DNA of 64,000 nucleotides, from positions 1 through 64,000 of the IMG/VR virus record IMGVR_UViG_3300042311_000577; one strand, 5' to 3'. Positions 1 to 64,000 of the stretch are shown here, piece by piece. The notes below the pieces were generated by a model. That model had not been told where the DNA came from, did no database searches, and worked only from the letters and a program-made list of their open reading frames with translations. This DNA is from a virus. The position numbers and the translations under genes are program-made. Within the stretch, counting starts at the first letter, position 1, and the number at the start of each line of letters is the position of its first letter.

Positions 1-80
1 TTATCTCAGAATGAGTTTGATAATTTAGAGATAAAATGGACAAAATTAGTTTCAGATAAAAATATAATACTTCAGTTTAT

Positions 81-338
81 ATGAAAAATACAATTTTAGA
101 AATAGAAAAACAGATTGCTTTGTGTAAGCAAGAACTAGAAGAACTGCATCTCGCAGAGCCAAGTGAATATTGGTATAAGATCAGAAGAGCAGATTTGGAA
201 TTACATATCTATCAGCTGGAAGAAGCTATAGAAGTTGAGAAAAAGTTATTAAGAGAAAAAACAGCCGCAGAGAATACATTTATTATTGTTTTATGGGCAA
301 TAGTATTAACAGGATTAATTTTATTATGCAAATTATGA
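81..338 (+). CDS. hypothetical protein with coiled coil and C-terminal transmembrane helix
   Basis: 85-aa ORF with hydrophobic C-terminus FIIVLWAIVLTGLILL; stop overlaps the next ATG (ATGA). Confidence 0.7.
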   Translation: MKNTILEIEKQIALCKQELEELHLAEPSEYWYKIRRADLELHIYQLEEAIEVEKKLLREKTAAENTFIIVLWAIVLTGLILLCKL

Positions 339-607
339 AAAAGTTATTTATGATTATGGCACTTATGATTGCCGGAGTTGGTAGCTCACAAAAATTACCA
401 AAGAATCTTACTAAAAGTGAGAGAAAGTTTGTAAAAAATGTTATTGAACTTACTAATGATGTTCTAGTGACTGTAACCAAAAGAAATGACAATGTGATTG
501 TAGTAGAGTTTCATAACACTATGTACACTCTCACAGAGAACGGTTACATTGATGAAATGTGGATCCTTGAAGATGAGGATTGGATGGCATTAGGTAGAGA
601 AAAATAA
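335..607 (+). CDS. hypothetical protein with signal peptide
   Basis: ATG at 335 coupled to the upstream stop; MKKLFMIMALMIAGVGSSQ resembles a signal peptide. Confidence 0.7.
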   Translation: MKKLFMIMALMIAGVGSSQKLPKNLTKSERKFVKNVIELTNDVLVTVTKRNDNVIVVEFHNTMYTLTENGYIDEMWILEDEDWMALGREK

Positions 608-621
608 CCTTTAAATCAGAA
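605..621 (+). repeat. junction repeat TAACCTTTAAATCAGAA, copy 1
   Basis: 16-bp core AACCTTTAAATCAGAA recurs exactly at 842, 1063, 1265 and 11312; ATG follows at 626. Confidence 0.9.
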
Positions 622-625
622 TAGA

Positions 626-850
626 ATGAAAGCAAAAGAAAAAGCAAAAGAGTTAGTTGAAAAATTTATGCCATTTATTGCAGGTGCGGATAGGTATAAT
701 ACAACACTTGGAATTTATGATATAGATATATCCAAACAATGTGCATTAATTGCAGTTGATGAATTAATTGAAGAATCTTATTTTACATATGGTTATTATG
801 ATAGGCAAGATTATTGGGAACAAGTTAAACAAGAAATAAATAACCTTTAA
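626..850 (+). CDS. hypothetical phage protein
   Basis: 74-aa ORF flanked by junction repeats. Confidence 0.75.
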   Translation: MKAKEKAKELVEKFMPFIAGADRYNTTLGIYDIDISKQCALIAVDELIEESYFTYGYYDRQDYWEQVKQEINNL

Positions 851-857
851 ATCAGAA
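841..857 (+). repeat. junction repeat, copy 2
   Basis: TAACCTTTAAATCAGAA; ATG at 860. Confidence 0.9.
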
Positions 858-859
858 CA

Positions 860-1081
860 ATGAAAACAGTATTAGAACAAGTAATATTTGACTTATTTGA
901 TGGAAACCCACCTCAATGGGCAGAACTTATAATTAAGGAAGGTTTAGAAGCTGAGAAAGAGCAGATGTGCAAGTTTGCATCTGACTATGTAGAAACTCAA
1001 TGCAATGCAAGTTTTGATGGCAGTGTATCTGTTGACATTACAACAGAAGAGTATTATAACCAAACCTTTAAATCAGAATAA
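860..1081 (+). CDS. hypothetical phage protein
   Basis: 73-aa ORF ending YYNQTFKSE, where the repeat encodes TFKSE. Confidence 0.75.
   Translation: MKTVLEQVIFDLFDGNPPQWAELIIKEGLEAEKEQMCKFASDYVETQCNASFDGSVSVDITTEEYYNQTFKSE
1063..1078 (+). repeat. junction repeat, copy 3
   Basis: AACCTTTAAATCAGAA; ATG at 1083. Confidence 0.9.
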
Positions 1082-1082
1082 A

Positions 1083-1325
1083 ATGAAAAACATTAAATTT
1101 AAACTACATAAGATTGTAGGTAAATGGGTGAATGATGATGTAGATATTATCCCATCAATAAAATTTAGAACTGGTAGTAAATCAAATGAAACCACATCTG
1201 TAACAACAACAATGGTGTGTTTAGCATGGTTAAAATGGGCTATTGGTATATCAGTTAGTAAATTAACCTTTAAATCAGAAAAGAATGGCAAGAGTAGCAA
1301 AAGCAATGAAAAAAGACCTAGTTAA
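1083..1325 (+). CDS. hypothetical protein
   Basis: Internal ATG at 1083 directly after the repeat is the likely start of track ORF 1005..1325. Confidence 0.6.
   Translation: MKNIKFKLHKIVGKWVNDDVDIIPSIKFRTGSKSNETTSVTTTMVCLAWLKWAIGISVSKLTFKSEKNGKSSKSNEKRPS
1264..1280 (+). repeat. junction repeat, copy 4
   Basis: TAACCTTTAAATCAGAA; ATG at 1285. Confidence 0.9.
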
Positions 1326-1830
1326 AGCAAAAAAAGCTTGTATAGGCAAAAAGATGAAAGGTTTTAAGTTTGCTGATTGTAAGTCAGCCCATTGGCACAT
1401 TGAAATGGAAGATTTTATTGGACTAGAAGCAGAAGTTATTGCTTATAATGAAGCTTGGAATTACTTTACAGTAAAGTTTTCTAAGGCTAGGGAACACTGG
1501 GCTTATCCTGCAACCAAGGCTCTGAAACATATTGTAAAAGAATCTGATATAGTTGAGAAAAATGTAATTGAAGAGGTTATTGATGATACTTACACAGCAA
1601 TGCTTAAGGAAGAGATAACAGATTTATCAGCCAGATTAGATGCTGCTTTTAAAGAACAGGAAGAAATGCTTGAAGAGTTAAGATCATGGTTAAAACCATT
1701 TCCTAGTGCTTTTACAAAGCTTCAGGAACATGCTGGTATAATTACTCCGGAAGATGTTACTTATCACACAAATCTTATTCTTAAGATTATGGAACATAAG
1801 TTTGGTTATAAACCTAAATCTTGGGAGTAA
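1285..1830 (+). CDS. hypothetical protein
   Basis: 181-aa ORF. Confidence 0.75.
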   Translation: MARVAKAMKKDLVKAKKACIGKKMKGFKFADCKSAHWHIEMEDFIGLEAEVIAYNEAWNYFTVKFSKAREHWAYPATKALKHIVKESDIVEKNVIEEVIDDTYTAMLKEEITDLSARLDAAFKEQEEMLEELRSWLKPFPSAFTKLQEHAGIITPEDVTYHTNLILKIMEHKFGYKPKSWE

Positions 1831-2144
1831 TGAAAAAGTCTGAAGCATTGAAAAAAGCTGCTGAAGCAGAGGATAATGATCTTAAAGCTCTCGGTCTTAT
1901 GACCGGGAGTTTAAGAGAAGGTAGACTAGAAAGGTTTACTGAAACTTACTTACCTCAATTACTGAAAATGGGATATGACATTGCTCAAGATGATGAGATG
2001 TTTAGATATACTATTGATACAGAAATGGGAGGAAAGACATTTGGTATAGTAGATTACTATCCAAAGGCAAATAATCTATGCATTAGGAAGACCAATAAAT
2101 GGGAGAAGCCCGGTCTCAAATGGATTGTAGAGAATTTGTTGTAA
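1830..2144 (+). CDS. hypothetical protein
   Basis: ATG at 1830 overlaps the upstream TAA (TAATG). Confidence 0.7.
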   Translation: MKKSEALKKAAEAEDNDLKALGLMTGSLREGRLERFTETYLPQLLKMGYDIAQDDEMFRYTIDTEMGGKTFGIVDYYPKANNLCIRKTNKWEKPGLKWIVENLL

Positions 2145-2257
2145 ATTGCTAAATGTATTGATACATAAACTTCAGTTCCCACACAGCGATGAGATGGGCT
2201 AAGTTATATACAATTTCTCGGAGCTGGAAGTAGAAAGCTGAAGAGTGTGTCTTTTAT

Positions 2258-2367
2258 AGTCCCATAGCTCAGTTGATAGAGTGGAACCTCTGAAAATGTA
2301 AAGGATAGCCTGTTAGGGCATGCAATACATCAGGTTCAGGTCACAGGTTTGAATCCTGTTGGGATTA
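2258..2367 (+). tRNA. tRNA-like gene with a 44-nt anticodon loop (intron-containing, pseudo-tRNA or tRNA-like ncRNA); identity undetermined
   Basis: Acceptor AGTCCCA/TGGGATT; D arm GCTC-AGTTGATA-GAGT; anticodon stem GAACC(2284-2288)/GGTTC(2333-2337); variable AGGTC; T arm ACAGG-TTTGAAT-CCTGT. Confidence 0.7.
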
Positions 2368-2411
2368 CTAAAAAATGCTATTGTGGGAGTGACTTACTTC
2401 AACCCTCTGAC

Positions 2412-2436
2412 AGCCGGGAAAGACCGGCATTTTTTA
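2412..2436 (+). terminator. GC-rich hairpin plus T-tract (terminator or 3' end of a structured RNA)
   Basis: GCCGG-GAAAGA-CCGGC followed by ATTTTTT. Confidence 0.55.
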
Positions 2437-2453
2437 TTGTTTAATTTAAATTT

Positions 2454-2789
2454 ATGATTATGAACTGGTTAGGAAAAATGTTCAAGAAAAAGAAAAAAGG
2501 TTATAATACTGATGGTCAGTATAAACTGCTGATCATTGATGATAAGGCAGAGTTGCTACACCATAATCTTGGTATTACAGACAAGAGAGCAGATGAGTTA
2601 CTTGAATTGTGTGTAAAAACACATGATGAGTATGACATTCTGCATGAAGCATTGGAGAAACTTGTTAGTGAGTGTAAGCATACTAATGAAATAGTGTTTA
2701 CTTCACTCATGATGCAAAGACTAATTGATAAGCTCAATAGTTCAAACAGGGTACATAACATGCTTAAAAACATGTTTGGCCGTGGATAA
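2454..2789 (+). CDS. hypothetical protein
   Basis: 111-aa ORF after the non-coding region. Confidence 0.7.
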   Translation: MIMNWLGKMFKKKKKGYNTDGQYKLLIIDDKAELLHHNLGITDKRADELLELCVKTHDEYDILHEALEKLVSECKHTNEIVFTSLMMQRLIDKLNSSNRVHNMLKNMFGRG

Positions 2790-2793
2790 GTAC

Positions 2794-2994
2794 ATGATTA
2801 ACTCTGTCTTAGGATTTGATCTTAAGGCAGAGATAGTTGACAAAGAGGGTCAGGTTCTTAAAACTGGTTGTAGAAGTTGTGTAGTTCCCAAGAAAAAGGG
2901 AATTATAAAGTCTAGAATACTAGATAAAAGCTTCTTTACAACCTTTAATGAACCTCTGTTAGCTAAAATTAGAAACTTAAGACAGAACTTATGA
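2794..2994 (+). CDS. hypothetical protein
   Basis: ORF whose stop overlaps the next ATG; start uncertain (GTG 2782 or ATG 2794). Confidence 0.55.
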   Translation: MINSVLGFDLKAEIVDKEGQVLKTGCRSCVVPKKKGIIKSRILDKSFFTTFNEPLLAKIRNLRQNL

Positions 2995-3410
2995 ATATAT
3001 CTGTAACATATGATGATTCTGATGTAGCAAAAGCACTCAGTAAGATTATCAAAGATCCAAATGCAGAAGAGTTTGTCAAACTATTTACTCCCATTATTTG
3101 TGGTAATTCACAAACAGTAGATCATTTCTTCAAACTTATGATAGGTAATAAACTACCAGATACTATACCTATTGGTACTTTATGCAGAATGTCTATAGAT
3201 AACATGGGTTATGGTACGGATAAAGAGCTTACCAGACAGGAGTTTGCTGATGCAGATGATAAAATTGTAGCAACTGTAATAGAATTTAGAGGTTATCATG
3301 AATGGAGTCCTTATATTGTTGAATATGTTGCTGCTGTAGGAAAAGGTAGTAACAAAAGAGATACAACTTATGTTAGAACTAATGAACTAGAAGTTATTGA
3401 GGAATTTTAA
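2991..3410 (+). CDS. hypothetical protein
   Basis: 139-aa ORF. Confidence 0.75.
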   Translation: MNISVTYDDSDVAKALSKIIKDPNAEEFVKLFTPIICGNSQTVDHFFKLMIGNKLPDTIPIGTLCRMSIDNMGYGTDKELTRQEFADADDKIVATVIEFRGYHEWSPYIVEYVAAVGKGSNKRDTTYVRTNELEVIEEF

Positions 3411-3452
3411 GAAGTGTATTCTGTGAATATACTTTTCCTGACCAAATGAGAT

Positions 3453-3472
3453 AGGGGGAGAAATCCCCCTTT
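3453..3472 (+). terminator. hairpin, probable intrinsic terminator
   Basis: AGGGGGA-GAAA-TCCCCCT, short T-tail. Confidence 0.6.
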
Positions 3473-3558
3473 GTCATGTTTAGCTATATAGTGCTAAATA
3501 TTTTTGGTTTAAACTTTCTATGTTAGATTAAATAACTTACATTTACTAGCATATTTTT

Positions 3559-3840
3559 ATGCCGGTAATGCAATATCAACTCCCTAATGGGAAAGTAGTT
3601 CACCTCTCTATAGAAGAGTACCTTGATCTTACAGATGAAGATGTACAGTACCTTATGTCAATTGACTATGGTGAACACATTGGGGATCCTTTTACTGGTT
3701 CTGCGGTTGAGAAAAACACCAAAGAAAAATGTATAGACTTAGACTTCCTTCCTTTGGATGACTATGACTTAGATGATATTATATCAGATGATCAACCATT
3801 TGATGATATCATTGACTTATCAGACAGCTTAGATATGTAG
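3559..3840 (+). CDS. small highly acidic hypothetical protein
   Basis: 93-aa ORF with Asp-rich C-terminal half. Confidence 0.75.
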   Translation: MPVMQYQLPNGKVVHLSIEEYLDLTDEDVQYLMSIDYGEHIGDPFTGSAVEKNTKEKCIDLDFLPLDDYDLDDIISDDQPFDDIIDLSDSLDM

Positions 3841-3857
3841 TTTTAAACTACACACTA

Positions 3858-3895
3858 CCTCTAAAGTGAGTAATTAGGGGAACAGTATCTACTCA
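3858..3895 (+). promoter_or_regulatory. predicted H-type pseudoknot in the 5' leader
   Basis: Stem 1 CCTCTAA(3858-3864)/TTAGGGG(3874-3880); loop TGAGTA(3867-3872) pairs with TACTCA(3890-3895). Confidence 0.5.
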
Positions 3896-3935
3896 AAAAA
3901 TCAATTTATTTATTAATCATTTTAAATTTTTAAAG

Positions 3936-4412
3936 ATGAACTCAAAAGTATTTGTATTAGCAGATGAAACAGGTGCAGTTATTAATGTTTCAGAAAACAA
4001 TCCTGAATTTGGATATGTACGTGTACAACAAACAAGAACTGTTGTAGATGACAATGGATTTGTTCGTAGAAAAGCTATCAGTGCATTAATGCCTGGTACA
4101 ATAGAAGATTTACAAGATATGAATCTTTATGGTGGTCAAGAAATTGACGGTAAAATTATAGTTGAAGAATCATTGAGTCCTTTTAACAAAAAGAGACCAG
4201 AGCGTGATTTGAAAATAGCTGGTGAAACAGGTATTGTTTGTAGATTAGGTGGTCTTCCAATTTATAGAAGAACTAAATTTACTTTTAATACATCATTAGC
4301 TGATTCTACAATTGAGCATGATAATGTTGCTGAATTAAAAGCAGCATATGCAGCTCAAGTTGCAAAAGAAGCTGTTTCTTCTACAGAGGAAGATTTCTCA
4401 ATAGAAGGATAG
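3936..4412 (+). CDS. hypothetical protein, possibly ssDNA-binding
   Basis: 158 aa, beta-rich, acidic tip EEDFSIEG; followed by its own terminator; SSB role is inference. Confidence 0.7.
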   Translation: MNSKVFVLADETGAVINVSENNPEFGYVRVQQTRTVVDDNGFVRRKAISALMPGTIEDLQDMNLYGGQEIDGKIIVEESLSPFNKKRPERDLKIAGETGIVCRLGGLPIYRRTKFTFNTSLADSTIEHDNVAELKAAYAAQVAKEAVSSTEEDFSIEG

Positions 4413-4429
4413 TATTTACTTAGTTAGAC

Positions 4430-4454
4430 AAGGGGGCAGAAATGTCCCCTTTTT
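4430..4454 (+). terminator. intrinsic terminator
   Basis: AAGGGGGCA-GAAA-TGTCCCCTT plus T-run. Confidence 0.75.
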
Positions 4455-4477
4455 ATTATTTATGAATGTAAAATTGT

Positions 4478-4966
4478 ATGATTAAAATGGAAAAGTTAAA
4501 ACAACAGATTAGAAATTATCAATTGCATGCAGGTAAAACTTATATGCAATATGAACAAGATAAGTATTCAACTTATCAAAACTATTTGTATAAGAGAGCA
4601 TTATATGGTCTAGATGCTCTTGAACAAAAAGAACTTGCTACTATGTGTAGTAAGAAAAAACAACGGATTATTAATGTTTATAATAGAGCTCAAAATGTAT
4701 TGAATCTATTTAAACAAAAGCTTACAATAGAGTATACTAATAAACTCTTTGAATCATTGTTTCCTAAAAGCAATCTTACAAAAGCTTTTTTAGAGTGTGA
4801 TGAAGTAGATGAAAAGTTTAAGAATACTTTAACTTTTAAAGATTTAAACATCACAAAAGATGATATTATTAGTATCTTTATGCTAGAAGGTATACTTCCT
4901 AAAAACTTTTTAAGTTTACAGGAAGCACCAGTAAATTTACCAATGTTAAAAAATCAAAGTGTATGA
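4478..4966 (+). CDS. hypothetical protein
   Basis: 162-aa ORF; start could be 4487. Confidence 0.75.
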   Translation: MIKMEKLKQQIRNYQLHAGKTYMQYEQDKYSTYQNYLYKRALYGLDALEQKELATMCSKKKQRIINVYNRAQNVLNLFKQKLTIEYTNKLFESLFPKSNLTKAFLECDEVDEKFKNTLTFKDLNITKDDIISIFMLEGILPKNFLSLQEAPVNLPMLKNQSV

Positions 4967-5244
4967 AAACATTTTATGACATTAGAGAGTTGTCTCCAGC
5001 TAGAGAAAGATGGAGACCACTTGAAGTGAAAGTTTTACTAAGTAGTAAAAAAAGATACTTAATCAAAGTTATTACAACAGACCATCCAAGATGTACTGAT
5101 CTGATAGATAAGTATATTGTTTGTCCAAAGGATAATTTTCTTGATAAAGATCTTCATATTACTGAAAGCTTTTGGAGTGCTCTAAAGAATTTTTTATTTA
5201 AGAAAGCAGCTAAGGTTGCTGAGTTTCCTGAAGAATTATTATAA
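4963..5244 (+). CDS. hypothetical protein
   Basis: 93-aa ORF with ATGA overlap. Confidence 0.7.
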   Translation: MKTFYDIRELSPARERWRPLEVKVLLSSKKRYLIKVITTDHPRCTDLIDKYIVCPKDNFLDKDLHITESFWSALKNFLFKKAAKVAEFPEELL

Positions 5245-5266
5245 ATAAAAATTAAAAACTAAAATT

Positions 5267-5473
5267 ATGACAAGAGAAGAATTTGAAAAAAAAGTGTATG
5301 ATTTAACTAATCAGTTAACAGAATTGGTAAAACAATTACCAGAAATTCCTGAACTAGATGATACTCTAGATCCACGTGACTATGATACAAGTAAAAGTTC
5401 ATTTGGACTTTCTATTATAGGCTTAGAACAAGATTTAGATCTTTTATCAGATACATATTTTGATGAAGCTTAA
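5267..5473 (+). CDS. hypothetical protein
   Basis: 68-aa acidic ORF. Confidence 0.65.
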   Translation: MTREEFEKKVYDLTNQLTELVKQLPEIPELDDTLDPRDYDTSKSSFGLSIIGLEQDLDLLSDTYFDEA

Positions 5474-5867
5474 AACTTGTGACGGTTGCCAAAAGGAAAC
5501 CGTGATATGGAAGAACCATGAGGGATTCAAATACTGTAAATATTGCTGGAGTTGCCAAAAAGCCATTAATAATGACAGTTCACAGAAACCAACTGATTAT
5601 AAAATCCCTCAGGTTTCTTCTAAAAGAAAGAAAAAAGATCAAGAGTATCTCAAACTAAGAGAAAAACATTTATTGGTGAACAACCTGTGTGAGGTAAAGG
5701 TGAATGGATGTGGTCACATGGCTACTGATATTCACCATACCTATGCAGGGGCTAACAGAGATGCTTTTTATCTAGTTCAGAGTACTTGGAAAGCAGTATG
5801 TAGGAATTGTCATGATTGGATTCATGCAAATCCAGCAGAGGCTAGAACCATGGGATGGTTAAAATAA
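5460..5867 (+). CDS. HNH-type (His-Me finger) endonuclease with N-terminal Zn finger
   Basis: N-terminal CDGC..CKYC; C-terminal CEV..C..ATDIHH...VCRNCHDWIH. Confidence 0.7.
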   Translation: MMKLKTCDGCQKETVIWKNHEGFKYCKYCWSCQKAINNDSSQKPTDYKIPQVSSKRKKKDQEYLKLREKHLLVNNLCEVKVNGCGHMATDIHHTYAGANRDAFYLVQSTWKAVCRNCHDWIHANPAEARTMGWLK

Positions 5868-5872
5868 AAGAT

Positions 5873-6778
5873 ATGACAGCAGAATTAAAAATATTACATG
5901 AAAAAATACCTGAGTCAGATCCTAGAACTTTAAAACAAATACTTACAAATAAGAAACTTTGTAAAGAAATACTCAAAAGAGATGTTATTTCTGAAAGACA
6001 ACTTATTACTGAGTATAATATTCCATTAGGTTATCTTAAAGGATTAAAGTCTAGAAAGGTTATCAGTTATTTTAGTACAAGAGGACAACTTAATGTTCCT
6101 AAAAAGGGATCTAAGTATTATTATTTCTTAGATGAGGTACAAAATTTAATGGGCTATAATATAAGATATAATTCAAGTTTTGTGTTCCGGTATAATTTAA
6201 TGAATAGAGTTTCTTTAGAGTTATCTAAAGAATTCAATCCTGAAAAACATACACTGATGCTTAAGATGTTTCTTAAGGATAATAAATCACTAGAAGAAAT
6301 TGCTGATGAATTTAATATTAGCCGTGCAAGGGTCACTGAGATATTAAATAAGAGTGCTAGTAGAGTTATTTATTTTACAAGAAAACTTTTTAAGGCACAT
6401 GGTATTGAAAGAGATACATTATCTCTTTTAACTGAGAATGAGTTACTAAAAAGTCATAATACACAGTTGTATAATAAATTTACAAGAGAAAAAGAAACTT
6501 TAGAATCAAAACAGTTCTTATCTAGTTCAGCTGCTAAACATTTTATAAGAAATAAGTTTGATGTTAGAGATCTTAAGAAGAATATAATTCATGAACTTGA
6601 TACAAATTTATCTGTAAGAGCATTGAATTGTCTTAAATTGGCTGACATAGAAACTCTTGAAGATTTATTATACTACAGAAAGTCTGACTTGATGAGATTT
6701 AGAAACTTTGGTAAGAAATCATTAGATGAATTATGTTATTGGTTAGAAGATAAATACAAGTGGGAATTAATCTATTAA
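5873..6778 (+). CDS. putative transcription regulator: N-terminal wHTH-like + sigma70 region-4-like HTH + RNA polymerase alpha-CTD
   Basis: KSLEEIADEFNISRARVTEILNK (sigma4-like HTH); LSVRALNCLK.ADIETLEDLL...DLMRFRNFGKKSLDEL (RpoA alpha-CTD signature). Confidence 0.8.
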   Translation: MTAELKILHEKIPESDPRTLKQILTNKKLCKEILKRDVISERQLITEYNIPLGYLKGLKSRKVISYFSTRGQLNVPKKGSKYYYFLDEVQNLMGYNIRYNSSFVFRYNLMNRVSLELSKEFNPEKHTLMLKMFLKDNKSLEEIADEFNISRARVTEILNKSASRVIYFTRKLFKAHGIERDTLSLLTENELLKSHNTQLYNKFTREKETLESKQFLSSSAAKHFIRNKFDVRDLKKNIIHELDTNLSVRALNCLKLADIETLEDLLYYRKSDLMRFRNFGKKSLDELCYWLEDKYKWELIY

Positions 6779-6782
6779 AGTT

Positions 6783-7877
6783 ATGACAAAAGATGAAGTT
6801 CAATTAGAAGCATTAAAAGCAACTGATGGTAAGCAGAAATGTAGTGTGGTTCTTGGTACAGGTGTTGGGAAAACCCTTGTTGGCCTTACACATATTGAGA
6901 AAAATACTACCTCTCTAATGAGATGTCTTATTGTTGCTCCAAAAAAGTCAATCTTCCAATCATGGAAAGATGATGCTGTTAAATTTGGAAAAGAAGATTT
7001 ATTAGGTAGAATGGTATTTACTACTTATTTAAGTTTGAATAAACATAACCCTAATGATTATGATGCAGTCTATTTGGATGAAGTTCATAGTTTATTAGAT
7101 AGTCACAGAGGATTTCTCCAACTATATAGAGGAAAGATTCTCGGATTGACAGGTACTCCACCAAAAAGGAGTTATTCAGAAAAAGGTAAGTTAGTACAAG
7201 AGTTCTGTCCCGTAGTATTTACATTCAAAGCAGATGATGCTGTAGAGAATGGAATACTAAATGATTACCAGATAGTAGTGCATCAGTTACATTTGACTAA
7301 TAACAAAGTATATCCTGTTAAAACTGGTAACAAACAGTATTTAGCATCTGAAGTAGATAACTATACTTATTGGTCAAGAAGACTAGATGTGGGTTCCGGA
7401 AATATGCATATACTTAGAGTCATGAGGATGAAGGCAATGATGGAGTATCCTACTAAAGAAAAGTATACTAAAATACTAATGAATAGTATACAAACTAAAT
7501 GTATTGTATTTGCTAATACTCAAGCTCAAGCAGATAGATTATGTAAACATAGCTATCATAGCAACAACAAGGAGTCAGAAGATAACTTACTCATGTTTAA
7601 GGAAGGAAAAATAAATAAACTTTCTACTGTACTGCAGTTGAATGAGGGTGTAAATATTCCTAATCTTAAGCAAGGTATTATTATGCATGCATATGGTAAT
7701 GAGAGAAAAGCAAGTCAAAGAATTGGAAGATTACTCCGGTTAAATCCAGATGATAAAGCTATTGTCCACATACTATGTTATATGGATACAATAGATGAAA
7801 AATGGGTTAAGGAAGCATTAGAAAATTTTGATCAGACTAAAGTAATTTGGAAAGATTTTGGGGTTAAATTAGATTAA
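6783..7877 (+). CDS. superfamily 2 (DExH) helicase
   Basis: Walker A GTGVGKT, DEVH, motif III TGT, motif V EGVNIP, motif VI QRIGRLLR. Confidence 0.9.
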   Translation: MTKDEVQLEALKATDGKQKCSVVLGTGVGKTLVGLTHIEKNTTSLMRCLIVAPKKSIFQSWKDDAVKFGKEDLLGRMVFTTYLSLNKHNPNDYDAVYLDEVHSLLDSHRGFLQLYRGKILGLTGTPPKRSYSEKGKLVQEFCPVVFTFKADDAVENGILNDYQIVVHQLHLTNNKVYPVKTGNKQYLASEVDNYTYWSRRLDVGSGNMHILRVMRMKAMMEYPTKEKYTKILMNSIQTKCIVFANTQAQADRLCKHSYHSNNKESEDNLLMFKEGKINKLSTVLQLNEGVNIPNLKQGIIMHAYGNERKASQRIGRLLRLNPDDKAIVHILCYMDTIDEKWVKEALENFDQTKVIWKDFGVKLD

Positions 7878-7890
7878 CCCCAATATTTTT
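7858..7890 (+). terminator. hairpin, possible terminator
   Basis: TTGGGGTTAA-ATTAGA-TTAACCCCAA then TATTTTT; overlaps the helicase stop. Confidence 0.5.
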
Positions 7891-7906
7891 ATTATATTAG
7901 AAGTAT

Positions 7907-8161
7907 ATGGAAGATGTAAAAACACATAAGTTAGTATTGCATAATGATGACCATCATGACTTTTTATATGTAATTGCATGTCTTATGCGTCATTGTAAAC
8001 ATGATGCTACACAAGCTGAACAATGTGCAATTACAGTTCATAATAGAGGTAAATGTTCTGTTAAATCCGGTGATTTTCTTGAAATGTTAGATTTAAAAAC
8101 TAACTTAGAAGATTTAGATTTAATAACAGAAATTGAAGCCTATGAAAGTCATTTGTATTGA
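7907..8161 (+). CDS. clpS: ClpS-like Clp protease adaptor
   Basis: LVLHNDDHHDFLYVIACL...QAEQCAITVHNRGKCSVKSG matches the ClpS pattern. Confidence 0.85.
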   Translation: MEDVKTHKLVLHNDDHHDFLYVIACLMRHCKHDATQAEQCAITVHNRGKCSVKSGDFLEMLDLKTNLEDLDLITEIEAYESHLY

Positions 8162-8411
8162 TTCATCAAATAAACCTGCAAAAATATCTCCAGAAGAATG
8201 GATAGAAGAAGGTATAGTTTATACTGTTGTATCTGTTGTAAATATGGGATTACAACCAGGTAAATTAGGAGTTATATTGAAAGAAGTCCAGTTGTCCAAA
8301 AAATCATTTCCTTATGAATATTATGATGCAACTAGATTTCTACCTATAGAAGGTCTATTTGCTGAAGCAGAAGAAGAAAAAATAAAAGAAGCTGAATTAG
8401 ATTTAGTATAG
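8142..8411 (+). CDS. hypothetical protein
   Basis: ATG at 8142 within track ORF 8133..8411. Confidence 0.7.
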   Translation: MKVICIDSSNKPAKISPEEWIEEGIVYTVVSVVNMGLQPGKLGVILKEVQLSKKSFPYEYYDATRFLPIEGLFAEAEEEKIKEAELDLV

Positions 8412-8412
8412 T

Positions 8413-8847
8413 ATGGAAGATTACACTAAAGAAGATGTAATCAATGCTTTATTAAAAATTAAAAAGAATTCTAGAGAAAGAGCATTGGTTGATCAAAGAA
8501 GTTATTTAATTGGATTACTGAAATATAGATTTATGATGCCGGAACATAGCATAGCAAATATAACTGGTTATAAAAGAAGCACAGTTCATCATAATAAAAC
8601 TATAGCTGTTCAGTTCTGTAATGATAAATCCTATGTAAAGAATGTGTATGTATATGCCCAGATGTTTCCATTTGACTTCAGTGTAGTTGATACAGTAAGA
8701 ACTAAAAGAAAAGTAAGAATTAAATTAGATATTTTACATTCTACTTATTCTAAATTAAAAATAATTGGTTCTATACATGGCCATGATGATATAAGAGTAA
8801 CAATTAATTTTTTACTAGAAAAAAATATAAGATTATGGGAAGAATGA
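8413..8847 (+). CDS. hypothetical protein, possible HTH DNA-binding
   Basis: EHSIANITGYKRSTVHH resembles an HTH. Confidence 0.65.
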   Translation: MEDYTKEDVINALLKIKKNSRERALVDQRSYLIGLLKYRFMMPEHSIANITGYKRSTVHHNKTIAVQFCNDKSYVKNVYVYAQMFPFDFSVVDTVRTKRKVRIKLDILHSTYSKLKIIGSIHGHDDIRVTINFLLEKNIRLWEE

Positions 8848-9095
8848 AAGAAGCATGTATTGCTATTATGGAAGAAAATGGAGGAATACCGGAGGGTATG
8901 ACACTTGGAGATGTAGTTAGAATGAAAGAATTAGAAATTTATAACTGGCAGGAATATGAAAGAAAGAAGGATAGAGTTAGATTACAATCTATTGAACAAG
9001 AAAATTCAAGAGAGATTGGAAAAGTACAACAAGCAAACAAAAAATTCTCGAGCCACTATGGTGAAGCAAGAGAAGAAAAAAACAGTGAACAATGA
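8835..9095 (+). CDS. hypothetical protein
   Basis: 86-aa ORF. Confidence 0.65.
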   Translation: MGRMKEACIAIMEENGGIPEGMTLGDVVRMKELEIYNWQEYERKKDRVRLQSIEQENSREIGKVQQANKKFSSHYGEAREEKNSEQ

Positions 9096-9544
9096 AGAAG
9101 GTGATTAATTTATTAGGAGCAATACTAATTACAGGAAGTGTTAGTGCTCAATGGACTTATAAAACAGTAGATAATGGTTTTGATGAACCATATAAAATTG
9201 CACATACAGCAGAAAATAACGGTGCTTTTCTTAAACTAGAAAAAGTTGATACTTTTGTTATATGGTATATTCAAGGTGGTTATTATTGTGATGATAATCC
9301 TAATATAGATGTAGTGTTTGTTGTAAAAGGTGTAAATAAAAAATACAACCTGAAAGGTACAAAAAATGAAAAGAACAATGTAGTATTCTTTCCATGGAAC
9401 CTAGACATAGATGAAGCATTAAATACAGATTTTAAAGATGCTTCATCAGTAAAAATCAGAATAAATGAAACTTATTGTACATCAGAAGTATATGAGTTTA
9501 ACATGAGCAACAGTAAATCTGCTTATGAGTTTATGATAAAGTAA
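9092..9544 (+). CDS. exported protein with Sec signal peptide
   Basis: MKKVINLLGAILITGSVSA-Q: Bacteroidota-type signal peptide with Gln at +1. Confidence 0.75.
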   Translation: MKKVINLLGAILITGSVSAQWTYKTVDNGFDEPYKIAHTAENNGAFLKLEKVDTFVIWYIQGGYYCDDNPNIDVVFVVKGVNKKYNLKGTKNEKNNVVFFPWNLDIDEALNTDFKDASSVKIRINETYCTSEVYEFNMSNSKSAYEFMIK

Positions 9545-9559
9545 TTAAAACAAAAGTAT

Positions 9560-10084
9560 ATGAAAAAGATAATTAATTTATTACTAGCAATGCTATCATT
9601 CATAACATTTACTCATGCTCAAAACTTTAAAGGACATATATCTACGACCTTTGGAATAATTAATCCAAAGTACCGTATTCAGTGTGAAGTACCAATTACA
9701 AATTATATTAGTTCAGGAGTAAATATGAACTATTATTTATTTTTTTGGAAAGGACCTATTTTTGAACCTTTTGTAAGATTATATGATGGTAATGATAAGG
9801 GTCAGTTTATTCAAGCAAAATTAATGTATGGAAATTTGTCTTCATACAGTGAACCAGATGTATCTAATGAGCTCCTGGATGGTAAAAGGTGGTCTACTTA
9901 TGGTTTTGGTATAGGTTATGGTTATAAATATTTACTTGGCAAACACTTTACAATTGAACCATTAACAGGACTTAGATTTCTTTCACGTCCACCTAAATCT
10001 GCAATGGGAGATAATCCTTTATTTTGGCAAATTTCTACAGGTCTTATGTGGGATCTTCAAATTAAATTTGGATTACAATTTTGA
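9560..10084 (+). CDS. small outer-membrane beta-barrel protein (DUF3575-like)
   Basis: Signal peptide ...THA-Q, alternating aromatic strands (GFGIGYGYKY), C-terminal BAM-type signal KFGLQF. Confidence 0.7.
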   Translation: MKKIINLLLAMLSFITFTHAQNFKGHISTTFGIINPKYRIQCEVPITNYISSGVNMNYYLFFWKGPIFEPFVRLYDGNDKGQFIQAKLMYGNLSSYSEPDVSNELLDGKRWSTYGFGIGYGYKYLLGKHFTIEPLTGLRFLSRPPKSAMGDNPLFWQISTGLMWDLQIKFGLQF

Positions 10085-10088
10085 ATAA

Positions 10089-10280
10089 GTGAAGCATTTT
10101 CTAAAATATCTAGTGGTATGGATAAGCCAAAACTTATCTGTACCATTCTGGATGGTTGGTCATGTACATTTAATGTCCACTATATATGAGGACATTCATG
10201 AAATAATAGCATCCTGTGGTATGAATATACTAGTTGCTATTGGTTTTATTATAGATTATTTAGAACAAAAAAACAAGTAA
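10089..10280 (+). CDS. small membrane protein
   Basis: GTG start, two hydrophobic stretches. Confidence 0.6.
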   Translation: MKHFLKYLVVWISQNLSVPFWMVGHVHLMSTIYEDIHEIIASCGMNILVAIGFIIDYLEQKNK

Positions 10281-10282
10281 AG

Positions 10283-10630
10283 ATGGCAGTTAACAATAAA
10301 GTAAAAAATTCAGGAAGGCCTAAGAAGGTTAAGAATGATGATTTTGTAATGATGAAGAGTGATTTGGAACTTAACTTAGAAAAAGCACAGGCATTGCTTA
10401 AAGTTAAGGATGAGTTTATTGCAGACTTAGAAACTAAGTTAGATGAAGCTTATAAAGAGCAGGAAGATATGATTGCTGAAGTAAATAAATGGGTATTCCA
10501 AGTAATACACCATTGTAGTAAAGTAGAATCTAAAACAGGTAGAATTACACTACATGATGTAGATTACTGTGCAGATCTGATTAAAAGAATTCTGAAATAT
10601 AAATTTGTAAATAACCTTGAAAACTATTAA
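10283..10630 (+). CDS. hypothetical coiled-coil protein
   Basis: 115-aa ORF. Confidence 0.7.
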   Translation: MAVNNKVKNSGRPKKVKNDDFVMMKSDLELNLEKAQALLKVKDEFIADLETKLDEAYKEQEDMIAEVNKWVFQVIHHCSKVESKTGRITLHDVDYCADLIKRILKYKFVNNLENY

Positions 10631-10632
10631 TT

Positions 10633-11034
10633 ATGAAAGATATGTTATTAGCACTTATGATAGGTGCAACCTTTATGTATGAAATGTGGGTATTTATTAA
10701 AACAAGAGCATTTGTAAAAGTAATTTACATGTTGCCAAAAGATAGTGAAGAAAAACTAGCTATAAAATTTGTAAGTGGTTGTTTTTCTTTAATTTATCTT
10801 GTATGGTTAATTTTAGGTATGGCCCTTAGTGATTTATGGTATGCTTATTTAGCTATTTTTACATTGTCTATTTTACAGTCTTTTGTAACTAAGTATCTTA
10901 AGAAAAATAAGCACTGGGAAAGTTTGATATTATTTAAGAAGATAGATGGTGTAATATCTATGGCTATTCTTTTATGGTTATTTGTAGCTCATTTTCATCC
11001 TGAATTACTTGGATCTTGGAAAATTAATTTTTAA
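10633..11034 (+). CDS. multi-pass membrane protein
   Basis: About 4 hydrophobic helices. Confidence 0.75.
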   Translation: MKDMLLALMIGATFMYEMWVFIKTRAFVKVIYMLPKDSEEKLAIKFVSGCFSLIYLVWLILGMALSDLWYAYLAIFTLSILQSFVTKYLKKNKHWESLILFKKIDGVISMAILLWLFVAHFHPELLGSWKINF

Positions 11035-11043
11035 AAAAGTAAT

Positions 11044-11310
11044 ATGAAACAAGAAACATTAGAAGAAGCTGTTGAAAATTATAATGATAAGTTTCAAGAA
11101 AGTGCTGGAAGTAAGCCTCCTTATATTAAGAATCAACATATTATGAATCATTTTATAGCAGGTGCTAAATGGCAATCTGAAAGAATGTATAGTGAGGAAG
11201 AAGTTAGAAAAATAGCTGAAGAAGTTAGATGGCAAGTTCCAGCTACGGGTAATCCAAGGGAATTTACAAAAAACTTTGACAAATGGTTTGAACAATTTAA
11301 AAAGAAGTAA
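11044..11310 (+). CDS. hypothetical phage protein
   Basis: 88-aa ORF followed directly by the junction repeat. Confidence 0.75.
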   Translation: MKQETLEEAVENYNDKFQESAGSKPPYIKNQHIMNHFIAGAKWQSERMYSEEEVRKIAEEVRWQVPATGNPREFTKNFDKWFEQFKKK

Positions 11311-11327
11311 TAACCTTTAAATCAGAA
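11311..11327 (+). repeat. junction repeat, copy 5
   Basis: 11311-11338 is identical to 605-632 over 28 bp (TAACCTTTAAATCAGAATAGAATGAAAG). Confidence 0.9.
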
Positions 11328-11331
11328 TAGA

Positions 11332-11553
11332 ATGAAAGTAATAATTGAATTTACAGATGAAGATGCTGCATCTGATGCTCAGGTAGCATTAGATGGGTGG
11401 AAGTATAGAGCTGCTATATGGGACATAGATCAACATCTTAGAAATGAAGTTAAGTATAATGAGAAACTTCCTTCTGAAGTAGGAGAGGCTTTTGAAAAGT
11501 TAAGAGATAAGATCCGGGAGATTTTATCTGATAGTAACCTAACAATGGAATAG
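11332..11553 (+). CDS. hypothetical protein
   Basis: 73-aa ORF. Confidence 0.7.
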   Translation: MKVIIEFTDEDAASDAQVALDGWKYRAAIWDIDQHLRNEVKYNEKLPSEVGEAFEKLRDKIREILSDSNLTME

Positions 11554-11622
11554 TTATGAAAAAGCTATTTGAATTAATATATGTAGCACTAATCAGCTGT
11601 ATATATAAAAATCTAGAATAAT

Positions 11623-12519
11623 ATGTCTGTAGTAGAAAAAGTTACTAGGAAGTCTATGGTTATTAGGCCTTCCGGAAGGAGTACTGACTTTATTTCACCA
11701 AGTTTTGGACATGGTTGTCTTTATAATTGTAGTTACTGCTACATGAAAAGACACAAACCGGAAGGACTTTCTGTAGCTACAAATACTATGGATATCCTGA
11801 CAGAGATTAATTCACATGCTTATTTTTCTACAGTAGAAAAACCTAATCAAACAGGAGAGTATATTACTTATGATATATCTTGTAATGAAGACTTTGCTCT
11901 ACATGCTAAATATCATGACTGGAAGACAATCTTTGCATTCTTTAGAGATCATCCACTTGCTATGGGTTCATTTGCTACTAAGTATGTAAATCATGATTTA
12001 TTGAAGTTTAATCCAGAAGGTAAGATTAGAGTAAGATTTAGTCTTATGCCGGAGAAATGGAGAAAAGTTCTTGAACCTAATACAAGTTCTCTTGATGAAA
12101 GGTTAAATTCTATATACTTGTTTTTAAGAGCAGGATATGAAGTTCACTTAAATTTTAGTCCAGTAATAGTTCATGATAATTGGCTTATAGAGTATGAGTT
12201 TTTGTTTTATATAATCAACAGACATTCTACTTTTAATAAATGGAATACTGATAATGTAAAAGCTGAAGTAATATTTCTAACTCACAATGAGGATAAACAT
12301 AAGTATAATCTAGCTAATAAACTTCCTGGAGAAGAACTATTATGGGTACCTAAAATACAGGAAGGGAAAGTATCACAGTATGGTGGAAAGAATCTTAGGT
12401 ATGAGCACAATAGAAAAGCTGATTATATCAAACAGTTTGTTAAAATGCATGATGAAATAATACCTTGGAATACAATTAGGTATTGTTTCACTCTTTTATT
12501 ACTTTTTAATTATGTTTAG
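11623..12519 (+). CDS. spore photoproduct lyase-like radical SAM protein
   Basis: GCLYNCSYCYM (CxxxCxxC), YDISCNED, ATKYVN, RVRFSLMP, GYEVHLNFSPVI resemble the SplB family. Confidence 0.8.
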   Translation: MSVVEKVTRKSMVIRPSGRSTDFISPSFGHGCLYNCSYCYMKRHKPEGLSVATNTMDILTEINSHAYFSTVEKPNQTGEYITYDISCNEDFALHAKYHDWKTIFAFFRDHPLAMGSFATKYVNHDLLKFNPEGKIRVRFSLMPEKWRKVLEPNTSSLDERLNSIYLFLRAGYEVHLNFSPVIVHDNWLIEYEFLFYIINRHSTFNKWNTDNVKAEVIFLTHNEDKHKYNLANKLPGEELLWVPKIQEGKVSQYGGKNLRYEHNRKADYIKQFVKMHDEIIPWNTIRYCFTLLLLFNYV

Positions 12520-12829
12520 GAATAGAAAAGATCTTTTTGTAGAAGATCTGATTAACAGAAATTATGTACTTAATAATGGGTATGATGTAAATGAAAATGG
12601 TGTTTATGTTAAAGACAATGGTCTTTCTATTGTTAATATAAATATAACACCTTTAACTACAGATCATCTATACAAGATTTATTGCACTATAATATTACTA
12701 ACCTTAGACTCAGTAACTATTAAATTCCGTGTTATTGATCATTATAGTATACCTATATACAAAGTGGTAGATGATCTTGAAGATAAAATAAAAGCATATG
12801 AAGCAATAGTAAAATTTGTAGAAGCATGA
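12512..12829 (+). CDS. hypothetical protein
   Basis: 105-aa ORF, first of four similar-sized coupled ORFs. Confidence 0.65.
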   Translation: MFRNRKDLFVEDLINRNYVLNNGYDVNENGVYVKDNGLSIVNINITPLTTDHLYKIYCTIILLTLDSVTIKFRVIDHYSIPIYKVVDDLEDKIKAYEAIVKFVEA

Positions 12830-13110
12830 CAGAAGAAGATATAGAAAGATGTAGAGAACAAGCAAAAGCTTTAGGTTATTTTATAGTACAAGGTAAAGAC
12901 AATGTTTTTTATCACAATGGTTTTGGTAATAGCTGGACTGTTGAAGTAATAATACATTCATCTAATTTTGATTACTATATAGTTGAAGTGGCTTTATCTG
13001 GAAAAAATACAAGACTTACAAAAGACTTTGTTACTGGGCATGAAGATATCTTAGGTCCCATTCAACAATGGTGTAAAAACTTAATAGCCTTTCATAAATT
13101 TATAGAATAA
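12826..13110 (+). CDS. hypothetical protein
   Basis: 94-aa ORF with ATGA overlap. Confidence 0.7.
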   Translation: MTEEDIERCREQAKALGYFIVQGKDNVFYHNGFGNSWTVEVIIHSSNFDYYIVEVALSGKNTRLTKDFVTGHEDILGPIQQWCKNLIAFHKFIE

Positions 13111-13379
13111 TGACACTTAGAGAAACAGAACTAATAGGTAAGAAGCTTGTGAAGTATGGGTTTTACAGAAACACCCGGAATCATCATATCTATGGTCATG
13201 GAGACATTACACTTGAATTTAAAATGCTTTATACAAATTTTTGGTATGCAGATATAGAATTAACTATATATATGGATACTATTGTCCGTTTTAAAGGTCA
13301 GCAAGCAGTGTTTACTCCAGAGTGGTTAGTAGAGGAGTATGATAAGATAAAGGCAATGTTTAAATTTTTAAGATCATGA
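13110..13379 (+). CDS. hypothetical protein
   Basis: 89-aa ORF; N-terminus similar to the next ORF. Confidence 0.7.
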   Translation: MTLRETELIGKKLVKYGFYRNTRNHHIYGHGDITLEFKMLYTNFWYADIELTIYMDTIVRFKGQQAVFTPEWLVEEYDKIKAMFKFLRS

Positions 13380-13654
13380 TGACAATACGTGAAGTGAACC
13401 TGATTAAGAAAAAGCTTTTAAGTATGGGTTTTACCCAGGATGCAGATAGTTCTAGATCCTTTACAAAATGGCATAAGTTAGTACCTATCACAGTGAAATT
13501 TCAAAAAGCATATGATACATATTATGATGCTTATATTAGATATGGAATAACTCCTGAACAGATAGTACTAGAAACTACTTTTCATGTAGAGCCTAGCAAA
13601 ATACTTAAGAGATCTGAAGACTTAGCAACAATTTTAAATTTTTTAGATAGATGA
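13376..13654 (+). CDS. hypothetical protein
   Basis: 92-aa ORF. Confidence 0.7.
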   Translation: MMTIREVNLIKKKLLSMGFTQDADSSRSFTKWHKLVPITVKFQKAYDTYYDAYIRYGITPEQIVLETTFHVEPSKILKRSEDLATILNFLDR

Positions 13655-14067
13655 TAAGATATTTTAAAGATCAGAAAATTAGTAATCTTCTACTTGATAT
13701 ATGTGAGGAACATCATGCAGTATCAAAAGAAGAAGATAGTAATATGGGATACCTGTGGCATATGTTTGCACATGGTACCAAAAAAGGAGACTTCAGACCA
13801 TTTATTTTTATATCTGAGATGAACTTATTAGTAAAGACAGGATATCTTACTGAAGATGAGAGAAATAATCTAAATGCTATGTTGAATAGTAATGATGATG
13901 ACAATGCTCACCTTACTGGATACTCTATACTTACATTAAGAGCTAAAAGGATAGAAGAAATGGGTTCATGGACTCCTGAGAATGAAAAATACAAGGATGT
14001 TAACTACACTAGGGATATTATTAATCCTGAAATGTTTTTAAAACCTGTAACACCTTATACATTATGA
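13651..14067 (+). CDS. hypothetical protein
   Basis: 138-aa ORF with coupled start and stop. Confidence 0.7.
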   Translation: MIRYFKDQKISNLLLDICEEHHAVSKEEDSNMGYLWHMFAHGTKKGDFRPFIFISEMNLLVKTGYLTEDERNNLNAMLNSNDDDNAHLTGYSILTLRAKRIEEMGSWTPENEKYKDVNYTRDIINPEMFLKPVTPYTL

Positions 14068-14258
14068 GTGATTTAACATGTATTAAATGTGGAGCTCCGG
14101 CTACCAAAAGGTATAGTCCTGATCTAGACATCAAGGGTATAGGAATGTGTGCAGAGCATACAGATGAGATCATGATGGATCTTATGGTTACTCAGTTTGA
14201 TAAGAAGGGTTGGGAGAAGTTTGAGAAAAAGTATTTAAAACAAAAGAAAAATGAGTGA
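14064..14258 (+). CDS. small Zn-finger-like protein
   Basis: CIKC...CAEH. Confidence 0.65.
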   Translation: MSDLTCIKCGAPATKRYSPDLDIKGIGMCAEHTDEIMMDLMVTQFDKKGWEKFEKKYLKQKKNE

Positions 14259-14502
14259 ACAAGAATTAGTTGATTTTGGCTTTGAAAAAGTAGAAATTAC
14301 AGATGATGATAGTCAAAATGGATATGATTATTATTACTATCAAAAAGAGATGTGCAGCGGCATTATTCTACATAGTACAGACAATGTTGATGTAGAAGAT
14401 GATCAATGGACTCTGAAAGCATTTGAGATACCTGCAATAGAAATTAAAAGTAAAGATCACTATCTGCATTTTTTAGAAGTAATGAAAAACATAATTTGTT
14501 AA
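14251..14502 (+). CDS. hypothetical protein
   Basis: 83-aa ORF. Confidence 0.7.
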   Translation: MSEQELVDFGFEKVEITDDDSQNGYDYYYYQKEMCSGIILHSTDNVDVEDDQWTLKAFEIPAIEIKSKDHYLHFLEVMKNIIC

Positions 14503-14504
14503 AC

Positions 14505-14858
14505 ATGCATACAGGAAAATTTATTAAAAAAGATGGTAAACTTGTTTTTGTACATCCCCAAGATAAACTTGCATATGAAATCTTTGTAGAGAAACTAAAA
14601 GAGGGTGATAAGGTTGATATGTTTATTGAAGTATCTAATCCTGATCACAGTAAAGCACAACTTGCAAAAGTACATGCTTGTATTAGGGAACTGGCTAAAG
14701 AGTCGGGTTATACATTTGAGGAAATGAAACTGGTTGTAAAAGAACATGCCGGTCTAGCCGGCAAGTCTTTTGGGGATTGTAGTAAAAGTGATTTAATGTT
14801 AGCTATTGAAGCTTGTATACAAATAGGTAGTGAAAATTATAATATTAATCTTCACTAG
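14505..14858 (+). CDS. hypothetical protein (NinB-like?)
   Basis: SKAQLAKVHACIRELAKESGYTFEEMK loosely resembles the NinB pattern. Confidence 0.6.
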   Translation: MHTGKFIKKDGKLVFVHPQDKLAYEIFVEKLKEGDKVDMFIEVSNPDHSKAQLAKVHACIRELAKESGYTFEEMKLVVKEHAGLAGKSFGDCSKSDLMLAIEACIQIGSENYNINLH

Positions 14859-15165
14859 ATTTTTCTTGTTCTTCTAAGAATTTTTCAGCATCAAAATCTT
14901 TTTCATCATAAAGATTATTTTCTTTTGCCTGTTTTTCAATTTCAGCTAAAAGTAAAGTAACTGTGTAAAAAGATCTTTCATTTGGAGTTAATTCTGCATA
15001 TGGTCTATTAGCTATACTTTTTAATGATTCTTCAGTAGAACCTTTTTCAGTTAAAATAGTAAACAAATCAAAAAGTGTAGCTTTAACCATCAAATAGTAA
15101 TTTTTATTTACTTTGATCTCAATGATTGCATCATTTTTCATTTCTTGAACTTTGACTGTGCTCAT
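14845..15165 (-). CDS. hypothetical protein, lone opposite-strand gene in the + arm
   Basis: Fills a gap between + genes; ATG at 15165 (MSTVKVQ); composition looks like a real protein. Confidence 0.7.
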   Translation of the reverse strand: MSTVKVQEMKNDAIIEIKVNKNYYLMVKATLFDLFTILTEKGSTEESLKSIANRPYAELTPNERSFYTVTLLLAEIEKQAKENNLYDEKDFDAEKFLEEQEKSSED

Positions 15166-15196
15166 AATATAAATTTTTATCAAAAATAGCAAAAAA

Positions 15197-15895
15197 ATGG
15201 AATTAGAAGAAATTAAACAAAAAATGTTTGAAAAGCTTAAACCTAGTGGTTGGGATAGAGTTTTTAAATCTTTTATATTTAGTTCTGATTTTGATACTAT
15301 ACTTACTCAGTTATGGAATCTCAGTCAGTCTGATAGAAGATGGACTCCGCCACTAAAACAAGTATTCAGAGCTTTTGAAGAATGCCCATACAGTAAATTA
15401 CAAGTTGTATTTATTGGTCAGGATCCGTATCCACAGTTAGGTGTAGCAGATGGTATATCATTTAGTTGCAGCAATACAAATAAATTACAGCCAAGTCTTA
15501 AATTTATTCTACAGGAAGTTGATAGAACTGTATATGGTAATCATGTTATAAGTGAAGATTTAGATCTTAAAAGATGGTCTAATCAAGGAATACTTATGCT
15601 GAATACTGCTCTTACAGTTGAAGTTGGAAAGATTGGTACTCATTATGATATTTGGCAGAAATTTACAGCATATCTGTTAGACTGGTTGAATAACTACAAC
15701 CCAGGACTTATTTATGTTTATATGGGTAAGAAAGCTGAAGAATGGTCTGAACTTACTAATGATAATAATTATAAGTTTTATATTAAACATCCTGCTTCTG
15801 CTGCTTATTCTGGTGGTAAATGGGATTGTATGGATGTATTTAATAAAATATCTTCTATAGTAGAAACAAACTCTGGAACTTTAATAACTTGGTGA
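15197..15895 (+). CDS. ung: uracil-DNA glycosylase, family 1
   Basis: VVFIGQDPYP, GISFS, W..QGILMLNTALTV, HPAS. Confidence 0.9.
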   Translation: MELEEIKQKMFEKLKPSGWDRVFKSFIFSSDFDTILTQLWNLSQSDRRWTPPLKQVFRAFEECPYSKLQVVFIGQDPYPQLGVADGISFSCSNTNKLQPSLKFILQEVDRTVYGNHVISEDLDLKRWSNQGILMLNTALTVEVGKIGTHYDIWQKFTAYLLDWLNNYNPGLIYVYMGKKAEEWSELTNDNNYKFYIKHPASAAYSGGKWDCMDVFNKISSIVETNSGTLITW

Positions 15896-15896
15896 T

Positions 15897-16484
15897 ATGA
15901 CGGAAATATTTAGCAAACTAATTAGAGAAGGACTGACACCAAATTCTTTTTATGTTTTACATTGTATAAAAGAAAAAACTGTTGTTGGAAATTTTGTCAA
16001 CAAAGCACTTGAGTGCAAAAAGCTGCAAACGGATCAATGGCTTACAGAAAACTTGGAACTTACTTCAAAAAGCATTATCTTTATGACAGAAATTGATGGA
16101 TATTTTAGGAAAACTAAGAAAAAAACATCAATTAGTATAATGGGTAACAATTTCATTGAAAATATTCAAAAGTACAATGAAATATTTCCAAACAAAAAAC
16201 TATCTAGTGGCAAATATGCAAGAGTAAACCCTAAAAGTTTAGAAAATGCATTTAGATGGTTTTTTGAAAACTATAATTATACTTGGGAAACAATTTTAAA
16301 AGCAACACAAAGATATGTTGATGAATACAGTATCCAAAGATATGACTATATGAGGACTTCACAATATTTTGTAAGGAAACAAAATGTAGACAAAAGTTGG
16401 GATTCAGATTTAGCAACTTATTGTGAGTTTTTAAATAGTTCTGAAGACACAGAATTAAATTATTTTAAAGAAATAGTAGATTAA
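15897..16484 (+). CDS. hypothetical protein, possibly replication initiation or helicase loading
   Basis: 195-aa ORF directly upstream of DnaB; function inferred from position only. Confidence 0.7.
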   Translation: MTEIFSKLIREGLTPNSFYVLHCIKEKTVVGNFVNKALECKKLQTDQWLTENLELTSKSIIFMTEIDGYFRKTKKKTSISIMGNNFIENIQKYNEIFPNKKLSSGKYARVNPKSLENAFRWFFENYNYTWETILKATQRYVDEYSIQRYDYMRTSQYFVRKQNVDKSWDSDLATYCEFLNSSEDTELNYFKEIVD

Positions 16485-16488
16485 CATT

Positions 16489-17514
16489 ATGGCAAATTTA
16501 TTTAATGGGGCGGCACCTTTGATACCGGTCAGTGAGAGAGATGCTCTCAAAAAAGCTATCTATAAGATTGAAGCTAGAAGAAAAGGACGTTTAAAATCAT
16601 TGAAAAGTGCATGGCCCAAATTTAATGATGCCTTTTGTGATGGACTAGAGTGGAGAACTATCACCGTTGTGGGTGCTAGGCCTGGTACCGGAAAAACTTT
16701 ATTCATGGAGCAATTAATTGATGATATCATCAAACTTAATAAAGACCATGAATTTACAGTTCTTAAGTTCCAGTTTGAAATGCTTGATGAAACCAATGGT
16801 ATCAGAAAGCTGAGTCTAAATACAGGTTATGATTACAATACATTGATGAGTAAGGCAGAACCATTAGATGATGCCGTATTTGATAAGTGTGTTGAACTTT
16901 ATAAAAACTCCAAGGATAGAGATATTGTTGAAGTTATTTATGATCCATGTACAGTAGATGTAATGTGTGCTACCATTCATAATGAAATGGAGAAGCGGGC
17001 AGTAATGGTGAAAGATAAAGATGGCAACACAGTTAAAAAATACACTAACATGCTTGTCACTATAGATCACTCAGCACTATTTAAAGTAGCTAAAGGGCAA
17101 GAAAAGGATAAGTTTGAGATGCTCTATGCATTAGGTGAAGCACTCACTTATATGAAGAAACATTATCCCGTAGCATTTGTAGTGTTAAGTCAGTTGAATA
17201 GGAATATTGATTCCCCTGACAGACAGAGAGATGGTGAATATGGTAACTATGTATTAGATTCTGATTTATTTGGAGCAGATGCTTTGTTACAACATGCTGA
17301 TGTTGTATTGGGTATAAATAAACCTTCTATAAGAAAAATAAGACATTATGGTCCTGATAAGTATATTATTGAAGATGATGATATTCTTGTTTTTCATTTC
17401 TTAAAATCAAGAAATGGTGTTACTAAGATGAGTTTCTTTAAACTTGATAGAACAAATATGCGGATAATTGAAATAAATCCACCTGCTCAAGCAAAAAGTA
17501 TAAATACAAAATAA
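16489..17514 (+). CDS. dnaB: DnaB-like replicative helicase (SF4)
   Basis: GARPGTGKT, FQFEM, TIDH, VLSQLNR, LLQHADVV, KSRNG. Confidence 0.9.
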   Translation: MANLFNGAAPLIPVSERDALKKAIYKIEARRKGRLKSLKSAWPKFNDAFCDGLEWRTITVVGARPGTGKTLFMEQLIDDIIKLNKDHEFTVLKFQFEMLDETNGIRKLSLNTGYDYNTLMSKAEPLDDAVFDKCVELYKNSKDRDIVEVIYDPCTVDVMCATIHNEMEKRAVMVKDKDGNTVKKYTNMLVTIDHSALFKVAKGQEKDKFEMLYALGEALTYMKKHYPVAFVVLSQLNRNIDSPDRQRDGEYGNYVLDSDLFGADALLQHADVVLGINKPSIRKIRHYGPDKYIIEDDDILVFHFLKSRNGVTKMSFFKLDRTNMRIIEINPPAQAKSINTK

Positions 17515-17516
17515 AA

Positions 17517-18164
17517 ATGGACAGAAAACAAAAAGAAAAAGAGTACTTTGCATATCATGCAGATACCTTTAAAAAACTACTTCTTCCCAATCCTTATTTT
17601 ACTCTAAAAATGGCATTTTTTGAGAAAGGACGTACTGGAAGAAACATTCAACTCTATGAAGGAGAGCTTAAAAAGAATGAAGACATTTACATGGAATTTA
17701 TTGATGTTATCAGAGATGATAAAGGAAATGAATTAGATTATGTAAGTATGTTTGAAGACAGACCTTTATTCAAGTTTAAAGCTAATCCTTTTTATGCTGA
17801 AGAATATGAACTTAGAGAAAGAAGTTCATATTCAGTGTATATTGTGTCAGTAAGTGAGTTATTAGTTGTATTACCTGATGGTAATGAAATCTCTTATGCT
17901 CTTTATGAAAAAAGAAAAGAGGAAGAAAAAAGAGAGAAAAACAAACTACCTCAATTACAGAAAACACTTAGTGTATTTCCTGATTTTGAAGAAGAGTTTG
18001 CTCCTAAAACAGAAGTAGAACTTGACATTCAAAATAATGAAATTGCAGATGCACCATTATCTGAAATGACAATTTTAGATTTTGCATCTATAATGCTGAT
18101 GAAACCAGTAAGTGCAAAGCCTTGGTTAAATGATCTGATTAAACAAACAAAAAGTGAGATATGA
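17517..18164 (+). CDS. hypothetical protein
   Basis: 215-aa ORF in the replication block. Confidence 0.75.
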   Translation: MDRKQKEKEYFAYHADTFKKLLLPNPYFTLKMAFFEKGRTGRNIQLYEGELKKNEDIYMEFIDVIRDDKGNELDYVSMFEDRPLFKFKANPFYAEEYELRERSSYSVYIVSVSELLVVLPDGNEISYALYEKRKEEEKREKNKLPQLQKTLSVFPDFEEEFAPKTEVELDIQNNEIADAPLSEMTILDFASIMLMKPVSAKPWLNDLIKQTKSEI

Positions 18165-18880
18165 GTATAGTACTTCCAACTAAAAAAGTAAAAGCAGAAA
18201 GAGTAAATCCTAAAAGAATTGTAATCTATTCTAAACCTAAAACAGGTAAAACAACTGCATATGCGGGACTTGAAGACAATCTAATATTAGATTTGGAAAA
18301 TGGTACTGAGTATGTAGAAGCTTTAAAAGTAAAAATTACTAATCTTCAAGAACTTTTAGAAGCAGGTAAAGCTATCAAAGAAGCAGGCAAGCCTTATAAG
18401 TTTATTACTGTAGATACTGTAACTGCATTAGAAGAGATGATTATGCCTTTGGCTGTTAAACTTTATAGAGCAACACCAATGGGTAAAAACTTTGATGGTG
18501 ATACTGTAATTACATTACCAAATGGTGCAGGATATTTATATATTCGTCAAGCATTCTTTCAAGTTTTAGATTTTATTGATACATTAGCACCCACAATTAT
18601 TTTATCTGGTCACATTAAAGACAAACAGGTAGATGATAAAGGGGAGATGGTAATGTCTGCAAACATTGATTTGACAGGTAAAATAAAAACTCTAATTTGT
18701 GCTAATGCAGATGCCATTGGGTATATGTATAGAAAAGGTAACAAAACTATTTTGTCTTTTAAGACTAATGAAGAGGTTACTTGTGGTGCAAGACCAGAGC
18801 ATTTACGTAATGAAGAGATAGTAGTTACAGAACTGATTGATGGGGAATTAAAAACCTCATGGGAAAAAGTATTCATTTAA
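18161..18880 (+). CDS. AAA_24/Sak4-like P-loop ATPase
   Basis: YSKPKTGKTT, ILDLENG, TVDTVT, SGH. Confidence 0.8.
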   Translation: MSIVLPTKKVKAERVNPKRIVIYSKPKTGKTTAYAGLEDNLILDLENGTEYVEALKVKITNLQELLEAGKAIKEAGKPYKFITVDTVTALEEMIMPLAVKLYRATPMGKNFDGDTVITLPNGAGYLYIRQAFFQVLDFIDTLAPTIILSGHIKDKQVDDKGEMVMSANIDLTGKIKTLICANADAIGYMYRKGNKTILSFKTNEEVTCGARPEHLRNEEIVVTELIDGELKTSWEKVFI

Positions 18881-18900
18881 TAATTAAAAAATAAAAAACA

Positions 18901-19590
18901 ATGGGATTAAGTACAACAGATTTGGGTGCAGGAAGTAGCAGCTCATCTTTACCAAAAACAATTGCTCCAGGCAATCATGTATTAAAAATTAATAGCATAG
19001 AGCTAGAAGATTTTAGATTTATTGAAGGAGCTAAACATTTGATTCTTCATGTAGAAACTGAACCAATAGAAGGTTTTGAAGGATTTATGTTAGATAAAGA
19101 CAATCCAGAAGCTGGTCACTATGCCGGTCAAATAGGTAGAATCAAAGCAAGTCAGTATGCATATTCAGATGGTGAAACTAAGTCTGGCATTAAAATTCAG
19201 AGAGATAGATCAATTCTAATTTTTCTACAGAGTTTGTCTAAAACTCTTGGAATAAATGATTGGTTTATTGAGCAAGATGGTCAACATGAAACTATTGAAG
19301 ATTTTGTTGTAGCATTTAGCAAAAATGCTCCATTCAAAGATAAGTATCTTGAATTTTGTGTAGCAGGTAAAGAATATCTTAACAAGAATGACTATACTAA
19401 CTATGACATGTGGCTTCCTAAAGCAGAAAATAAAAAATATAGTTTTGGTGAAGTTGAAGGTGGTAAAGTTATTCCTTATGATGAAACTAAGCATCTTAAA
19501 AAATTAGAAGTTAAGGATGTAAATAAATTTGGTGATGATGATGATTTTTCATCTCCAAGTAATCTTTCTACTGATTTCAATCTAGACTAG
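18901..19590 (+). CDS. putative single-stranded DNA-binding protein
   Basis: Follows the Sak4-like ATPase; IAPGNHVLKI start and acidic tail DDDDF..DFNLD. Confidence 0.6.
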   Translation: MGLSTTDLGAGSSSSSLPKTIAPGNHVLKINSIELEDFRFIEGAKHLILHVETEPIEGFEGFMLDKDNPEAGHYAGQIGRIKASQYAYSDGETKSGIKIQRDRSILIFLQSLSKTLGINDWFIEQDGQHETIEDFVVAFSKNAPFKDKYLEFCVAGKEYLNKNDYTNYDMWLPKAENKKYSFGEVEGGKVIPYDETKHLKKLEVKDVNKFGDDDDFSSPSNLSTDFNLD

Positions 19591-19603
19591 TTATTGTAAC
19601 AAT

Positions 19604-19633
19604 AATAGGGGGAATTCAGTTCCCCCTATTTTT
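19604..19633 (+). terminator. intrinsic terminator
   Basis: AATAGGGGGAA-TTCAG-TTCCCCCTATT plus T-run. Confidence 0.8.
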
Positions 19634-19644
19634 ATTTTATAGAG

Positions 19645-20625
19645 ATGCTATCTACTAAAAACTTAATAGCCAGATTAGAAGATATACCCAAAGAATGGGT
19701 TTTTGAGTTTTATCTGGGTCTTACTGAAAAACTTACTGGACAGAGTCTCAAGATCAAATCTATTTTTAATAGTTCTGATAAAGTACCGTCTATGTATATC
19801 TATGTAGATAATAAGAACACTTACAAGTATAAGGATTTTTCCTCCGGACATGGTGGTGATGCATTAGATCTTGTAAAAAACTTATTTAATCTTCCTGAAA
19901 GGAATAGAGCCTCTTTTAAAATTATTGATGATTATAATGACTATATAAAAACTCATGAGCCACCTCCTATTGTAAGCATAAAACCACATAGTAAATTCAG
20001 AGTTTTTGATTATGAGATTAGACATTGGAATAACTTAGATCAAAATTATTGGAGTGGTTTTGGAATTGGATCAAAAATGCTTGAGTTTTATAATGTAGCT
20101 CCGTTATCATTTTATGAAATGGCAAAAGAAGATAATTTAGGAATACAAAGTACTATGAGAATTTCAAATAACTATATCTATGGTTATTTTAAAAAAGACG
20201 GAACCTTGTATAAAATATATCAGCCTAAGATAAAAGATAATAAGTTTATTAAAGTTCAAGATTATGTCCAAGGTAGTGAGCAACTTAGAGGAGATAAGAA
20301 ATTTCTTATAATTACTTCATCATTAAAAGATCTAATGGCATTTACAAAGCTAAAAATTACTGATGCTGAATCAATTGCTCCAGACAGTGAAAATTCAATG
20401 ATTCATCCTAATTATATGCAAAAAGCAATTAAGCATTATAAGAAAGTATTTGTTTTATTTGACAATGATGATCCAGGTAAAATGTCTGCAGAAAAATATA
20501 AGAAAACTTATGGAGTAGAATCAATCAATCTCCCTATGGAGAAAGATCTATCTGATTCAGTAAAACTCCATGGTGTAGATGCTGTAAGAAAAGTATTACT
20601 ACCTTTATTAAAACAAGCATTATGA
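19645..20625 (+). CDS. DnaG-type DNA primase (TOPRIM)
   Basis: Degenerate zinc-binding domain (PSM..YKDFSSGHGGD), LFDNDDPG, KDLSD. Confidence 0.8.
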   Translation: MLSTKNLIARLEDIPKEWVFEFYLGLTEKLTGQSLKIKSIFNSSDKVPSMYIYVDNKNTYKYKDFSSGHGGDALDLVKNLFNLPERNRASFKIIDDYNDYIKTHEPPPIVSIKPHSKFRVFDYEIRHWNNLDQNYWSGFGIGSKMLEFYNVAPLSFYEMAKEDNLGIQSTMRISNNYIYGYFKKDGTLYKIYQPKIKDNKFIKVQDYVQGSEQLRGDKKFLIITSSLKDLMAFTKLKITDAESIAPDSENSMIHPNYMQKAIKHYKKVFVLFDNDDPGKMSAEKYKKTYGVESINLPMEKDLSDSVKLHGVDAVRKVLLPLLKQAL

Positions 20626-20951
20626 GTTTAGAAAGAACAATGAATGACCTTGAAGAGCATATTGACTATGCTAGTAGTTTTTTTGGAGATCTAAGACATA
20701 AAATTGAGATAGAGTTAAAGGACCTCAATGAAGAAATAGCTGAACTTAAAGATGAGATATCTACACTTGAAGCACAAAATATACTTCTTGAAGAACAGTT
20801 AGAAGATCTTAAAAAAGAAAATACTATGTTTCAACTTGAGTTAGCTGAAATAACAATCCATTACTTACACCATAAAGGTGAAAATGAAGTTTTTAAAAGT
20901 AAATTAATACACATGCAACGTGAGCTGGATTTATCAAGGAAAAGAATTTAA
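20622..20951 (+). CDS. coiled-coil hypothetical protein
   Basis: Heptad-rich 109 aa. Confidence 0.65.
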   Translation: MSLERTMNDLEEHIDYASSFFGDLRHKIEIELKDLNEEIAELKDEISTLEAQNILLEEQLEDLKKENTMFQLELAEITIHYLHHKGENEVFKSKLIHMQRELDLSRKRI

Positions 20952-21345
20952 TGAAGGTGACATACCTCAAGGAGGTGTAGGATTTATTTATATTATGACT
21001 GCTATCATAGATGGTAAGTCTGTTGCATACATTGGTAAGAAGAACTTCTTTGCCAATATTAAAAGACCTCTAGGTAAAAAAGCTCTAGCAATGTCCACAG
21101 ACAAGAGACTTAAAAAGTACAAAAGGGAGCTTAAGCCAGACTTCATGAATTATTACAGCAGTAATAAAGTTTTAAAGGAAGCTCACAAAGCTGGAATACC
21201 AATCAAAAGAGAAATTCTTGTCATTTGTTCTACTCAGATGGAGCTGACATATCAAGAAGTAAAGCACCAATTTCAATATGAAGTGCTTGAGAAAGATGAG
21301 TTTTTAAACGGGAACATTCTAGGAAGGTTCTACAAAACAAAGTAA
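20920..21345 (+). CDS. GIY-YIG family nuclease
   Basis: GFIYIMT...AYIGKK, YYSSN, E..Q and NGNI motifs; GTG start. Confidence 0.75.
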   Translation: MSWIYQGKEFNEGDIPQGGVGFIYIMTAIIDGKSVAYIGKKNFFANIKRPLGKKALAMSTDKRLKKYKRELKPDFMNYYSSNKVLKEAHKAGIPIKREILVICSTQMELTYQEVKHQFQYEVLEKDEFLNGNILGRFYKTK

Positions 21346-21347
21346 TT

Positions 21348-21614
21348 ATGAAAAAACTATTTATTTGTCTTGGCTTAGTAGCCTTGACTCTAACAGCATG
21401 TACTGAAAATTCAAGAGTAAAAGCTTGGGGTGGTGAAGGAACAATTGATCTACCTAAAGGAAGAAAGTTAGTAAATGTAACTTGGAAAGAAGCAGAAATT
21501 TGGTATTTAACAAGACCAATGGATTCTAATGATGTAGCTGAAACATATAGATTTCAAGAGCAATCATCGTGGGGTATGATTGAAGGTGTGTATAACATTG
21601 TAGAAAGCAAATAA
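21348..21614 (+). CDS. lipoprotein
   Basis: Signal peptide with lipobox LTA-C. Confidence 0.75.
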   Translation: MKKLFICLGLVALTLTACTENSRVKAWGGEGTIDLPKGRKLVNVTWKEAEIWYLTRPMDSNDVAETYRFQEQSSWGMIEGVYNIVESK

Positions 21615-21616
21615 TC

Positions 21617-22018
21617 ATGACAGAGGTAGAACTAACAACAGTCTTATTCAAATTGGCTGATTTAGGTATTACAGGTGTTAAAGTAAAATATGATGGTGGA
21701 GGAGACTCCGGTGCCATAGAATGGATTGGTATTACAAAACAATCATGTGAAACTCCAGAAGAAGTATGTGATAGAGTAAATGATTGGGAAACTGAATCTA
21801 ACTTAGCAAATGTTGATGGAGGTTTATATAGTGAAATTGAAAATTTTGCAGATGAGATTCTTAGTGATATAGAAGACTGGTGGAATAATGAAGGTGGTTA
21901 TGGAGATTTGTGTATATGTATTCCTTCTGGAAAGTATGTTATAAATAATCATGTAAGAATTACTGAAACTGAAGATTTCTTTCATGATGGAGATTTATTA
22001 AGTAAAACAGAAGAATAA
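21617..22018 (+). CDS. conserved hypothetical protein (DUF6878-like)
   Basis: YDGGGDSG...WWNNEGGYG motifs. Confidence 0.7.
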   Translation: MTEVELTTVLFKLADLGITGVKVKYDGGGDSGAIEWIGITKQSCETPEEVCDRVNDWETESNLANVDGGLYSEIENFADEILSDIEDWWNNEGGYGDLCICIPSGKYVINNHVRITETEDFFHDGDLLSKTEE

Positions 22019-22185
22019 TGGAAGATTTTGAAAGATGGTTAATAGATGAAGTTGAAACTCAGACATTAACAGATGAATTAAAAGATGAAATACTTGAAAA
22101 AGTAAAATTTGCACTTGAAGATGCTTATGGTGAAGGATATCATGATGCTAAAGAAAGTATATTGAATCATATAAATAACATGTAA
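22018..22185 (+). CDS. small acidic hypothetical protein (55 aa, not in the ORF track)
   Basis: MEDFERWLIDEV...NHINNM; TAATG coupling at both ends. Confidence 0.7.
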   Translation: MEDFERWLIDEVETQTLTDELKDEILEKVKFALEDAYGEGYHDAKESILNHINNM

Positions 22186-22442
22186 TGAATAAAGAAAAAT
22201 TTATTACTGGTAAAAATTTACAAGAAAACATTGATAAATTTATTAGGAGAAAAAGAGGACTTGAAGAAGCTCTTAAATCATGTTTTACATCAGTAACAGT
22301 ACAATACTCAGCAGGTGCTTTTGGAAGAAAAAGTGAAGTTTCTTTATATGATAAAGAAGGTATAAAAGATCTTATTAAAAGAGAGCTTGACAGTGTTACA
22401 ATAGCTTTAGCTGATTTAGAAGAAGAATTTAAAAATCTTTAG
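22185..22442 (+). CDS. hypothetical protein
   Basis: 85-aa ORF. Confidence 0.7.
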   Translation: MNKEKFITGKNLQENIDKFIRRKRGLEEALKSCFTSVTVQYSAGAFGRKSEVSLYDKEGIKDLIKRELDSVTIALADLEEEFKNL

Positions 22443-22443
22443 T

Positions 22444-22791
22444 ATGGCACATCCTTGGCAACATGCAAAGTCCTCAGCTAAAAAGTTTGGAGGTTGTCCT
22501 ACTGACTATTTAGAAATCCATCAATGGTTTGATGAAACTAAAGCTTGGATTGGACACAGTATGCATAGAATGTTCAGACACCACAGTGAAGGTATATTTG
22601 AATGTGAAAAAAGATTTGGTATGACTATTACCAACTCTGACGGTAAAGATGTATATGTAAGATATGTTGGAGAACAGCATGTCAAAGAGGATTGCAATAA
22701 TTATATTCCTACTGCAAAAGAATGGGCTGATATGATTGCAAGTGGTAAACCACAAGAGTGGGCATTAAAAACTTTAAAAATTGAAGACTGA
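22444..22791 (+). CDS. conserved His-rich protein (DUF6915-like)
   Basis: MAHPWQHAKSS..FGG..DY..IH.WFD.TK...HRMFRHHSEG...EQHVKED. Confidence 0.75.
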   Translation: MAHPWQHAKSSAKKFGGCPTDYLEIHQWFDETKAWIGHSMHRMFRHHSEGIFECEKRFGMTITNSDGKDVYVRYVGEQHVKEDCNNYIPTAKEWADMIASGKPQEWALKTLKIED

Positions 22792-23210
22792 TGGCAAAAA
22801 TGATTTTTGACAAAGAAGAAACAAGAAATTTATTAAACATGTTACAATCCTCTGATAGAGAGAATCATATTGTAGCATTTCAGGCATTGAAGAATGTTGA
22901 TGTAGATAAATACATAGGAGAGTTACTTGTAATGTACAAGTTCTCTGGTGTACCAAAATCTGACTGGTCTGAAGCTGGGAAGAAAATACACAGTAAATTA
23001 GTGAGTATAGTTGGAGAAAGTAATCTTAGTAGTCCAAGAACTCTTAGTCTTATTACAGCTCAGAGGGGCTCTAAGACTTCAGTAGAGTTGTTTATGGAAT
23101 ATTTTGTCAGAGATATGACAAGTATGTTGGAGCAAATTGGGTACCCAACAGATAGTTTTGAAATAAACATTAAACTAAAAGACAATGGACAAACAACAGA
23201 GTCTAAGTAA
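22791..23210 (+). CDS. hypothetical protein
   Basis: 139-aa ORF; NMLQSSDRENHIVA resembles DMFKSSDNDNHILA in ORF 25766. Confidence 0.7.
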   Translation: MAKMIFDKEETRNLLNMLQSSDRENHIVAFQALKNVDVDKYIGELLVMYKFSGVPKSDWSEAGKKIHSKLVSIVGESNLSSPRTLSLITAQRGSKTSVELFMEYFVRDMTSMLEQIGYPTDSFEINIKLKDNGQTTESK

Positions 23211-24489
23211 AACAGGTAAAGAACTAATGTTGAAAGAGCCCTATTATGGGTTCTTTCTCATTATGTTGAATAAGTTATGGGATAGCAGAAGAGTTCCTAC
23301 AGCTGGTGTTAGTAAGAATGGTATTAATTATCAGCTTACTATTAATCCGGAGTTTTGGGAAGGTCTTAGTGAAGATCACAGACTTGGTTTATTGAAGCAT
23401 GAGTTACTTCATATTGCTTTTGGACATCTTACAACATTCTTTAAGTTTACTGATAAGAAGCTAGCCAATGTTGCAATGGACATGGAAATCAATCAGTATA
23501 TTGATAGAAACTGGTTGCCTGGCGGGGAGTATACCAAAGAAGAAGTTGATGCTATTAAAGAACAAGTAAAGCTTGAAATTCTTGAAGCAAGAGAAAGAGA
23601 TGCTCCATTAGATGAAATTATGGAGATTGCAAGAAAGATTCCTCCTAGAGGTATCATGATTGAAGACTATGCTGATCTTAATCTTGATTTAAAAGCCGGT
23701 GCCAGATATTATTATGACAAACTTAAGGAACTTAAGGATGAAAAAGATAAGAATGGTACTTGTGGTAATCAAGCAATGGATGATCTCTTAGATGACATTG
23801 AAGAAGGAGATGTTCCTGATCATAGTACATGGGAAGACTTTGAAAATCTTACTGAGGCAGAACAGAAATTGATTGATAAGCAGTTACAAAAAGTTCTTAC
23901 TGATGCTAAAGAGCAAACTATCAAGAAAAGAGGTACTGTTCCCGGGGAAATTGAAGGAGTTATTATTGTAGAAGAAGTAGTTCCACCTAAATTTGATTGG
24001 AGAGGCTTTATTAGAAGATTTACTGGTGTAAGTACAAAAGTATTCACCAAGAAAATTAGGAGAAAAGAGAACCGCAGATTTGAAGCAAATCCTGGTCTTA
24101 AAGTAAAAATGAGGCAACATATGTTGTTGGCTATAGATACTTCAGGATCTGTTAGTGATGCTGAACTTAAAGAGTTCATGAGTGAAATCTACCATATTTA
24201 TAAATGTGGTGTTGATATTACTATTGTGCAGTGTGATACAAGAATCAATTCAATTGAACCTTACAAAGGTAAATTTGAAATGAATGTGAGAGGAAGAGGT
24301 GGGACTGAATTTGATCCCGTCCTAGAATATTTTAATGAAAACCTGAAGAAATATACAAGCCTGGTGTATTTTACTGATGGTGAATGTTATACAAGTGTAA
24401 GACCAAAAGGAAATGTTCTTTGGGTCTTGTCCGAGAGATCAAGCATGAATGATAGATTGCCAGGTAAAGTAATTAAGTTAGAACTATAA
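23185..24489 (+). CDS. metallopeptidase-like + vWA domain protein (DUF2201-like)
   Basis: HELLH (HExxH) and NVAMD; MIDAS motif DTSGS; GRGGT.F; YFTDG. Confidence 0.85.
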   Translation: MDKQQSLSKTGKELMLKEPYYGFFLIMLNKLWDSRRVPTAGVSKNGINYQLTINPEFWEGLSEDHRLGLLKHELLHIAFGHLTTFFKFTDKKLANVAMDMEINQYIDRNWLPGGEYTKEEVDAIKEQVKLEILEARERDAPLDEIMEIARKIPPRGIMIEDYADLNLDLKAGARYYYDKLKELKDEKDKNGTCGNQAMDDLLDDIEEGDVPDHSTWEDFENLTEAEQKLIDKQLQKVLTDAKEQTIKKRGTVPGEIEGVIIVEEVVPPKFDWRGFIRRFTGVSTKVFTKKIRRKENRRFEANPGLKVKMRQHMLLAIDTSGSVSDAELKEFMSEIYHIYKCGVDITIVQCDTRINSIEPYKGKFEMNVRGRGGTEFDPVLEYFNENLKKYTSLVYFTDGECYTSVRPKGNVLWVLSERSSMNDRLPGKVIKLEL

Positions 24490-24499
24490 AAAAAAGAGT

Positions 24500-25669
24500 A
24501 TGAGCCAAGTACAATTAAATGTTGATGAGTTAAAGAATTTCATTAAACACATGGTTAAGAATAACCAACACATTCAGTCTGAAGGAAAAGTTCCTGTGGC
24601 TATTAATATTGAAGGTGATGCCGGTTTGGGTAAAACTTCTGCTATCATGCAGTTAGGTAAAGAATTACAAATGGATGTTGTAAAGCTTAATTTATCTCAG
24701 TTAGAAGAATTAGGTGACTTGGTTGGGTTTCCTGTAAAAGAATTTCAAATACAAAATGCTGAGGGTAAAACTAAATGGATTGGTGAAGCACAAGTAAATG
24801 CAGCACTACATAAAGGTTTTAAAGTGGTAGATAAAAGGATGTCACATGCTGCTCCTGAGTGGATTCAGGGTAAAGGTGAAGGTGGTTTCTTGATTCTTGA
24901 TGATTATACCAGAGCTGATGCAAGATTTATGCAAGCAACTATGGAGATTCTAGATAGACAAGAATATGTTTCTTGGAAGTTACCAAAGAACTGGCATGTA
25001 CTTTTGACTACTAATCCAGACAATGGAGATTACAATGTAACTTCTCTGGATGTTGCTCAGAAGACTAGATTTATCTCTGTTGAGTTGAAATATGATGCTG
25101 ATGTATGGGCTAAGTGGGCAGAGAAAGCAAACATAGATGGTAGATGTATTAACTTTATGTTGATGCACCCAGAGTTGGTAACTCAAAGAGTTAATCCAAG
25201 ATCTATTACTACTTTCTTCAATGCTATTAGTTCTGTACCTAAGTTTGAAGATGATCTTCCATTGATTCAAATGATTGGTGAGGGTTCTGTTGGTGTAGAT
25301 TTTAGTTCAATGTTTACTATGTTCATTAATAACAAACTAGATAGAATAATCAGTCCTGCAGATATCTTGACTAAAGATGAGCAGTATGTAATGAATTCCT
25401 TGACTAATGCAGTTGGTAAAGATGATGATTTCCGTGCTGATATCTCTAGTGTAATTGCAACAAGGATAATCAATTATTCATTAACACTTGCAGATAAAGG
25501 ATCCATTGCTAAACCTATTATTGATAGGATAGCTAAACTTACTACAGACTGTGAAGCATTCACTAATGACCTTAGATATTACATGGTCAAAGAGATTGTT
25601 AATGGAAACAAAGTTAAGTTCAGTCAATTGATGATGAATCCAGACGTGGTGAAGATGGCTGTCAAGTAA
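24500..25669 (+). CDS. MoxR-like AAA+ ATPase
   Basis: GDAGLGKT, LILDDYTRA, TTNP, LDVAQKTRF, NPRS; adjacent to the vWA gene. Confidence 0.85.
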   Translation: MSQVQLNVDELKNFIKHMVKNNQHIQSEGKVPVAINIEGDAGLGKTSAIMQLGKELQMDVVKLNLSQLEELGDLVGFPVKEFQIQNAEGKTKWIGEAQVNAALHKGFKVVDKRMSHAAPEWIQGKGEGGFLILDDYTRADARFMQATMEILDRQEYVSWKLPKNWHVLLTTNPDNGDYNVTSLDVAQKTRFISVELKYDADVWAKWAEKANIDGRCINFMLMHPELVTQRVNPRSITTFFNAISSVPKFEDDLPLIQMIGEGSVGVDFSSMFTMFINNKLDRIISPADILTKDEQYVMNSLTNAVGKDDDFRADISSVIATRIINYSLTLADKGSIAKPIIDRIAKLTTDCEAFTNDLRYYMVKEIVNGNKVKFSQLMMNPDVVKMAVK

Positions 25670-25728
25670 TTGAAACATAAAGGGTTTTCCCCTTTTAATT
25701 TAACATACTTATAATTAAAAACAAACAT

Positions 25729-25752
25729 AGGGGGAGATAAAACTCCCCTTAT
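25729..25752 (+). terminator. hairpin, possible terminator
   Basis: GGGGAG-ATAAAA-CTCCCC. Confidence 0.5.
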
Positions 25753-25765
25753 TAAACTTAAGACA

Positions 25766-27142
25766 ATGAAAAATTATTTGTTTTTTGAAATTGAAGCTAC
25801 TGCCTCAGAAGTTATTATGAAAGTTGATACAACTTTTGGTACTGAAGATAACAATCAATCTGGTTTTGTAATTTCAAATGATAACTATGTCCCTACTAAA
25901 GGAGACAAATTGTATTTTCTACCTGGAGTAAATATTCCCCGGGTAAAAATGAAGGATTTAACTATGGAACATGGTATTAAATCTGTCAGAAACATAGATG
26001 ATGCAACACACATATTTGCTGGTAGAAGTACCACACACAAAATAACAAGTAATAATTGGTATTACAGAATGTCAACTGATCATTTTAAACAGATGTTTGA
26101 GATAGTAAAACAGTTTATGGATGATTATTATATTCAAAATGTGGAGACAGCACTAGAATTTTATCAAGAAGAGTGTGTGTATATGGATTATAGTTCTTCT
26201 AGTGAAATTAGAAATGAATATCCATTTCTTGAAGCAAGAAAGATTGAAGGTCTTGTAGCATCTATCAATAACTCTAGGACATTCTATGCAGTTGATGATA
26301 CTTATAGGGATTATTTTCCTGCAGTTACTACTCTTACAATTTATGATGAGGCTGAATTATTAAAGTATATTAATGGTCCTGATGCAGTTATCATAGATTC
26401 AGTAATGTTTGAGCAGTTATCTGACATGTTTAAGAGCTCAGATAATGATAATCATATTCTAGCAATGGAGATAATGGCTAATTCTAACTATATAGATAGC
26501 TTACTCTACCTAGAAATGTTATTTAAAGAATATTCTGGTGAAATGAACAGTTGTCATACTAAAAAGCATGTTAATTTTAAGTCTTTACTAGGATATCTAA
26601 ATAAAGATAGTTACATGAGTACAAACATAGATGACATAATGAAATCTCTAATTGACAAGGGTGTTCTTGATACAGAGAAAATAAACATCATTATGGAAAA
26701 ATATGGTGATCAGATTGGGAAACATGGTGACTCTACTTTCTTTAAAGTAAAAACCGTGACAGTTAATCCAGAAACACTGGCTTTGTTGAATGCAAACTAT
26801 GTATATAACAAACTAGAAGACTTTGTACCAGAGGGTCAAGTTGAAGAAGAGGTTATTGAATTACATGCTAATTTAGAGGACCTAAATTCAATACCAGGGG
26901 TTGCGGGGGTGGCTGATGACATTATGGATGATGTTGTAAGTCTAGAATTCTCTGATGGAGACATAGCAACTGCATTTGGTAGAATTGATAGAAATGAACT
27001 TAAGTCAGAGTTAATAGAATTAGAACAGTCAGAAAATGTTTCCGAATCTGAAACAAATAAAACTCTAGAGGACCCTGAAGAAGAATTAAATAACAATCAA
27101 ACAGAAGAGACAAATGACACAGATGACTTTGAATGGTTCTGA
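25766..27142 (+). CDS. hypothetical protein with BRCT-like segment and acidic tail
   Basis: KLYFLPG..IPRVKMKDL..EHGIKSVRNIDDATHIF resembles BRCT; tail ends DDFEWF. Confidence 0.7.
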   Translation: MKNYLFFEIEATASEVIMKVDTTFGTEDNNQSGFVISNDNYVPTKGDKLYFLPGVNIPRVKMKDLTMEHGIKSVRNIDDATHIFAGRSTTHKITSNNWYYRMSTDHFKQMFEIVKQFMDDYYIQNVETALEFYQEECVYMDYSSSSEIRNEYPFLEARKIEGLVASINNSRTFYAVDDTYRDYFPAVTTLTIYDEAELLKYINGPDAVIIDSVMFEQLSDMFKSSDNDNHILAMEIMANSNYIDSLLYLEMLFKEYSGEMNSCHTKKHVNFKSLLGYLNKDSYMSTNIDDIMKSLIDKGVLDTEKINIIMEKYGDQIGKHGDSTFFKVKTVTVNPETLALLNANYVYNKLEDFVPEGQVEEEVIELHANLEDLNSIPGVAGVADDIMDDVVSLEFSDGDIATAFGRIDRNELKSELIELEQSENVSESETNKTLEDPEEELNNNQTEETNDTDDFEWF

Positions 27143-28133
27143 TGAACTAGAGAGATTTTACAAAAAGAAGTTTTACTTCAGTTACAGTGGGTTGAATAAG
27201 TTACTTTATTCACCTGCTGCTTTTTACAATCATTATGTGCTCAACCAGCGGGAAGACAGTAAGGATGCTCACCTTGTAGGAGGGAGCGTCCTACACTGTC
27301 TCTTGTTTGAACCAGATGCATATAATGACAAGTTTATAACCATGCCGGGTAAATTTCCTACAGATAGCCAAAGAAAAATTATTGATAATATTTTTAGAAT
27401 TCACTGTAGTATTGGAAATAATTCATTACTTTTGGAAGACTACTCACCAGATATACTCACACAACTACTTACAGCAAATCTTTATCAGGCACTTAAAACA
27501 GATGCTCAAAGATTGGAAAAGATTCTCACTGAAGAGAACAAGGAGTATTTTGAATTCCTCAAAGCAAGTTTAGACAAAACAGTGGTAGATCAACCTACTT
27601 TGGATGGCTGCAAAGCACAGGTAGAGATACTAAAAAGTAACAAAGACATCAGAGCTTTATTACAGCTAGACAAAACTGAGGAAGATGATCACATTGAAGT
27701 GTTTAATGAGTTGTACATTAAAATGGATCATGACAGATTACCTTTTGGCCTTCATGGGTTTCTTGACAATGTAGTTATTGATAAAAGTAGTAAAACAATC
27801 TTTGTCAATGACTTAAAGACAACTGGTAAGTCTATTCAGGATTTTCCTGAAGCTGTGGAATACTACAAATATTGGATACAAGCTGTTATATATTTTGTAC
27901 TAGCTGCAGAAAAGTTCTTGAAAGATGAGCCAGACAGACACCAATGGAGAGTACAAGTTACTTTTATTGTAATTGATAAATATAATTTAGTGTATCCATT
28001 TCAAGTGTCACAAGAATCTATGTCACAATGGAGAAAAGATTTTAGAGATATTCTTAATATTGCTAGTTGGCATTATGAGAATAAGAACTTTAGTCTACCA
28101 TATGACCTAGCAGTTGGTAACATAAAATTGTAG
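27114..28133 (+). CDS. PD-(D/E)xK exonuclease (RecE/Cas4-like)
   Basis: FSYSGL, GSVLHCLL, HGFLDNV..VNDLKTT, YWIQAVIY. Confidence 0.8.
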   Translation: MTQMTLNGSDELERFYKKKFYFSYSGLNKLLYSPAAFYNHYVLNQREDSKDAHLVGGSVLHCLLFEPDAYNDKFITMPGKFPTDSQRKIIDNIFRIHCSIGNNSLLLEDYSPDILTQLLTANLYQALKTDAQRLEKILTEENKEYFEFLKASLDKTVVDQPTLDGCKAQVEILKSNKDIRALLQLDKTEEDDHIEVFNELYIKMDHDRLPFGLHGFLDNVVIDKSSKTIFVNDLKTTGKSIQDFPEAVEYYKYWIQAVIYFVLAAEKFLKDEPDRHQWRVQVTFIVIDKYNLVYPFQVSQESMSQWRKDFRDILNIASWHYENKNFSLPYDLAVGNIKL

Positions 28134-28138
28134 AACTT

Positions 28139-28705
28139 ATGGTAATTGATGCGCTTTATAAGAAGTACTTTCAGAAGTCCAAGATATTTTTATATCCGCT
28201 CTTGGGCATTAAAAGAGGAACAAGTGTAATTCCAAGAGAGACTTATTTGTCTTGGAATGAAAAAGTTAACTCTGAGGATATGAAACTAGTATGTATTTAT
28301 ACACCTAGAACAGATTTAGAATATTTACAATTTGAAAAAAATGTTCTTCTCCAACATAATAGATTGGTAGATTTTGTAAAGGTGGATGATGAAAATCTAG
28401 TTGTAGTATTTAATTTTTCTGATTTAGAGGATGATTGGATGAATTTTATAAATGGAAAATACAGTAAAATTAATATTAAAACAAAGCGCAAAATTTTAGA
28501 ATTTTTTGATAAGAGAAGTGGCAACTATGCCTATGTAGAGAGTTATTTGTTTCCTGAAAAACATTTTGAAACATATGCAAGAATTCTTCAAGTAGACATT
28601 GATATGCTCCAATCTGTTGGTGAATTATGTGATAAACCAGACTTAAATAAAGAAATGTTAGTTATTGAGGTTGCAGATTTGGAAAACATTAAAATTATTA
28701 AATAA
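28139..28705 (+). CDS. hypothetical protein
   Basis: 188-aa ORF. Confidence 0.75.
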   Translation: MVIDALYKKYFQKSKIFLYPLLGIKRGTSVIPRETYLSWNEKVNSEDMKLVCIYTPRTDLEYLQFEKNVLLQHNRLVDFVKVDDENLVVVFNFSDLEDDWMNFINGKYSKINIKTKRKILEFFDKRSGNYAYVESYLFPEKHFETYARILQVDIDMLQSVGELCDKPDLNKEMLVIEVADLENIKIIK

Positions 28706-28710
28706 CTTTG
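28678..28710 (+). promoter_or_regulatory. Bacteroidota housekeeping-sigma-type promoter (-33/-7)
   Basis: TTTG(28678-28681)-N21-TAACTTTG(28703-28710) fits TTTG-N19-21-TAnnTTTG; 21 nt separate it from ATG 28732. Confidence 0.55.
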
Positions 28711-28731
28711 TCAAATTAAAACCAACAAAAA

Positions 28732-29091
28732 ATGAGTGAAAAATCAATGATGCTTGTTGAAGCCACATGGCAAGACAAGAAAACTTTTAGATTGATTCCT
28801 GTAGTAGAATCATGTCCCTATGTAGAATGTATTTTTGATCCGGAGACTAAAGTCTTTGTGGTGATTTCAAAAATTAGAAAAACTTCTTTACACATGTTAC
28901 CTAAGCTTGATGATTATGGTCAACCTATTGCAGGAGCCAAAGGTATGAAGCAAGAGAGACATAAAATAGAAGTGTTTCAAGAATTCTATGTAGAAGATGC
29001 TACTGCAATTGAAGAATTAATCAAACTTGTAAGTGTTAATCCAAAGTTTGATTACAAGAAGTTTATGATCCCAGCTGCAACTGAGGCATAA
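28732..29091 (+). CDS. hypothetical protein
   Basis: 119-aa ORF with candidate promoter and terminator. Confidence 0.75.
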   Translation: MSEKSMMLVEATWQDKKTFRLIPVVESCPYVECIFDPETKVFVVISKIRKTSLHMLPKLDDYGQPIAGAKGMKQERHKIEVFQEFYVEDATAIEELIKLVSVNPKFDYKKFMIPAATEA

Positions 29092-29109
29092 ATGATTGGA
29101 GCCTGAATG

Positions 29110-29144
29110 AAAAGAGGGTGGGTACCAAGCACCCTCTTTTTTTT
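29110..29144 (+). terminator. intrinsic terminator
   Basis: AAAAGAGGGTG-N9-CACCCTCTTTT plus T-run. Confidence 0.8.
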
Positions 29145-29186
29145 ATTAACTTAAACGGGGGAACAGCTTAACTGAACACAATTATT

Positions 29187-29417
29187 ATGGGAGATATGCC
29201 ATATGGACAATGTAAATATTGTCACCAAATAGGTCCATTAAGAATTACCTATTTCAGCTTTCCAATTAAATGTGAGTGTTGTAGTTCAAATCATTCAGAA
29301 AGGATTGAACACTGCAGTGAATGTGAAGCTAAAATGCCTACTGAAACAAAAGTATGGCTCAACACTAAAAAATTACAAGATCCTATTCACGAAGGTTTAT
29401 TTACAGCACTACCATGA
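29187..29417 (+). CDS. small Cys-rich (Zn-binding) protein
   Basis: CKYC, CECC, HCSEC. Confidence 0.65.
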   Translation: MGDMPYGQCKYCHQIGPLRITYFSFPIKCECCSSNHSERIEHCSECEAKMPTETKVWLNTKKLQDPIHEGLFTALP

Positions 29418-31312
29418 GAACACATTGGGTAATGGACTATGAAACTCTTAGTAATTGTTTCATAGGAGTATTTGAAGACATAAAATCTGAAGAACAGAGA
29501 ATATTTGTCTGTCACAAATCAAGAAATGATATAGAAGACTTGGTCTTATTTCTAAAGAGTAATTCACTTAACAATGAATGGCATGTTAGTTTTAATGGTC
29601 TGAGCTTTGACAGTCAGATTACTGAACATATCATCCGGAATAGTGAAACACTGATGATGCATGACGGGGAGACTGTTGCAAAGTTTTTATATAATAGAGC
29701 ACAAGAAACTATTAATAGACAAAGTAATGGAGAATTTGCAGAGTTTTCTGCCCGGGATATGCATATAAACCAGGTAGATGTATTCAAGCTTAACCATTGG
29801 GATAATCCAGCTAAGAGAAGTTCATTAAAGTGGATTCAGTATACTATGGACTGGAAGAACATAATTGATATGCCCATCCATCACTCTACTGAGATAACTC
29901 AAGAACAGATTCCAGATATTATTAAATATTGTATTAATGATGTCAAGTCTACTAAAGCAATTATGTTTCTTAGTAAAGAACAGATTGAACTTAGAAGAAA
30001 ATTGACTGAAGAATATAGTATTAATTTATTCTCAGCTTCTGAGCCAAGAATTGCAAAAGAATTATTTCTACATTTCTTGAGTAAAAAGTCGGGAATTAAA
30101 AAATATGATTTGAGAAATATGAGAACTCATAGAAATCAGATCATATTTAAGGATATCATTCTTCCTTATATTAGTTTTGAGACAGCTACATTTCAAAGAC
30201 TTTTAGCAAAATTTCAAGAAGTAGTTCTCTATCCTGGAGAAACTAAAGGTAGTTTTAAGTATTCTGTACAATACAAAGGAGTAAAGACTGATTACGGTCT
30301 TGGTGGTATGCATGGTGCTAGAGCTAGTAAAGTATACAACTCTAATGCTGATATGGTTATCATGACTTCAGATGTTGTTAGTTATTATCCTAATCTAGCT
30401 ATTAGAAATGGTTGGGCTCCGGCACATTTACCTAAAGTAGAATTCTGTGAACAGTATGAATGGTTCTTTGATGAAAGAAGAATAATACCTAAGAGTGATC
30501 CAAGAAACTATGTCTATAAGATTATTCTAAACTCAACCTATGGGTTAAGTAATGATGAGAATAGTTTCCTATATGACCCGCAGTTTACAATGAGTATTAC
30601 TATTAATGGTCAGCTAAGTTTGACTATGTTGTATGAGATGATTTGTGAAGGTATACCAGGTGCAATACCATTAATGCAAAACACAGATGGTCTTGAGACT
30701 ATGATTCCTAGAGAATATGTAGACAAATACATGGAGATTTGTAAAATATGGGAGAAGATGACTAGTCTTGAGTTGGAACACAACACTTATTCTAAACTTG
30801 TACTAGGTGATGTAAATAATTATATTGCTGTGGACGAGAAAGGTAAGTCTAAATGTAAAGGTAGATTTGAATATGATAATCTAGCTCTTCATAAAAACAA
30901 AAGTTTCTTGATTATTCCTAAAGCAGTACATGCATACTTTGTAGAGGGAAAAGATCCGGAAGAGTTTATTAAATCTCACACAAATATATTTGATTTTTGT
31001 GGTGGTGTTAAGATTAAAGGTGATTGGAGATTTGAAGAACGCTTATTGGAAGATGGAGTATATAAAGAAAAACCTTTACAGCATACTATTAGATACTATG
31101 TATCCAAGACAGGTAGTAAAATTATGAAGAGGAATAATTCAGATGGTAGAGATATACAAGTAGAAGCCGGTAAGTGGCTCCAGACATTGTATATTGACCA
31201 TGAAGAAAAGCCAATTTCTGATTATAATATTAATTATGATTACTATGTAAATAAAGTAAGGAAAGAGATAGAATCTCTTGACCCTAGTACAAATCAATTA
31301 AGTTTATTTTAA
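29414..31312 (+). CDS. family B DNA polymerase with 3'-5' exonuclease
   Basis: Exo DYET, FNGLSFD, YCINDV; motif A SDVVSYYPN; motif B KIILNSTYG; motif C NTDG. Confidence 0.92.
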   Translation: MRTHWVMDYETLSNCFIGVFEDIKSEEQRIFVCHKSRNDIEDLVLFLKSNSLNNEWHVSFNGLSFDSQITEHIIRNSETLMMHDGETVAKFLYNRAQETINRQSNGEFAEFSARDMHINQVDVFKLNHWDNPAKRSSLKWIQYTMDWKNIIDMPIHHSTEITQEQIPDIIKYCINDVKSTKAIMFLSKEQIELRRKLTEEYSINLFSASEPRIAKELFLHFLSKKSGIKKYDLRNMRTHRNQIIFKDIILPYISFETATFQRLLAKFQEVVLYPGETKGSFKYSVQYKGVKTDYGLGGMHGARASKVYNSNADMVIMTSDVVSYYPNLAIRNGWAPAHLPKVEFCEQYEWFFDERRIIPKSDPRNYVYKIILNSTYGLSNDENSFLYDPQFTMSITINGQLSLTMLYEMICEGIPGAIPLMQNTDGLETMIPREYVDKYMEICKIWEKMTSLELEHNTYSKLVLGDVNNYIAVDEKGKSKCKGRFEYDNLALHKNKSFLIIPKAVHAYFVEGKDPEEFIKSHTNIFDFCGGVKIKGDWRFEERLLEDGVYKEKPLQHTIRYYVSKTGSKIMKRNNSDGRDIQVEAGKWLQTLYIDHEEKPISDYNINYDYYVNKVRKEIESLDPSTNQLSLF

Positions 31313-31313
31313 T

Positions 31314-32624
31314 ATGCCAAAGAAAATACAGAACACAACAAAAGCAAACTTAATAAGTGTAGCACTACCAACACATGGTGCCACTTATACTGTGATCACT
31401 CACCAGTTTGTAATTGATTATGCTTATCAAGCCCTTGCTAATGCAGGGTTTGGTATTGTAGATGAGGAGTACAGATGTACTGCTGACGGACAAATTGCTC
31501 AGGGAATTTATAAGTTAAATTTTAATAATGACCCGGAGTTGTCTATGATGTTTGCCTGGACAAACAGTTATAATAAACAAGTAAAGTTTAAATGTGTAGT
31601 TGGTGCTTACATAAATCAAACAGGATCTGTAATGATTTCTGGAGAAGTTGGTTCATGGGTTAGAAAGCACACTGGTTCTGCAGATACTGAAACAAAAGAT
31701 ACAATTGATTCTTACATTGCAAATGCTCATATGTATTATACTCAATTGTGTTCTGACAAAGCTACTATGGAAACTGTTATGCTTAATAAAAGAAAACAGT
31801 CTCAGTTACTAGGAGTATTGTTTGCAGAGTATGAGATTCTTACTACTGAGCAAGCTAGTATGATTAGAGATCAGATGAAAAGACCACAACATGTATTTGC
31901 AAGTAGTGATAGTTTATGGGCATTCTATAACTATGTGACTAATGCATTGCAGTTATCTCATCCAAAAACTTGGATGGAAGACCAAAGAATTCTTCATTAT
32001 TTTATCTCTACTATCGGAAACTTTCAGCAGTGCAGTACACCTGCACAGGTAGTTCAACCTATTAACACTGTTAGTGCACCTGTAGAAGATCCATTAGTAT
32101 CTAATTATGGAGAACCTGAGAACCAAACAAATCTTCTTGTACAGATTGCTGAAGAAACAGGTGATGATTCTGTATTGCAAGCCCAATATCCTCTTACACC
32201 AAATGATGCATTTCAACCGGTGCAAGAAGAGGTAGAAAATGAAGAGGTTTTGCACCAGTCTGAAGAAGTAGTTGAAGATGTTGTTGAAGACATAGAAGTT
32301 CCATTTGATATTGATGAGGATGATGATGCTGTGTTAGATTCATTACTAGTTCCAATAGAAAAACCGGATACACATGAAGATGTTATGGAAATTAGTCCCG
32401 AAAATTCTGAGGACATTTTTCCCCAAGATGAAACTGTAGTTTATACAGATCCTATTGGTAATGTATTTCAGGCTCCTGTTGTAATTGATACAATTGAACT
32501 TAATGAAAATACTAAAATGGCAGTAGTTATTGAAGAAAATTCAAACAATTCATTTGATGATGATTTTGATTTGAATTTTGATGAAAATGAATCTGAAGAT
32601 AATAATATTTCAGATTTCTTTTGA
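31314..32624 (+). CDS. DUF932-like domain with long acidic tail
   Basis: N-terminal domain (NSYNK, RKHTG, SLWAFYNYVT) resembles DUF932-type phage proteins; about 200-aa D/E-rich tail. Confidence 0.6.
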   Translation: MPKKIQNTTKANLISVALPTHGATYTVITHQFVIDYAYQALANAGFGIVDEEYRCTADGQIAQGIYKLNFNNDPELSMMFAWTNSYNKQVKFKCVVGAYINQTGSVMISGEVGSWVRKHTGSADTETKDTIDSYIANAHMYYTQLCSDKATMETVMLNKRKQSQLLGVLFAEYEILTTEQASMIRDQMKRPQHVFASSDSLWAFYNYVTNALQLSHPKTWMEDQRILHYFISTIGNFQQCSTPAQVVQPINTVSAPVEDPLVSNYGEPENQTNLLVQIAEETGDDSVLQAQYPLTPNDAFQPVQEEVENEEVLHQSEEVVEDVVEDIEVPFDIDEDDDAVLDSLLVPIEKPDTHEDVMEISPENSEDIFPQDETVVYTDPIGNVFQAPVVIDTIELNENTKMAVVIEENSNNSFDDDFDLNFDENESEDNNISDFF

Positions 32625-32660
32625 TATCCTTAGCATAATAAGGATTATTGGTTAACAATT

Positions 32661-32695
32661 AAGGGGGTAGCTTTCAGCTATCCCCTTTTTTTTTT
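32661..32695 (+). terminator. intrinsic terminator
   Basis: AAGGGGGTAGCT-TTC-AGCTATCCCCTT plus long T-run. Confidence 0.8.
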
Positions 32696-32705
32696 AAATT
32701 TGAAT

Positions 32706-33113
32706 ATGGAAAAACAATTAAAAGCAGTGGCAGAGTTCCACAAAGCATTTGGTCAAAAAGATGGTAAATGGCCACAATTATTATCTAATGCAGAGTATGA
32801 TTTAAGACATACCCTAATGAAAGAAGAGAATGATGAATACCTTGAAGCATGTTATAATAAATCTTTAGTGGAGATTGCTGATGCTCTAGGTGATCAGTTG
32901 TATATTCTATGTGGTACTATTCTTAAACATGGTATGCAACATATTATAGAAGATGTATTCAATGAAATACAATCTAGTAATATGAGTAAGTTAGGTGATG
33001 ATGGTAAACCTCTACTTAGAGAAGATGGAAAGATTCTTAAAGGGCCCGGATATTACCGTCCAGACATTAGTAAGTTTATTAAAGTTGACACAGATGCATC
33101 CAGTGACATTTAG
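32706..33113 (+). CDS. MazG-like (all-alpha) nucleoside triphosphate pyrophosphohydrolase
   Basis: V.EFHKAF, EENDEY, EIADALGDQLY, SNMSKL, REDGKILKGPGY. Confidence 0.85.
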   Translation: MEKQLKAVAEFHKAFGQKDGKWPQLLSNAEYDLRHTLMKEENDEYLEACYNKSLVEIADALGDQLYILCGTILKHGMQHIIEDVFNEIQSSNMSKLGDDGKPLLREDGKILKGPGYYRPDISKFIKVDTDASSDI

Positions 33114-33279
33114 AAAGAAAATGATTGAAGCTTACATGGCCGGGGCTGAAGCTATGGCAAGTGGAGATATTGATGAACCAAATAAAAAAGATGCCAGAGA
33201 CTGGTATGATAATGAGTATGGTGTATTAGACACTGATGAGGTTTGTGACTGCTGTGAAGATGAAGATGGAGACTCTTAA
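33094..33279 (+). CDS. hypothetical protein
   Basis: ATG at 33094 (MHPVTF) within the track ORF. Confidence 0.55.
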   Translation: MHPVTFRKKMIEAYMAGAEAMASGDIDEPNKKDARDWYDNEYGVLDTDEVCDCCEDEDGDS

Positions 33280-33517
33280 GTGCTTTCAATGTGGTGTAGA
33301 TAAACCACTAGAAAAATATAAAGATAACACTAGAAAATATCAGATAAAAAACTACAAGGGTAAATGCATGGTTTGTAAAGCATGCTCTTTTCACAATGCA
33401 CTAGATAAACTATCTGCAGTAAGATTTGATTTTGAAGAGAATAAGTTTAAGGTAATAAACTTTAATAACAAGTATGAAGTCTTAGACTTCTTTGACAATG
33501 AAGGAGGTGAATTATGA
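33266..33517 (+). CDS. Zn-finger-like hypothetical protein
   Basis: CFQC...CMVCKAC. Confidence 0.6.
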   Translation: METLKCFQCGVDKPLEKYKDNTRKYQIKNYKGKCMVCKACSFHNALDKLSAVRFDFEENKFKVINFNNKYEVLDFFDNEGGEL

Positions 33518-33855
33518 TGTGGTATGTACTTGAAAATCAACATTGGAAAGATTCATTTGCAGAACAAGTAATAAAAAGAGGTTGGGGAAATGGGTATGTT
33601 GCAGTACCACCTAGCCATTGTCTATATGGAAAGGGTGAAAATTCTTATAGCATCAGTAGCAAAATAAAGGTTCATGGTGGATTAACTTATTCTCAACATG
33701 GAGATGGAGACTATGCACCAAAAGACTGGTGGGTATTTGGATTTGATACTTCTCATTTTGGAGACAACTTACAAAGATGGTCAAAAGAAGATGTAGAAGA
33801 AGAAACAAAGGAACTGTTTATACAGTTGTTAGAAGTAGAATGGGGAGAGCTATAA
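33514..33855 (+). CDS. conserved hypothetical phage protein
   Basis: GWGNGYV..P..H, VHGGLTY, WVFGFDTSH. Confidence 0.75.
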   Translation: MMWYVLENQHWKDSFAEQVIKRGWGNGYVAVPPSHCLYGKGENSYSISSKIKVHGGLTYSQHGDGDYAPKDWWVFGFDTSHFGDNLQRWSKEDVEEETKELFIQLLEVEWGEL

Positions 33856-33874
33856 TGGCTCTCCCCTTTTTTTT
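33842..33874. terminator. terminator at the convergence of the two genome arms
   Basis: GGGGAGAGC-TATAATG-GCTCTCCCC plus T8, between convergent stops at 33855 and 33875. Confidence 0.8.
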
Positions 33875-34012
33875 CTATCTCCCTTGTGCTCTGTAACCTT
33901 TTTTGTAATTCCTTGACTTCTTAGATTTAGAAGTTTTGGTTTTAGCATGTATACCAGGTCTAGAAACCTTTGGTTTAATGTATGCTTTTACTGTTGTTGT
34001 TGCCTTTGCCAT
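33875..34012 (-). CDS. small very basic protein (45 aa, not in the ORF track)
   Basis: MAKATTTVKAYIKPKVSRPGIHAKTKTSKSKKSRNYKKGYRAQGR; fills the gap after the 2020-aa gene. Confidence 0.75.
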   Translation of the reverse strand: MAKATTTVKAYIKPKVSRPGIHAKTKTSKSKKSRNYKKGYRAQGR

Positions 34013-34020
34013 ATTATTTA

Positions 34021-37000
34021 TTATTTGATTTTACCTGCATTTTCTAGACCTTCTATAGCTTTATCTACCTGACCACTAGACCCTGTAACACCAACTGTTT
34101 TAAGTAAATGTCCTATAACTTTTGGTCTACCTTTTTGCTCCCACCAGTACTCACCTTCTTTTCTACTATAGAATGCTTTTTCACTTCCTACAAGTAATCT
34201 ACCAAGATCTTGATAGATTTTTGCATATAGGCTTATTGTATTTCCAAATGCTGAAGTAGTTGTACTTGCCATTTTGATATAATCATCACCACCAAGATTT
34301 ACTCCAGCAAGTGACGGTAATGGTACAAATGCTGAGGTTTCCATTTGAGTACCCAAAAGTAAAAGTAGTGTATGATTTTGTATAAAACCAAAAGTTTTAA
34401 AGTCATCTGTACCTAAAGCTCCTGATCTCTCTCTCATTTTTTCAAACCTATCTTTATCATCAGGATCATAACCAAATACCATTGATGCTAACAAAGCAAA
34501 AGTTATAATTGCTAATGATTCACTTAATGCTCTTATCATATCAGCTTTTTGCTGCTCATCCATATAGGCCCAGTATTTACCTTTACTAGTAACTAATTCT
34601 TTCATGCCGAGATATGCATTAAGATAAAAACCTATAGTAGGTTTACCGGTCATCCAATCATATCTTTTTTGAAATTTAGGTTTCCAAAACTTACCATTTT
34701 CAATTTCAACTCTAGCTCCCCATCTGTTAGTAAGCATAGGAATAAACCATTTTCTCATGAAAGTAAACATTCTAAATGGTAGATATAAGTTACCTTCTGC
34801 TTGAGCAAAGTCATCATAAGCACCATATAATCTATGAGAGACACCTTGAAATTTATTTCTAAATTGTTTGAATTTTTCTGATTTAGCAATTATAATTTCT
34901 TGACCTGCTTCAAATTCTATAGCATTAACTACTTTATTTCTAGTTTTTAATTCTTCAACAGTGACACCATAAGTCTTTGCTATATCTTCTAAAGTTTCAC
35001 CTTGGATGTAGGTATGATAGATTGTTTTATTACTCCATGCCGGATCTACACCCGGTAATAACTCAGCTATTCCAGTATCCTTATTAAGTTGCCAAGCATC
35101 TTTATAATTAATTGTAATTGTTTTACCATTAGAAAGTTTTTGCTCTACTTTTTGACCATTAAGAAAGCCTCCGAAAAGTTGTAGTGTTGCCTCCATTTCT
35201 AAGTTCTTTCTAACACTCATCATCCACTCACCATTCATCATGTCTTTTACAAAGTTTCTAGAAACAGATCTACCAAAATCATCTTTGAATTTAAATGCTG
35301 AGTCAAACATTTCAATCAATTGTGATGATAATGCAGGAACACCTTTAGTGTAAATACTATTAGCAGACCATTCAAGCATACTTTGTGCAGCCCATATTCT
35401 AGCTTTAGCTAAATCTTTTACTGATACATTTTCTCCACCGGCAGCTTCAATCATGTTCTGTACTATCTGTCCATATCTGTTTTTTAAGTCAGAAGGAATA
35501 TTTATAGCAAGAGATGCTCTTGATGATATCTTTTGTATTAGACCAACAAATTTATCTAGATAGACAGAACTACCTTGACCACTATACTGTACACCATGAT
35601 ATTCTCTATCTATTAAAGATCTAATCTGACCAGCTCTATTATTAGCGGCTCCTTTTAATACACTTTGTACAAGCTTACCATTTATTTTCTTAATGTTCTT
35701 ACTATATGTATTAGGGTTCTTAGGTGCATTCTTAGGATCTTCCAATGTTTCTAGTATAGAGTTAACTAGAGGTAAAGATTGTAATAACTGACTTTGATTC
35801 TCTAATGAAAGCAAATACTTAAACATACCTCTAATAATATCAGGATCTGTATTATTAATTTCCATATTATAAGTACCAGTTACTGGGATATATGATATCT
35901 CCTCAGCATTTAAATCAGTATTTACTAATCTGTATTCTTCAAGATTATTATCTCTCTGATAGTTATGTTCATTTTCTACCTCATCTACAGATTCTGCAAA
36001 AGTATCTTTTAAATATTGAACAAATCCCGCTCCTATTTGAGATACTCTTTCTTTTGAATTACCACCTCTTATTCTTGATAAAGTGTCTCTGAGAACATAT
36101 CTAGGAACATCAAGATATAATTTAGAATTATTAGACTTATCTTCTTGAAATGATAAATGTGCTTCTTTAAGAAATTCTAATAATTTAAATCTAGGATCAT
36201 TAGGTTGATTCATTAATCTCAAGTAGTCTTGATTCATGAATTTACCACTTTTAGCAGAATTTTTTGTTCCCGGTTCATACATTCTTGGTAAAAACTGACC
36301 CTTATTATCAATATGAGTTCCTACTTCCAGTACTACTTCTTCTGTTGATGGATTATAACCAGTTCTATACTTATCTTTTATTCTATATATAGAATGCCTT
36401 GCATTAGGAACACCATTAAAAGTTTCTGTTTTACCAGTCATTTCATTATAGAGTTCTACTGTTTTGTAATACTCCGGATTTTTAGGAACAGAAATTGAAT
36501 TTACCATAGATCTTTCCCATTTGATTTCCATCTTACGGGTCTTTCTATTTTTTACCTTTCTATATACATGATTATTTTTAAACCATTCAGAAATTTTTGC
36601 ATCTTCAGCTAATAGGTTCTTCATTTCAGAACTATTAATAAAATCTGTAACAGTATCTGCTGTAACCGGTGCAACATCCAATCTTTGTAAATGCTCATTA
36701 AGAGAATCCACATAGTATTCAGTTGGTATCTTTTGTGTTAATGAAGATAACTCTGCGTATATAGCTTGAATACTACTTATTTCACCTATTGATAATCCTG
36801 ACTTGGCCTGTTTTTCTAGAAGATCTACATATCTTGATTTCTGATCTTTAGTTAATCTAGTTGGATCTTTTTTAATAGCGGCCATATAGATGTTTAACTC
36901 TTCAGTTTCCTCGGTAGAGAGGCCGGTTCTGGTATCAAATTTAGCTTTATAATCAATTATTTTTTGATTAAGCTCTTTGATTGTTTTTATTTTGTCTTCT

Positions 37001-40000
37001 CCTAAGTTTTCAGGAATAGGTTGACCTTGTTCATCTTTGTATGCATACATTAAATTAAATATATCATTATATGCATTAGCCATATCAAACTCTTCACCAA
37101 TTACATTAGTTATTTTTCCTTGTAACTCTTTTAGCTGTTTAATAAGATTTGTTCTGGATTCATAAAACTTCTCATCATAAGCTGTTTTAATATTTTGTTT
37201 AACCCAATCTTTTTTAGCCTGTTCTAATTCATCTCCAGTAACATTATTAGCATCTTGTAAAGATAGAAACTCATTAAATGATGTTTGTAGGGACCCTGTT
37301 CTTGGTAAAAATTCATAGAAATCTTTAGTAGAATCTCTATATTCTAGTAAAATATTGGTAATGCTAAGATCATAGATACCATTTTCTGGATCATCAACTT
37401 TTGAAGAACCATCTGCATATTTTAATGAGTATAGATTTTTATAATCTTCCCACAAAGCTTGAAGAGTTGAGTATTTCTGATATCTTTCTAACTCATCTGT
37501 AAGTTCATTTACTTCATTATTATAAGCATCAAGAGCCATTTTTCTAGCAAGCCAAGCCATTTTACCTACCTCACCGTATTTATCAAAAACATTATCCTTT
37601 TCATATACCTCAGGTACATAATCATTATGCATGTAATCTTTTTGAAACTGTCTATACTCATCAACTGCTTTCCGTATATCATCTTTATTTTCAGAAGACC
37701 ATGCTTTCTCCAGATTATATTCTAATAAAGATTGCTCATATCTCCAACCATTACCAAATTTATCTAAGAAAGAATTCACTTTTCTTTCTTTAGCTTCTTT
37801 TGTTTTAGGATCTATATATAATACACTATCTTCAAAAGTCATCATTTTTAATAACTTTCTAGGATCTAGAGTACTATAACCTACACTTTCTAATAAAGGA
37901 ACAAGCTTCCTTCTGAACATGTATGATTTTTCTAGGGCCCTGTTATTAGCTTCTGTTCTTTGGTTATTAATGAATATAGCTAATCCACCTACTATAGGAT
38001 CATTACTAGAAGTATATGACTCAAAGAATCTATTAAACCAACTAACATCTTTTAGTTTTCCAGAAAGACCATCCGTAATCACATCTTGATTAAGTAGAAA
38101 GTTATTATACTCATCAATAAATTTCTTAACATATTTTGCTTCAATCCCCTTTTTTTGAAGATTGTTATATACTTCATTAGCTACTTTAGGATCTAGCATT
38201 TTTTGAGAAATTGCCTTATCATATAAGTCTTTAACTTCAGTATCTGAAAGTTTATTAGTTAAAGCATTTTTAAGATTTTTACCCAGTTCTTCAGCTAAGA
38301 AATCATTCATATAACCAGTTACCTCTACATAGAAATTAACTGCATTTTCTTTATATATATCTCGTATTTTTTTATCAGCTCTTAATAAATTATTTTTTAC
38401 ATCATTAACAAAAGTTACTAGATCATTTTCTTTATCTATATCAAAGTCTTCTTCACTTCGGAGTAGTTCATCAAAGGATTCAAAGGTATCATTCCATGAC
38501 CGGATGCTATTTCTATATAGAAATAAAAGTGCTATTGCATCTCTAGAGTCATAACTATTTGTCTTTTGCAAAGTATCTAAATCCTTATACATGTTTTTAG
38601 ATATGTTATTAATAACAGATAAAGTATTAATAAAACTTCTAGACTTATTAGTTAAGTCAGTAATTCTTCTTTCCTCAGCATCAATAACATTATCCAATAC
38701 CTCATCAACAGACATGTTTTTAGTATTGGTTACTGTTTGATAATCACTTAAGCTTCTTAAAACTCTTGGTAATAATTCATTAGACCCTTTTTGAAATAAT
38801 GCTTCTTTAAGCATTTTTTGATACATTGGTGATCTTGTTCTAAAGTTTCTAGCTTTTTCATTTATTAATCTACTTGCAGCAAAAACATTATTTAAAGATT
38901 CCTGTATTTTATCTCCTTGTACATCTTTAGTAAGTTGAACAGCCATTTGTTTATAGTCCCTGAGAAAACCTAGTAAGTCATCATTGGTTATTTTCCCATT
39001 TTCAAACTCAAAAGTTTCATCCAAAAACATATCAGCCAATTCATCAATAGTAGTATCTACATCTAGTTTGCTTAGTTTTTTTCCGCCAAATATTTTTTTA
39101 AGTATATCCTTTAAAGCCAATAATAATTTATTCATAAATGATTTAAAATCACTTGTTTCAAAATCATCAGTGACTTTAGTTACTGCTTTTGCTTGTAATG
39201 CATAAACAAGAGCTTCCTCTTTAAATAAATAATCACCTTCTGACAACTCAGGATATTCATTTATCAAATGATTTTTTATTATTTTCCCTTCTTCAGTAGT
39301 CATTAATAATGAATAAAGATTTTCAAATAAGTCTTTATTTTCATTATAAAGTGCTCTCAAAAATGGATGAGCAAACTCATGGAGTACAGTATCAAAATTG
39401 ACATTATCTCCAACAACATAAACAGTTTTTCCAAAATAAAACGCAGGTTCACCTCTATATTGTTTTTTTCTTATACTTAGTATTTTTGTAGCTTCATCAG
39501 CTGTAATATTTATAAAACCTACATTTAATTTTTCTGACATTTTTTTAGCAAGACCTATAGCAGCTTCTTTTGCTCTTGCATTTCTTATAGTAGCTTCATC
39601 AATATTTTTTTCTATTCTGCTACTATAATCCATCATTGGCTTTGTTGCACTATCTTGATTGATTGGTGATACATATCCAGATTGTCTCATAAACATAGGA
39701 TCCAAACTTTCATCTTCAGGAAATACTGAATCAGGTTCATTTAGAATATCATAGTCTTGTAATTCCTCCTTTATATCAGCCCGCATTCTTTCATCATCCA
39801 GTACTTCAAATAAAGCATCATTAGGTTGTATATATAATTTTGAAGCTACATCATCTCTCCAATATCTAGAAGAATAAGGATATGAAGTTTCAATTTCATA
39901 TGGTGTATCAAAAAAATAATCACCGGCTCCAAGTTTAATATTTGGATATGTCAATTCTATAAATCTTGTAAATTCTTTATTGAATTTATCAAACTCAGCT

Positions 40001-40083
40001 TTATCTAAGATCTCATTATATTGACCAATTATACCTTTTTTTCTTAAGTCTTCTAGTACAGTGGATTTAGATTCACAAAACAT
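34021..40083 (-). CDS. giant virion/ejection protein with zincin-like motif and LysM domain
   Basis: HEFAH with downstream EE; LysM YIQGETLEDIAKTYGVTVEELKTRN; hydrophobic segments near the C-terminus; adjacent to the RNAP gene. Confidence 0.8.
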   Translation of the reverse strand: MFCESKSTVLEDLRKKGIIGQYNEILDKAEFDKFNKEFTRFIELTYPNIKLGAGDYFFDTPYEIETSYPYSSRYWRDDVASKLYIQPNDALFEVLDDERMRADIKEELQDYDILNEPDSVFPEDESLDPMFMRQSGYVSPINQDSATKPMMDYSSRIEKNIDEATIRNARAKEAAIGLAKKMSEKLNVGFINITADEATKILSIRKKQYRGEPAFYFGKTVYVVGDNVNFDTVLHEFAHPFLRALYNENKDLFENLYSLLMTTEEGKIIKNHLINEYPELSEGDYLFKEEALVYALQAKAVTKVTDDFETSDFKSFMNKLLLALKDILKKIFGGKKLSKLDVDTTIDELADMFLDETFEFENGKITNDDLLGFLRDYKQMAVQLTKDVQGDKIQESLNNVFAASRLINEKARNFRTRSPMYQKMLKEALFQKGSNELLPRVLRSLSDYQTVTNTKNMSVDEVLDNVIDAEERRITDLTNKSRSFINTLSVINNISKNMYKDLDTLQKTNSYDSRDAIALLFLYRNSIRSWNDTFESFDELLRSEEDFDIDKENDLVTFVNDVKNNLLRADKKIRDIYKENAVNFYVEVTGYMNDFLAEELGKNLKNALTNKLSDTEVKDLYDKAISQKMLDPKVANEVYNNLQKKGIEAKYVKKFIDEYNNFLLNQDVITDGLSGKLKDVSWFNRFFESYTSSNDPIVGGLAIFINNQRTEANNRALEKSYMFRRKLVPLLESVGYSTLDPRKLLKMMTFEDSVLYIDPKTKEAKERKVNSFLDKFGNGWRYEQSLLEYNLEKAWSSENKDDIRKAVDEYRQFQKDYMHNDYVPEVYEKDNVFDKYGEVGKMAWLARKMALDAYNNEVNELTDELERYQKYSTLQALWEDYKNLYSLKYADGSSKVDDPENGIYDLSITNILLEYRDSTKDFYEFLPRTGSLQTSFNEFLSLQDANNVTGDELEQAKKDWVKQNIKTAYDEKFYESRTNLIKQLKELQGKITNVIGEEFDMANAYNDIFNLMYAYKDEQGQPIPENLGEDKIKTIKELNQKIIDYKAKFDTRTGLSTEETEELNIYMAAIKKDPTRLTKDQKSRYVDLLEKQAKSGLSIGEISSIQAIYAELSSLTQKIPTEYYVDSLNEHLQRLDVAPVTADTVTDFINSSEMKNLLAEDAKISEWFKNNHVYRKVKNRKTRKMEIKWERSMVNSISVPKNPEYYKTVELYNEMTGKTETFNGVPNARHSIYRIKDKYRTGYNPSTEEVVLEVGTHIDNKGQFLPRMYEPGTKNSAKSGKFMNQDYLRLMNQPNDPRFKLLEFLKEAHLSFQEDKSNNSKLYLDVPRYVLRDTLSRIRGGNSKERVSQIGAGFVQYLKDTFAESVDEVENEHNYQRDNNLEEYRLVNTDLNAEEISYIPVTGTYNMEINNTDPDIIRGMFKYLLSLENQSQLLQSLPLVNSILETLEDPKNAPKNPNTYSKNIKKINGKLVQSVLKGAANNRAGQIRSLIDREYHGVQYSGQGSSVYLDKFVGLIQKISSRASLAINIPSDLKNRYGQIVQNMIEAAGGENVSVKDLAKARIWAAQSMLEWSANSIYTKGVPALSSQLIEMFDSAFKFKDDFGRSVSRNFVKDMMNGEWMMSVRKNLEMEATLQLFGGFLNGQKVEQKLSNGKTITINYKDAWQLNKDTGIAELLPGVDPAWSNKTIYHTYIQGETLEDIAKTYGVTVEELKTRNKVVNAIEFEAGQEIIIAKSEKFKQFRNKFQGVSHRLYGAYDDFAQAEGNLYLPFRMFTFMRKWFIPMLTNRWGARVEIENGKFWKPKFQKRYDWMTGKPTIGFYLNAYLGMKELVTSKGKYWAYMDEQQKADMIRALSESLAIITFALLASMVFGYDPDDKDRFEKMRERSGALGTDDFKTFGFIQNHTLLLLLGTQMETSAFVPLPSLAGVNLGGDDYIKMASTTTSAFGNTISLYAKIYQDLGRLLVGSEKAFYSRKEGEYWWEQKGRPKVIGHLLKTVGVTGSSGQVDKAIEGLENAGKIK

Positions 40084-43000
40084 TATATACAGTTTAATGG
40101 GTTATTTTCTCCTTCAAATTTAGCTAAAATTTCCGCATCTGTAATTGGTTGATATTTAGCAACTTGAGAACTAACTTCTTTACTAAACTCTGAACCAGGA
40201 TTCAGATACTGAAATTCTTCAAATAATCTCTTACTTAAATATACAAATAATTCTTGAGGCATCAAAGAAGGATCACCATAACCATTAATAGAAAATGCAA
40301 CATTACCACCATCTTGAATAACTTGATTGATTTCAGCAATAGCTTTTTCAATCTCATTTTGTAGAGCTTTGTAGTATTTAGGATCTGTTTTACTAAAAGC
40401 ATCATCAATATTATTTTGACCAGTTATTATACCTATAGAAGCACTATTAGCAAGTTTTTTCAATTGTACTTGTCCAGTTAGTTTTTTAGAATTAAATTCT
40501 TTCTCTGTAAGTTTTTCAAAATTTTGTCTTTGCCCAAGACTAAATTGATATACAAAAGTTACATCCGGATTATTATCTACAATATACTTATATGCTTTTT
40601 CAGTTCCTGAAAGATCATTATAAACAAATACCTTTGGATTGATAGTAGAGATAAGATTTTTCCTTTCTACCAAGTTTTCTGAAGCTGGTTTAGAAAGTTC
40701 ATTTTGTTCTTCTGCTAATTGATAATAAATAAATGCCGGATCAGATTTAATACTACGGTTAATAGGATTTAGATTTATATAATCTTTTTGATCTTTTTCT
40801 CTTCGGAACCATCTTTCTTTATCATCTAAAGGTGATAAAGTAGATTTACCTCTGTAAATATCATTCCAAGAACTGAATATATTTATTATATTTTCATTTG
40901 GTTTTGAATTTTCATATGTGAAAAAGTCAACTGGTATTACAGTATCTGCTGTAATATCAACTTTATTTCCTTTTGAATCTTTTACTATAACAGCTCCTTT
41001 CAAAGCCCATCCTTGTTTATTTCTAGCAGTTACTTCTACAGTATATCCAGGTTTAGGTATATAATAAGCATAAGTTGTGTATGCAGTCTTTGACCAACCA
41101 AAATGTACTGGTACGGCATTTAATAAATTAAGAGCTTCTTCTAAATTTTCTAAATTTTGCTGATTTGTACCATCAACAATAAAATCAAGATCATGAATAG
41201 GCTCCTCGCTTGGTCTATATATAACTTCACCTTGACCTGCTATTGCTAATGAACCTACAAGAGGAAACTTAAGATCTTTAGCAAAAGTATCAATAATCTT
41301 TTTAGCTAGAGGGTTATTTTTAATAGCCTCGTCATAGTTTAATTTTGGTCTTTTTTCAGTTATATCTGCTATGTATTCTGTATTACCAGCAAGTACATTC
41401 AGTGCAATATGGTCTGCAATTCTTGCATTATAATTCATAGTTTGAAATAATGCAAAGTTTTTAAACATCTTAAGTATTAAATCTTCAATAGCTTTTATTA
41501 AAGTTTTAATAAGTGATTTGTCTAATCCAGCAGCTTCATAGTTTGATACAAGAGATTTGGATATTAATTTACCCATTGCTTCAATCTTAACTTGCTCTTC
41601 ATTTTTATATAAAGGCATATATTCTGCATATACAGAATCATACTCATCCCAAGTTGTAATATTTCTTGATAATTGTTTAATTGCCTTATGATTAGGGCCC
41701 ATTAACATCACAAGCATATGACCTACTTCTTCAGGTATAGTCTCTGCATTTCTATCTTTTGTATACCAGATAAGTTTATTAAGCACATCAGTTGCACCTA
41801 AAGCATCAACTCCTAATTTATCTTTTAGTGTTTCAAACTCTTTGCTTTGTACACCAAATTGTTTTACAAACTTCAATAAGTAATCATCTAATTCCTTAAT
41901 AGCTTTACTAGCATTTCTAGCATCTTTTAATTGGAACATTGGTTCTTCTAATTGATCACCTGTTTCATCAGATTCTGTTGGAGGTAATGGTAAAACTTCA
42001 TTTGAATTAAGACTCTTATCTACATTTAATCCAGTAAGATAATTTTTAAATCTGTATCTGTCTCTGTTTGCTTGACTATTAGTTTTTTCAAACTTATTTT
42101 TAAAATCAACTAGCAATTGAATCTTGTTAGGTGAAGTTAAAAACTTAGCAGTTTCCTGATTCATAATTTCTAAGAACTTATCAAAATCAGTTATGTTTAT
42201 CATGTTATACTTACTCTTATTTGTACCAGATTGCATCATTGCAACATAAGTAATATTAGAGAAGAAATCACTGATTCTATCATTCTCAGTTTTGTCTTTT
42301 ACTTTAATAACATTTCTATCTCCTAGATCCTTTAAGTTCTGTGTATAAGTGTTAGACTTAAAGGAGTTCATATCTTTGTCATCTAGGTAGAAATTAAACA
42401 TTGTTTTGTTGTTATTGATATCCGGGATCATTCTAGATAGTACAGGATAGTCACCTACAAAATCATTTTTATACATAGTTTTTATTCTATCAAGTCTTAT
42501 AGAATAAGCTTGATCATTATCATAGAATAAGTGATATGGATTTAATGTATTATCTAGGGCTCTTGAAGTTAAGATTTTCTCATAAGTATATCTTCTGTTT
42601 TTTGATTCATCTGATATAACACTAGTCTTTTTAGTATTTATAAGTTCTTTTTTGAATTCTTGACTTTTAACTATCTCAGCCATTGGCATAACATGTCTAA
42701 GATATTCTCTCTCAATTACAAACCGTAGATACTCTTCTTTATTTGATGGAGTATTTTTACCAAAATGTCCTGGTTTAAGTGGGAATAAACCACGAGACTC
42801 ATAGCTGTTTTGAGCTTCTGATCCTTCCAAGTAAGCTTTATCAAAGAATTCTTTTTCAATTTGTACTTTATCTACTACTACTGTAGGTACACCTTTTTCT
42901 TCAGTAACAAATGCACCAAACTTAAGACCTGCAGCAGGAGTTACTGAAATAGAATCTTTTAAATTATATGAACTATATTCTTTATCAAGACTATACTTTC

Positions 43001-46000
43001 TTACAGCATTTTGAAATAAATAACTTAAAATATCATTTCTAAATACTATAGGAAACTTTTCTCTATACATTTTACCAAATACAGTTTTTAAAGCTGCCGT
43101 ATTAGTAAAATCAGATAAATAATTTTGTATATAATCTTGTATGTCTTCATCATATCTAAACTTAAACAATGGTTTAGCTAAGCCTTTTACCATTTTTGTA
43201 TTAAAGAATGAACTAATGATAGAGTCATATAGCATTCCGGTTCTTAAATCCGGATCTATTTTTGTTTCTGCTGCTAATTCATCTATGTCAGATTCAGCTT
43301 GAATTACTTGACCTATATCAGTATCAAGAGCTGTATCTGGATTAGCTGCCATCTTAAGTCTGGTAATACCTTCAATTTGTTTTTCAATAGTAAGATAATG
43401 TAAGAACATTGTTCTAGATAGAGAGCTCATTGCTTTTTCAGGATTATCTTTACTATCCTTGATTAAGTTAAGCATTTCTTCTTCTGTAAAATGTCTATCA
43501 CCCCCTTCTCTCTCATTAGCATCAAAATAAATATTAAGCATTTTTTCACCAGCCGTATATCTAGATAAATCATCCGGAAGCATTTTATCAAAGTTTCTAG
43601 CTATAACATTTGTTGCTGCTTTGAAAGCTACACCAATGTCTTTTGCAGATTTTCTTAAAGGTTCAGCAAAAGTACTATTAATCAATCTTCTTTCTTTAAC
43701 ATACTGTCTTACAAGTGGTTGAGATACAAAATATATTGCTTCTTTTACAGGAACACCAGTCTTAAGTAAGTAAAGAAGTATAGGTGCAACTTCATAGTTA
43801 CCTTGAACAAAGAATACCCAAGCATCTTTTTCAACATCTACCCATCCATTCATTAATTGAGATATAATATCAGCTACTTTATTATTACCATCTACATCAT
43901 AAATGTTAGAAATAGATATAACATCTTCACCATTTTTAGTAGTTTTATGATGTCTTAATCCTAAGAATGATTTTCTAAATTCTTTTTCATTTGAATGCAT
44001 ATACACCGCTGGCATAACAGCACCCAATGAGTTAAAGATAACATTGAATGTATTTTCAATAGCTCCAAGTCCTAATGTTCTCTTACCAACTACATTTGAC
44101 TCATGTTTGTATAAGTTGTAGCCAGCCTCAAATATTCTTGTAGGACTAATAACTTCTTTTTGTTTACCATTTTTATCTGGAGCACTTAAATTTGGAGTAT
44201 CAGACATTATATTTTGTAAAGGATTATAATCCATTACATATTCAGCTAATTTATCTGCTATAGGTTTAACCAAGTAAGTACCATTAGGAGTAATAAGTGA
44301 AACAAAATTCTGTGGTAATTCAAGAATACTTCTAATATCATTAATAAGTTCATTCTCAAGACCTGCTTTTTGTGCAGCATATATCTCTTCTTTAGTCATA
44401 TCATACTTAGAAGGATCCTTTAATGCTTCATAAAAATCTTCAGATTTTTCAAACATTGATTTTTTGATATTACCCTCAGGATCAATACTTGTCATAAAGA
44501 TTGATAACTTATCAATATCAAAGTCAGCTCCGGACTTAGCAACAATTTCTGGTGGAGGAATAATAATATTACCAGCTTGTGGTGGAAGGAAGTGGTATAC
44601 TTCCATGAACTCCATAGAGTTAAGACCTTGTACTGGAATCCTAACACCGACCATTGTTATTGCCTTTCTATTACTAGCATCATTATCATTTAACCATTCA
44701 TCATCTTTTATAGCTTCATTTAGTCTATCCAAAGTAGAGATAGGTTCACCTTTATATTCTAGATTAAGCAAATTCTCATAATCTCCCTGAAGTGAAATAG
44801 CAACTTTCATTGCTGTTGTTTTACCATCAGCTCCTTTATGATATGTAGGTAAGAAGTTTGAACCCATGTACTTCTTGACAGCAGCATCTCTTGCTGCAGG
44901 ATTCATTTTATCAAGATCTAATTCTAAATTAATTAATCCATCATAGAATCCTGAAGACTTTTGCACTAAAGGTTCTCCTTTTACTTTTTGTTTAATGATT
45001 CTTTTATTAATAACTGATAATAAAAGTTTTTCAATTTTAGCAGCTTCAGGATGTAAAGACAAATCAAATCTTAATTCACCTTCTTCAGTTACATCAATAA
45101 TATCAATTAACTTATCACTATAAACATCATCTCTAGTGAGAGTGTCTCTGATCATTTTAGCTAATTTGGCAATACTATCTTTATCAACCGGAATGTATTC
45201 ACCAGCTTCATTAACTTTAAAACCAAGTTCATCCGTAAGTTCATTTTTAAGTAACTCAGTATATGCACTTACTCTATCTACATAATTATTAACAAGTGCT
45301 ATAACTTTAGGATCCTTAGATGTAATCTCACCATTTTCATATAACCCTTCTAAAATCATCTTTCTCATCTGAGTAGAGAATATTGATTTTTCTTTGTATT
45401 TTGAATTTACTTCAGTTTGGTTCTTTAAAAATTCCGCAAAGACTACATTCTTAGTAAATTCAACTGAAGTATCTATATTACCATTTTTATCAATAATCTC
45501 ATCACCGTTACCTATGTGTCCAACTTTTTCACCAGTTTCCATTAAAACATAATGTACATTTTGCTTAAGCATCATGTCATGTATCTGACCTAATTTAGTA
45601 TCAGCAGTATGTACTGTTGGGATTATTGGAGCTAATGAAAATTTATGAAAAGATACAACAGGAAGACCTTCTGTTTTTATATTACCATAGTACTGTAATT
45701 TATATGGTGGAAAGAATTGTTGAATATCTGATCCACTAATAATATCACCCTTTACAATTTTTCTATATAGATCTTCTTGTTGAGCTGACCAATTACCTTC
45801 TAAATTTTTAAGCATTCTATATGCTTCAAAGTTAATCCATCCTTGACCATCAGCAATTTTCATATTACTATAGTCTTTTAATACAGTTTCTGAAAGTTCT
45901 TTTGCTAATCTTGTAGCTTCTTTTTTAGATTTACCCGCTGCAATATATCTTTTTGTATAATCTTCAATTAAAGCTTCAGAATATTCCGGTTTATATTTTG

Positions 46001-49000
46001 ATTCTTTAATAACTTCTTCTTTAATAATAGCAGTATTTAAAGTACCATTGTAAGCTTCTAACTGATAACCTTGTTTAGCAGCATACATCTTTTCAAATAA
46101 AGGACTGTTTATATACATCCTTGCTCTTAAGTCAGCTCTAAAACTTCTACCTCCGGAACCTAAACCAGCATTTCTTTTATGGAACTCTTCTTTATCATGA
46201 TTATACTGTACTGTATCACCATATGCAAGAATAGTTGTTTCAAAGTTATGAATCCAAGAATTATATGTATAGGCTTTAACAAGCATCTTATCAATAAGAT
46301 CCTTACTTATTTGAGGATCTTTAACCATATCATAAAGACTTTGATCTACATATTTTGCATCTTCAAGTCTAGAATAATTTGCTTCTGATAAAGTATTAAA
46401 GTATCTAATAACATCAGCTTTTACTTTCTTTCTTAAATCAGGATTCTCATTTATAATTTCTTTTAAATTAAAGTCTTGAGTATTATAATATCCTGTATTT
46501 AAAGCTTCATTATTAACCTCCTCTATATTCTTATCTATTATATCATATAGTAAACCTTGAGTTTTTGGTGATAATACATCATCAAATGCAGTAAATGCTT
46601 CACCAGCCATCACAGTGTTACCTGTATCTTTCCTTACTACATCTCTGTTGTATGCAGTAAAGTTTTTAAAGTAATTAGGTGAAGATTTAAATCTGAAAAT
46701 TCTACCCGCTTCTGCAGCAATATAACCAAGAATGATATTAAAACTTTCAGTTTCTCCTTGATTATTATCAGCCACAGTATTTTTAGGACTAAAGGCCATT
46801 ACATCTACATAGAGATTACTTGATTTTTTACCTGCATATGTTTTAAGCTTTTTAGCTCTTATGTTCATTGCAGTTTGTTTAGAAGCATGTCTCATGAACT
46901 CTTGTACTCCAGACTGCAGCATTGTATGTAATTCTTGTAAAAACTTACTTGTTACATCAGTACTTGCTGTTGAAGTTCCAGTAGAATCATTTGTCTCTCT
47001 ATTTATAATTTGGGTACCGCCTATATTCTCTAGTAATAATTCTGCTCCTGGTAACTTTTCTCCATATGTTTCAGACATTTGATTTAAATCAAAGATTGAA
47101 TTTAATATCATAGAGAATGGAGATGCTGGATTATTTACTTCATTTAACCATTTCATATGCTGGAATCTACCATTTGGATCAGCACTATATGAGGTTAATT
47201 CTTGCCAGTTCTTAGCTTTCTTTATAGAGGTAACTACTCTTGTGATAGTGTTATCTACAAATTGTTCCCAAACTTTATTTTTCTCCGGTGTTAATACACT
47301 GAAGTTTGAATATCCATCAGAAAATCTGTTTTGTAATTCAGCTAATCTTGTTACTTTATTTTTTACATCTCTTGATTTATCACCAGCTGCTTTTTCAATT
47401 GCTGATGGAAGACCATTAAGTAAGTAATACATAGGGTCTTTCTTGAAATCATTTGCTGCAGCATTTAAAGATATATCATTTGACTTAGCTGATAAGTAAA
47501 CTAATCTAATATTGTTATATATGAAATCAATATTATATTTAGCAGCAAATGGTTTTTTCTTATCTCTAACAACAGCTCTAATTTCTGCACTTGTCATATC
47601 CATTTGAATACCTAAAGCAGCTAGAAAATCAACAGCTTTAGTTGGATCCAGTTGTTTATTTAATGAAAAATCATTTATAATTTTATCTACATCCAATATA
47701 TTAAATCCATACTTTTTATCTTTAACTATATATGGATTTGTTGCTGTGTCAGCAATATTAAAATTTGTAGTCCAATCATTTATAATCTTATATACATCAA
47801 AATTAGCAGCTGCCAATCTTGATTCAAATTTTGATTTTTCTGGTATTCTTTTACCGTCAACATACTTTTGTTTTTCTATTATAGTTTTGTTGATGTTTAA
47901 CTGTATGTAAGGTATGACAGGTTTTTTAAGATCTTGCCAGAAGTTTGTCTCAGACTGAAATTCTGTTTTATTATTATATGCACCAGGTCCCATAACATAT
48001 GGATTAGGAAGCATATTTAATATTTGTATAAATTCAGGATTATTTGGTATTCCTTGAGTTAGCCTATCATGCATGTCTTGATAGTCAAAAGAACCTTGTA
48101 AAGTTCTTGCAACTCTATTCCACATATCACTCATAGGCTCAAGAATTGGCAAACCAAACTCATCAGTATCATATACATAATTCTCAACACCATTGGCATC
48201 TTTCTCTAATAAGTAATCCTCATTATTTTTTCTTTTGAGTTTGAAAATACCAGACAACATCATAGTTGTATCATCTGTAGCTAACTGTTTGGCAGAAATA
48301 CTATTACCTTCTTTTGTTGAAAATAAAGTTGTTGTAGGATCTTCTGTTTCATCAACATAAGCATCTTTAAGGACACTAAATCTTGACCGTTTCATATGAA
48401 AAGCTACAACCCCTTTATCAGTTTTTTTACTTAATGCTTCACCTATCACACCGTAGTTCTGTACAATTTTAGTGAGCAAATTAAGTCTATCAAAATGTTT
48501 TTGTTCTAAGATATAATCTGGATCATTACTCAATACATTTTTTTGAGCAATTTCTCTAGTAACCTCATGTTGTTTTTCAAGTAAGGCTTTTACTTGTTTT
48601 TCAAGTGTTGTATATAACGATTGTCTGTTAGTAACATTACTCAATAACTTAACTGCACCACTCGTTGTATTATACCTAGTATTATATTGCTGAAATGTTC
48701 TAGCCATTAATACATCTAACAAATCAACAATTTTACTTGATTCACTATCTGTTATTTCATTATAACCAGCATAAGCATCATCTAATGGAGTTACTGTATT
48801 TTTTGCACTATTTAATCTTTCAAATCCAGGCATTAGATTATTTGCCGCATTCTCTGTGTCAATAGTAAAGTTACCGGTATGTAGCTTGTCATAATATTCT
48901 TTAACTAAAGGAATATCATATAGTCTAGTTATATCTCTGTTAGATGTTTTACCAAAGAAGAACTCAAGTATTTTTTTGAATTTATCATATACTCTTTGAA

Positions 49001-52000
49001 TAAAACCTTTTGCTTTTTTTCCATCTACAAGATACTCAATAAAACCTTCAGCTAATTCTTCCTCAACCTCTTTATAACTTAATGTTTCCCATTTAGGATA
49101 ATTACGTACTTCATCATAAAGCTTTGTTTTTTCTTCTCTGGTTAATACTAATTGAGAAAATGCATGCCATGATTCATGATACAATGTAATAGGTAATGCA
49201 TCTCCATATAATTCAATCTTAGCAAGAAAACCTTTTTTACGTGAAGGACTGATTACTTCTGATAATTTAGAAGCAGATGCTATAAATGTACCATAAGCAT
49301 CAGAGTTATAAATTAAAGATAATCTCTCTACAGAGACTTCATTCTTAAGTGGACTAGACTCCCACCACTTTAATACTTCATTCCATGATGCTTTATCACC
49401 ATATATCTGAGTCATTAAAGCAGTTTGTCTTTTATTTCTATCCAGAGTTACATCTGGAAAATCCATACTTAGATCAAGACCATCAAGTAGATTATCAATA
49501 TTCATTTTATTGATCTTAGCATCTACTACTTTTATTTCTTCTTTTGTTAACTTAGGTTTTACTACTTTAGCAATCTTTGTAGAGGTATCAACCGGTTTCT
49601 CAACCTTAGTTGTTTTTCTTTTAAACTCAGCTGACTTTTTATTATAAAATCTACTTAAGAATTTTGATTTAGTATTGGGTGAATTCTGATATCCTTTAGT
49701 TAAATAAGGAGCAGAAGTTTTTAATGCATAGTCTTTAAATGCAATTATGTCTACAGGAATACCTAGTTTTTTTGCAGCTTTGATTGACGCTTCAGCTATA
49801 CCAGTTTGACCATTACTAATGATTTTACTAATTGGGTATTTTTCTGAAACTTTACTTAATATGTTATAGATATATTTATCTACATCTTCTTGAGTATATC
49901 CTTTTTTATATAAGGCTGCAATATCATTACCTACAACATTTATTATGTTTCCACGGATTGCAGAAAGATTTTTTACAATTAAATCAATAGCCTCATCTGA
50001 AGGATTAAATCCTTTAGGTGCATCTTTCTTAGAACCAAGAATTACACTATGCCATTTTTTTTCTTTACTTGCTCTTTGTTGGATTATTTTTTCATCACCC
50101 ATTGTAAAGTCTGTACCTAGACCTAAAACAATATCAGCTTTATTCATATTTGAAACAAGCACTTTTCCATTAGGCAACTTACTTGCAAAAGCTGAAAGTT
50201 TAAATCCTTTTTCTTCTTCTTCTCCTTCTTCAGTTTCTTTTGCTTTTTTGATTGGTTTAGCATCAACTTCATCTAAGACTAAAGAATCATCATAAGGCAT
50301 TCCTAATTCAATAAAATCATCAGCTTGTGTAGTAAAATCATAAGGTACTGCAAATTGAAGATATGAATTCAAACCTGCAAAATAATTCATGTTAGGTTTT
50401 GAATAATCAACTTTCATATATGGTTTAATGAAATCAAAATAATCTTTCTCAACTTTTCTAATGATAGGATTACCAGATCTATTAGTTGTAAACTCATAAT
50501 CAGTAAAAGTTACTCCTTTTTGTATGGCTCCATCAACAGCAAACTTTCTCATGTAACTCATACTAGCAGGATACTGAGCTGTTATATTTCCTTGAGAATC
50601 AGTAAATTCTTTTACTTTCATCAAATGATTAAATATTTTATTCTCAGCATCTTCTGATTCTAAATCTATAGATTCAGATTGTTTTGTTTTTCTATCATAT
50701 AATGATACAGAAAGTTTATTCTGATTTAAAACTTGTATTAACTCAACAGTAATACCATTACCAGAAGTCTGATTAGATAAGAATGTTTCATAGTACTCTA
50801 ATTTTGCTTGAGGGCTCAAAGGCTCACCATCTGATAATAAATCAGTAGTTAGAATTTTTGCAATGTTTCTAGCAATTTTTTCATCTATGTCCATTCTTTG
50901 TAAATAGATTTTATTATCTATTGCTACTCCTGAACTAATTTTACTTGTCATAAAATAACTTACACCCTCCATACCAGTATCATGGATATAAATCATTTCT
51001 ACATCATCTTTAAAGTCAGTATTTGAAAGTAGTTCGGATTTTTTTTCTACAATACCATAACTACCACCAACAATAGGTAATAAAACATATGCATCTTTTT
51101 CAAGTTCTAAAGCTTCATTTAGTCTTTGAAGATCATTCATGTTTTGTGTCTGCATGTTTTTATAATCTGCATATGCAGCATCTCTTTCTTCTTGACTATA
51201 TATTTTACCGTTATCTAAAGCATTTTTAATATCTTGCTTAACTAAGTCTTGTGGAGAAATCAAACTATATAGATAGCCTGCTCTATTTCCTAGATAAAGT
51301 TTACTATTATAATTTACTACAGGTCTTATATATTGATAAACAATTCTTCCACCGGTTTCAGTTACATTACCAGCATCATCAAATCTTATAGGATTACCAG
51401 CTCTATCTGAAATAATACCAACATTTATATTGTAGGTTTTATTCTTTGTTAAGAATGTAGTATCATATTCTGTTAGATCTTCTTTGTCTAAACTTCTGAT
51501 AGACTGAGCTTTAAGCATTATAGGAGTATCTCCTAACATTACTTTATCTGTCTCAGTTTTATTTCTAGAAAGCCATATAACATTCTTAATGACTTTGTCA
51601 AACAAGACTTTCTCATTGTCAATCTCATTTCTTTCTTGTTCAGTCATTGTCTCTGGATTCTTTGCAACTGCAATTTGACCAGAGAGTTTTAATGGATTAT
51701 CTACTTTAGCTTTTTCCTGTACTGATGACCAAGGTACTATATCACCATTATCATTTTTTTGAGGAATTGCTTTAGATTCTCTATTACTTTGTTTGATTTT
51801 AGAATCAATTTGTTTTTTATTAGTTTTAATTCTTTTGGGTTGAACAAATTCTAATACCTTGTCAATATTATCCCATTCAACAGATAAATCATATACAGGA
51901 TCAAACTTAAAATCTACTGCTTTACTTTTTAAATAAGTTCTGACTTCTGGATCCTTAGCAACCTCTATTAAGATATCCGGAACAGCTTGCGCATACAGTA

Positions 52001-52169
52001 AACCATTTGGCTCATCTTTAAATTCTTTATATACTTCTTTTATGAATTTATTAAATTCAATATTATTAAATGGAGCAAGATCTGGATTATCCATCCGATC
52101 TTTTATTTCTCCATAGACAATACTATATAATGCTACTAAATCATTTTCAGCATACAGTTGACAGGCCAT
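40083..52169 (-). CDS. virion-packaged two-barrel (DPBB) RNA polymerase, crAss-like, with accessory domains
   Basis: Catalytic loop GADFDIDKL (DFDID at 44511-44525) preceded by GVRIP.QG..SM; ADGQGW and HKFS motifs; 4028 aa. DFDID is the catalytic motif of phi14:2 gp66-type RNAPs. Confidence 0.88.
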   Translation of the reverse strand: MACQLYAENDLVALYSIVYGEIKDRMDNPDLAPFNNIEFNKFIKEVYKEFKDEPNGLLYAQAVPDILIEVAKDPEVRTYLKSKAVDFKFDPVYDLSVEWDNIDKVLEFVQPKRIKTNKKQIDSKIKQSNRESKAIPQKNDNGDIVPWSSVQEKAKVDNPLKLSGQIAVAKNPETMTEQERNEIDNEKVLFDKVIKNVIWLSRNKTETDKVMLGDTPIMLKAQSIRSLDKEDLTEYDTTFLTKNKTYNINVGIISDRAGNPIRFDDAGNVTETGGRIVYQYIRPVVNYNSKLYLGNRAGYLYSLISPQDLVKQDIKNALDNGKIYSQEERDAAYADYKNMQTQNMNDLQRLNEALELEKDAYVLLPIVGGSYGIVEKKSELLSNTDFKDDVEMIYIHDTGMEGVSYFMTSKISSGVAIDNKIYLQRMDIDEKIARNIAKILTTDLLSDGEPLSPQAKLEYYETFLSNQTSGNGITVELIQVLNQNKLSVSLYDRKTKQSESIDLESEDAENKIFNHLMKVKEFTDSQGNITAQYPASMSYMRKFAVDGAIQKGVTFTDYEFTTNRSGNPIIRKVEKDYFDFIKPYMKVDYSKPNMNYFAGLNSYLQFAVPYDFTTQADDFIELGMPYDDSLVLDEVDAKPIKKAKETEEGEEEEKGFKLSAFASKLPNGKVLVSNMNKADIVLGLGTDFTMGDEKIIQQRASKEKKWHSVILGSKKDAPKGFNPSDEAIDLIVKNLSAIRGNIINVVGNDIAALYKKGYTQEDVDKYIYNILSKVSEKYPISKIISNGQTGIAEASIKAAKKLGIPVDIIAFKDYALKTSAPYLTKGYQNSPNTKSKFLSRFYNKKSAEFKRKTTKVEKPVDTSTKIAKVVKPKLTKEEIKVVDAKINKMNIDNLLDGLDLSMDFPDVTLDRNKRQTALMTQIYGDKASWNEVLKWWESSPLKNEVSVERLSLIYNSDAYGTFIASASKLSEVISPSRKKGFLAKIELYGDALPITLYHESWHAFSQLVLTREEKTKLYDEVRNYPKWETLSYKEVEEELAEGFIEYLVDGKKAKGFIQRVYDKFKKILEFFFGKTSNRDITRLYDIPLVKEYYDKLHTGNFTIDTENAANNLMPGFERLNSAKNTVTPLDDAYAGYNEITDSESSKIVDLLDVLMARTFQQYNTRYNTTSGAVKLLSNVTNRQSLYTTLEKQVKALLEKQHEVTREIAQKNVLSNDPDYILEQKHFDRLNLLTKIVQNYGVIGEALSKKTDKGVVAFHMKRSRFSVLKDAYVDETEDPTTTLFSTKEGNSISAKQLATDDTTMMLSGIFKLKRKNNEDYLLEKDANGVENYVYDTDEFGLPILEPMSDMWNRVARTLQGSFDYQDMHDRLTQGIPNNPEFIQILNMLPNPYVMGPGAYNNKTEFQSETNFWQDLKKPVIPYIQLNINKTIIEKQKYVDGKRIPEKSKFESRLAAANFDVYKIINDWTTNFNIADTATNPYIVKDKKYGFNILDVDKIINDFSLNKQLDPTKAVDFLAALGIQMDMTSAEIRAVVRDKKKPFAAKYNIDFIYNNIRLVYLSAKSNDISLNAAANDFKKDPMYYLLNGLPSAIEKAAGDKSRDVKNKVTRLAELQNRFSDGYSNFSVLTPEKNKVWEQFVDNTITRVVTSIKKAKNWQELTSYSADPNGRFQHMKWLNEVNNPASPFSMILNSIFDLNQMSETYGEKLPGAELLLENIGGTQIINRETNDSTGTSTASTDVTSKFLQELHTMLQSGVQEFMRHASKQTAMNIRAKKLKTYAGKKSSNLYVDVMAFSPKNTVADNNQGETESFNIILGYIAAEAGRIFRFKSSPNYFKNFTAYNRDVVRKDTGNTVMAGEAFTAFDDVLSPKTQGLLYDIIDKNIEEVNNEALNTGYYNTQDFNLKEIINENPDLRKKVKADVIRYFNTLSEANYSRLEDAKYVDQSLYDMVKDPQISKDLIDKMLVKAYTYNSWIHNFETTILAYGDTVQYNHDKEEFHKRNAGLGSGGRSFRADLRARMYINSPLFEKMYAAKQGYQLEAYNGTLNTAIIKEEVIKESKYKPEYSEALIEDYTKRYIAAGKSKKEATRLAKELSETVLKDYSNMKIADGQGWINFEAYRMLKNLEGNWSAQQEDLYRKIVKGDIISGSDIQQFFPPYKLQYYGNIKTEGLPVVSFHKFSLAPIIPTVHTADTKLGQIHDMMLKQNVHYVLMETGEKVGHIGNGDEIIDKNGNIDTSVEFTKNVVFAEFLKNQTEVNSKYKEKSIFSTQMRKMILEGLYENGEITSKDPKVIALVNNYVDRVSAYTELLKNELTDELGFKVNEAGEYIPVDKDSIAKLAKMIRDTLTRDDVYSDKLIDIIDVTEEGELRFDLSLHPEAAKIEKLLLSVINKRIIKQKVKGEPLVQKSSGFYDGLINLELDLDKMNPAARDAAVKKYMGSNFLPTYHKGADGKTTAMKVAISLQGDYENLLNLEYKGEPISTLDRLNEAIKDDEWLNDNDASNRKAITMVGVRIPVQGLNSMEFMEVYHFLPPQAGNIIIPPPEIVAKSGADFDIDKLSIFMTSIDPEGNIKKSMFEKSEDFYEALKDPSKYDMTKEEIYAAQKAGLENELINDIRSILELPQNFVSLITPNGTYLVKPIADKLAEYVMDYNPLQNIMSDTPNLSAPDKNGKQKEVISPTRIFEAGYNLYKHESNVVGKRTLGLGAIENTFNVIFNSLGAVMPAVYMHSNEKEFRKSFLGLRHHKTTKNGEDVISISNIYDVDGNNKVADIISQLMNGWVDVEKDAWVFFVQGNYEVAPILLYLLKTGVPVKEAIYFVSQPLVRQYVKERRLINSTFAEPLRKSAKDIGVAFKAATNVIARNFDKMLPDDLSRYTAGEKMLNIYFDANEREGGDRHFTEEEMLNLIKDSKDNPEKAMSSLSRTMFLHYLTIEKQIEGITRLKMAANPDTALDTDIGQVIQAESDIDELAAETKIDPDLRTGMLYDSIISSFFNTKMVKGLAKPLFKFRYDEDIQDYIQNYLSDFTNTAALKTVFGKMYREKFPIVFRNDILSYLFQNAVRKYSLDKEYSSYNLKDSISVTPAAGLKFGAFVTEEKGVPTVVVDKVQIEKEFFDKAYLEGSEAQNSYESRGLFPLKPGHFGKNTPSNKEEYLRFVIEREYLRHVMPMAEIVKSQEFKKELINTKKTSVISDESKNRRYTYEKILTSRALDNTLNPYHLFYDNDQAYSIRLDRIKTMYKNDFVGDYPVLSRMIPDINNNKTMFNFYLDDKDMNSFKSNTYTQNLKDLGDRNVIKVKDKTENDRISDFFSNITYVAMMQSGTNKSKYNMINITDFDKFLEIMNQETAKFLTSPNKIQLLVDFKNKFEKTNSQANRDRYRFKNYLTGLNVDKSLNSNEVLPLPPTESDETGDQLEEPMFQLKDARNASKAIKELDDYLLKFVKQFGVQSKEFETLKDKLGVDALGATDVLNKLIWYTKDRNAETIPEEVGHMLVMLMGPNHKAIKQLSRNITTWDEYDSVYAEYMPLYKNEEQVKIEAMGKLISKSLVSNYEAAGLDKSLIKTLIKAIEDLILKMFKNFALFQTMNYNARIADHIALNVLAGNTEYIADITEKRPKLNYDEAIKNNPLAKKIIDTFAKDLKFPLVGSLAIAGQGEVIYRPSEEPIHDLDFIVDGTNQQNLENLEEALNLLNAVPVHFGWSKTAYTTYAYYIPKPGYTVEVTARNKQGWALKGAVIVKDSKGNKVDITADTVIPVDFFTYENSKPNENIINIFSSWNDIYRGKSTLSPLDDKERWFRREKDQKDYINLNPINRSIKSDPAFIYYQLAEEQNELSKPASENLVERKNLISTINPKVFVYNDLSGTEKAYKYIVDNNPDVTFVYQFSLGQRQNFEKLTEKEFNSKKLTGQVQLKKLANSASIGIITGQNNIDDAFSKTDPKYYKALQNEIEKAIAEINQVIQDGGNVAFSINGYGDPSLMPQELFVYLSKRLFEEFQYLNPGSEFSKEVSSQVAKYQPITDAEILAKFEGENNPLNCI

Positions 52170-52179
52170 TTTTAATTAT

Positions 52180-55100
52180 TTAAGGAGTGGTACAATTATC
52201 AATATTATTATTTTTAATGATATTCTTTGCTGCAGCAAATCTACTCTTCTTATCACCGGCCGCTTGTTGTTTAGCAGCTTTTAAAAGTTCTTGATTTTGA
52301 GCTAAATTTTCAATACTACCTTTAGCTAAATCTGCAGTAGACTTATCTACATCTGAAACTATTGTTTTTTCTGTTTCTTGTTTAATGGCCTCTTCCGTAT
52401 TCTTAATAAAATCTGATTTTATTTTATCCTCTGTAATTGTTTTTACAGAAGCTTTCTTACCTTTAGTTCTATTAACAATTTGCTCAATAACAATCTTACC
52501 GTCTTTAACTTGTTTCACTTTTACAGGTTCATTATTTTCAATTCCAAAGATAGGATTTTTACTGATCAATGTGTCCCCTGGTTGTAAAATATCTTCAGAT
52601 ACACTAGTATTTAACTCTTGTTTTTTATTTTTATTAAGTCTTGTAATTACATCAGCAAATGCTAGATTTGGTTCTTCACTTATTAAGATAAGTCCATCCA
52701 TGTAAGCTTCTTTTAAATCTTCTAAGTTTGTAGCAGAGTTCATTTTTTTGATAATATTTTTAAACTCTTCTTTTGTAAATGTTTCTGCTTCAGTATTGAA
52801 TATAGCTGCAGATGTACCTTTTAATAAAGCATCTATCTCAGCATCAATATCAAATTTAACAGGAGGTGTTCCTTCTTTAACAGGAGTTCCTTCTAAAGTA
52901 GCAAGTTCATTTTCTAATTGTTCTAGCTTTTGATTTAATTTTTTAAGCTCTGGATTTTCTTGTATAGCTCCTTTTACAGTTGTATAAGCAGTTTTAGAAA
53001 CTTTCTCAATATTCTTTTTAAGTTTTGCAATATCAGTTTTTAACTTTTTAATTTTTGCAGCTACTTCTTTTTCATCTTTTTCTACTGGTTTTACAGGTTC
53101 TGATTTTGCTTTACCTTCTTGTTTTAATTCTTCAGGTAAATTTGGTTCAATCATTTCAATACCATACTTTGCAAGTACCTCTGGTGCTACTGGCTCTAAT
53201 GGTGCTAATACACTTTTCTTAAGATTTTTAAGTTCATTCTCAAGTGCAGTGATAGCTTTAGTATCTTTAGTTTTGGCTTTTTCAAGTGTAGACAACTTAG
53301 ATTGTAGATTTCTAATTAGAGGGGCATTTACCTGATTTGCAGCTGAGACAGCGTAACTTATATTACCGTCCATATCAGTTTTAGTTTCTACAGGAAGTAT
53401 AGATATAGTCTTAGCTAAGATACCAGTCATGTTATATAACAATGTTCTATAAATAGATAACTGAATCCTATAGTCTAATTTTTTACTATACTTATTATCT
53501 TCATCACTAAAGTTAGTCCAGTTCTTACTTGTTTTAACATCTATAATAACCAAGTCTCCAGTTTCTCTATTGAATGCTATTAAGTCCATGGCTCCTACTA
53601 ACCCCAATGAGTTAAGTAAAGTTTTATCAAATATTAAAACATCACTTGATAAGATTTTGTATTTACCGTCTATAACAGAATCTTGAAGCTCAGTAATTAT
53701 TCCATTATCACCAAATAGGTTATCATAAGATAATTGATTTATTTTAGAAGACTTTTCAGGCTTCATAAATTTACCATCAGGACCAATTCTAAATGACTCT
53801 CTAGTCATATCATCAACAGTATTACCTGCTATTGTAGACTCATCATATGCCACTTTTTGCACTGCTTCTTTCAAAGACTCTCTTGTAAGATTACTTGATA
53901 AAGCTCCTCTAATGATATCAAGTTTTCTTTGACTATTTAACTGAGCATAACTACCTCTTTTAATCTCATTCTCTAATGAGGTCATGAAATAATTTAATTT
54001 CTCTTCAGATTTTATCTCATCATTTTTAATAATTTCATCAAATAGATTTAAAAGTGTAGGTCCTTTTTTACTTGTTTTTTCATCTTCATTAACAGGATCA
54101 TAACCAGGAAATTCAGGTTCATTTTTTATATCACTCTTAATTCTAGATGTAATTTTTGTAACTCTTTCTGGTCTTTCCTCTTTATCAGTAAATTTATAAC
54201 CTATTACATTTTTACCATCCATTATTCTTTCAACTTCATTTTGTCTATTGACAACCATTTCATTGAAGATTGTGAAAGTAATAGCTTGATTATTTTTTTC
54301 TGTAATATAATTAGATCTTAAATATTTAATGTATTTATTTAATTCAGCTATATCATTTTTAATTGCAGTTCTAGTACTGTTATTTAATTTATTACCATCA
54401 CTGTCTTTGTTTGCATCAAGCATTTTTTCAAGTTGATCTCTTGTCATTTTTAATGATGTCAAACTATATTCAGTAATAGCTTTAGTTAACTCAATATATT
54501 TAAGATTAGGAAGAGCTGATTCAAAATCTACAGGTCTTTCATTGTACATTTTGATCCTATCACCTTTTGTTGCAAACCAACTATTTCTTAATTTCTCATA
54601 TTCAAATGAGTTAATATCTTTTAGATCAGCTCGTTTACCCAAACCTTCTGGTTCAGGGGCAGTTAAAAATATATCAAATTCTTCCTGTAATTCAGCTTTT
54701 AAATCATTTGGTAATTCATCCCAAGGTGTATCAATACTTACTTCAGATTCAGTTTGTTTTTTAGCAGCTGTCTTAGGTGTTCTAGGAGATTTACTAGGCT
54801 CTTTAATTTTATTCTCTACAGCCTCTATTAATCCTTCATATTTCTTCTCAGTGATTTCAATTTGTTTTTGATAATCTTCCCAAGATTTTGTTTTTTGAAC
54901 AGGCGGTGTTGGATCAAAGTCTGCAGCTGGAGTTTCATTTTGTAATTGCAATAACCTTCTATTGAGTAATATTGGTAATGCATATTTATTTTGAGCAGTA
55001 GTTAAAGAAATGTTTTGTGCTAGTCTTACTGACTCAAGATCATTTGGATCAGTATCACTTTCATTAAACAATTTTCTAGCATACTTCTTTAATTTTTTAC

Positions 55101-58100
55101 CTTCTACCGGATCAGCTAATATTTCATCTACAACAGAAAGATATTCTTCTTCTGTAAATAATGGTGGATCTAATTGTATATAGGCATCATATTTACCAAG
55201 AAGCTCATCATTTGAAATACTTTCTAAGTCATTGATTTCTTTTTTAAGATAATCAATTTCTTCAGCTATTTGTTCTTTGGTTCTACCTTCAGGTTTTTCT
55301 GGAGTTTTCTTTTCCCATTCCTCATAGGTTTGACCCGTTTCATTAACTAAGTTTTCTTCAAACTGAGCTTTTAAGTTGGCTAATTCTTTTTCTTTCTTTT
55401 TTAATAAAGCATTTACTGCAGTTTCAGTTTCTTGTTTTATAGCTTCATTATCAGTTTCTTTAGTGGTATCTTTAAGTTTTCTATGTTCAAAAAGTTTCAT
55501 TAAGTAATTATCATAGGCTAAACTTCCTTGAGGAATACCCATTTTCTTTTTTTCATCATAGAACTCTGTTGGCGGAATACCTTGATCTCTCCATAGAAGG
55601 AAATCATTTACACTCATATATATCCCCTGGTTGGCCAACCAGTTTAGTAAACCATTATCTTCAATGTCAGATAGTTCTTGCTGTACAATATCTTTATAAT
55701 ACTCTCCTCTTTTATTCCAGATATCAGTCATCCACTCTACATTTCTATTATAAACATCCATGAACCCTTGTGGATCATTGAGCATGTTTATTGCATCTAC
55801 TAAACCTCTAGACTCATCATTTAATTTATAGAAATCAAGAACAAGTTCAAATGCTTCATCAACTCTATCTGTAAATAAATAATCATCTGGTTTTCCAGAA
55901 ATAGTTTTTAATACATCATTGTAAGCTTTCTCTAAGTTTAATAAAACTTCTGCTTCAGTATCTTCATCTTTAGGTCCAAATGTTGCATCTAAATAGTCAT
56001 TAACTTCTTCATCTGTAACTTCTTGACCCTTCTGAGTCTGTAATTTATCTTTTGCTCTTGCAAAATATCTGTCTCTAGAATAATAATCTGCAAACTCACT
56101 ATAGGCAACATAATAATTTTCAAGAGCCTGAGCTTCTTTTAATTTTGCTTTAGCTAATTTTTTAGATTCAGGATCACCTACAGCTATAAGATTATCAGCT
56201 TCATTTTTTAATAATGATATTTCATTATACATGTCTTCTGGTCTAAGTATAAGATCAGATTGTCTTTTGGTCATTCCCTGTAATGGTCTTTCTTCATAAT
56301 GTTTATTCATTATGCCAACCATTCTTTCTCTAACATTATTAAATGTCTGGTTAAAGAAAACTGCAGATTTAATATTGTCATTCCATGCTTTATGCATAAT
56401 GTATGCATCATCATAAAATGGATCATCTTTACTATATCTAGATAGATCAATAGGGTTTGGAAATATCTTTTTATATGTATCTATTGATTTTTTAATTTCC
56501 CTTGATTCAGCAACTACCTCTCCTATTCTATTTTTGTAAGCTTCAATATCTTTATCACCTAGTTTTGGAAATGCTTCTCTAAACTCAGCATCAGTCATTT
56601 TTGTATAACTTTCAATTGCATTAAGATATGGATCAAGAACACCATATTCATTAAGCATCATCATATGACTTGCTAATGCTTCTGACTCAGCATCCATATT
56701 TTCTTTTTTATTCCCTGTCTCCTGTACTCTATTTAAAATATCTTGAGCACCTGCATTAAATAGTCTACTGTTAACCATTTCTTCTACACCAAATGCATTC
56801 ATTTGAGTTACAAGATCATCAACTATTTTACTTTTTTCAGTTTTGTATGATTCATAATTTGTTGGATCAAATATCTGATTGGCTTTCTCATATAGAAAAG
56901 TCATTGTTTTATTTAAACCACCAGCTAATGCCCCCATAAATAAACCAGATGCAAAAACTGAAAGACCTTCACCTGACATTTGTTGACCCAAACCTTTTTT
57001 ATAAAAAGTCCAAGGTGTTGTTCCTTCACCAAATGCAGCTTTAGAAATAAGATTTTGTCTTACCGGTTTAGTATAGAAAGTATCTTTATAATATTTTTCA
57101 TTAGCATATGCAATAGCTTCCTGTGAAACTTCCTGAGCACCTTCTAAAAGATTTCTTTTAAAATAACCAATTGTTCCCCAAGCAGACTTATGGAAAGGAT
57201 CAGTTTTCCAACCATTCCACCAAGTCTTAAATCCTTTCTCAGCAAACTTCCATTCATTTGCGGCAACATCAAATACTACATTACCAAGTTCTCCAAATCT
57301 TCCGCCTCCTACTGATTTCCAGTCTAATATTCTTTGTTGTAAAAATCCTTTGGCTCCAACTCGTGGATTAAGAATATTATCAAAACTTATTTTATTTGTA
57401 AGAAATATTAGACCTGAGTTCATTGCTGCTGTTTCATAACCAGCTTGTTTAGCTTGTGCAATAATATTTTTTAATTCTTCTTCACTTGGTGGGGCACCTG
57501 TTCTTGTAAAATGCTCTGAATATAACTCATTAAATAAATTATTATAAACCATACCAGCTTCTAATCTTCCTTCTGAAACTGCTAAGTTTATATTTCTTAA
57601 ATCTCTATAAGCAGCACCTGCTGTTCTTGCAATTTTATTTCCAGTTTTAAAAAATCCTGTAAAATCATCAGCGTTATTTAAAGTAGAATACCAAGCTTCA
57701 GTCATATTACTGAAAGGATTTAAAACTTGTCCTGCTTTTGATGTAAGAACTTTTTGCATTGTTCCTATACCATTAGTTTTTTCCCATACTTTTCTTACTT
57801 CATCTATATTTCCTAATTTATCAAGTAATTGACTATATGTGTTTATACCATCAACTGCTTCACCTGCTTTATAGGCATTCCATAATTCTTTAGCAGATCT
57901 AGGTGCAATTGTTTTAGCACCCATGAGTCCTCCTAATGCAGCACCAGCAATATTTTCAAACATAGCTGTAGAAATAATACCTGCTGTATAACCTAGGTTC
58001 ATGGTTAAATTATTTATAAATGAACCTATATTATCTTTACTAGAATGATATCTTGCTGTTATTCTATCATACTCTTCTGCTGTACGTTGGTCTTCACTAA

Positions 58101-58617
58101 AAAAATCCCAATCTGATATAAGTTTAGTTTGACTTGCATATACACTTTTAATACCATTCCATGCTAATGGAAGTACGGCACCTGTAGTTGTTCTATATAG
58201 ATCACCTAAAAATGAAGTATTATCATTTAACTTATTTTCATTATTAAGATATCTAGGATGAAATTCAGACTTACCCCACTGATTAAAGTCATGATATCTT
58301 TCAGCAAAAGTTCCTTTTGGTCCATCATCATATTGATAAACTTTTGCCCATTGGTTTTTATCTTCATTAGCCATTACCTGACTATCCCACATATCCTGTA
58401 AAGCTTGTTTTCTAGCTTGTGGATCAAACGTATTAGGTGGACCAGGGGGTCTTTGTGAAGGTAGTGGTCCAGGAAAAGAACCTGTTATTCTTTCCTTAAC
58501 TTGATAAGGATTAGGTAACTTGCCTGTTATAGATGATTGAGTTGGTTCATATAATGATGTTTTTCCTGAATATAAATCATCAACACTTTTTTCTAAACTG
58601 TTAGAGTTATTTTCCAT
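52180..58617 (-). CDS. giant virion/ejection protein with PD-(D/E)xK nuclease-like domain
   Basis: Gly/Ala hydrophobic segments in the N-terminal third; GAMDLIAF...IIDVKT...YRIQLSIY. Confidence 0.8.
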   Translation of the reverse strand: MENNSNSLEKSVDDLYSGKTSLYEPTQSSITGKLPNPYQVKERITGSFPGPLPSQRPPGPPNTFDPQARKQALQDMWDSQVMANEDKNQWAKVYQYDDGPKGTFAERYHDFNQWGKSEFHPRYLNNENKLNDNTSFLGDLYRTTTGAVLPLAWNGIKSVYASQTKLISDWDFFSEDQRTAEEYDRITARYHSSKDNIGSFINNLTMNLGYTAGIISTAMFENIAGAALGGLMGAKTIAPRSAKELWNAYKAGEAVDGINTYSQLLDKLGNIDEVRKVWEKTNGIGTMQKVLTSKAGQVLNPFSNMTEAWYSTLNNADDFTGFFKTGNKIARTAGAAYRDLRNINLAVSEGRLEAGMVYNNLFNELYSEHFTRTGAPPSEEELKNIIAQAKQAGYETAAMNSGLIFLTNKISFDNILNPRVGAKGFLQQRILDWKSVGGGRFGELGNVVFDVAANEWKFAEKGFKTWWNGWKTDPFHKSAWGTIGYFKRNLLEGAQEVSQEAIAYANEKYYKDTFYTKPVRQNLISKAAFGEGTTPWTFYKKGLGQQMSGEGLSVFASGLFMGALAGGLNKTMTFLYEKANQIFDPTNYESYKTEKSKIVDDLVTQMNAFGVEEMVNSRLFNAGAQDILNRVQETGNKKENMDAESEALASHMMMLNEYGVLDPYLNAIESYTKMTDAEFREAFPKLGDKDIEAYKNRIGEVVAESREIKKSIDTYKKIFPNPIDLSRYSKDDPFYDDAYIMHKAWNDNIKSAVFFNQTFNNVRERMVGIMNKHYEERPLQGMTKRQSDLILRPEDMYNEISLLKNEADNLIAVGDPESKKLAKAKLKEAQALENYYVAYSEFADYYSRDRYFARAKDKLQTQKGQEVTDEEVNDYLDATFGPKDEDTEAEVLLNLEKAYNDVLKTISGKPDDYLFTDRVDEAFELVLDFYKLNDESRGLVDAINMLNDPQGFMDVYNRNVEWMTDIWNKRGEYYKDIVQQELSDIEDNGLLNWLANQGIYMSVNDFLLWRDQGIPPTEFYDEKKKMGIPQGSLAYDNYLMKLFEHRKLKDTTKETDNEAIKQETETAVNALLKKKEKELANLKAQFEENLVNETGQTYEEWEKKTPEKPEGRTKEQIAEEIDYLKKEINDLESISNDELLGKYDAYIQLDPPLFTEEEYLSVVDEILADPVEGKKLKKYARKLFNESDTDPNDLESVRLAQNISLTTAQNKYALPILLNRRLLQLQNETPAADFDPTPPVQKTKSWEDYQKQIEITEKKYEGLIEAVENKIKEPSKSPRTPKTAAKKQTESEVSIDTPWDELPNDLKAELQEEFDIFLTAPEPEGLGKRADLKDINSFEYEKLRNSWFATKGDRIKMYNERPVDFESALPNLKYIELTKAITEYSLTSLKMTRDQLEKMLDANKDSDGNKLNNSTRTAIKNDIAELNKYIKYLRSNYITEKNNQAITFTIFNEMVVNRQNEVERIMDGKNVIGYKFTDKEERPERVTKITSRIKSDIKNEPEFPGYDPVNEDEKTSKKGPTLLNLFDEIIKNDEIKSEEKLNYFMTSLENEIKRGSYAQLNSQRKLDIIRGALSSNLTRESLKEAVQKVAYDESTIAGNTVDDMTRESFRIGPDGKFMKPEKSSKINQLSYDNLFGDNGIITELQDSVIDGKYKILSSDVLIFDKTLLNSLGLVGAMDLIAFNRETGDLVIIDVKTSKNWTNFSDEDNKYSKKLDYRIQLSIYRTLLYNMTGILAKTISILPVETKTDMDGNISYAVSAANQVNAPLIRNLQSKLSTLEKAKTKDTKAITALENELKNLKKSVLAPLEPVAPEVLAKYGIEMIEPNLPEELKQEGKAKSEPVKPVEKDEKEVAAKIKKLKTDIAKLKKNIEKVSKTAYTTVKGAIQENPELKKLNQKLEQLENELATLEGTPVKEGTPPVKFDIDAEIDALLKGTSAAIFNTEAETFTKEEFKNIIKKMNSATNLEDLKEAYMDGLILISEEPNLAFADVITRLNKNKKQELNTSVSEDILQPGDTLISKNPIFGIENNEPVKVKQVKDGKIVIEQIVNRTKGKKASVKTITEDKIKSDFIKNTEEAIKQETEKTIVSDVDKSTADLAKGSIENLAQNQELLKAAKQQAAGDKKSRFAAAKNIIKNNNIDNCTTP

Positions 58618-61600
58618 ATTGTTTCATTAATTGTGTATTTTGAACCATGATACTACCGGCTGTAAGTTTTCCATCTGCAACCTCTGTACTAAAAAACTCA
58701 TCTCTAAATTTTCTAATATTTGTTCCTTGATTAGAAAGTGATTTTGTTAATGTCATCATTTCAGGTTCTTTACCAGGACCTACATATTCTGGCCATTGCG
58801 CTTGAACAGTCATTGTTGAAGGATCCATTTTATTTCTCATATATGTAAGACTAAAATTAGGAAATAATGGATCTTTATATTCTACACCTTTATCACCAGC
58901 AGCTTCAATTCTAATTTGTTCTACGGTTTTAAATGAGTTTTTATATAACTCAACATTCAATAAATTTTTAGCATCCGTAATTAAAGTAATACCATTCTTT
59001 AATACATTATTATAATCATCCTTGTCTTTCCAAATTTTATTATCATCACTTGTAGGTTCCCATTTTTTTAAATATTCTGCTGGTAATTTAAATGTAACAG
59101 ATGCTTTATCAGATCTACCACCACCAACTGATCCAACAGCTGTAATGAAAGATTTTAAATTCTCATCTATTTTACCTCCAGCTTTCATCATTAAATCAGA
59201 ATATATTGCTGCAAATGCTCTGTTATTTTCCTCTGCACCATCCTTAAGATCTGACCAAGGAGTATTTACACCTGAAAATGATACCCTATTGTTTTCAGTA
59301 TCTTTAAATGATAAATTATTTAAAGCACCTTTTACTTGTAAAAAATGTTCATATGATGGTGAATATACACCAGGTTCAATTTGAACAGCAGCCGCACCTT
59401 TATTCATTAAACCACCACCAGCTCCTCCAAATGCGCCTGTAACAGGAGTTTGTAAACTTTCAATAAGTTTAACTTTAGAATCTTTCATTGCATTAAACTC
59501 ATCTCCAAGATCCATTTCTTCACCAAATATACCTGTTTGAGCATTAACAAGACGCATAGTTTCAACAGGATTACTACTAAACATATTATAAATACCTTCT
59601 ATTCCTGAAGCTGCTAAGTATGTTCCTCCAGCTAATAATGCACCTACACCACCTGTAAATGCAGCACCTGGTCCTGTAGGAGCACCTACGGCTGCTCCTG
59701 TTCCAAAACCTAATAATGTTTCACTTGCTAATTGTGTAAAACTAAAACCATCATCACGTATTAAGGCATCAGGATTTTTTCTTGCAATATTTTTATAAAA
59801 TTGATCAGCATCTTGAATTGGATTATAATTATGATCATACATATATTCTGCATAGTTATAACCTTGTGCTTTTAATTTCTGAATAGTTTCTTCAGCAGCT
59901 TGTTTTTTATTTGCAATTATAGCGGCTTGTGCACCAGCATAATCATCTAAAGTTTTACTATAATTTCTTAATTGTTCAAAGCTTTTGCTATAATATACAT
60001 AAGGATTATCTCTTCTTTTTTCCATAACTAACATCATTCTTTTTGTCATGTCAGTAATTTTAGAAGGATCTGTTTTTCCAGGTTCTATTGTACTGCTATA
60101 ACCAGAAAGTTTTTCTTCTGCTGTAGGTATATTAAAAGTAGCTCTATATGGTTTTTTAGTAATAGGGTCTGTAAAAACTGTTTTAGATTGAATTTTATTT
60201 TGTCCATCTTTTGCAGTCTTTGAATAAGTACCTTCATTCCAATAAGCTTTATCTTCTTTTTCAAGAGAAGTTTCATATTGACCTTGATTTAATAAAGCTC
60301 CGATTTCTTGATCATTTAATGGTGTACCATCACTATGTTCTAGTGCATTATTAGTACCTTTTCCAAGTTGTGTTCTAGGATTACCTTTTATAAATTTAAT
60401 AAGTTCTGCTTTATTAGTTTTAAAGATATCAGCATTACCTACATTAGGAATTGTACCAGAATTAATAATATAATTTATATCATCATCACTTATAGTTTTT
60501 TCATTATAGAGATCTCTTAAAAGGTTAACAGCAAGATTTTTAGCATTAGAACCTTCTTGAGCATACATATCATCAATACTTTTTCTTACAACTTCAGGAT
60601 CTATTTTTACTCTATCCTTTTCTTCCATATTTGTAAAACCATCTAAGTCACCTAAATTAAAAACTTCAGTAAGTTCTTTTTTCTCTACTAAGTTTCCTTT
60701 ACCATCAGTTGTATATAATCCGGATTTTAATGCAGCTTGATACTGAATTTTTTCCATTGCTAACTGATGCTTGTATCCTGCTAATTCCATTTGACCAGCA
60801 TGTCTTTGTGAAATCAAGGCAGAATCATACTGATACTTTTGTCTTTGTACAGCAAATGGATTTGGATCATAACTTAATTCATAGTTATTAAATGCATGGG
60901 ATCTAATAGCAGCATCTAAATCAGTCTGTAATAATGATGAAGCCATAACAGCATCAACTCTACCTCTCATTTGATTTAAATCATCAAATGATAGTTTATC
61001 TCCACCTTCAGTTAATAATGTCTTATTTACATTATCAGTTATAAGTTTCTCATCACTTTCAGTTTGACTTAGCATCTCACCAATTTTTTCATTGGCATCT
61101 TTATATTTTTCTAATGCACTTTCAGCTGTATAATGAGCAGTACCATTTTTAATAGATTGCTCAATTGAAGATATCATATTATCATTAACTTTCTTTTGAT
61201 TTATTAAATCACTTTTAGTTAACTCAGTTTGTTTTTTTAATACATTCAAAGCTTCATTAAGATATGCTTTTTCAGCAAGATCAGCATTACCACCAAACTC
61301 TGGCCTATCTTTATTAGCCATTGCTTCATCTTTTCTTTTTAGATATGCTTTTGCTGCATATACTTCTTGTATCTTAGGATCTTTACCTAGGATAGAATAA
61401 AACAAACTCTGTAGAGGGGGAATGATTTGCTCCCCGTTTTGTTCAGTTATAATCCAGTCTCCTTGAGGTGTAGTCTTTTTAATTTTATAGTTTAATTGTT
61501 TTGCTAACTCTGCAGCTTTTTTATCCATATTAACATATGGTGTATACTTTACATCACCAAAACTTGTTAATTGCTCATATGGAGTATTCTTAAATTCTTG

Positions 61601-62047
61601 AATTTTATAATCAATTAATCTTAATCCATCTCCCCAATATTCATCATTTGTTTTTTCATCAGTTGAATATCTTTTACCCTCACCTATAGCTTTTTCATTT
61701 GAAGTATTTTTTGTCCATGCCATATCTTTCATAAGATTAGCATCTTCATAAAAAGGTCTAAAAAGCTGAGTTGCTTGTTGAACATTTTGATCTAATGAGA
61801 GATCCAAACCTGTAACTCTTTTTAAATTAAAATCAATTTTCTTAAATGTATTGTCTCTTTTTTTTACACTTTCATCATGTGTCAATGGAGCATTTAAAAT
61901 CTGACCATACATGTTATTAAGCTTACTCCAATTTTGATCATACTGACTTTGTTTTAATTGTAAAACATTTGTAGTAAAATTAAAATCAGGTTGGTAAGGT
62001 TGATAATCCGGTATAAAATCTGTTACTCCTAGTGGATACTGTGCCAT
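58607..62047 (-). CDS. large virion (ejection/cargo) protein
   Basis: 1146 aa; Gly-rich membrane-like stretch LLGFGTGAAVGAPTGPGAAFTGGVGALLAGG; same operon as the RNAP. Confidence 0.75.
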   Translation of the reverse strand: MAQYPLGVTDFIPDYQPYQPDFNFTTNVLQLKQSQYDQNWSKLNNMYGQILNAPLTHDESVKKRDNTFKKIDFNLKRVTGLDLSLDQNVQQATQLFRPFYEDANLMKDMAWTKNTSNEKAIGEGKRYSTDEKTNDEYWGDGLRLIDYKIQEFKNTPYEQLTSFGDVKYTPYVNMDKKAAELAKQLNYKIKKTTPQGDWIITEQNGEQIIPPLQSLFYSILGKDPKIQEVYAAKAYLKRKDEAMANKDRPEFGGNADLAEKAYLNEALNVLKKQTELTKSDLINQKKVNDNMISSIEQSIKNGTAHYTAESALEKYKDANEKIGEMLSQTESDEKLITDNVNKTLLTEGGDKLSFDDLNQMRGRVDAVMASSLLQTDLDAAIRSHAFNNYELSYDPNPFAVQRQKYQYDSALISQRHAGQMELAGYKHQLAMEKIQYQAALKSGLYTTDGKGNLVEKKELTEVFNLGDLDGFTNMEEKDRVKIDPEVVRKSIDDMYAQEGSNAKNLAVNLLRDLYNEKTISDDDINYIINSGTIPNVGNADIFKTNKAELIKFIKGNPRTQLGKGTNNALEHSDGTPLNDQEIGALLNQGQYETSLEKEDKAYWNEGTYSKTAKDGQNKIQSKTVFTDPITKKPYRATFNIPTAEEKLSGYSSTIEPGKTDPSKITDMTKRMMLVMEKRRDNPYVYYSKSFEQLRNYSKTLDDYAGAQAAIIANKKQAAEETIQKLKAQGYNYAEYMYDHNYNPIQDADQFYKNIARKNPDALIRDDGFSFTQLASETLLGFGTGAAVGAPTGPGAAFTGGVGALLAGGTYLAASGIEGIYNMFSSNPVETMRLVNAQTGIFGEEMDLGDEFNAMKDSKVKLIESLQTPVTGAFGGAGGGLMNKGAAAVQIEPGVYSPSYEHFLQVKGALNNLSFKDTENNRVSFSGVNTPWSDLKDGAEENNRAFAAIYSDLMMKAGGKIDENLKSFITAVGSVGGGRSDKASVTFKLPAEYLKKWEPTSDDNKIWKDKDDYNNVLKNGITLITDAKNLLNVELYKNSFKTVEQIRIEAAGDKGVEYKDPLFPNFSLTYMRNKMDPSTMTVQAQWPEYVGPGKEPEMMTLTKSLSNQGTNIRKFRDEFFSTEVADGKLTAGSIMVQNTQLMKQYGK

Positions 62048-62102
62048 AATTTTTTAATTATAAAACTATTAAAATTTTTTAAGTTTACTAAACATAGAAA
62101 GT

Positions 62103-64000
62103 TTACATGATAAAAGGATTCCATGAATCTACATAAACATAACCTCCATTTGCATAAAGCTGGCCTCCAAACTTACCTTTTAATTCTTTAAGTGCTAAGT
62201 AATTTGCCTTCTCATAAGTCATACCATTTCTCATATGTTCTCTAACTATATCTTCTTTGGTAGGACCAGTTGCTCCAGTCAATGGTTTTTCAACTCCAGT
62301 ATGATACATCATTCCATAATCATATTCTGTATTAAACTGTGGAGTAACTTGATTTCTATTATACACGTTAGCCATTTGATCATTAGCCTCCATTACAGCT
62401 CTTGTTGTATTAAAGTTTCTTTTAGTTTTAAGAGCACTACTTAAATTTTGGTCTCTAGCTTGATTTGCTAATCCTTGATTCAATATGTTAGTTCTAGCTT
62501 CATTTACAGCCATATCCATTTGTCCCTTTCTTGCATTGACTGAATTTTGAGTATTTACATTTCTTGCTTGTACATCAGCTACTGCACCTACTCCAGCATT
62601 TAATGCTTTATCTAGTAAGTCACCCATTTGTTTTTGTTTATCAGCTGTAGAACCTGCTTGTGAATACATGATTGCATTTTTCATATTATTAGCTGCTGAA
62701 TTTGCAGCATGTAATTTTGCATCAAATGATTCATAAGCACCAGATGTTTTTGCATCAGGAGGAAGAACAACATTTGTACGTGCTACACCTGTATTAGCTA
62801 AAGCGTTAGTTAAAACATTAAGTTTTGCATTAACACTCCAACGTGGTTTATCAGCAACTTGTCCTTGACTTCCATCTTGACAAACACACTGCTCTTCATT
62901 TTCAATAGGAAATTCTTTTACTTCTCCTGTTACAGGATCAGTACATCTACAAATAAGAGATTCTGTTTCTCCACCACATGATGGATCATCAGTTATACAG
63001 TTTCCATTTTCATCTTTTTTTGCAACTTTTGGTGTACCATCTTCATTGTTTATTGTATTTCCATTTTTATCTTTACAATAACATGGTTCATCATTAGGTT
63101 CATTAACTATATGTTCAGCAATTTGTGATTTACCTTTTACACCTTCAATACAATCTTTATATATACCACCAGCAGCAGGATCACTAATTATTGTGTTTAT
63201 TGCTTTTTGTTTTGCTTCTTCCCATTTTGGATTTGGATTACCGCTAGCATCAGTTGGTCTTTGACCATCTAAATGACCTGGGAAAACTCTTACTAACATA
63301 TCATCAATATCTAATGATGCTTGTATTTTTTTACAAACACCATTTGCAATAGCTACAGGATCACCTCCTCCACCGCCACCACCATGCCAAGTAACTGCTT
63401 GACCTTTAACAATTTTGTATTGACCTTTTGTTCCTATTGAAGATGTAGAAGGAATCCAATCTGAACCAGAAGAAAGTGAACTAACTTGTTTTGAACCAAT
63501 GTTATTTACAGTAACTTGACTATCTCCGGGACCACCAAACTTAGGCATACCACCGTAAGCCATTTGTTCAGGATGATAAGGAAAATCATATCCACCCATT
63601 TGCATTCCATAAGCCGCATATGGTATTCCTCCATAAGCCATCATACCAGGTTGTTGCATCATTTCTGGAGGAGGTATACTACCTTGCATTTGAGCCATTG
63701 ATTCTGGTGAAGCTACTGGAGCTCCACTAGGCATTTGTTGTGGTGCAGCCGGAGCTTGTTGTGCTCCTTGATTCATCATTGCTTGATCTGCTTCCATAGC
63801 TTGCATAGGATTAGTTTGTTGCATTTCTTCTGCTAACATTGGATTTTGTTCTTGCGGCATTTCAGGATTAACACCTTGATTCATTGATTGGGCTAATTGA
63901 TCAGCTTGTTCTTTTAACTCAGGCATTAAATCTTGTTCAGAAATTCCATTAACTTCCATATAAGGTTTAGACATAGCAGGAATACCTTGAGGAAAACCTT
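62103..64000 (-). CDS. virion-associated protein, probably 5'-truncated by the window edge
   Basis: Frame stays open to 64000 (..GFPQGIPAMSKP); Q/M/P-rich region, repeated AYGG-type motifs, Cys cluster. Confidence 0.75.
   Translation of the reverse strand, partial: GFPQGIPAMSKPYMEVNGISEQDLMPELKEQADQLAQSMNQGVNPEMPQEQNPMLAEEMQQTNPMQAMEADQAMMNQGAQQAPAAPQQMPSGAPVASPESMAQMQGSIPPPEMMQQPGMMAYGGIPYAAYGMQMGGYDFPYHPEQMAYGGMPKFGGPGDSQVTVNNIGSKQVSSLSSGSDWIPSTSSIGTKGQYKIVKGQAVTWHGGGGGGGDPVAIANGVCKKIQASLDIDDMLVRVFPGHLDGQRPTDASGNPNPKWEEAKQKAINTIISDPAAGGIYKDCIEGVKGKSQIAEHIVNEPNDEPCYCKDKNGNTINNEDGTPKVAKKDENGNCITDDPSCGGETESLICRCTDPVTGEVKEFPIENEEQCVCQDGSQGQVADKPRWSVNAKLNVLTNALANTGVARTNVVLPPDAKTSGAYESFDAKLHAANSAANNMKNAIMYSQAGSTADKQKQMGDLLDKALNAGVGAVADVQARNVNTQNSVNARKGQMDMAVNEARTNILNQGLANQARDQNLSSALKTKRNFNTTRAVMEANDQMANVYNRNQVTPQFNTEYDYGMMYHTGVEKPLTGATGPTKEDIVREHMRNGMTYEKANYLALKELKGKFGGQLYANGGYVYVDSWNPFIM

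What the first reader, a model, noticed from the sequence alone, without database searches (positions are those of the whole stretch)
605..11338. 16-bp element at five junctions of small accessory genes: possible gene-cassette shuffling or expression system
Seen: AACCTTTAAATCAGAA occurs exactly at 606, 842, 1063, 1265 and 11312, each ending 2-4 nt before an ATG (626, 860, 1083, 1285, 11332). Four copies separate consecutive unrelated ~200-240-bp units. The copy 10 kb away matches copy 1 over 28 bp. The upstream gene meets the element differently each time: stop in its first TAA, stop inside TTTAAA, translated as TFKSE then stop, read through as TFKSE, or stop just before it. So it is conserved as nucleic acid rather than as peptide. 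Inference: it could be a recombination joint that lets small ORFs be gained, lost or reordered as cassettes (no integrase is seen, but a Sak4-like ATPase and an exonuclease are encoded). It could instead be a virion-RNAP promoter for near-leaderless mRNAs, or an RNA processing or translation signal.
Basis: partly seen in the sequence, partly recalled or inferred. Interest (0 to 1): 0.82.

Follow-up and report, generated by a model that had tools for sequence, protein, structure and literature searches.

The report
Shared gene-junction adaptor in Flavobacterium phages
A 23-base sequence that ends one small gene and starts the next is shared, letter for letter, by many unrelated lake phages of Flavobacterium and marks the exact points where small accessory genes have been swapped between them.

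Summary
AACCTTTAAATCAGAA occurs exactly five times in the window, always on the + strand and 2-4 nt before an ATG. The full element is about 23 nt: AACCTTTAAATCAGAA + TARR + ATG.

It is not private to this phage. The exact 16-mer is in at least 120 IMG/VR stretches, including complete or near-complete virus records of 32, 67, 118-123 and 160 kb. It is nearly absent from host genomes.

It carries stop codons in two frames, and in the third when a T precedes it. It places A at -3, -6 and -11 to -13, the positive start-site determinants of Flavobacterium johnsoniae. Synonymous sites inside it are frozen, so it is conserved as nucleic acid.

Homology between contigs breaks at motif junctions far more often than at other junctions (94% against 59% of partner pairs). 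Cassettes 95-100% identical, bounded by two copies, sit in otherwise unrelated genomes.

Best reading: a portable stop/start adaptor that also serves as the short homology for cassette exchange. This resembles T4 PeSLs and Cluster K start-associated sequences.

A virion-RNAP promoter is not supported. A promoter or an operator role is not excluded. No transcript data could be obtained.

The parts
606..628 (+). Element copy 1 (16-mer + TAGA + ATG). The upstream ORF 335-607 stops in T+AA at the element's 5' edge.
842..862 (+). Element copy 2 (16-mer + CA + ATG). The upstream ORF stops at the internal TAA (848-850).
1063..1085 (+). Element copy 3 (16-mer + TAAA + ATG). It is read as TFKSE*, the tail of ORF 860-1081.
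1265..1287 (+). Element copy 4 (16-mer + AAGA + ATG). The stop after TFKSE is lost (AAG instead of TAG), so ORF 1083-1325 runs 41 nt into the next gene. The homologue in L003 ends ...ITFKSE* and is followed by TAGAATG.
11312..11334 (+). Element copy 5 (16-mer + TAGA + ATG), between gene A (11044-11310) and gene B (11332-11553).
626..850 (+). Cassette ORF of 74 aa, family phrog_21441 (unknown function). This is the second most common cassette family in the loci (27 members in 26 loci).
860..1081 (+). Cassette ORF of 73 aa. It is a divergent member of the 'TAVEWL..QAKEMEKEQI..YYNETFKSE' small-protein family (family 0) and ends in YYNQTFKSE.
1083..1325 (+). Cassette ORF of 80 aa, 85% identical at DNA level to a cassette in L003 over 1063-1287, that is from element to element.
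1285..1830 (+). ORF of 181 aa downstream of copy 4. No family was found.
11044..11310 (+). Gene A. It is 97% identical in L035 and L108, where the element after it is followed by different cassettes.
11332..11553 (+). Gene B (MKVIIEFTDED...). In other contigs it is preceded by the element and by five other upstream neighbours (L035, L089, L079, L018; degenerate element in L093).
18161..18880 (+). Sak4-like single-strand annealing protein, a candidate catalyst of short-homology exchange (inference).
   Evidence: phrog_124, E 1.8e-30

Best explanation
The element is a roughly 23-nt portable gene-junction adaptor, AACCTTTAAATCAGAA-TARR-ATG. It is carried by many phages of freshwater Flavobacterium, across unrelated genome types.

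On the mRNA it closes whatever ORF lies upstream. It has a stop at AAC CTT TAA, a stop at the TAR after ACC TTT AAA TCA GAA, and a third stop, T+AA, when a T precedes it. It then presents the next AUG 1-19 nt downstream in an unstructured, A-rich, Shine-Dalgarno-free context of the kind that Bacteroidia ribosomes prefer. Any ORF placed between two copies is therefore terminated and (re)initiated correctly.

On the DNA, identical copies in co-infecting or co-resident phages supply a short stretch of perfect homology. Phage annealing recombinases (Sak4-like here, Erf in the ~30-kb phages) can cross over at it. Single-ORF cassettes bounded by two copies are then inserted, deleted and exchanged.

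Shown: conservation as nucleic acid, spread across lineages, and coincidence with mosaic breakpoints, including identical cassettes in unrelated contexts.

Inferred: the translational role, the recombination mechanism, and the direction of cause (regulatory signal exploited as homology, or homology maintained by cassette spread).
For: 1. Spread. Pooled with the 10 genome contigs stretches and the window, there are 190 exact copies, of which 165 are followed by TA[AG][AGT]ATG. In ten whole virus records there are 1-9 copies each, always on one strand per record, in tight clusters, and none for the reversed control pattern. These records include complete 32-kb and 67-kb genomes, a 121-kb genome, a 95%-complete 160-kb record and a 224-kb record.

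2. Conserved as nucleic acid. A degenerate back-translation scan found 115 distinct YYNETFKSE-coding copies. They use TTT 115/115, AAA 115/115, TCA 114/115, GAA 109/115 and ACC 97/115. In all, 91 of 115 are the exact 16-mer, against 1.1% expected from the codon usage of the same loci. Of 190 copies, 57 are out of that frame: 35 stop at +6 and 22 at -1.

3. Breakpoints. HSP ends lie within 10 nt of the element in 7.7% of cases, against 0.9% for random places. At tight junctions before small genes, 136 partner pairs break and 9 span where the element is present. Without it, 1020 break and 720 span (94% against 59%).

4. Worked cases. L035 differs from the window by one cassette of about 360 bp lying exactly between two copies, and gene A + element is followed by three different cassettes in the window, L035 and L108. 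A 229-nt cassette, 95.6% identical, lies between two copies in a 118-kb window-type record and in a complete 32-kb record that share nothing else. Identity starts and stops at the element. Cassettes 246 and 160 nt long are 100% identical and element-bounded in otherwise dissimilar loci.

5. Cassette shape. There are 127 distinct element-to-element units with a median of 226 nt. Of these, 95 are a single ORF filling at least 80% of the unit, and they fall into 64 protein families. A tRNA gene also sits between two copies.

6. Start context. F. johnsoniae start sites are favoured by A at -3, -6, -12 and -13 (PMC6847099, passages). With the usual 4-nt spacer the element has A at -3, -6, -11, -12 and -13. 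The window phage's own genes show the same A-rich -14..-11 and -3 pattern and almost no SD (5 of 125).

7. Recombinases. Erf is found in 51 of 131 loci and a PD-(D/E)XK exonuclease in 44. The window encodes a Sak4-like protein.
Against: 1. No expression data. Only assembled contigs and one small-share RNA run were available, so neither translation nor the absence of a transcription start at the element is shown.

2. The element's start regions score only moderately against the phage's own start-site profile: ranks 38, 47, 48 and 77 of 125. General A-richness therefore does not explain why CC, TTT, TC and G are fixed. A specific reader (protein or RNA) or a homology requirement must be added.

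3. Junctions without the element also break often (59%). The element is therefore not needed for mosaicism, and the pair counts are not independent.

4. In a few copies a terminator-like hairpin with a T-run, or the end of a tRNA with T8, lies directly before the element (L122, L091, L105, L004/L081). That would fit a promoter inside it.

5. A 23-bp homology is short for recombination. No recombination was observed directly, and no circles or junction reads could be tested.

6. Loci were collected by exact match, so counts of exactness in the pooled sets are inflated. Only one search gives a sample free of that bias.
Confidence: 0.55

Rival explanations
1. It is a regulatory cassette containing a promoter, PeSL-like. 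On this reading the element is a phage early or middle promoter read by host RNA polymerase, perhaps with a phage factor. It would give leaderless or near-leaderless mRNAs, and recombination at it would be a by-product.
For: TAAATCAG resembles the Bacteroidia -7 element TAHHTTTG in 4 of its 6 nearly invariant positions. The start expected 4-5 nt after the G would fall 1-3 nt before the ATG (PMC6847099 section 14; reading of the sequence). A few copies follow terminator-like hairpins or a tRNA end with a T-run directly. One copy precedes a tRNA gene. T4-type PeSLs show that promoter cassettes can drive modular shuffling (PMC2839356 abstract).
Against: - Two of the six nearly invariant -7 positions are wrong (T-7 is C and T-6 is A).
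- No upstream element or hairpin is conserved: the median MFE of the 45 nt upstream is -3 kcal/mol over 307 copies.
- 87% of F. johnsoniae transcripts have leaders longer than 10 nt.
- A promoter does not explain the fixed TAR stop.
- Copies every ~200 nt inside co-directional arrays would mean a promoter for each 70-aa ORF.
- The sigma-70-type scan shows no excess (60 found against 70.8 expected), though that scan is not made for Bacteroidia.
Confidence: 0.2
2. It is an operator for a trans-acting factor. The element would be the RNA or DNA binding site of a phage or host protein or RNA that controls a class of accessory genes, for example a translational repressor of early genes. This is the role left open for Cluster K start-associated sequences.
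For: Position-specific constraint: the core TTTAAATCAGAA and AATA are almost invariant, while the CC varies. Synonymous sites are frozen. The distance to the ATG is fixed. Only a subset of genes per genome carries it. The small three-helix family 0 is found in 5 of 5 motif-bearing records tested, so a shared factor is conceivable.
Against: No factor was identified. The family 0 model has no fold match in the PDB (best E 5.8), and the family 0 profile partly matches through the element's own TFKSE tail. Erf is present in only 1 of 5 records and the giant protein in 1 of 5, so no other obvious common protein was seen. Host genomes hold only one copy.
Confidence: 0.12
3. It is a dedicated site-specific cassette system, integron-like or driven by a homing nuclease. 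An enzyme would recognise the element and cut or join there.
For: Exchange boundaries are exact at the element. Units are single ORFs. HNH and NinG nucleases occur in many loci: NinG in 20 loci and an HNH-like ORF in the window at 5463-5867.
Against: No integrase or other enzyme is shared by the motif-bearing genomes examined. The element has no attC-like inverted repeats; its only palindrome is TTTAAA. One cassette junction uses only the partial homology GAATAGTCATG (L035 against L089), which fits homology-driven rather than site-specific joining.
Confidence: 0.06
4. It is only the conserved 3' end of one expanded gene family (family 0, ...YYNETFKSE*), seen elsewhere by chance or as a useful C-terminal peptide tag.
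For: Of 190 copies, 116 are read as TFKSE*. Family 0 is the commonest neighbour, with 111 members in 81 of 131 loci. A cultured Flavobacterium phage (Elemovirus) has a homologue ending YYNEKFKK*, followed by TAAGATATG, so the element probably arose from this gene end.
Against: Synonymous sites are frozen: 91 of 115 copies are exact against 1.1% expected. Of 190 copies, 57 are in other frames, and some follow non-coding DNA or a tRNA. About 40 of the 111 family 0 members do not end in TFKSE. Unrelated proteins carry the tail.
Confidence: 0.05

Closest known systems
PeSLs (promoter-early stem-loops) of T4-type phages, 'mobile regulatory cassettes' (Arbiol et al. 2010, PMC2839356, abstract read; Comeau et al. 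2014, PMC4122927, search listing only)
   Same: Both are short conserved motifs repeated in one orientation in regions rich in small non-essential ORFs. Insertions, deletions and replacements between related phages occur at the motifs, and recombination between copies is the proposed driver.
   Different: PeSLs are a sigma-70-like promoter plus a terminator stem-loop. Here no hairpin is conserved, and the match to the host promoter element is poor. The element overlaps the stop and start codons instead. PeSLs are described within the T4 superfamily. This element crosses genome types from 32 kb to at least 160 kb. Mini-circles were shown for PeSLs and could not be tested here.
Start-associated sequences (SAS) of Cluster K mycobacteriophages (Pope et al. 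2011, PMC3203893, passages read)
   Same: Both are asymmetric repeats of 13-16 bp lying a few nt upstream of start codons (mostly ATG), in one orientation, and only before a subset of non-structural genes. They sit before genes of different families, the upstream stop sometimes lies inside the repeat, they are practically absent from the host genome, and their function is unknown.
   Different: SAS contains the Shine-Dalgarno core AGGAG, whereas this element has none, as expected for Bacteroidia. SAS is confined to one phage cluster, whereas this element is shared by unrelated genomes. In the passages I read, SAS was not reported as a mosaic breakpoint. About half of the SAS have an extended inverted repeat, and none was seen here.
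Boundary or linker sequences at gene junctions of lambdoid phages, and relaxed homologous recombination by phage Rad52-like, Erf or Sak4 recombinases
   Same: In both cases short conserved stretches at gene boundaries serve as crossover points that create mosaic genomes. The ~30-kb contigs here have a lambda-nin-like set of genes (Erf, exonuclease, SSB, NinG).
   Different: Here there is one single, exactly conserved 23-mer rather than many different short homologies, and it has a built-in stop/start design.
Integron gene cassettes (attC / attI / IntI)
   Same: Both have single-ORF, mostly promoterless units bounded by a repeated site, arrays of units in one orientation, and a shared cassette pool.
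   Different: No integrase was found in the loci examined, there is no attC-like imperfect inverted repeat, and the site overlaps the translation signals.

Membership tests
T4-type PeSL | Strong sigma-70-like (host primary sigma) promoter inside the motif | tested here: inconclusive
   TAAATCAG matches 4 of the 6 nearly invariant positions of the F. johnsoniae -7 element TAHHTTTG. There are no transcript 5' ends to test it.
T4-type PeSL | Stem-loop terminator as part of the motif | tested here: not met
   The 45 nt upstream of 307 distinct copies have a median MFE of -3 kcal/mol. Only a handful have a hairpin.
T4-type PeSL | Lies in variable regions of small ORFs and coincides with insertion, deletion and replacement points between relatives | tested here: met
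T4-type PeSL | Mini-circles formed by exchange between neighbouring copies | not testable with these tools
   Only assembled contigs could be laid.
Cluster K start-associated sequence (SAS) | Asymmetric short repeat 3-7 bp upstream of start codons, in one orientation, before a subset of non-structural genes | tested here: met
   Spacers are 2-4 nt in the window. Of 190 copies, 165 are followed by TARDATG. Each record carries copies on one strand only.
Cluster K start-associated sequence (SAS) | Contains the Shine-Dalgarno core that pairs with 16S rRNA | tested here: not met
   The element contains no GGAG, AGGA or GAGG. The phage's genes have SD-like words in 5 of 125 upstream regions.
Cluster K start-associated sequence (SAS) | Confined to one cluster of related phages | tested here: not met
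   The element is present in records of 32, 67, 121-123, 160 and 224 kb that lack common backbone DNA or the giant protein.
Bacteroidia translation initiation region (Baez et al. 2019) | A at -3, -6, -12 and -13 relative to the A of AUG, no SD, and no extra AUG nearby | tested here: met
   With the 4-nt spacer the element has A at -3, -6, -11, -12 and -13 and no AUG (sequence). It ranks 38-77 of 125 on the phage's own start-site profile. Function in translation was not tested.
Integron cassette / attC | Tyrosine-recombinase integrase next to the array, and an attC with imperfect inverted repeats | tested here: not met
   None of the ten commonest protein clusters that I scanned against Pfam and PHROGs is an integrase; the other clusters were not annotated. 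The element's only symmetry is TTTAAA.
crAss-like / N4-like virion-RNAP early promoter | Occurs with, and is read by, the virion-packaged giant RNA polymerase | tested here: not met
   A homologue of the window's 4028-aa protein (first 3000 aa used) was found in 1 of 5 motif-bearing records, and not in the complete 32-kb and 67-kb records. The phi14:2 preprint reports no common motif at early transcripts.

The most novel reading that the evidence does not exclude
Unrelated phages that infect the same freshwater Flavobacterium hosts share a common pool of single-gene accessory cassettes. The pool would be held together by one universal 23-nt adaptor that is at once a stop signal (in all three frames when a T precedes it), a start-site context and a recombination joint. 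In effect this would be an integrase-free, cross-family 'phage integron', in which the adaptor persists because cassettes that keep it are the ones that spread and are expressed wherever they land. It probably arose from the 3' end of one small three-helix gene family, and may still depend on that family.
Probability: 0.3. Interest if true: 0.8.

Novelty: new variant of a known kind. Interest (0 to 1): 0.62.

Why it matters
How phages exchange the small 'ORFan' genes that carry much of their host-takeover and anti-defence repertoire is largely unknown outside the T4-type phages (PeSLs) and the lambdoid phages.

Here one exactly conserved sequence marks the exchange points across phage families with very different genome sizes, in a host phylum that does not use Shine-Dalgarno sequences. 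If the adaptor works as proposed, three things follow:
- It explains how a newly acquired ORF is expressed at once in a new genome.
- It gives a simple sequence handle for cataloguing the mobile accessory-gene pool of lake Flavobacterium phages from metagenomes.
- It offers a ready-made junction for building and expressing gene arrays in Bacteroidia.

It would also make the unresolved question of what Cluster K start-associated sequences do approachable in a second, independent system.

Tried and rejected
Literature by sequence string. 'TTTAAATCAGAA' and 'AACCTTTAAATC' or 'TAAATCAGAATA', each matched anywhere in the text, gave only unrelated papers (3 each). A word search on Flavobacterium phages, intergenic, mosaic and freshwater gave nothing relevant among the 15 rows listed. 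I therefore found no description of this element in the held library. Supplements were not opened. The supplementary promoter lists of the phi14:2 preprint might bear on the promoter question.

Cultured phages. Megablast of window 1-12000 against 50,697 phage records gave no match. Blastn of 560-1400 gave only weak hits at E of 0.02 or worse. A family 0 protein found 68 records, all Flavobacterium Elemovirus phages. The one record examined has no copy of the element within 2 mismatches, and its two 3-mismatch hits equal the control.

Transcript evidence. The run search returned 23 DNA runs of lake, freshwater or unlabelled metagenomes and one riverine RNA run with a share of 0.07. Laying four runs gave contigs only and no starts or ends. 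The loose ends at 626, 1090/1092 and 11306 are suggestive but noisy, and the joint 632>1059 has a side of only 27 nt, which is the repeat itself. I draw no conclusion from these.

General host signal: rejected. Three isolate Flavobacterium genomes of 4.8-5.4 Mb hold one core copy each with 0 mismatches, at one orthologous junction. Among the 13 loci from other species of the genus that I scanned, none of the junctions my pattern picked up carried the element. That pattern picked orthologues imperfectly.

Peptide-only explanation: rejected.

Pairing with 16S rRNA. I considered this from memory of the Bacteroidia 16S sequence and did not test it. About 10 nt of complementarity is what chance would give, so I dropped it.

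Family 0 as an enzyme. The AlphaFold2 model has three helices and a pLDDT of 82. Foldseek against the PDB gave 7 rows, the best at E 5.8. There is no support.

Identity of the giant protein. PHROGs gave only an unknown-function family, and the PDB sequence search gave 0 hits. Only a DFDID motif at residue 2549 supports calling it an RNA polymerase.

Full report
**Observation.** The 16-mer AACCTTTAAATCAGAA is present exactly five times in the window, at 606, 842, 1063, 1265 and 11312, always on the + strand. None of 100 shuffles gives as many near-matches. Each copy ends 2-4 nt before an ATG that opens an ORF. The first four copies lie 236, 221 and 202 nt apart and separate single small ORFs.

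The window is the first 64 kb of a 122,794-bp virus record with no further copy. Its 127-bp terminal repeat has the length of an assembler word, so I take coordinate 1 to be arbitrary (inference). The + strand gene block runs from 116,983 through coordinate 1 to 33,855. The array therefore lies about 6.4 kb into that block.

**The element is larger and widespread.** Pooled with the 10 genome contigs stretches and the window, there are 190 exact copies, and 165 of them are followed by TA[AG][AGT]ATG. The unit is therefore AACCTTTAAATCAGAA-TARR-ATG. Near-copies vary mostly at the CC, and TTTAAATCAGAATA is almost fixed. Those pooled sets were gathered by exact match and overstate exactness.

Ten whole virus records hold 1-9 copies each. 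Copies are always on one strand per record, in tight clusters, and none matches the reversed control pattern. The records include complete genomes of 32 kb and 67 kb, a 121-kb genome, a 95%-complete 160-kb record and a 224-kb record.

A homologue of the window's 4028-aa protein occurs in only one of five such records. That protein has a DFDID motif at residue 2549, but I could not confirm it as an RNA polymerase with PHROGs or the PDB. Backbone DNA of the window is found in a 118-kb record but not in the 32-, 67- or 224-kb records.

The host is most probably Flavobacterium, on three grounds:
- The exact 23-mer occurs in Flavobacterium genomes and in lake MAG contigs.
- All 68 cultured-phage records with a homologue of the commonest cassette protein are Flavobacterium phages.
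- The window's DNA is held by lake-water metagenomes.

It is not a general host signal. Three isolate genomes of about 5 Mb hold one core copy each, at one orthologous junction between two 2TM-domain genes. In the other species I sampled, the junctions I could read did not carry it (imperfect sampling).

**Nucleic acid, not peptide.** In 116 of 190 copies the upstream ORF reads the element as TFKSE and then stops. In 35 copies it stops at AAC CTT TAA, and in 22 at T+AA. The commonest upstream gene belongs to a family of 60-90-aa proteins (MKQTAVEWL..QAKEMEKEQI..YYNETFKSE) with 111 members in 81 of 131 loci. Many unrelated proteins carry the same tail, and about 40 family members do not.

A scan with a degenerate back-translation of YYNETFKSE gave 115 distinct copies. 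Their codons are TTT 115, AAA 115, TCA 114, GAA 109 and ACC 97. In all, 91 of 115 are the exact 16-mer, against 1.1% expected from the codon usage of the same loci. The YYNE codons just upstream are also unusually uniform (3.2% expected), while the rest of the family is very divergent, with a mean column identity of 21%.

A cultured Elemovirus homologue ends YYNEKFKK* and is followed by TAAGATATG. I therefore infer that the element arose from the 3' end and junction of this gene family.

**Breakpoints.** I ran blastn all-against-all on 130 loci plus the genome. HSP ends fall within 10 nt of the element in 7.7% of cases, against 0.9% for random places.

| Junction class | Pairs that break | Pairs that span | Share breaking |
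|---|---|---|---|
| ORF starts, element present | 201 | 16 | 93% |
| ORF starts, no element | 2224 | 2705 | 45% |
| Tight junctions before small genes, element present | 136 | 9 | 94% |
| Tight junctions before small genes, no element | 1020 | 720 | 59% |

The pairs are not independent, so I read these counts as descriptive.

Worked cases:
- Gene A (11044-11310) plus the element is followed by gene B in the window, by a cassette of about 360 bp and then a second copy and gene B in L035, and by a third cassette in L108. Gene B has five other upstream neighbours elsewhere.
- A 229-nt cassette is 95.6% identical between a 118-kb window-type record and a complete 32-kb record. Identity begins a few bases before one copy and ends inside the TARRATG of the next.
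- Of 22 isolated high-identity islands between otherwise dissimilar loci, 15 have at least one end at the element and 7 have both. Two of these are 100% identical.
- In a ~70%-identical syntenic relative (a 117.8-kb MAG contig), arrays of the element sit in the non-syntenic gaps between conserved anchors, at places other than in the window.

There are 127 distinct element-to-element units with a median of 226 nt. Of these, 95 are a single ORF, and they fall into 64 protein families. One unit is a tRNA gene.

**How it probably works.** Read as RNA, the element contains a stop in two frames, and in the third when preceded by T. A T precedes it in 77 of 211 copies. The element is followed within 1-19 nt by the next AUG.

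In F. johnsoniae, which ignores Shine-Dalgarno sequences, initiation is favoured by A at -3, -6, -12 and -13 and by low structure (PMC6847099, passages and section 14). The element with its usual spacer has A at -3, -6 and -11 to -13. The window phage's own genes show the same pattern and almost no SD-like words. It therefore fits a stop/start adaptor for tightly coupled small genes.

Its score on the phage's own start-site profile is only middling, at ranks 38-77 of 125. General A-richness does not explain the fixed C, T and G positions. Either a specific reader exists, or identity itself is selected because it is the substrate of exchange.

The loci are rich in annealing recombinases and partners: Erf in 51 loci, a PD-(D/E)XK exonuclease in 44, SSB in 22 and NinG in 20. 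The window encodes a Sak4-like protein. That such enzymes tolerate short homology is established knowledge, recalled and not fetched here.

I therefore favour a dual role: an expression adaptor and a short-homology joint.

**Rivals.** A host-type promoter is possible. TAAATCAG resembles the -7 element, and a few copies follow terminator-like hairpins or a tRNA end. However, two of the six nearly invariant positions are wrong, and no hairpin or upstream element is conserved. A virion-RNAP promoter is not supported. An operator for an unknown factor cannot be excluded. The family 0 protein is a three-helix fold without a PDB match. A dedicated recombinase was not found. No transcript 5' ends could be obtained.

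**Comparison and novelty.** The nearest known things are T4-type PeSLs (PMC2839356, abstract) and the start-associated sequences of Cluster K mycobacteriophages (PMC3203893, passages).
- It shares with PeSLs the link to modular shuffling, but lacks their promoter-plus-terminator anatomy.
- It shares with SAS the position before start codons, the single orientation, the subset of non-structural genes and the near-absence from the host. It lacks the SD core, is not confined to one phage cluster, and marks mosaic breakpoints.

String searches of the held literature found no description of it. I rate it a new variant of a known kind.

Noticed in passing
window 2258-2367 (+): A tRNA gene matches Rfam RF00005 at 46.1 bits with full-length acceptor, D and T arms, but has a ~43-nt insertion in the anticodon-arm region. 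ARAGORN reports no tRNA in the window. On its own the stretch folds as a cloverleaf with an extended anticodon arm. It may be an intron-bearing or a disrupted phage tRNA.
   Followed up: partly
window 2160-2261 (+): A ~100-nt non-coding stretch just upstream of the tRNA is 94-96% identical in L100 and L122, while neighbouring genes are only ~70% identical. It has a weak fold signal (z = -1.98). In L122 it precedes a different tRNA-like gene. It may be a conserved RNA or a promoter region.
   Followed up: partly
window 860-1081 and 111 ORFs in 81 of 131 loci; NC_055853.1 gp13 (L349 2498-2710): There is a large family of 60-90-aa proteins (TAVEWL..QAKEMEKEQI..YYNETFKSE), often several per genome and highly divergent in the middle. 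The AlphaFold2 model has three helices (pLDDT 82) and no PDB fold match. Homologues occur in cultured Flavobacterium Elemovirus phages. The function is unknown.
   Followed up: partly
L124 7521-7543 (-), L127, L128 (chromosomes of three Flavobacterium species): There is one exact copy of the 23-mer between two tandem 2TM-domain genes, upstream of a LytTR-type response regulator. It is the only exact-core copy in these ~5-Mb genomes. The junctions I could read in other species of the genus did not carry it. This could be chance or a transfer from a phage.
   Followed up: partly
L349 2486-2500 and 2700-2714 (Flavobacterium phage Elemovirus record): The family 0 gene of this cultured phage is flanked on both sides by the same ...AAAAAATAAGATATG junction. 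A different junction repeat may play the same role in that phage.
   Followed up: no
window 40083-52169 (-) and 34021-40083 (-): Two adjacent giant ORFs (4028 aa and 2020 aa) each contain a DFDID motif, at residues 2549 and 546. Neither matched an RNA polymerase family in PHROGs, and the larger (the only one searched) had no PDB sequence relative.
   Followed up: partly
genome ends (G000 1-127 and 122668-122794): The 'direct terminal repeat' is exactly 127 bp, the length of a common assembler word. The record is probably a circularly assembled genome with an arbitrary start.
   Followed up: yes
window 11623-12519 (+): A radical-SAM ORF resembling spore photoproduct lyase (Pfam SPL, E 2.5e-22) lies directly downstream of the cassette locus. 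It is conserved in many of the related contigs.
   Followed up: no
L004, L081, L105 (IMG/VR loci): A tRNA gene lies between two copies of the element. The first copy is followed by a two-codon mini-ORF (ATG AAA TAG), and the tRNA by a T8 run directly before the second copy.
   Followed up: no

What the first reader, a model, noticed from the sequence alone, without database searches (positions are those of the whole stretch)
5873..6778. Phage protein fusing a sigma region-4-like HTH to an RNA polymerase alpha-CTD
Seen: the C-terminal ~60 aa (about 6580-6770) carry a clear RpoA alpha-CTD signature (LSVRALNCLK, RNFGKKSL.EL). A central HTH resembles sigma70 region 4.2, and the N-terminus may be a MerR/Xis-like winged helix. 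Established: alpha-CTD binds UP elements and activators, while sigma4 binds -35 DNA and the beta flap. Inference: the protein joins two upstream promoter-recognition modules of host RNAP. It could redirect host RNAP to phage promoters, titrate host activators, or supply promoter recognition to the phage RNAP.
Basis: partly seen in the sequence, partly recalled or inferred. Interest (0 to 1): 0.7.

Follow-up and report, generated by a model that had tools for sequence, protein, structure and literature searches.

The report
Phage DNA-binding protein carrying RNA-polymerase alpha-CTD
A crAss-like phage from lake water encodes an early-module protein that joins two DNA-binding helix-turn-helix domains to a true copy of the C-terminal domain of the bacterial RNA polymerase alpha subunit, probably to steer host transcription onto phage promoters; its relatives are common in uncultured phages and no study of them was found.

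Summary
ORF 5873-6778 (+, 301 aa) ends in a true RpoA alpha-CTD: Pfam PF03118 scores 61.8 bits against a cut-off of 23.8 (E 4.9e-17), and the model overlays solved alpha-CTDs at 1.1-1.5 A. The central HTH is sigma-70 region-4-like. It is just under threshold here (21.3 vs 24.1 bits) but matches in 27 of 32 relatives. The N-terminal domain looks like an excisionase/MerR-type winged helix, on sub-threshold evidence only.

This is not a one-off fusion. The same architecture recurs in relatives only 23-30% identical over the whole protein. A motif-limited IMG/VR scan gave 51 alpha-CTD loci, with the domain standing alone or fused to sigma-4, HTH_17, Cro/C1, MerR and other DNA-binding domains. No cultured phage record holds a full-length member. 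Eight literature searches found no description.

The genome (122.8 kb) is crAss-like and has no sigma region 2. The gene lies in the rightward replication module, co-transcribed with a helicase.

Best reading (0.5): an early-made, site-specific transcription factor whose effector is a borrowed alpha-CTD, acting on host RNAP at phage middle/late promoters. Function is inferred, not shown.

Rivals are an alpha-CTD decoy, a replication or architectural DNA binder, and a specificity factor for the phage RNAP.

The parts
5873..6778 (+). Whole CDS (301 aa plus stop) of the HTH-HTH-alpha-CTD protein P0001. An alternative ATG lies at 5855.
   Evidence: Twenty of the 22 aligned family members start at the Met equivalent to 5873.
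5873..6148 (+). N-terminal domain, residues 1-92: three helices followed by a strand-helix-helix-wing unit (residues 37-88, nt 5981-6136). Candidate excisionase/MerR-type winged helix.
   Evidence: Secondary structure from the AF2 models. Relatives show sub-threshold HTH_17 matches at the equivalent residues (37-83 and 46-81). Atlas clusters carry HTH_17 in 61-100% of members. The fold search was inconclusive.
6152..6190 (+). Low-confidence linker, residues 94-106.
   Evidence: pLDDT is below 50 for residues 94-106.
6197..6397 (+). Sigma-70 region-4-like / YlxM-like helix-turn-helix, residues 109-175.
   Evidence: Pfam: Sigma70_r4 21.3 bits and UPF0122 25.8 bits at residues 124-177. Genome search: 23.1 bits at 6239-6355. 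PDB profile hits: UPF0122 1s7o/1xsv E 3e-4 and FliA region 4 E 8e-4. Sigma70_r4 matches 27 of 32 relatives.
6404..6523 (+). Long helix, residues 178-217, with invariant L192, N196, L199, K202 and F203. Possibly a leucine-zipper-like dimerisation element (inference).
   Evidence: Helix in the AF2 model. Invariant columns in the family alignment. No dimer evidence was obtained.
6587..6745 (+). RNA polymerase alpha-subunit C-terminal domain (alpha-CTD), residues 239-291.
   Evidence: PF03118 E 4.9e-17 and 61.8 bits. 65.7 bits in the genome search. RpoA chains top the PDB profile search. rmsd 1.1-1.5 A to solved alpha-CTDs.
4478..7877 (+). Probable transcription unit of six tightly packed or overlapping ORFs: 4478-4966, 4963-5244, 5267-5473, 5460-5867 (Zn-finger/HNH-like), 5873-6778 (this gene) and 6783-7877 (SF2 helicase).
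   Evidence: ORF spacing. Terminator-like hairpins at 4430-4451 and 7858-7883 on the + strand. PHROG hits for the HNH-like ORF and the helicase.

Best explanation
P0001 is a modular, site-specific DNA-binding transcription factor of a crAss-like phage. Its effector module is an alpha-CTD captured from a Bacteroidota-type RpoA.

Shown:
- The protein is a string of independent domains: an N-terminal winged-helix-like domain, a sigma region-4-type HTH, a long helix and an alpha-CTD.
- The alpha-CTD keeps the residues that in RpoA contact the DNA minor groove.
- The gene lies in the rightward replication module, in one apparent operon with a helicase.
- The genome encodes no sigma region 2.

Inferred:
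- The protein is made early, by analogy with phi14:2, where the rightward replicative module is transcribed by the injected virion RNAP.
- It binds specific sites on phage DNA through its HTH domains, possibly as a dimer.
- It places its own alpha-CTD on adjacent A/T-rich DNA next to host RNAP holoenzyme. There the domain makes the contacts a genuine alpha-CTD makes (to DNA, and to sigma region 4 or alpha-CTD-binding partners). This would recruit or stabilise host RNAP at the phage middle/late promoters of the leftward structural module.
- Candidate targets are six TTTWGTATATTA sites that lack a -35 element and lie just upstream of leftward genes.
For: Architecture. The full-length model has pTM 0.32 with confident individual domains, that is, beads on a string.

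Alpha-CTD DNA-contact equivalents. E. coli numbering is recalled; the mapping uses the motif alignment to RpoA. In the 48 of 60 family proteins in which both motifs were found: R265-equivalent 48/48, G296-equivalent 48/48, N294-equivalent 45/48, N268-equivalent 38/48, C269-equivalent 37/48, K298-equivalent 38/48 and S299-equivalent (S or T) 45/48. P0001 itself has R249, N252, C253, N278, G280, K282 and S283.

Selective constraint. The 54-aa alpha-CTD core of P0001 is 65% identical to its best Bacteroidota RpoA. Distant family members that share only 23-30% identity with P0001 over the whole protein still keep alpha-CTDs 50-81% identical to RpoA.

Generic effector behaviour. All 41 viral alpha-CTD proteins scanned match PF03118. 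Of these, 15 also carry Sigma70_r4, 8 HTH_17, 5 Sigma70_r4_2, 4 HTH_3 and 2 MerR, and single proteins carry Mor or FitA-RHH. This is the pattern expected of an activation or recruitment module attached to interchangeable DNA-binding domains.

Genome logic. The genome is crAss-like (portal, TerL and MCP PHROGs; portal tblastn). It has a + strand replication block at 1-33.9 kb and a - strand structural block. In phi14:2 the rightward replicative module is early and rifampicin-resistant, while the middle and late leftward genes need host RNAP (passages). There is no Sigma70_r2 in the genome. This gene is the only notable sigma-4-like match; the other is a weak 15.9-bit match in a giant ORF.

Candidate targets. 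TTTWGTATATTA occurs in six intergenic sites. All are on the - strand, 4-33 nt before an ATG, and several lie directly after a terminator hairpin. The same 12-mer occurs 5, 3 and 2 times in three relatives that encode the protein. Every one of these is on the strand opposite to the gene, and the reversed-pattern control found none.
Against: - No experiment or computation here shows DNA binding, RNAP binding or any effect on transcription.
- The link between the protein and the TTTWGTATATTA sites is circumstantial. The motif is absent from two phages that lack the gene, but those phages are also far more distant, so phylogeny confounds the comparison. One of the ten relatives' sites (L082) looks intragenic.
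- P0001 has Asn, not an acidic residue, at the position equivalent to E. coli E261, the residue recalled to contact sigma region 4. Only 30 of 48 family proteins have D or E there.
- The gene sits in a replication module next to a helicase, which fits a replication role equally well.
- The four named crAss-like or related phages tested do without any alpha-CTD protein, so the factor is not a general requirement of the crAss transcription programme.
- Early timing is inferred from another phage, not measured.
Confidence: 0.5

Rival explanations
1. Decoy or competitor. The phage alpha-CTD mimics the host domain to occupy UP-element-like A/T DNA or to soak up host factors that normally dock on RNAP alpha-CTD. 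This would shut down or re-programme host transcription rather than activate phage promoters.
For: Similarity to Bacteroidota RpoA alpha-CTD is high (65% over 54 aa for P0001 and up to 81% for relatives). Other viral contigs carry short stand-alone alpha-CTD ORFs of 79-160 aa with no other Pfam domain, which would suit a decoy.
Against: A decoy does not need two further DNA-binding domains. These are nonetheless conserved across the family down to 23-30% whole-protein identity to P0001. The best-conserved alpha-CTD positions are the DNA-contact equivalents, not an obvious protein-docking surface.
Confidence: 0.15
2. Replication or recombination DNA-binding protein. The three modules, with the alpha-CTD acting as a generic double helix-hairpin-helix DNA binder, serve as an origin-binding, helicase-loading or architectural/excisionase-like factor with no role in transcription.
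For: The gene lies in the replication module, directly upstream of and apparently co-transcribed with an SF2 helicase. This adjacency (0-2 ORFs between) holds in 8 of the 17 loci compared. The N-terminal domain resembles excisionase-type HTH_17 in relatives.
Against: In 7 of 17 loci the gene has moved about 5 kb away from the helicase, so the linkage is not obligatory. The domain is specifically alpha-CTD: PF03118 matches all 41 viral proteins scanned, whereas the generic HHH_5 model matches only 5 of the 41. It also stays close to RpoA in sequence, which a generic HhH role would not require. The middle domain is sigma-4-like, a transcription-specific HTH class.
Confidence: 0.15
3. Specificity factor for the phage's own giant RNAP. 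The sigma-4-like HTH and the alpha-CTD give promoter recognition to the virion two-barrel RNAP, which has no known specificity subunit.
For: The genome encodes giant ORFs with a DFDID motif (2020 aa and 4028 aa). In phi14:2 no common motif was found upstream of transcripts made by the virion RNAP, so its promoter recognition is unexplained.
Against: PF03118 is absent from phi14:2, phi17:2, Lbo-JY46 and csAssE-Sib (4 of the 5 records searched), all of which share the crAss-type portal with this phage. HTH-alpha-CTD proteins occur in viral contigs sharing no other gene with this phage. The gene is in the early module, not the virion module, so the product would be absent when the injected RNAP starts work.
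Confidence: 0.1

Closest known systems
C-terminal domain of bacterial RNA polymerase alpha subunit (RpoA alpha-CTD, PF03118), Bacteroidota type
   Same: Same domain by sequence (61.8 bits) and fold (rmsd 1.1-1.5 A), with the same DNA-contact residues. The closest cellular sequences are 330-aa Bacteroidota RpoA proteins.
   Different: It is not attached to an alpha N-terminal domain. No PF01000 or PF01193 was found, and the upstream part has no RpoA similarity (best E 0.43). It therefore cannot assemble into RNAP core as an alpha subunit. In P0001's clade the last helix has diverged to a conserved W-rich tail.
Sigma-70 family region 4 (PF04545), and the YlxM/UPF0122 proteins that share that fold
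   Same: The HTH at residues 109-175 matches both models. Relatives reach 44 bits for Sigma70_r4.
   Different: There is no sigma region 2 or 3 in the protein or anywhere in the genome, so it is not a sigma factor. It is much longer than the YlxM proteins of about 110 aa.
Phage activators that work through host alpha-CTD and sigma region 4 (Mu Mor/C, lambda CII, phi29 p4; recalled, except Mor/C, for which the abstract was seen)
   Same: Small phage HTH proteins that bind just upstream of a weak promoter and use alpha-CTD and sigma-4 contacts to recruit host RNAP. One relative gives a weak Mor match.
   Different: Those proteins recruit the host's alpha-CTD. This one carries an alpha-CTD of its own. 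No member of this family has been characterised.
Engineered DNA-binding-domain / RNAP-subunit fusions used to show activation by recruitment and in bacterial two-hybrid systems (recalled)
   Same: The concept is the same: an RNAP module covalently tethered to a site-specific DNA binder.
   Different: This is a natural, conserved viral protein. The tethered part is the alpha-CTD on a DNA binder, not a protein fused to the alpha N-terminal domain.

Membership tests
RNA_pol_A_CTD domain (PF03118) | Profile score above the curated gathering threshold | tested here: met
   61.8 bits against a cut-off of 23.8, E 4.9e-17. 65.7 bits in the six-frame genome search.
RNA_pol_A_CTD domain (PF03118) | Compact helical fold with two helix-hairpin-helix motifs that superposes on solved alpha-CTDs | tested here: met
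   rmsd 1.1-1.5 A over 61-68 columns and target-normalised TM 0.71-0.89 to 1z3e_B, 3gfk_B, 9zum, 3n4m_C and 1lb2_E. Foldseek E-values were only 2e-3 to 4e-2 for the full-length query.
RNA_pol_A_CTD domain (PF03118) | DNA-contact residues (E. coli R265, N268, C269, G296, K298, S299; numbering recalled) | tested here: met
   P0001 has R249, N252, C253, G280, K282 and S283.
RpoA (RNA polymerase alpha subunit) | N-terminal dimerisation/assembly domain (PF01000, PF01193) preceding the CTD | tested here: not met
   No such Pfam match in P0001. The N-terminal parts of 47 family proteins have no similarity to 80 RpoA sequences (best E 0.43), apart from the extra alpha-CTD of P0026.
Sigma-70 family sigma factor | Region 2 (PF04542), which binds core RNAP and the -10 element | tested here: not met
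   Absent from P0001 and from the whole genome at E <= 0.1, while the control genomes scored.
Sigma-70 family sigma factor | Region 4 HTH (PF04545) | tested here: inconclusive
   P0001 scores 21.3 bits and 23.1 bits, both below the 24.1 cut-off. Relatives match in 27 of 32 at E <= 0.01, and 6 of 10 are above the cut-off.
UPF0122 / YlxM | Profile score above threshold, and a stand-alone protein of about 110 aa | tested here: inconclusive
   The score of 25.8 bits is above the 22.7 cut-off. PDB hits 1s7o/1xsv have E 3e-4. The match covers only residues 124-177 of a 301-aa three-domain protein, and only 5 of 32 relatives match.
HTH_17 / excisionase-MerR-type winged helix (PF12728) | Profile score above threshold in the N-terminal domain | tested here: not met
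   P0001 has no hit. Relatives reach at best 24.6 bits against a 27 cut-off. Six of 32 match at E <= 0.01. Atlas clusters list HTH_17 for 61-100% of members. The fold search was inconclusive.
Mor/C phage activators (PF08765) | Profile match | tested here: not met
   P0001 has no match. One of the 32 A2 members (P0123) matches at E 0.003.

The most novel reading that the evidence does not exclude
Many uncultured phages carry a portable alpha-CTD as a general effector domain. When tethered to a site-specific DNA-binding domain, it acts in trans as an extra, promoter-anchored RNAP alpha-CTD (or, in stand-alone forms, as a mimic of it). This would be a previously undescribed class of viral transcription factors built from a piece of the host polymerase. 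In this crAss-like lineage it would provide the missing switch from virion-RNAP early transcription to host-RNAP late transcription at -35-less TTTWGTATATTA promoters.
Probability: 0.35. Interest if true: 0.8.

Novelty: new variant of a known kind. Interest (0 to 1): 0.62.

Why it matters
Phages are known to hijack host RNAP through proteins that touch or modify the alpha-CTD. A phage family that instead encodes its own alpha-CTD, fused to sequence-specific DNA binders, would be a different solution. It would be a natural counterpart of the artificial recruitment fusions used to establish how bacterial activators work.

The family is large. Atlas clusters of 50-573 members share the HTH_17 / sigma-4 / alpha-CTD architecture. 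A motif-limited IMG/VR scan gave 51 loci. Members are absent from cultured phage records and from PHROGs, which may explain why no description was found.

For crAss-like phages it offers a testable candidate for the unexplained early-to-late transcription switch. For transcription research it gives a set of natural alpha-CTD variants whose conserved and diverged surfaces can be read against function.

Tried and rejected
1. Homodimer test. Two copies of residues 105-235 (with alignment A1) were folded. The verdict was 'no answer' (score 0.14, mark 0.42). It is no evidence either way.

2. Capture of part of the alpha N-terminal domain or linker. Long gapped tblastn and blastp alignments to RpoA seemed to extend upstream of the alpha-CTD. 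With the alpha-CTD cut off, nothing was better than E 0.43. The idea is rejected.

3. Alpha-CTD tree (82 rows, 62 columns). Only 2 of 79 inner branches were starred. Bacteroidota RpoA rows sit among the family rows, and 25 of the 32 other viral alpha-CTDs group apart (SH-aLRT 89, not starred). No RpoA from other phyla was in the tree, so neither origin nor number of captures can be claimed. Each family alpha-CTD tends to be closer to RpoA than to other family members. This is most simply a star pattern around a slowly evolving RpoA, not evidence of repeated capture.

4. Generic promoter scans. The sigma-70-type scan (57 found, 64.6 expected) and the Bacteroidetes-type TANNTTTG pattern (114 found, 104 expected) are at chance level.

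5. N-terminal domain fold search. No match at E <= 0.001. The best hit was 8za5_A at E 0.045, and the weak list is mostly winged-helix regulators.

6. RNA evidence. Two metatranscriptome runs, held as contigs, were laid on 4400-8000. Short pieces 85-99% alike cover the upstream Zn-finger ORF and the helicase. Inside this gene only 36-40 nt of the alpha-CTD region matched, from contigs that run on unlike the phage and may be bacterial rpoA. Contigs in an RNA library do not show transcription, so nothing is concluded.

7. Literature searches. Searches returned no papers. One search returned one unrelated paper. In some searches no listing (titles and abstract starts) describes a phage-encoded alpha-CTD. 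One search was used for crAss transcription. In PMC7824862 the passages mentioning the alpha subunit concern host alpha modification and Pol III alpha.

Drobysheva et al.'s promoter list and gene tables could bear on whether phi14:2-type middle promoters resemble the motif found here.

9. The PHROGs scan found no family covering the protein.
Full report
**What is there.** The window is the first 64 kb of a 122,794-bp viral record with direct terminal repeats (a 127-bp exact repeat). GC content is about 30%. ORF 5873..6778 (+) encodes a 301-aa protein, P0001.

The Pfam scan gave three relevant matches:
- PF03118 RNA_pol_A_CTD at residues 239-291: E 4.9e-17, 61.8 bits, cut-off 23.8.
- UPF0122/YlxM at residues 124-177: 25.8 bits, cut-off 22.7.
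- Sigma70_r4 at residues 124-160: 21.3 bits, just under the 24.1 cut-off.

This is the only PF03118 match in the genome. An AF2 model built on 22 family sequences (mean pLDDT 78.1, pTM 0.32) shows separate confident domains:
- residues 1-92: helices plus a short three-stranded wing;
- residues 94-106: a disordered stretch;
- residues 109-175: an HTH;
- residues 178-217: a 40-residue helix;
- residues 240-295: a helical C-terminal domain.

The C-terminal domain overlays solved alpha-CTDs at 1.1-1.5 A over 61-68 columns, although Foldseek E-values for the full-length query were only 2e-3 or weaker. A profile of the family searched against PDB sequences puts RpoA first (E 1.8e-17 and 9.2e-16, two 330-aa chains). 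UPF0122 proteins (E 3e-4) and sigma region-4 fragments follow for the middle domain: FliA 8e-4, SigF 3.7e-3, sigma-A 0.012.

**The family.** A word-indexed search of 5.8 billion proteins returned 24 full-length or nearly full-length relatives (P0002-P0025, 39-95% identical). After them came only RpoA proteins matching the alpha-CTD at about 50% identity. The RpoA proteins that carry names are from Prevotella, Hoylesella, Bacteroidales and Bacteroidota.

I searched with residues 1-232 alone, that is, without the alpha-CTD, against 1.84 billion cluster representatives. This found 34 proteins at E <= 1e-3. I aligned 29 of them with P0001, P0026 and P0027. Almost all end in an alpha-CTD as well, even though they are only 23-30% identical to P0001 over the whole protein. 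Pfam finds PF03118 in 27 of the 32 and Sigma70_r4 in 27 of the 32. Of 10 scanned individually, 6 exceed the Sigma70_r4 cut-off, with a top score of 44.1 bits. HTH_17, the excisionase/MerR-type HTH, appears sub-threshold in 6 of the 32, at residues equivalent to 37-88 of P0001.

The ESM Atlas lists several clusters of 50-573 members with the architecture HTH_17 + Sigma70_r4 + RNA_pol_A_CTD. They are mostly labelled Viruses/Uroviricota, with some Bacteroidota. These are leads rather than alignments.

The three-domain architecture is therefore old and conserved, not a recent accident. P0026 even carries two alpha-CTDs in tandem.

**Wider distribution.** A motif-limited scan of IMG/VR found 16 loci of the close family. 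Using two alpha-CTD peptide patterns, it found 51 loci in all, on contigs of up to 413 kb. I scanned 41 of the encoded proteins (P0001, 39 of the 51 loci after removing repeats, and one GenBank contig). All 41 match PF03118. Alongside it:
- 15 have Sigma70_r4 (best E 6e-21);
- 8 have HTH_17;
- 5 have Sigma70_r4_2;
- 4 have HTH_3;
- 2 have MerR;
- single proteins have Mor, FitA-RHH or GerE;
- several ORFs of 79-160 aa are alpha-CTD only.

Apart from the close clade and one distant crAss-like contig (L035), these loci share no other gene with this phage.

No PHROG family covers the protein. No record among 50,697 GenBank phage records holds a full-length member: 0 of 15 matching records and 0 of 21 cover 80% or more of the query. 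Several of the alpha-CTD-only matches there are annotated bacterial rpoA. PF03118 is absent from phi14:2, phi17:2, Leptolyngbya phage Lbo-JY46 and csAssE-Sib, and present in one unverified faecal contig (1 of 5 records).

**Relation to RpoA.** The 80 best matches in one-genome-per-species contigs are all Bacteroidota, and 75 of the 80 ORFs are 329-332 aa, that is, rpoA. The peptide pattern used for that scan contains the RNFG motif, so the taxonomic result is partly built in. Searches point the same way independently.

Similarity to RpoA is confined to the alpha-CTD. With that domain removed, 47 family proteins give nothing better than E 0.43 against the RpoA set, apart from P0026's first alpha-CTD. 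Over a 54-aa core, P0001 is 65% identical to its best RpoA, and relatives range from 35% to 81%.

The positions equivalent to the DNA-contact residues of E. coli alpha-CTD (numbering recalled) are the best conserved. In 48 family proteins, R is 48/48, G 48/48, N294-equivalent 45/48, N268-equivalent 38/48, C 37/48, K298-equivalent 38/48 and S/T 45/48. The E261-equivalent is acidic in 30 of 48, and is Asn in P0001. A tree of the domain is unresolved, with 2 of 79 branches supported.

**Genomic setting.** The phage is crAss-like. PHROG matches identify portal, large terminase and major head proteins. The portal's best tblastn hits are Lbo-JY46 (33%), csAssE-Sib (28%), Cellulophaga phi17:2 and phi4:1 (26%) and many uncultured crAss phages (about 23%). 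A + strand block (1-33.9 kb) holds a helicase, a family-A DNA polymerase and other replication genes. A - strand block (34-116.6 kb) holds giant ORFs, two of which carry a DFDID motif, together with the structural genes.

The gene is fifth of six tightly packed ORFs between terminator-like hairpins at 4430-4451 and 7858-7883. It follows a Zn-finger/HNH-like ORF and precedes an SF2 helicase.

I compared 17 loci (the window plus 16 relatives):
- In 8, the gene lies 0-2 ORFs upstream of the helicase.
- In 7, it lies about 5 kb further downstream.
- In 2, the arrangement is intermediate or the locus is truncated.

The genome has no sigma region 2. Its only notable sigma-4-like match is this gene.

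**How it most likely works.** The established facts come from passages of the bioRxiv version of Drobysheva et al. and a Crassvirales review. In the crAss-like phage phi14:2 the rightward replicative module is early and is transcribed by the injected, rifampicin-resistant virion RNAP. The leftward middle and late genes need host RNAP and have sigma-70-like promoters with an extra conserved block.

By analogy, P0001 would be made early and be available when host RNAP takes over. Its anatomy is that of a site-specific DNA binder: two HTH domains and a possible zipper with an invariant L-N-L-F heptad pattern. This binder carries, on a flexible tether, the RNAP module that normally binds A/T-rich DNA upstream of promoters and touches sigma region 4 and activators.

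The most economical mechanism is recruitment. The HTH domains anchor the protein at phage promoters. The tethered alpha-CTD supplies alpha-CTD-type contacts in trans.

Looking for targets, I found a 12-mer, TTTWGTATATTA, at six intergenic sites. All are on the - strand, 4-33 nt before start codons. They are often immediately after a terminator hairpin, are preceded by A/T-rich sequence, and have no conserved -35-like block. The 12-mer recurs 5, 3 and 2 times in three relatives that encode the protein. Every one of these is on the strand opposite to the gene, and the reversed-pattern control found none. It is absent from two distant phages that lack the gene, but that contrast is confounded by phylogenetic distance.

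These are plausible middle/late promoters. That P0001 acts on them is inference only.

**Rivals.**
- An alpha-CTD decoy fits the stand-alone forms elsewhere but not the conserved HTH domains.
- A replication or architectural role fits the neighbourhood. It does not fit the sigma-4-like HTH or the specific retention of RpoA-like sequence.
- A specificity factor for the phage RNAP is disfavoured by the domain's absence from other crAss-like phages and its presence in unrelated ones.

**Comparison and novelty.** The protein contains a true alpha-CTD but is not an RpoA, because it has no N-terminal assembly domain. It contains a sigma-4-type HTH but is not a sigma factor, because it has no region 2. 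It works most like phage activators that exploit alpha-CTD and sigma-4 contacts (Mu Mor/C; abstract seen). The difference is that it carries the alpha-CTD itself.

Automated annotation already labels relatives as 'YlxM', 'sigma factor', 'excisionase family' or 'putative RNA polymerase subunit alpha'. I found no paper describing such proteins in eight full-text searches. Subscription journals and supplements were not searchable.

I rate it a new variant of a known kind, namely phage factors that redirect host RNAP. It is of real interest to transcription and phage specialists, but its function is wholly untested.

Noticed in passing
G000:C1 68912, 82897, 98386, 108671, 113121, 116846 (all - strand; outside the window, in L002-L004): A conserved 12-mer, TTTWGTATATTA, lies 4-33 nt upstream of start codons of leftward genes. 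It often follows a terminator hairpin directly, and there is no conserved -35-like block. It also occurs in three related phage contigs (5, 3 and 2 sites). These are candidate middle/late promoters.
   Followed up: partly
window 3480 (+); G000:C1 98439 (-), 118504 (-), 121955 (+); also coding at window 37983 (-): The near-palindromic motif TTAGCTATAT(AGTGC) occurs 5 times in the genome, 4 of them intergenic. One copy is conserved at the equivalent place in a relative (L084). It is a possible operator for a dimeric HTH protein.
   Followed up: partly
window 34021-40083 (-) and 40083-52169 (-): Two giant ORFs (2020 aa and 4028 aa) each carry a DFDID motif of the kind that marks crAss virion RNA polymerases. 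Neither matched any PHROG at E <= 1e-5 when scanned (the 4028-aa ORF was not scanned). The 2020-aa ORF also has a weak sigma-4-like match (15.9 bits, 34939-35022).
   Followed up: partly
window 7907-8161 (+): An 84-aa ORF just after the helicase matches phrog_27368 ('ATP-dependent protease', E 9e-5). It may be a ClpS-like protease adaptor.
   Followed up: no
protein P0026 (411 aa, metagenomic relative): This family member has two alpha-CTDs in tandem (PF03118 128.8 bits, two stretches).
   Followed up: partly
window 4400-8000: Twenty-two runs marked 'DNA?', labelled lake water or freshwater metagenome (one labelled only 'metagenome'), hold this stretch. The phage appears to be a freshwater one, so its host is probably a freshwater member of the Bacteroidota.
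   Followed up: partly
phage collection records H54-H58: Several records in the phage collection that match the alpha-CTD are annotated bacterial rpoA (Salmonella and Acinetobacter contigs). They are bacterial sequence filed among phages, not phage alpha-CTD genes.
   Followed up: no
window 5460-5867 (+): The upstream neighbour is a Cys-rich ORF of 135 aa with HNH-endonuclease PHROG matches (E 3e-8). It is conserved next to the gene in most close relatives (cluster 6).
   Followed up: no

What the first reader, a model, noticed from the sequence alone, without database searches (positions are those of the whole stretch)
40075..52194. The only cysteines of three giant virion proteins sit at adjoining termini: possible head-to-tail disulfide chain
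Seen (by-eye scan of the translations): the 2145-, 4028- and 2020-aa proteins appear to contain just four Cys in about 8,200 residues, and the 1146-aa protein none. They lie at the 2145-aa C-terminus (DNCTTP, codon 52192-52194), the RNAP N-terminus (MAC, 52161-52163), the RNAP C-terminus (LNCI, 40089-40091) and the 2020-aa N-terminus (MFC, 40075-40077). The two outer ends have none. This is the pattern needed to link the three proteins tail-to-head in gene order. Established: the injected N4 virion RNAP is Cys-free. Inference: terminal disulfides or metal bridges could concatenate the cargo so it is packaged stoichiometrically and threaded out in order, then released in the reducing cytoplasm.
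Basis: partly seen in the sequence, partly recalled or inferred. Interest (0 to 1): 0.78.

Follow-up and report, generated by a model that had tools for sequence, protein, structure and literature searches.

The report
Terminal cysteines chain crAss cargo proteins
Three giant proteins that this crAss-like phage most likely packs and injects, its RNA polymerase in the middle, have no cysteine except one at each end that faces the next protein, a rule kept by hundreds of relatives that points to still untested end-to-end disulfide links tying the cargo into one thread.

Summary
The 2145-, 4028- and 2020-aa proteins hold four Cys in 8,193 residues, at -4, 3, -2 and 3. All four face a neighbour; the outer ends and the 1146-aa protein have none.

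It is strongly conserved:
- 118 of 120 polymerase homologs start M-A-C, and 120 of 120 end in Cys at -1 to -3.
- 82 of 84 upstream homologs have a lone C-terminal Cys.
- 81 of 86 downstream homologs have an N-terminal Cys.
- There are 8 other Cys in about 800,000 residues.

The 4028-aa protein is a crAss-type two-barrel RNA polymerase, not N4-type. In 12 genomes, including phi14:2, crAss001 and p-crAssphage, all 16 real breaks of the chain carry a Cys pair. Fused junctions in Fpv1 and Lbo-JY46 carry none.

A complex model docks the polymerase tail on the next protein's N-terminus: 0.71 against 0.00 for controls. Cryo-EM of cyanophage A4 shows such a disulfide (PMC12002296).

Best reading: head-to-tail disulfide chain of about 936 kDa, confidence 0.6, unproven chemically. 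This scan has noted the same pattern on other crAss-like genomes. I found no paper describing it for Crassvirales.

The parts
52180..58617 (-). g2145: first link of the chain, 2145 aa and 243.5 kDa, with a PD-(D/E)XK exonuclease-like stretch at residues 1669-1746; its only Cys is residue 2142
   Evidence: In 84 homologs, 82 have one Cys within the last 8 residues, there are 0 internal Cys, and 83 have no Cys in the first 12 residues.
52192..52194 (-). Cys2142 codon (TGT), position -4 of g2145
52161..52163 (-). Cys3 codon (TGT) of the polymerase protein (M-A-C)
   Evidence: M-A-C is present in 118 of 120 homologs; the other 2 are N-truncated. The Cys is invariant in alignment A1.
40083..52169 (-). 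g4028: crAss-type two-barrel virion RNA polymerase fused to accessory domains, 4028 aa and 459.4 kDa; Cys only at residues 3 and 4027
   Evidence: tblastn matches phi14:2 g066 'catalytic RNA polymerase subunit' at E 4e-21. The A1 profile matches PDB 6vr4_A at E 8.5e-19.
44511..44525 (-). DFDID catalytic motif of the polymerase (residues 2549-2553)
   Evidence: (invariant in 23 of 23 sequences)
49164..49178 (-). HExxH zincin-like motif in g4028 (residues 998-1002)
   Evidence: (H998, E999 and H1002 invariant). This region matches the C-terminal part of crAss001 gp47 and the middle of fused cr108_1 and cr10_1 proteins.
40089..40091 (-). Cys4027 codon (TGT), position -2 of the polymerase protein
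   Evidence: A C-terminal Cys at -1 to -3 is present in 120 of 120 homologs.
40086..40667 (-). C-terminal 194 residues of g4028 used in the complex model; residues 4009-4028 form the modelled interface
40075..40077 (-). Cys3 codon (TGT) of g2020 (M-F-C)
   Evidence: An N-terminal Cys (position 3, 4, 7 or 10) is present in 81 of 86 homologs; the 5 without it are N-truncated.
39694..40083 (-). N-terminal 130 residues of g2020 used in the complex model; residues 1-13, 37-45 and 99 form the modelled interface
34021..40083 (-). g2020: last link of the chain, 2020 aa and 233.1 kDa, with an HExxH motif at residues 235-239 (39367-39381) and a LysM domain at 1694-1732 (34888-35004); its only Cys is residue 3
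   Evidence: None of 86 homologs has a Cys in the last 12 residues.
58607..62047 (-). g1146: Cys-free 1146-aa protein just upstream, probably further cargo and not part of the Cys-linked chain
   Evidence: It is also Cys-free in the close relative L002.

Best explanation
The window is the first 64 kb of a complete 122.8-kb phage distantly related to Crassvirales. Its three giant genes are the counterparts of the virion cargo trio known from phi14:2 (gp67-gp66-gp65) and crAss001 (gp47-gp50-gp49).

Proposed mechanism. The C-terminal tail of each protein docks on the N-terminal domain of the next. The lone Cys near the C-terminus (-1 to about -11) then forms a disulfide with the lone Cys at position 3-5 of the next protein. 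This ties g2145, the polymerase and g2020 into one unbranched thread of about 936 kDa and 8,193 residues.

Why the layout fits. The links sit within a few residues of the chain ends and every other Cys is purged. The thread therefore stays linear and cannot be knotted by stray disulfides, so it can pass partly unfolded through the tail channel, each protein pulling the next. In the host cytoplasm the bonds would be reduced and the polymerase and its partners set free.

In evolution the Cys pair stands in for a peptide bond. Lineages with fused genes lack it at the fusion, and lineages with split genes have it at each split.

Shown here: the layout, its conservation, its tracking of chain breaks, and the modelled docking. 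Inferred: the bond itself, when it forms, the order of ejection, and release by reduction.
For: (1) Layout and statistics are.

(2) Conservation down to 23-41% identity:
- 118 of 120 polymerase homologs have Cys3.
- 120 of 120 polymerase homologs have a C-terminal Cys.
- 82 of 84 upstream homologs have a C-terminal Cys.
- 81 of 86 downstream homologs have an N-terminal Cys.
- Outer ends are free of Cys in 83 of 84 and 86 of 86.
- Only 8 internal Cys occur in 801,787 residues.

(3) In 12 genomes, 16 of 16 true breaks carry a facing Cys pair:
- window: 2 breaks
- phi14:2: 2
- crAss001: 2
- cr128_1: 2
- cr50_1, cr108_1, cr130_1, cr114_1, cr118_1, p-crAssphage, Fpv1 and Lbo-JY46: 1 each
. A thirteenth genome, cr10_1, could not be scored because its partner gene lies outside the fetched stretch.

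(4) Fused junctions lack Cys.
- Fpv1 gp33 (4401 aa, upstream part fused to the polymerase) has only Cys -2.
- The Lbo-JY46 2748-aa protein (its C-terminal part is gp49-like) has only Cys 4.
- cr50_1 gp059 has no Cys near its fusion zone at about 1714-1888.

(5) This is not a DNA-level junction signal. In crAss001 and cr128_1 the gp47-like gene lies on the other strand, away from the polymerase start, yet it keeps its C-terminal Cys.

(6) The break sits at a different place in the collinear architecture.
- The zincin HExxH region lies about 1000 residues inside the window polymerase protein, but about 180 residues before the C-terminus of crAss001 gp47.
- Neither protein has a Cys at the other's break position.

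(7) The complex model of g4028 3835-4028 with g2020 1-130 scored ipSAE 0.71, and the best of 3 controls scored 0.00.
- That mark was reached by 51 of 78 solved complexes and 2 of 108 mismatched pairs.
- The runs agree in at least 62% of contacts, and the partner pLDDT is at least 70.
- The interface includes residues 4024-4028 and residues 1-3.

(8) Precedent. In the A4 virion cryo-EM, the C-terminal helix of gp27 inserts into gp26 and is fixed by a Cys1715-Cys5 disulfide (PMC12002296, passages). In the A-4L record these are the only Cys of the 1717- and 1114-aa proteins.

(9) crAss001 virions contain inter-subunit disulfides in the tail and in gp57. gp47, gp49 and gp50 are in the virion and must partly unfold to leave it (PMC10172136, passages).

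(10) Some crAss-like phages fuse the three proteins into one polyprotein (preprint 10.1101/2020.03.07.982082, passage).
Against: - No disulfide between these proteins has been observed in any crAss-like phage.
- The proteins are made in a reducing cytoplasm, so the bond would have to form in the capsid or after release. No thioredoxin-like or sulfhydryl-oxidase-like gene stood out among the CxxC ORFs of this genome, which I inspected by eye only without a family search.
- Gut crAss-like phages live without oxygen, and their cargo proteins tolerate internal Cys (cr130_1 gp79 has 25), which weakens the 'no stray disulfides' argument for them.
- Some terminal Cys have no facing partner: p-crAssphage gp47 at -2 and the Lbo-JY46 674-aa protein at 5.
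- Two of 84 upstream homologs (P0178, P0179) end without a Cys. They look truncated, but I could not check their contigs.
- The complex model was made without alignments. Chain 1 had a low pLDDT (52-57). A pass shows the model's confidence, not binding.
- No sequence similarity to A4 gp26 or gp27 was found, so the A4 precedent is an analogy.
- Copy numbers in the virion are unknown.
Confidence: 0.6

Rival explanations
1. The facing Cys bind a metal ion (Zn, Cu(I) or Fe) together, forming a reversible thiolate clasp between termini rather than a disulfide.
For: The same pairing pattern would be expected. Acidic residues are common next to the Cys, in motifs such as E-E-D-P-F-K-C and M-x-C-E-S, and could add ligands. 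A metal clasp could form in a reducing cytoplasm.
Against: There are only two thiols per junction and no conserved His or second Cys nearby. The one solved analogue, A4, shows a disulfide.
Confidence: 0.1
2. The Cys stay reduced in the virion. The disulfides form only after ejection, in the oxidising host periplasm, to lock the ejected proteins head-to-tail into a trans-envelope conduit.
For: Lack of Cys in ejected proteins has been explained in print by passage through a periplasm that catalyses disulfide formation (PMC11445570, passage). g2020 carries LysM and zincin-like motifs that fit a role in the cell wall.
Against: In A4 the bond is already present in the virion. The polymerase must end up in the cytoplasm, so a locked conduit would trap it.
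Confidence: 0.1
3. Each terminal Cys acts on its own and not with the facing one. It might be a cysteine-switch ligand that keeps the zincin-like HExxH sites latent, or a tether to another virion part such as the portal or tail.
For: HExxH motifs are invariant in g4028 (998-1002) and in g2020 (235-239). crAss001 tail parts do use disulfides. Unpaired terminal Cys exist in p-crAssphage gp47 and in the Lbo-JY46 674-aa protein.
Against: This does not explain why the Cys come in facing pairs at 16 of 16 breaks, why outer ends are bare, or why fused proteins with no other Cys (Fpv1 gp33, Lbo-JY46 2748 aa) need no switch.
Confidence: 0.08
4. The pattern is chance, a gene-calling artefact, or a nucleotide-level signal for translational coupling at gene junctions.
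For: Both window junctions are tight: a 1-base overlap (TAATG) and a 10-base spacer. 27 of 31 terminal Cys codons checked in other genomes are TGT, which is expected in AT-rich DNA.
Against: The probability of the placement by chance is 1.4e-12. The pattern is conserved in 290 homologs. It is kept in crAss001 and cr128_1, where the genes are not adjacent or co-directional. The distance of the Cys from the stop codon varies from -1 to -11.
Confidence: 0.01

Closest known systems
Cyanopodophage A4 (Anabaena phage A-4L, Saffermanviridae) ejection proteins gp27 and gp26 (PMC12002296)
   Same: Two consecutive genes for large ejection proteins. The upstream protein has its only Cys at -3 (..NPCQF) and the downstream protein its only Cys at 5. 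Cryo-EM shows the C-terminal helix of gp27 inserted in gp26 and fixed by that disulfide. The window's modelled junction looks alike.
   Different: A4 has one link, not two. It has no polymerase in the chain, and its pentameric pre-ejectosome is T7-like. No sequence similarity to the window proteins was found. In the passages I read, the A4 paper reports the bond in that one virion and states no wider rule.
Virion cargo trio of Crassvirales: phi14:2 gp67-gp66-gp65 (polymerase structure PDB 6VR4) and crAss001 gp47-gp50-gp49
   Same: The polymerase core is homologous, and the genome layout is the same (terminase, portal, capsid, tail, cargo, polymerase). The Cys layout is also the same: phi14:2 has -1 | 3 and -2 | 3; crAss001 has -3 | 5 and -9 | 5, with one extra internal Cys.
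   Different: The window proteins are about twice as long and only about 23% identical in the polymerase core. The breaks sit elsewhere in the architecture. The texts I could search do not mention these Cys. The phi14:2 preprint has 0 occurrences of cysteine, Cys or disulfide. The crAss001 paper discusses disulfides only for the tail, hub and gp57.
Cys-free ejection proteins of Schitoviridae (N4 gp50-gp51-gp52, DEV gp71-gp72-gp73)
   Same: A giant injected virion polymerase with neighbouring ejection proteins, and near-total suppression of Cys, noted in print (PMC11445570).
   Different: The N4-type polymerase is T7-like and unrelated (no hit). Those proteins have no Cys at all, so there are no terminal pairs and no covalent chain.
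Fused cargo polyproteins of other crAss-like phages (Fpv1 gp33, cr50_1 gp059, p-crAssphage gp44, Lbo-JY46 2748-aa protein)
   Same: The same modules in the same order, joined by a peptide bond where the window has a Cys pair.
   Different: These are one polypeptide, with no Cys at the fused junction in Fpv1 and Lbo-JY46. The phi14:2 preprint supposes such polyproteins are cleaved.

Membership tests
crAss-type two-barrel virion RNA polymerase (phi14:2 gp66 family) | DFDxD catalytic motif | tested here: met
   DFDID at residues 2549-2553, invariant in 23 of 23 aligned homologs.
crAss-type two-barrel virion RNA polymerase (phi14:2 gp66 family) | Sequence homology to the solved enzyme | tested here: met
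   The A1 profile matches 6vr4_A at E 8.5e-19. tblastn matches phi14:2 g066 at E 4e-21. The single sequence alone gave no PDB hit.
crAss-type two-barrel virion RNA polymerase (phi14:2 gp66 family) | Packed in the virion and injected | not testable with these tools
   Inferred from its position at the end of the structural module and from proteomics of phi14:2 and crAss001 (annotation notes; PMC10172136 passage).
Crassvirales-like phage | Portal, major capsid protein and large terminase of the crAss type, in crAss gene order | tested here: met
   PHROG hits for portal (E 3.9e-95), terminase (E 3.3e-54) and major head protein (E 8.9e-33). The portal matches 130 phage records, mostly crAss-like, at 22-33% identity. 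Formal placement in the order was not tested.
A4-type head-to-tail disulfide between consecutive ejection proteins | Lone Cys near the C-terminus of one protein and a lone Cys near the N-terminus of the next | tested here: met
   Window: -4 | 3 and -2 | 3. A-4L: -3 | 5.
A4-type head-to-tail disulfide between consecutive ejection proteins | C-terminal tail of the upstream protein docks on the N-terminal domain of the downstream one | tested here: inconclusive
   The model supports this: ipSAE 0.71 against 0.00 for the best of 3 controls. That mark was reached by 51 of 78 solved complexes and 2 of 108 mismatches. The runs agree in at least 62% of contacts, and the partner pLDDT is at least 70. 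It is a model only.
A4-type head-to-tail disulfide between consecutive ejection proteins | The disulfide bond is observed | not testable with these tools
   Needs gels, mass spectrometry or cryo-EM.
A4-type head-to-tail disulfide between consecutive ejection proteins | Homology to A4 gp27 or gp26 | tested here: not met
   blastp found no hit at E 0.01 or better. hhalign of A3 against gp26 gave probability 1.1%, and A1 against gp27 gave 0.5%. So it works like A4 but is not shown to be a relative.
Schitoviridae (N4-like) ejection cassette | T7-like single-subunit vRNAP; proteins wholly free of Cys | tested here: not met
   There is no match to N4-type polymerase in the PDB searches, and the polymerase is of the two-barrel type. 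Terminal Cys are present here, whereas the DEV paper reports almost none in that family.
Zincin metalloprotease domains in cargo proteins | HExxH motif and a family match | tested here: inconclusive
   HExxH is invariant in A1 (998-1002) and in A2 (235-239). No Pfam family was hit. The phi14:2 preprint reports a zincin-like domain in gp65 orthologs.

The most novel reading that the evidence does not exclude
In the whole crAss-like assemblage a terminal Cys pair acts as a post-translational substitute for a peptide bond.
- The giant cargo polyprotein can be split or fused at any point during evolution, because each new break is mended by a disulfide.
- The virion therefore always injects one unbranched thread of nearly a megadalton (936 kDa here), with the RNA polymerase in the middle.
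- Reduction in the host cytoplasm is the switch that cuts the thread and sets the polymerase free to start transcription.
Probability: 0.45. Interest if true: 0.82.

Novelty: new variant of a known kind. Interest (0 to 1): 0.72.

Why it matters
Crassvirales are the most abundant phages of the human gut. How they deliver a polymerase complex of more than half a megadalton through a narrow tail is an open question, which the crAss001 atlas leaves at 'partly unfolded'.

A covalent head-to-tail chain would explain several things at once:
- how the stoichiometry and order of the cargo are fixed;
- why these proteins are purged of Cys;
- why the genes can be fused or split freely;
- how the polymerase might be released or activated by the redox step on entry.

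It is directly testable in cultured phages (phi14:2, crAss001, Fpv1, Lbo-JY46) with gels and mass spectrometry. It would also extend a bond seen once, in cyanophage A4, into a general rule for injected phage proteins.

Tried and rejected
- Searches with single sequences gave little. The g2145 C-terminal 799 aa had no match in the phage records. The polymerase N-terminal 1000 aa matched only a small accessory domain. PDB searches with the single proteins gave nothing for g4028 and g2145. Only longer or profile queries showed the polymerase relationship.
- Nucleotide-level explanation: rejected because of the gene layout in crAss001 and cr128_1.
- Codon check: 27 of 31 terminal Cys codons were TGT, which says little in AT-rich genomes.
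- Redox enzyme: I looked by eye for a phage redox enzyme among 11 CxxC-bearing ORFs under 400 aa. Nothing thioredoxin-like stood out, and I ran no family search on them.
- Homology to A4 gp26 and gp27: not found.
- Fold of g2020 1-460 without an alignment: mean pLDDT 40.4, unusable, so I made no fold search. Complex prediction 'pass' caveats are given with the score.
- Possible shift of junction 2: g4028 3409-3573 matched cr108_1 gp052 142-313 by blastp (E 5.6e-11). A family profile did not confirm it, so I do not rely on it.
- The exceptions P0178 and P0179 could not be resolved. Six IMG/VR relatives at 62-64% identity all end in Cys -1. Four of the five that hold the next ORF start it with Cys 5, and one (L023) has the Cys at 17 under my ATG-first call.
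- Supplementary tables of the crAss001 and A4 papers (disulfide table, peptide coverage, alignments) were closed. They may already bear on the terminal peptides.
- The published Nature version of the phi14:2 paper (PMC12127119) is not held. I read only passages of its preprint.
- That the pattern is not in print for Crassvirales rests on searches only.

Full report
**What the window is.** The window is the first 64 kb of a complete 122,794-bp virus record with direct terminal repeats, at 31% G+C.
- Replication genes run on the plus strand: DNA polymerase, helicases, primase and exonuclease.
- The structural genes run on the minus strand, in this order: large terminase, portal, major capsid protein, tail proteins, several large proteins, then the four giants of the finding.
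- The portal matches 130 phage records at 22-33% identity. Most are crAss-like, and the rest include Cellulophaga and Flavobacterium phages and Leptolyngbya phage Lbo-JY46.
- So this is a distant crAss-like phage.

**The observation.**
- g2145 has one Cys at -4. g4028 has Cys at 3 and -2. g2020 has one Cys at 3. g1146 has none.
- That is four Cys in 8,193 residues.
- The other ORFs of the genome hold 375 Cys in 28,495 residues, or 1.3%, so about 107 Cys would be expected.
- The chance that four random Cys fall one in each of the four junction ends is 1.4e-12.

**What the proteins are.** g4028 is not an N4-type polymerase.
- Residues about 1963-2600 match phi14:2 g066, the 'catalytic RNA polymerase subunit' (E 4e-21), and many crAss 'putative RNA polymerase' genes.
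- A profile of 23 homologs matches PDB 6VR4 at E 8.5e-19.
- The DFDID motif at 2549-2553 is invariant.
- g4028 also carries an invariant HExxH motif at 998-1002 and an accessory domain at 673-816.
- g2020 has an invariant HExxH motif at 235-239 and a LysM domain.
- g2145 has a PD-(D/E)XK-like stretch.
- By position and by weak similarities, the trio corresponds to phi14:2 gp67-gp66-gp65 and crAss001 gp47-gp50-gp49. Proteomics has found those proteins in virions (annotation notes; PMC10172136 passages).

- Polymerase family: 120 listed homologs at 41-99% identity. 118 start M-A-C, and the other two are N-truncated. All 120 end in Cys at -1 (52 sequences), -2 (48) or -3 (20). Only 3 other Cys occur in 425,760 residues.
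- Upstream family: 84 homologs at 23-99% identity. 82 have one Cys within the last 8 residues. There are no internal Cys in 177,966 residues. 83 have no Cys in the first 12 residues.
- Downstream family: 86 homologs at 26-100% identity. 81 have a Cys at position 3, 4, 7 or 10, and the five without it are N-truncated. None has a Cys in the last 12 residues. Five internal Cys occur in 198,061 residues.
- In five cases one member of each family shares the same longest-contig length in the tables (63401, 50251, 34874, 74274 and 32433 bases). These are probably the same contigs, and all five trios are complete. That they share a contig is an inference from the equal lengths.

**The rule follows the breaks.** I read the cargo region of 13 crAss-like or related genomes (12 named records and the window).

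| Layout | Genome | Facing Cys at each break |
|---|---|---|
| Three separate proteins | window | -4 / 3 and -2 / 3 |
| Three separate proteins | phi14:2 | -1 / 3 and -2 / 3 |
| Three separate proteins | crAss001 | -3 / 5 and -9 / 5 |
| Three separate proteins | cr128_1 | -4 / 4 and -8 / 5 |
| Upstream part fused to polymerase | cr50_1 | -2 / 3 |
| Upstream part fused to polymerase | cr108_1 | -2 / 5 |
| Upstream part fused to polymerase | cr130_1 | -5 / 5 |
| Upstream part fused to polymerase | cr114_1 | -3 / 5 |
| Upstream part fused to polymerase | cr118_1 | -4 / 3 |
| Upstream part fused to polymerase | Fpv1 | -2 / 3 |
| Downstream (gp49-like) part fused into the second protein | p-crAssphage | -2 / 3 |
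| Downstream (gp49-like) part fused into the second protein | Lbo-JY46 | -1 / 4 |

- cr10_1 has a fused protein with a Cys at -11, but its partner lies outside the fetched stretch, so I did not score it.
- In all, 16 of 16 scorable breaks carry a facing pair.
- The fusions are just as telling. Fpv1 gp33 (4401 aa) has no Cys but the one at -2. The Lbo-JY46 2748-aa protein has none but Cys 4. cr50_1 gp059 has none near its fusion zone.
- In the other fused proteins I did not map the internal Cys against the junction.
- In crAss001 and cr128_1 the gp47-like gene lies on the opposite strand, not next to the polymerase start, yet it keeps its C-terminal Cys. That removes any explanation by translational coupling or a DNA motif.
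- The break itself moves. The HExxH region lies about 1000 residues inside the window polymerase protein. It lies about 180 residues before the end of crAss001 gp47, and in the middle of the fused cr10_1 and cr108_1 proteins. The order 'zincin then polymerase core' is the same in all.
- Neither the window protein nor gp47 has a Cys at the position where the other is broken.

**A model of the junction.**
- The score was 0.71, and the best of 3 controls scored 0.00. That mark was reached by 51 of 78 solved complexes and 2 of 108 mismatched pairs.
- The runs agree in at least 62% of contacts, and the partner pLDDT is at least 70.
- The interface comprises residues 4009-4028 of the polymerase tail and residues 1-13, 37-45 and 99 of g2020, so both Cys lie in it.
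- This supports docking but does not show it. Chain 1 had a low pLDDT (52-57).

**What is known.**
- After I had formed my reading, the scan's own notes showed the same pattern reported on many other crAss-like genomes. They also named a paper, which I checked.
- In cyanopodophage A4, cryo-EM shows the C-terminal helix of gp27 inserted into gp26 and fixed by a Cys1715-Cys5 disulfide (PMC12002296, passages).
- In the A-4L record these are the sole Cys of a 1717-aa and a 1114-aa protein, at -3 and 5.
- I found no sequence similarity between the A4 proteins and the window's.
- For N4-like phages, near-total absence of Cys from the ejected polymerase and its partners is in print. It is explained there by passage through the periplasm (PMC11445570, passages). 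Those proteins have no terminal Cys.
- crAss001 virions do contain inter-subunit disulfides, in the tail, the hubs and gp57. The cargo is said to need partial unfolding to leave (PMC10172136, passages and section 15).
- The phi14:2 preprint says that some phages fuse the three proteins into one polyprotein. It never uses the words cysteine, Cys or disulfide.
- Five literature searches found no paper that describes terminal Cys in crAss cargo.

**Reading.** The best explanation is a head-to-tail disulfide chain, g2145-S-S-g4028-S-S-g2020, of 936 kDa.
- Links within a few residues of the ends keep the chain unbranched.
- The purge of all other Cys prevents cross-links that would block threading through the tail.
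- The fused forms show that one continuous chain is functional.
- Rivals are a metal clasp, bonds formed only in the host periplasm, and independent roles of each Cys such as a zincin cysteine switch. None of these explains the facing pairs, the bare outer ends and the Cys-free fusions as well.

**Points against the reading.** These also deserve weight.
- No bond has been seen in a crAss-like phage.
- Assembly takes place in a reducing cytoplasm.
- Gut relatives tolerate internal Cys.
- A few terminal Cys lack a partner.
- Two homologs, P0178 and P0179, lack the Cys and could not be checked.

**Verdict.** The finding is a new variant of a kind known from one structure (A4). Here it is extended to a three-protein chain that includes the virion RNA polymerase, and to a rule valid across the crAss-like phages.

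Noticed in passing
genome 62103-75219 (window 62103-64000 and beyond; L006): The four large proteins upstream of g1146 end in similar short tails (..GYTFEEI, ..GYIVEELD, ..GGQIKFI), and the next proteins start with similar strands (MKKYRITSIP, MKVRIYKAGG, MRVQITKLP). The same ends recur in IMG/VR relatives.
   Followed up: partly
L015 21824-22115 (cr108_1, NC_055878): The polymerase ORF is interrupted exactly inside the catalytic DFDxD motif by about 290 nt. It is annotated as two genes. The insert is probably an intron, and there is no Cys pair at this pseudo-break.
   Followed up: no
window 49722-50153 (g4028 residues 673-816): An accessory domain (phrog_10774, called 'putative molybdenum carrier' in one phage record) recurs at the very C-terminus of the fused cr10_1 protein (hmmsearch E 5e-35). 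It appears to be a mobile module within the cargo proteins.
   Followed up: partly
L016 4694-7267 (p-crAssphage gp47) and L018 29333-31357 (Lbo-JY46 674-aa protein): Each has a lone terminal Cys (at -2 and at 5) with no facing Cys in the neighbouring gene. The partner is unknown.
   Followed up: no
window 34021-40083 compared with P0205-P0230: Most orthologs of g2020 are about 520 aa longer, with an insert after about residue 125. One is named 'predicted nucleotidyltransferase' by its source. The window's copy lacks the insert.
   Followed up: no
genome 86789-89230 and 62103-64547: An 813-aa protein has 61 Cys (7.5%). An 814-aa protein has ten Cys, six of them in three C-x-C pairs. Both contrast sharply with the Cys-free cargo next to them.
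   Followed up: no
window 38434-38448 (g2020 residues 546-550): A second DFDID string lies in g2020. It is not conserved in the family alignment, so it is probably chance.
   Followed up: partly
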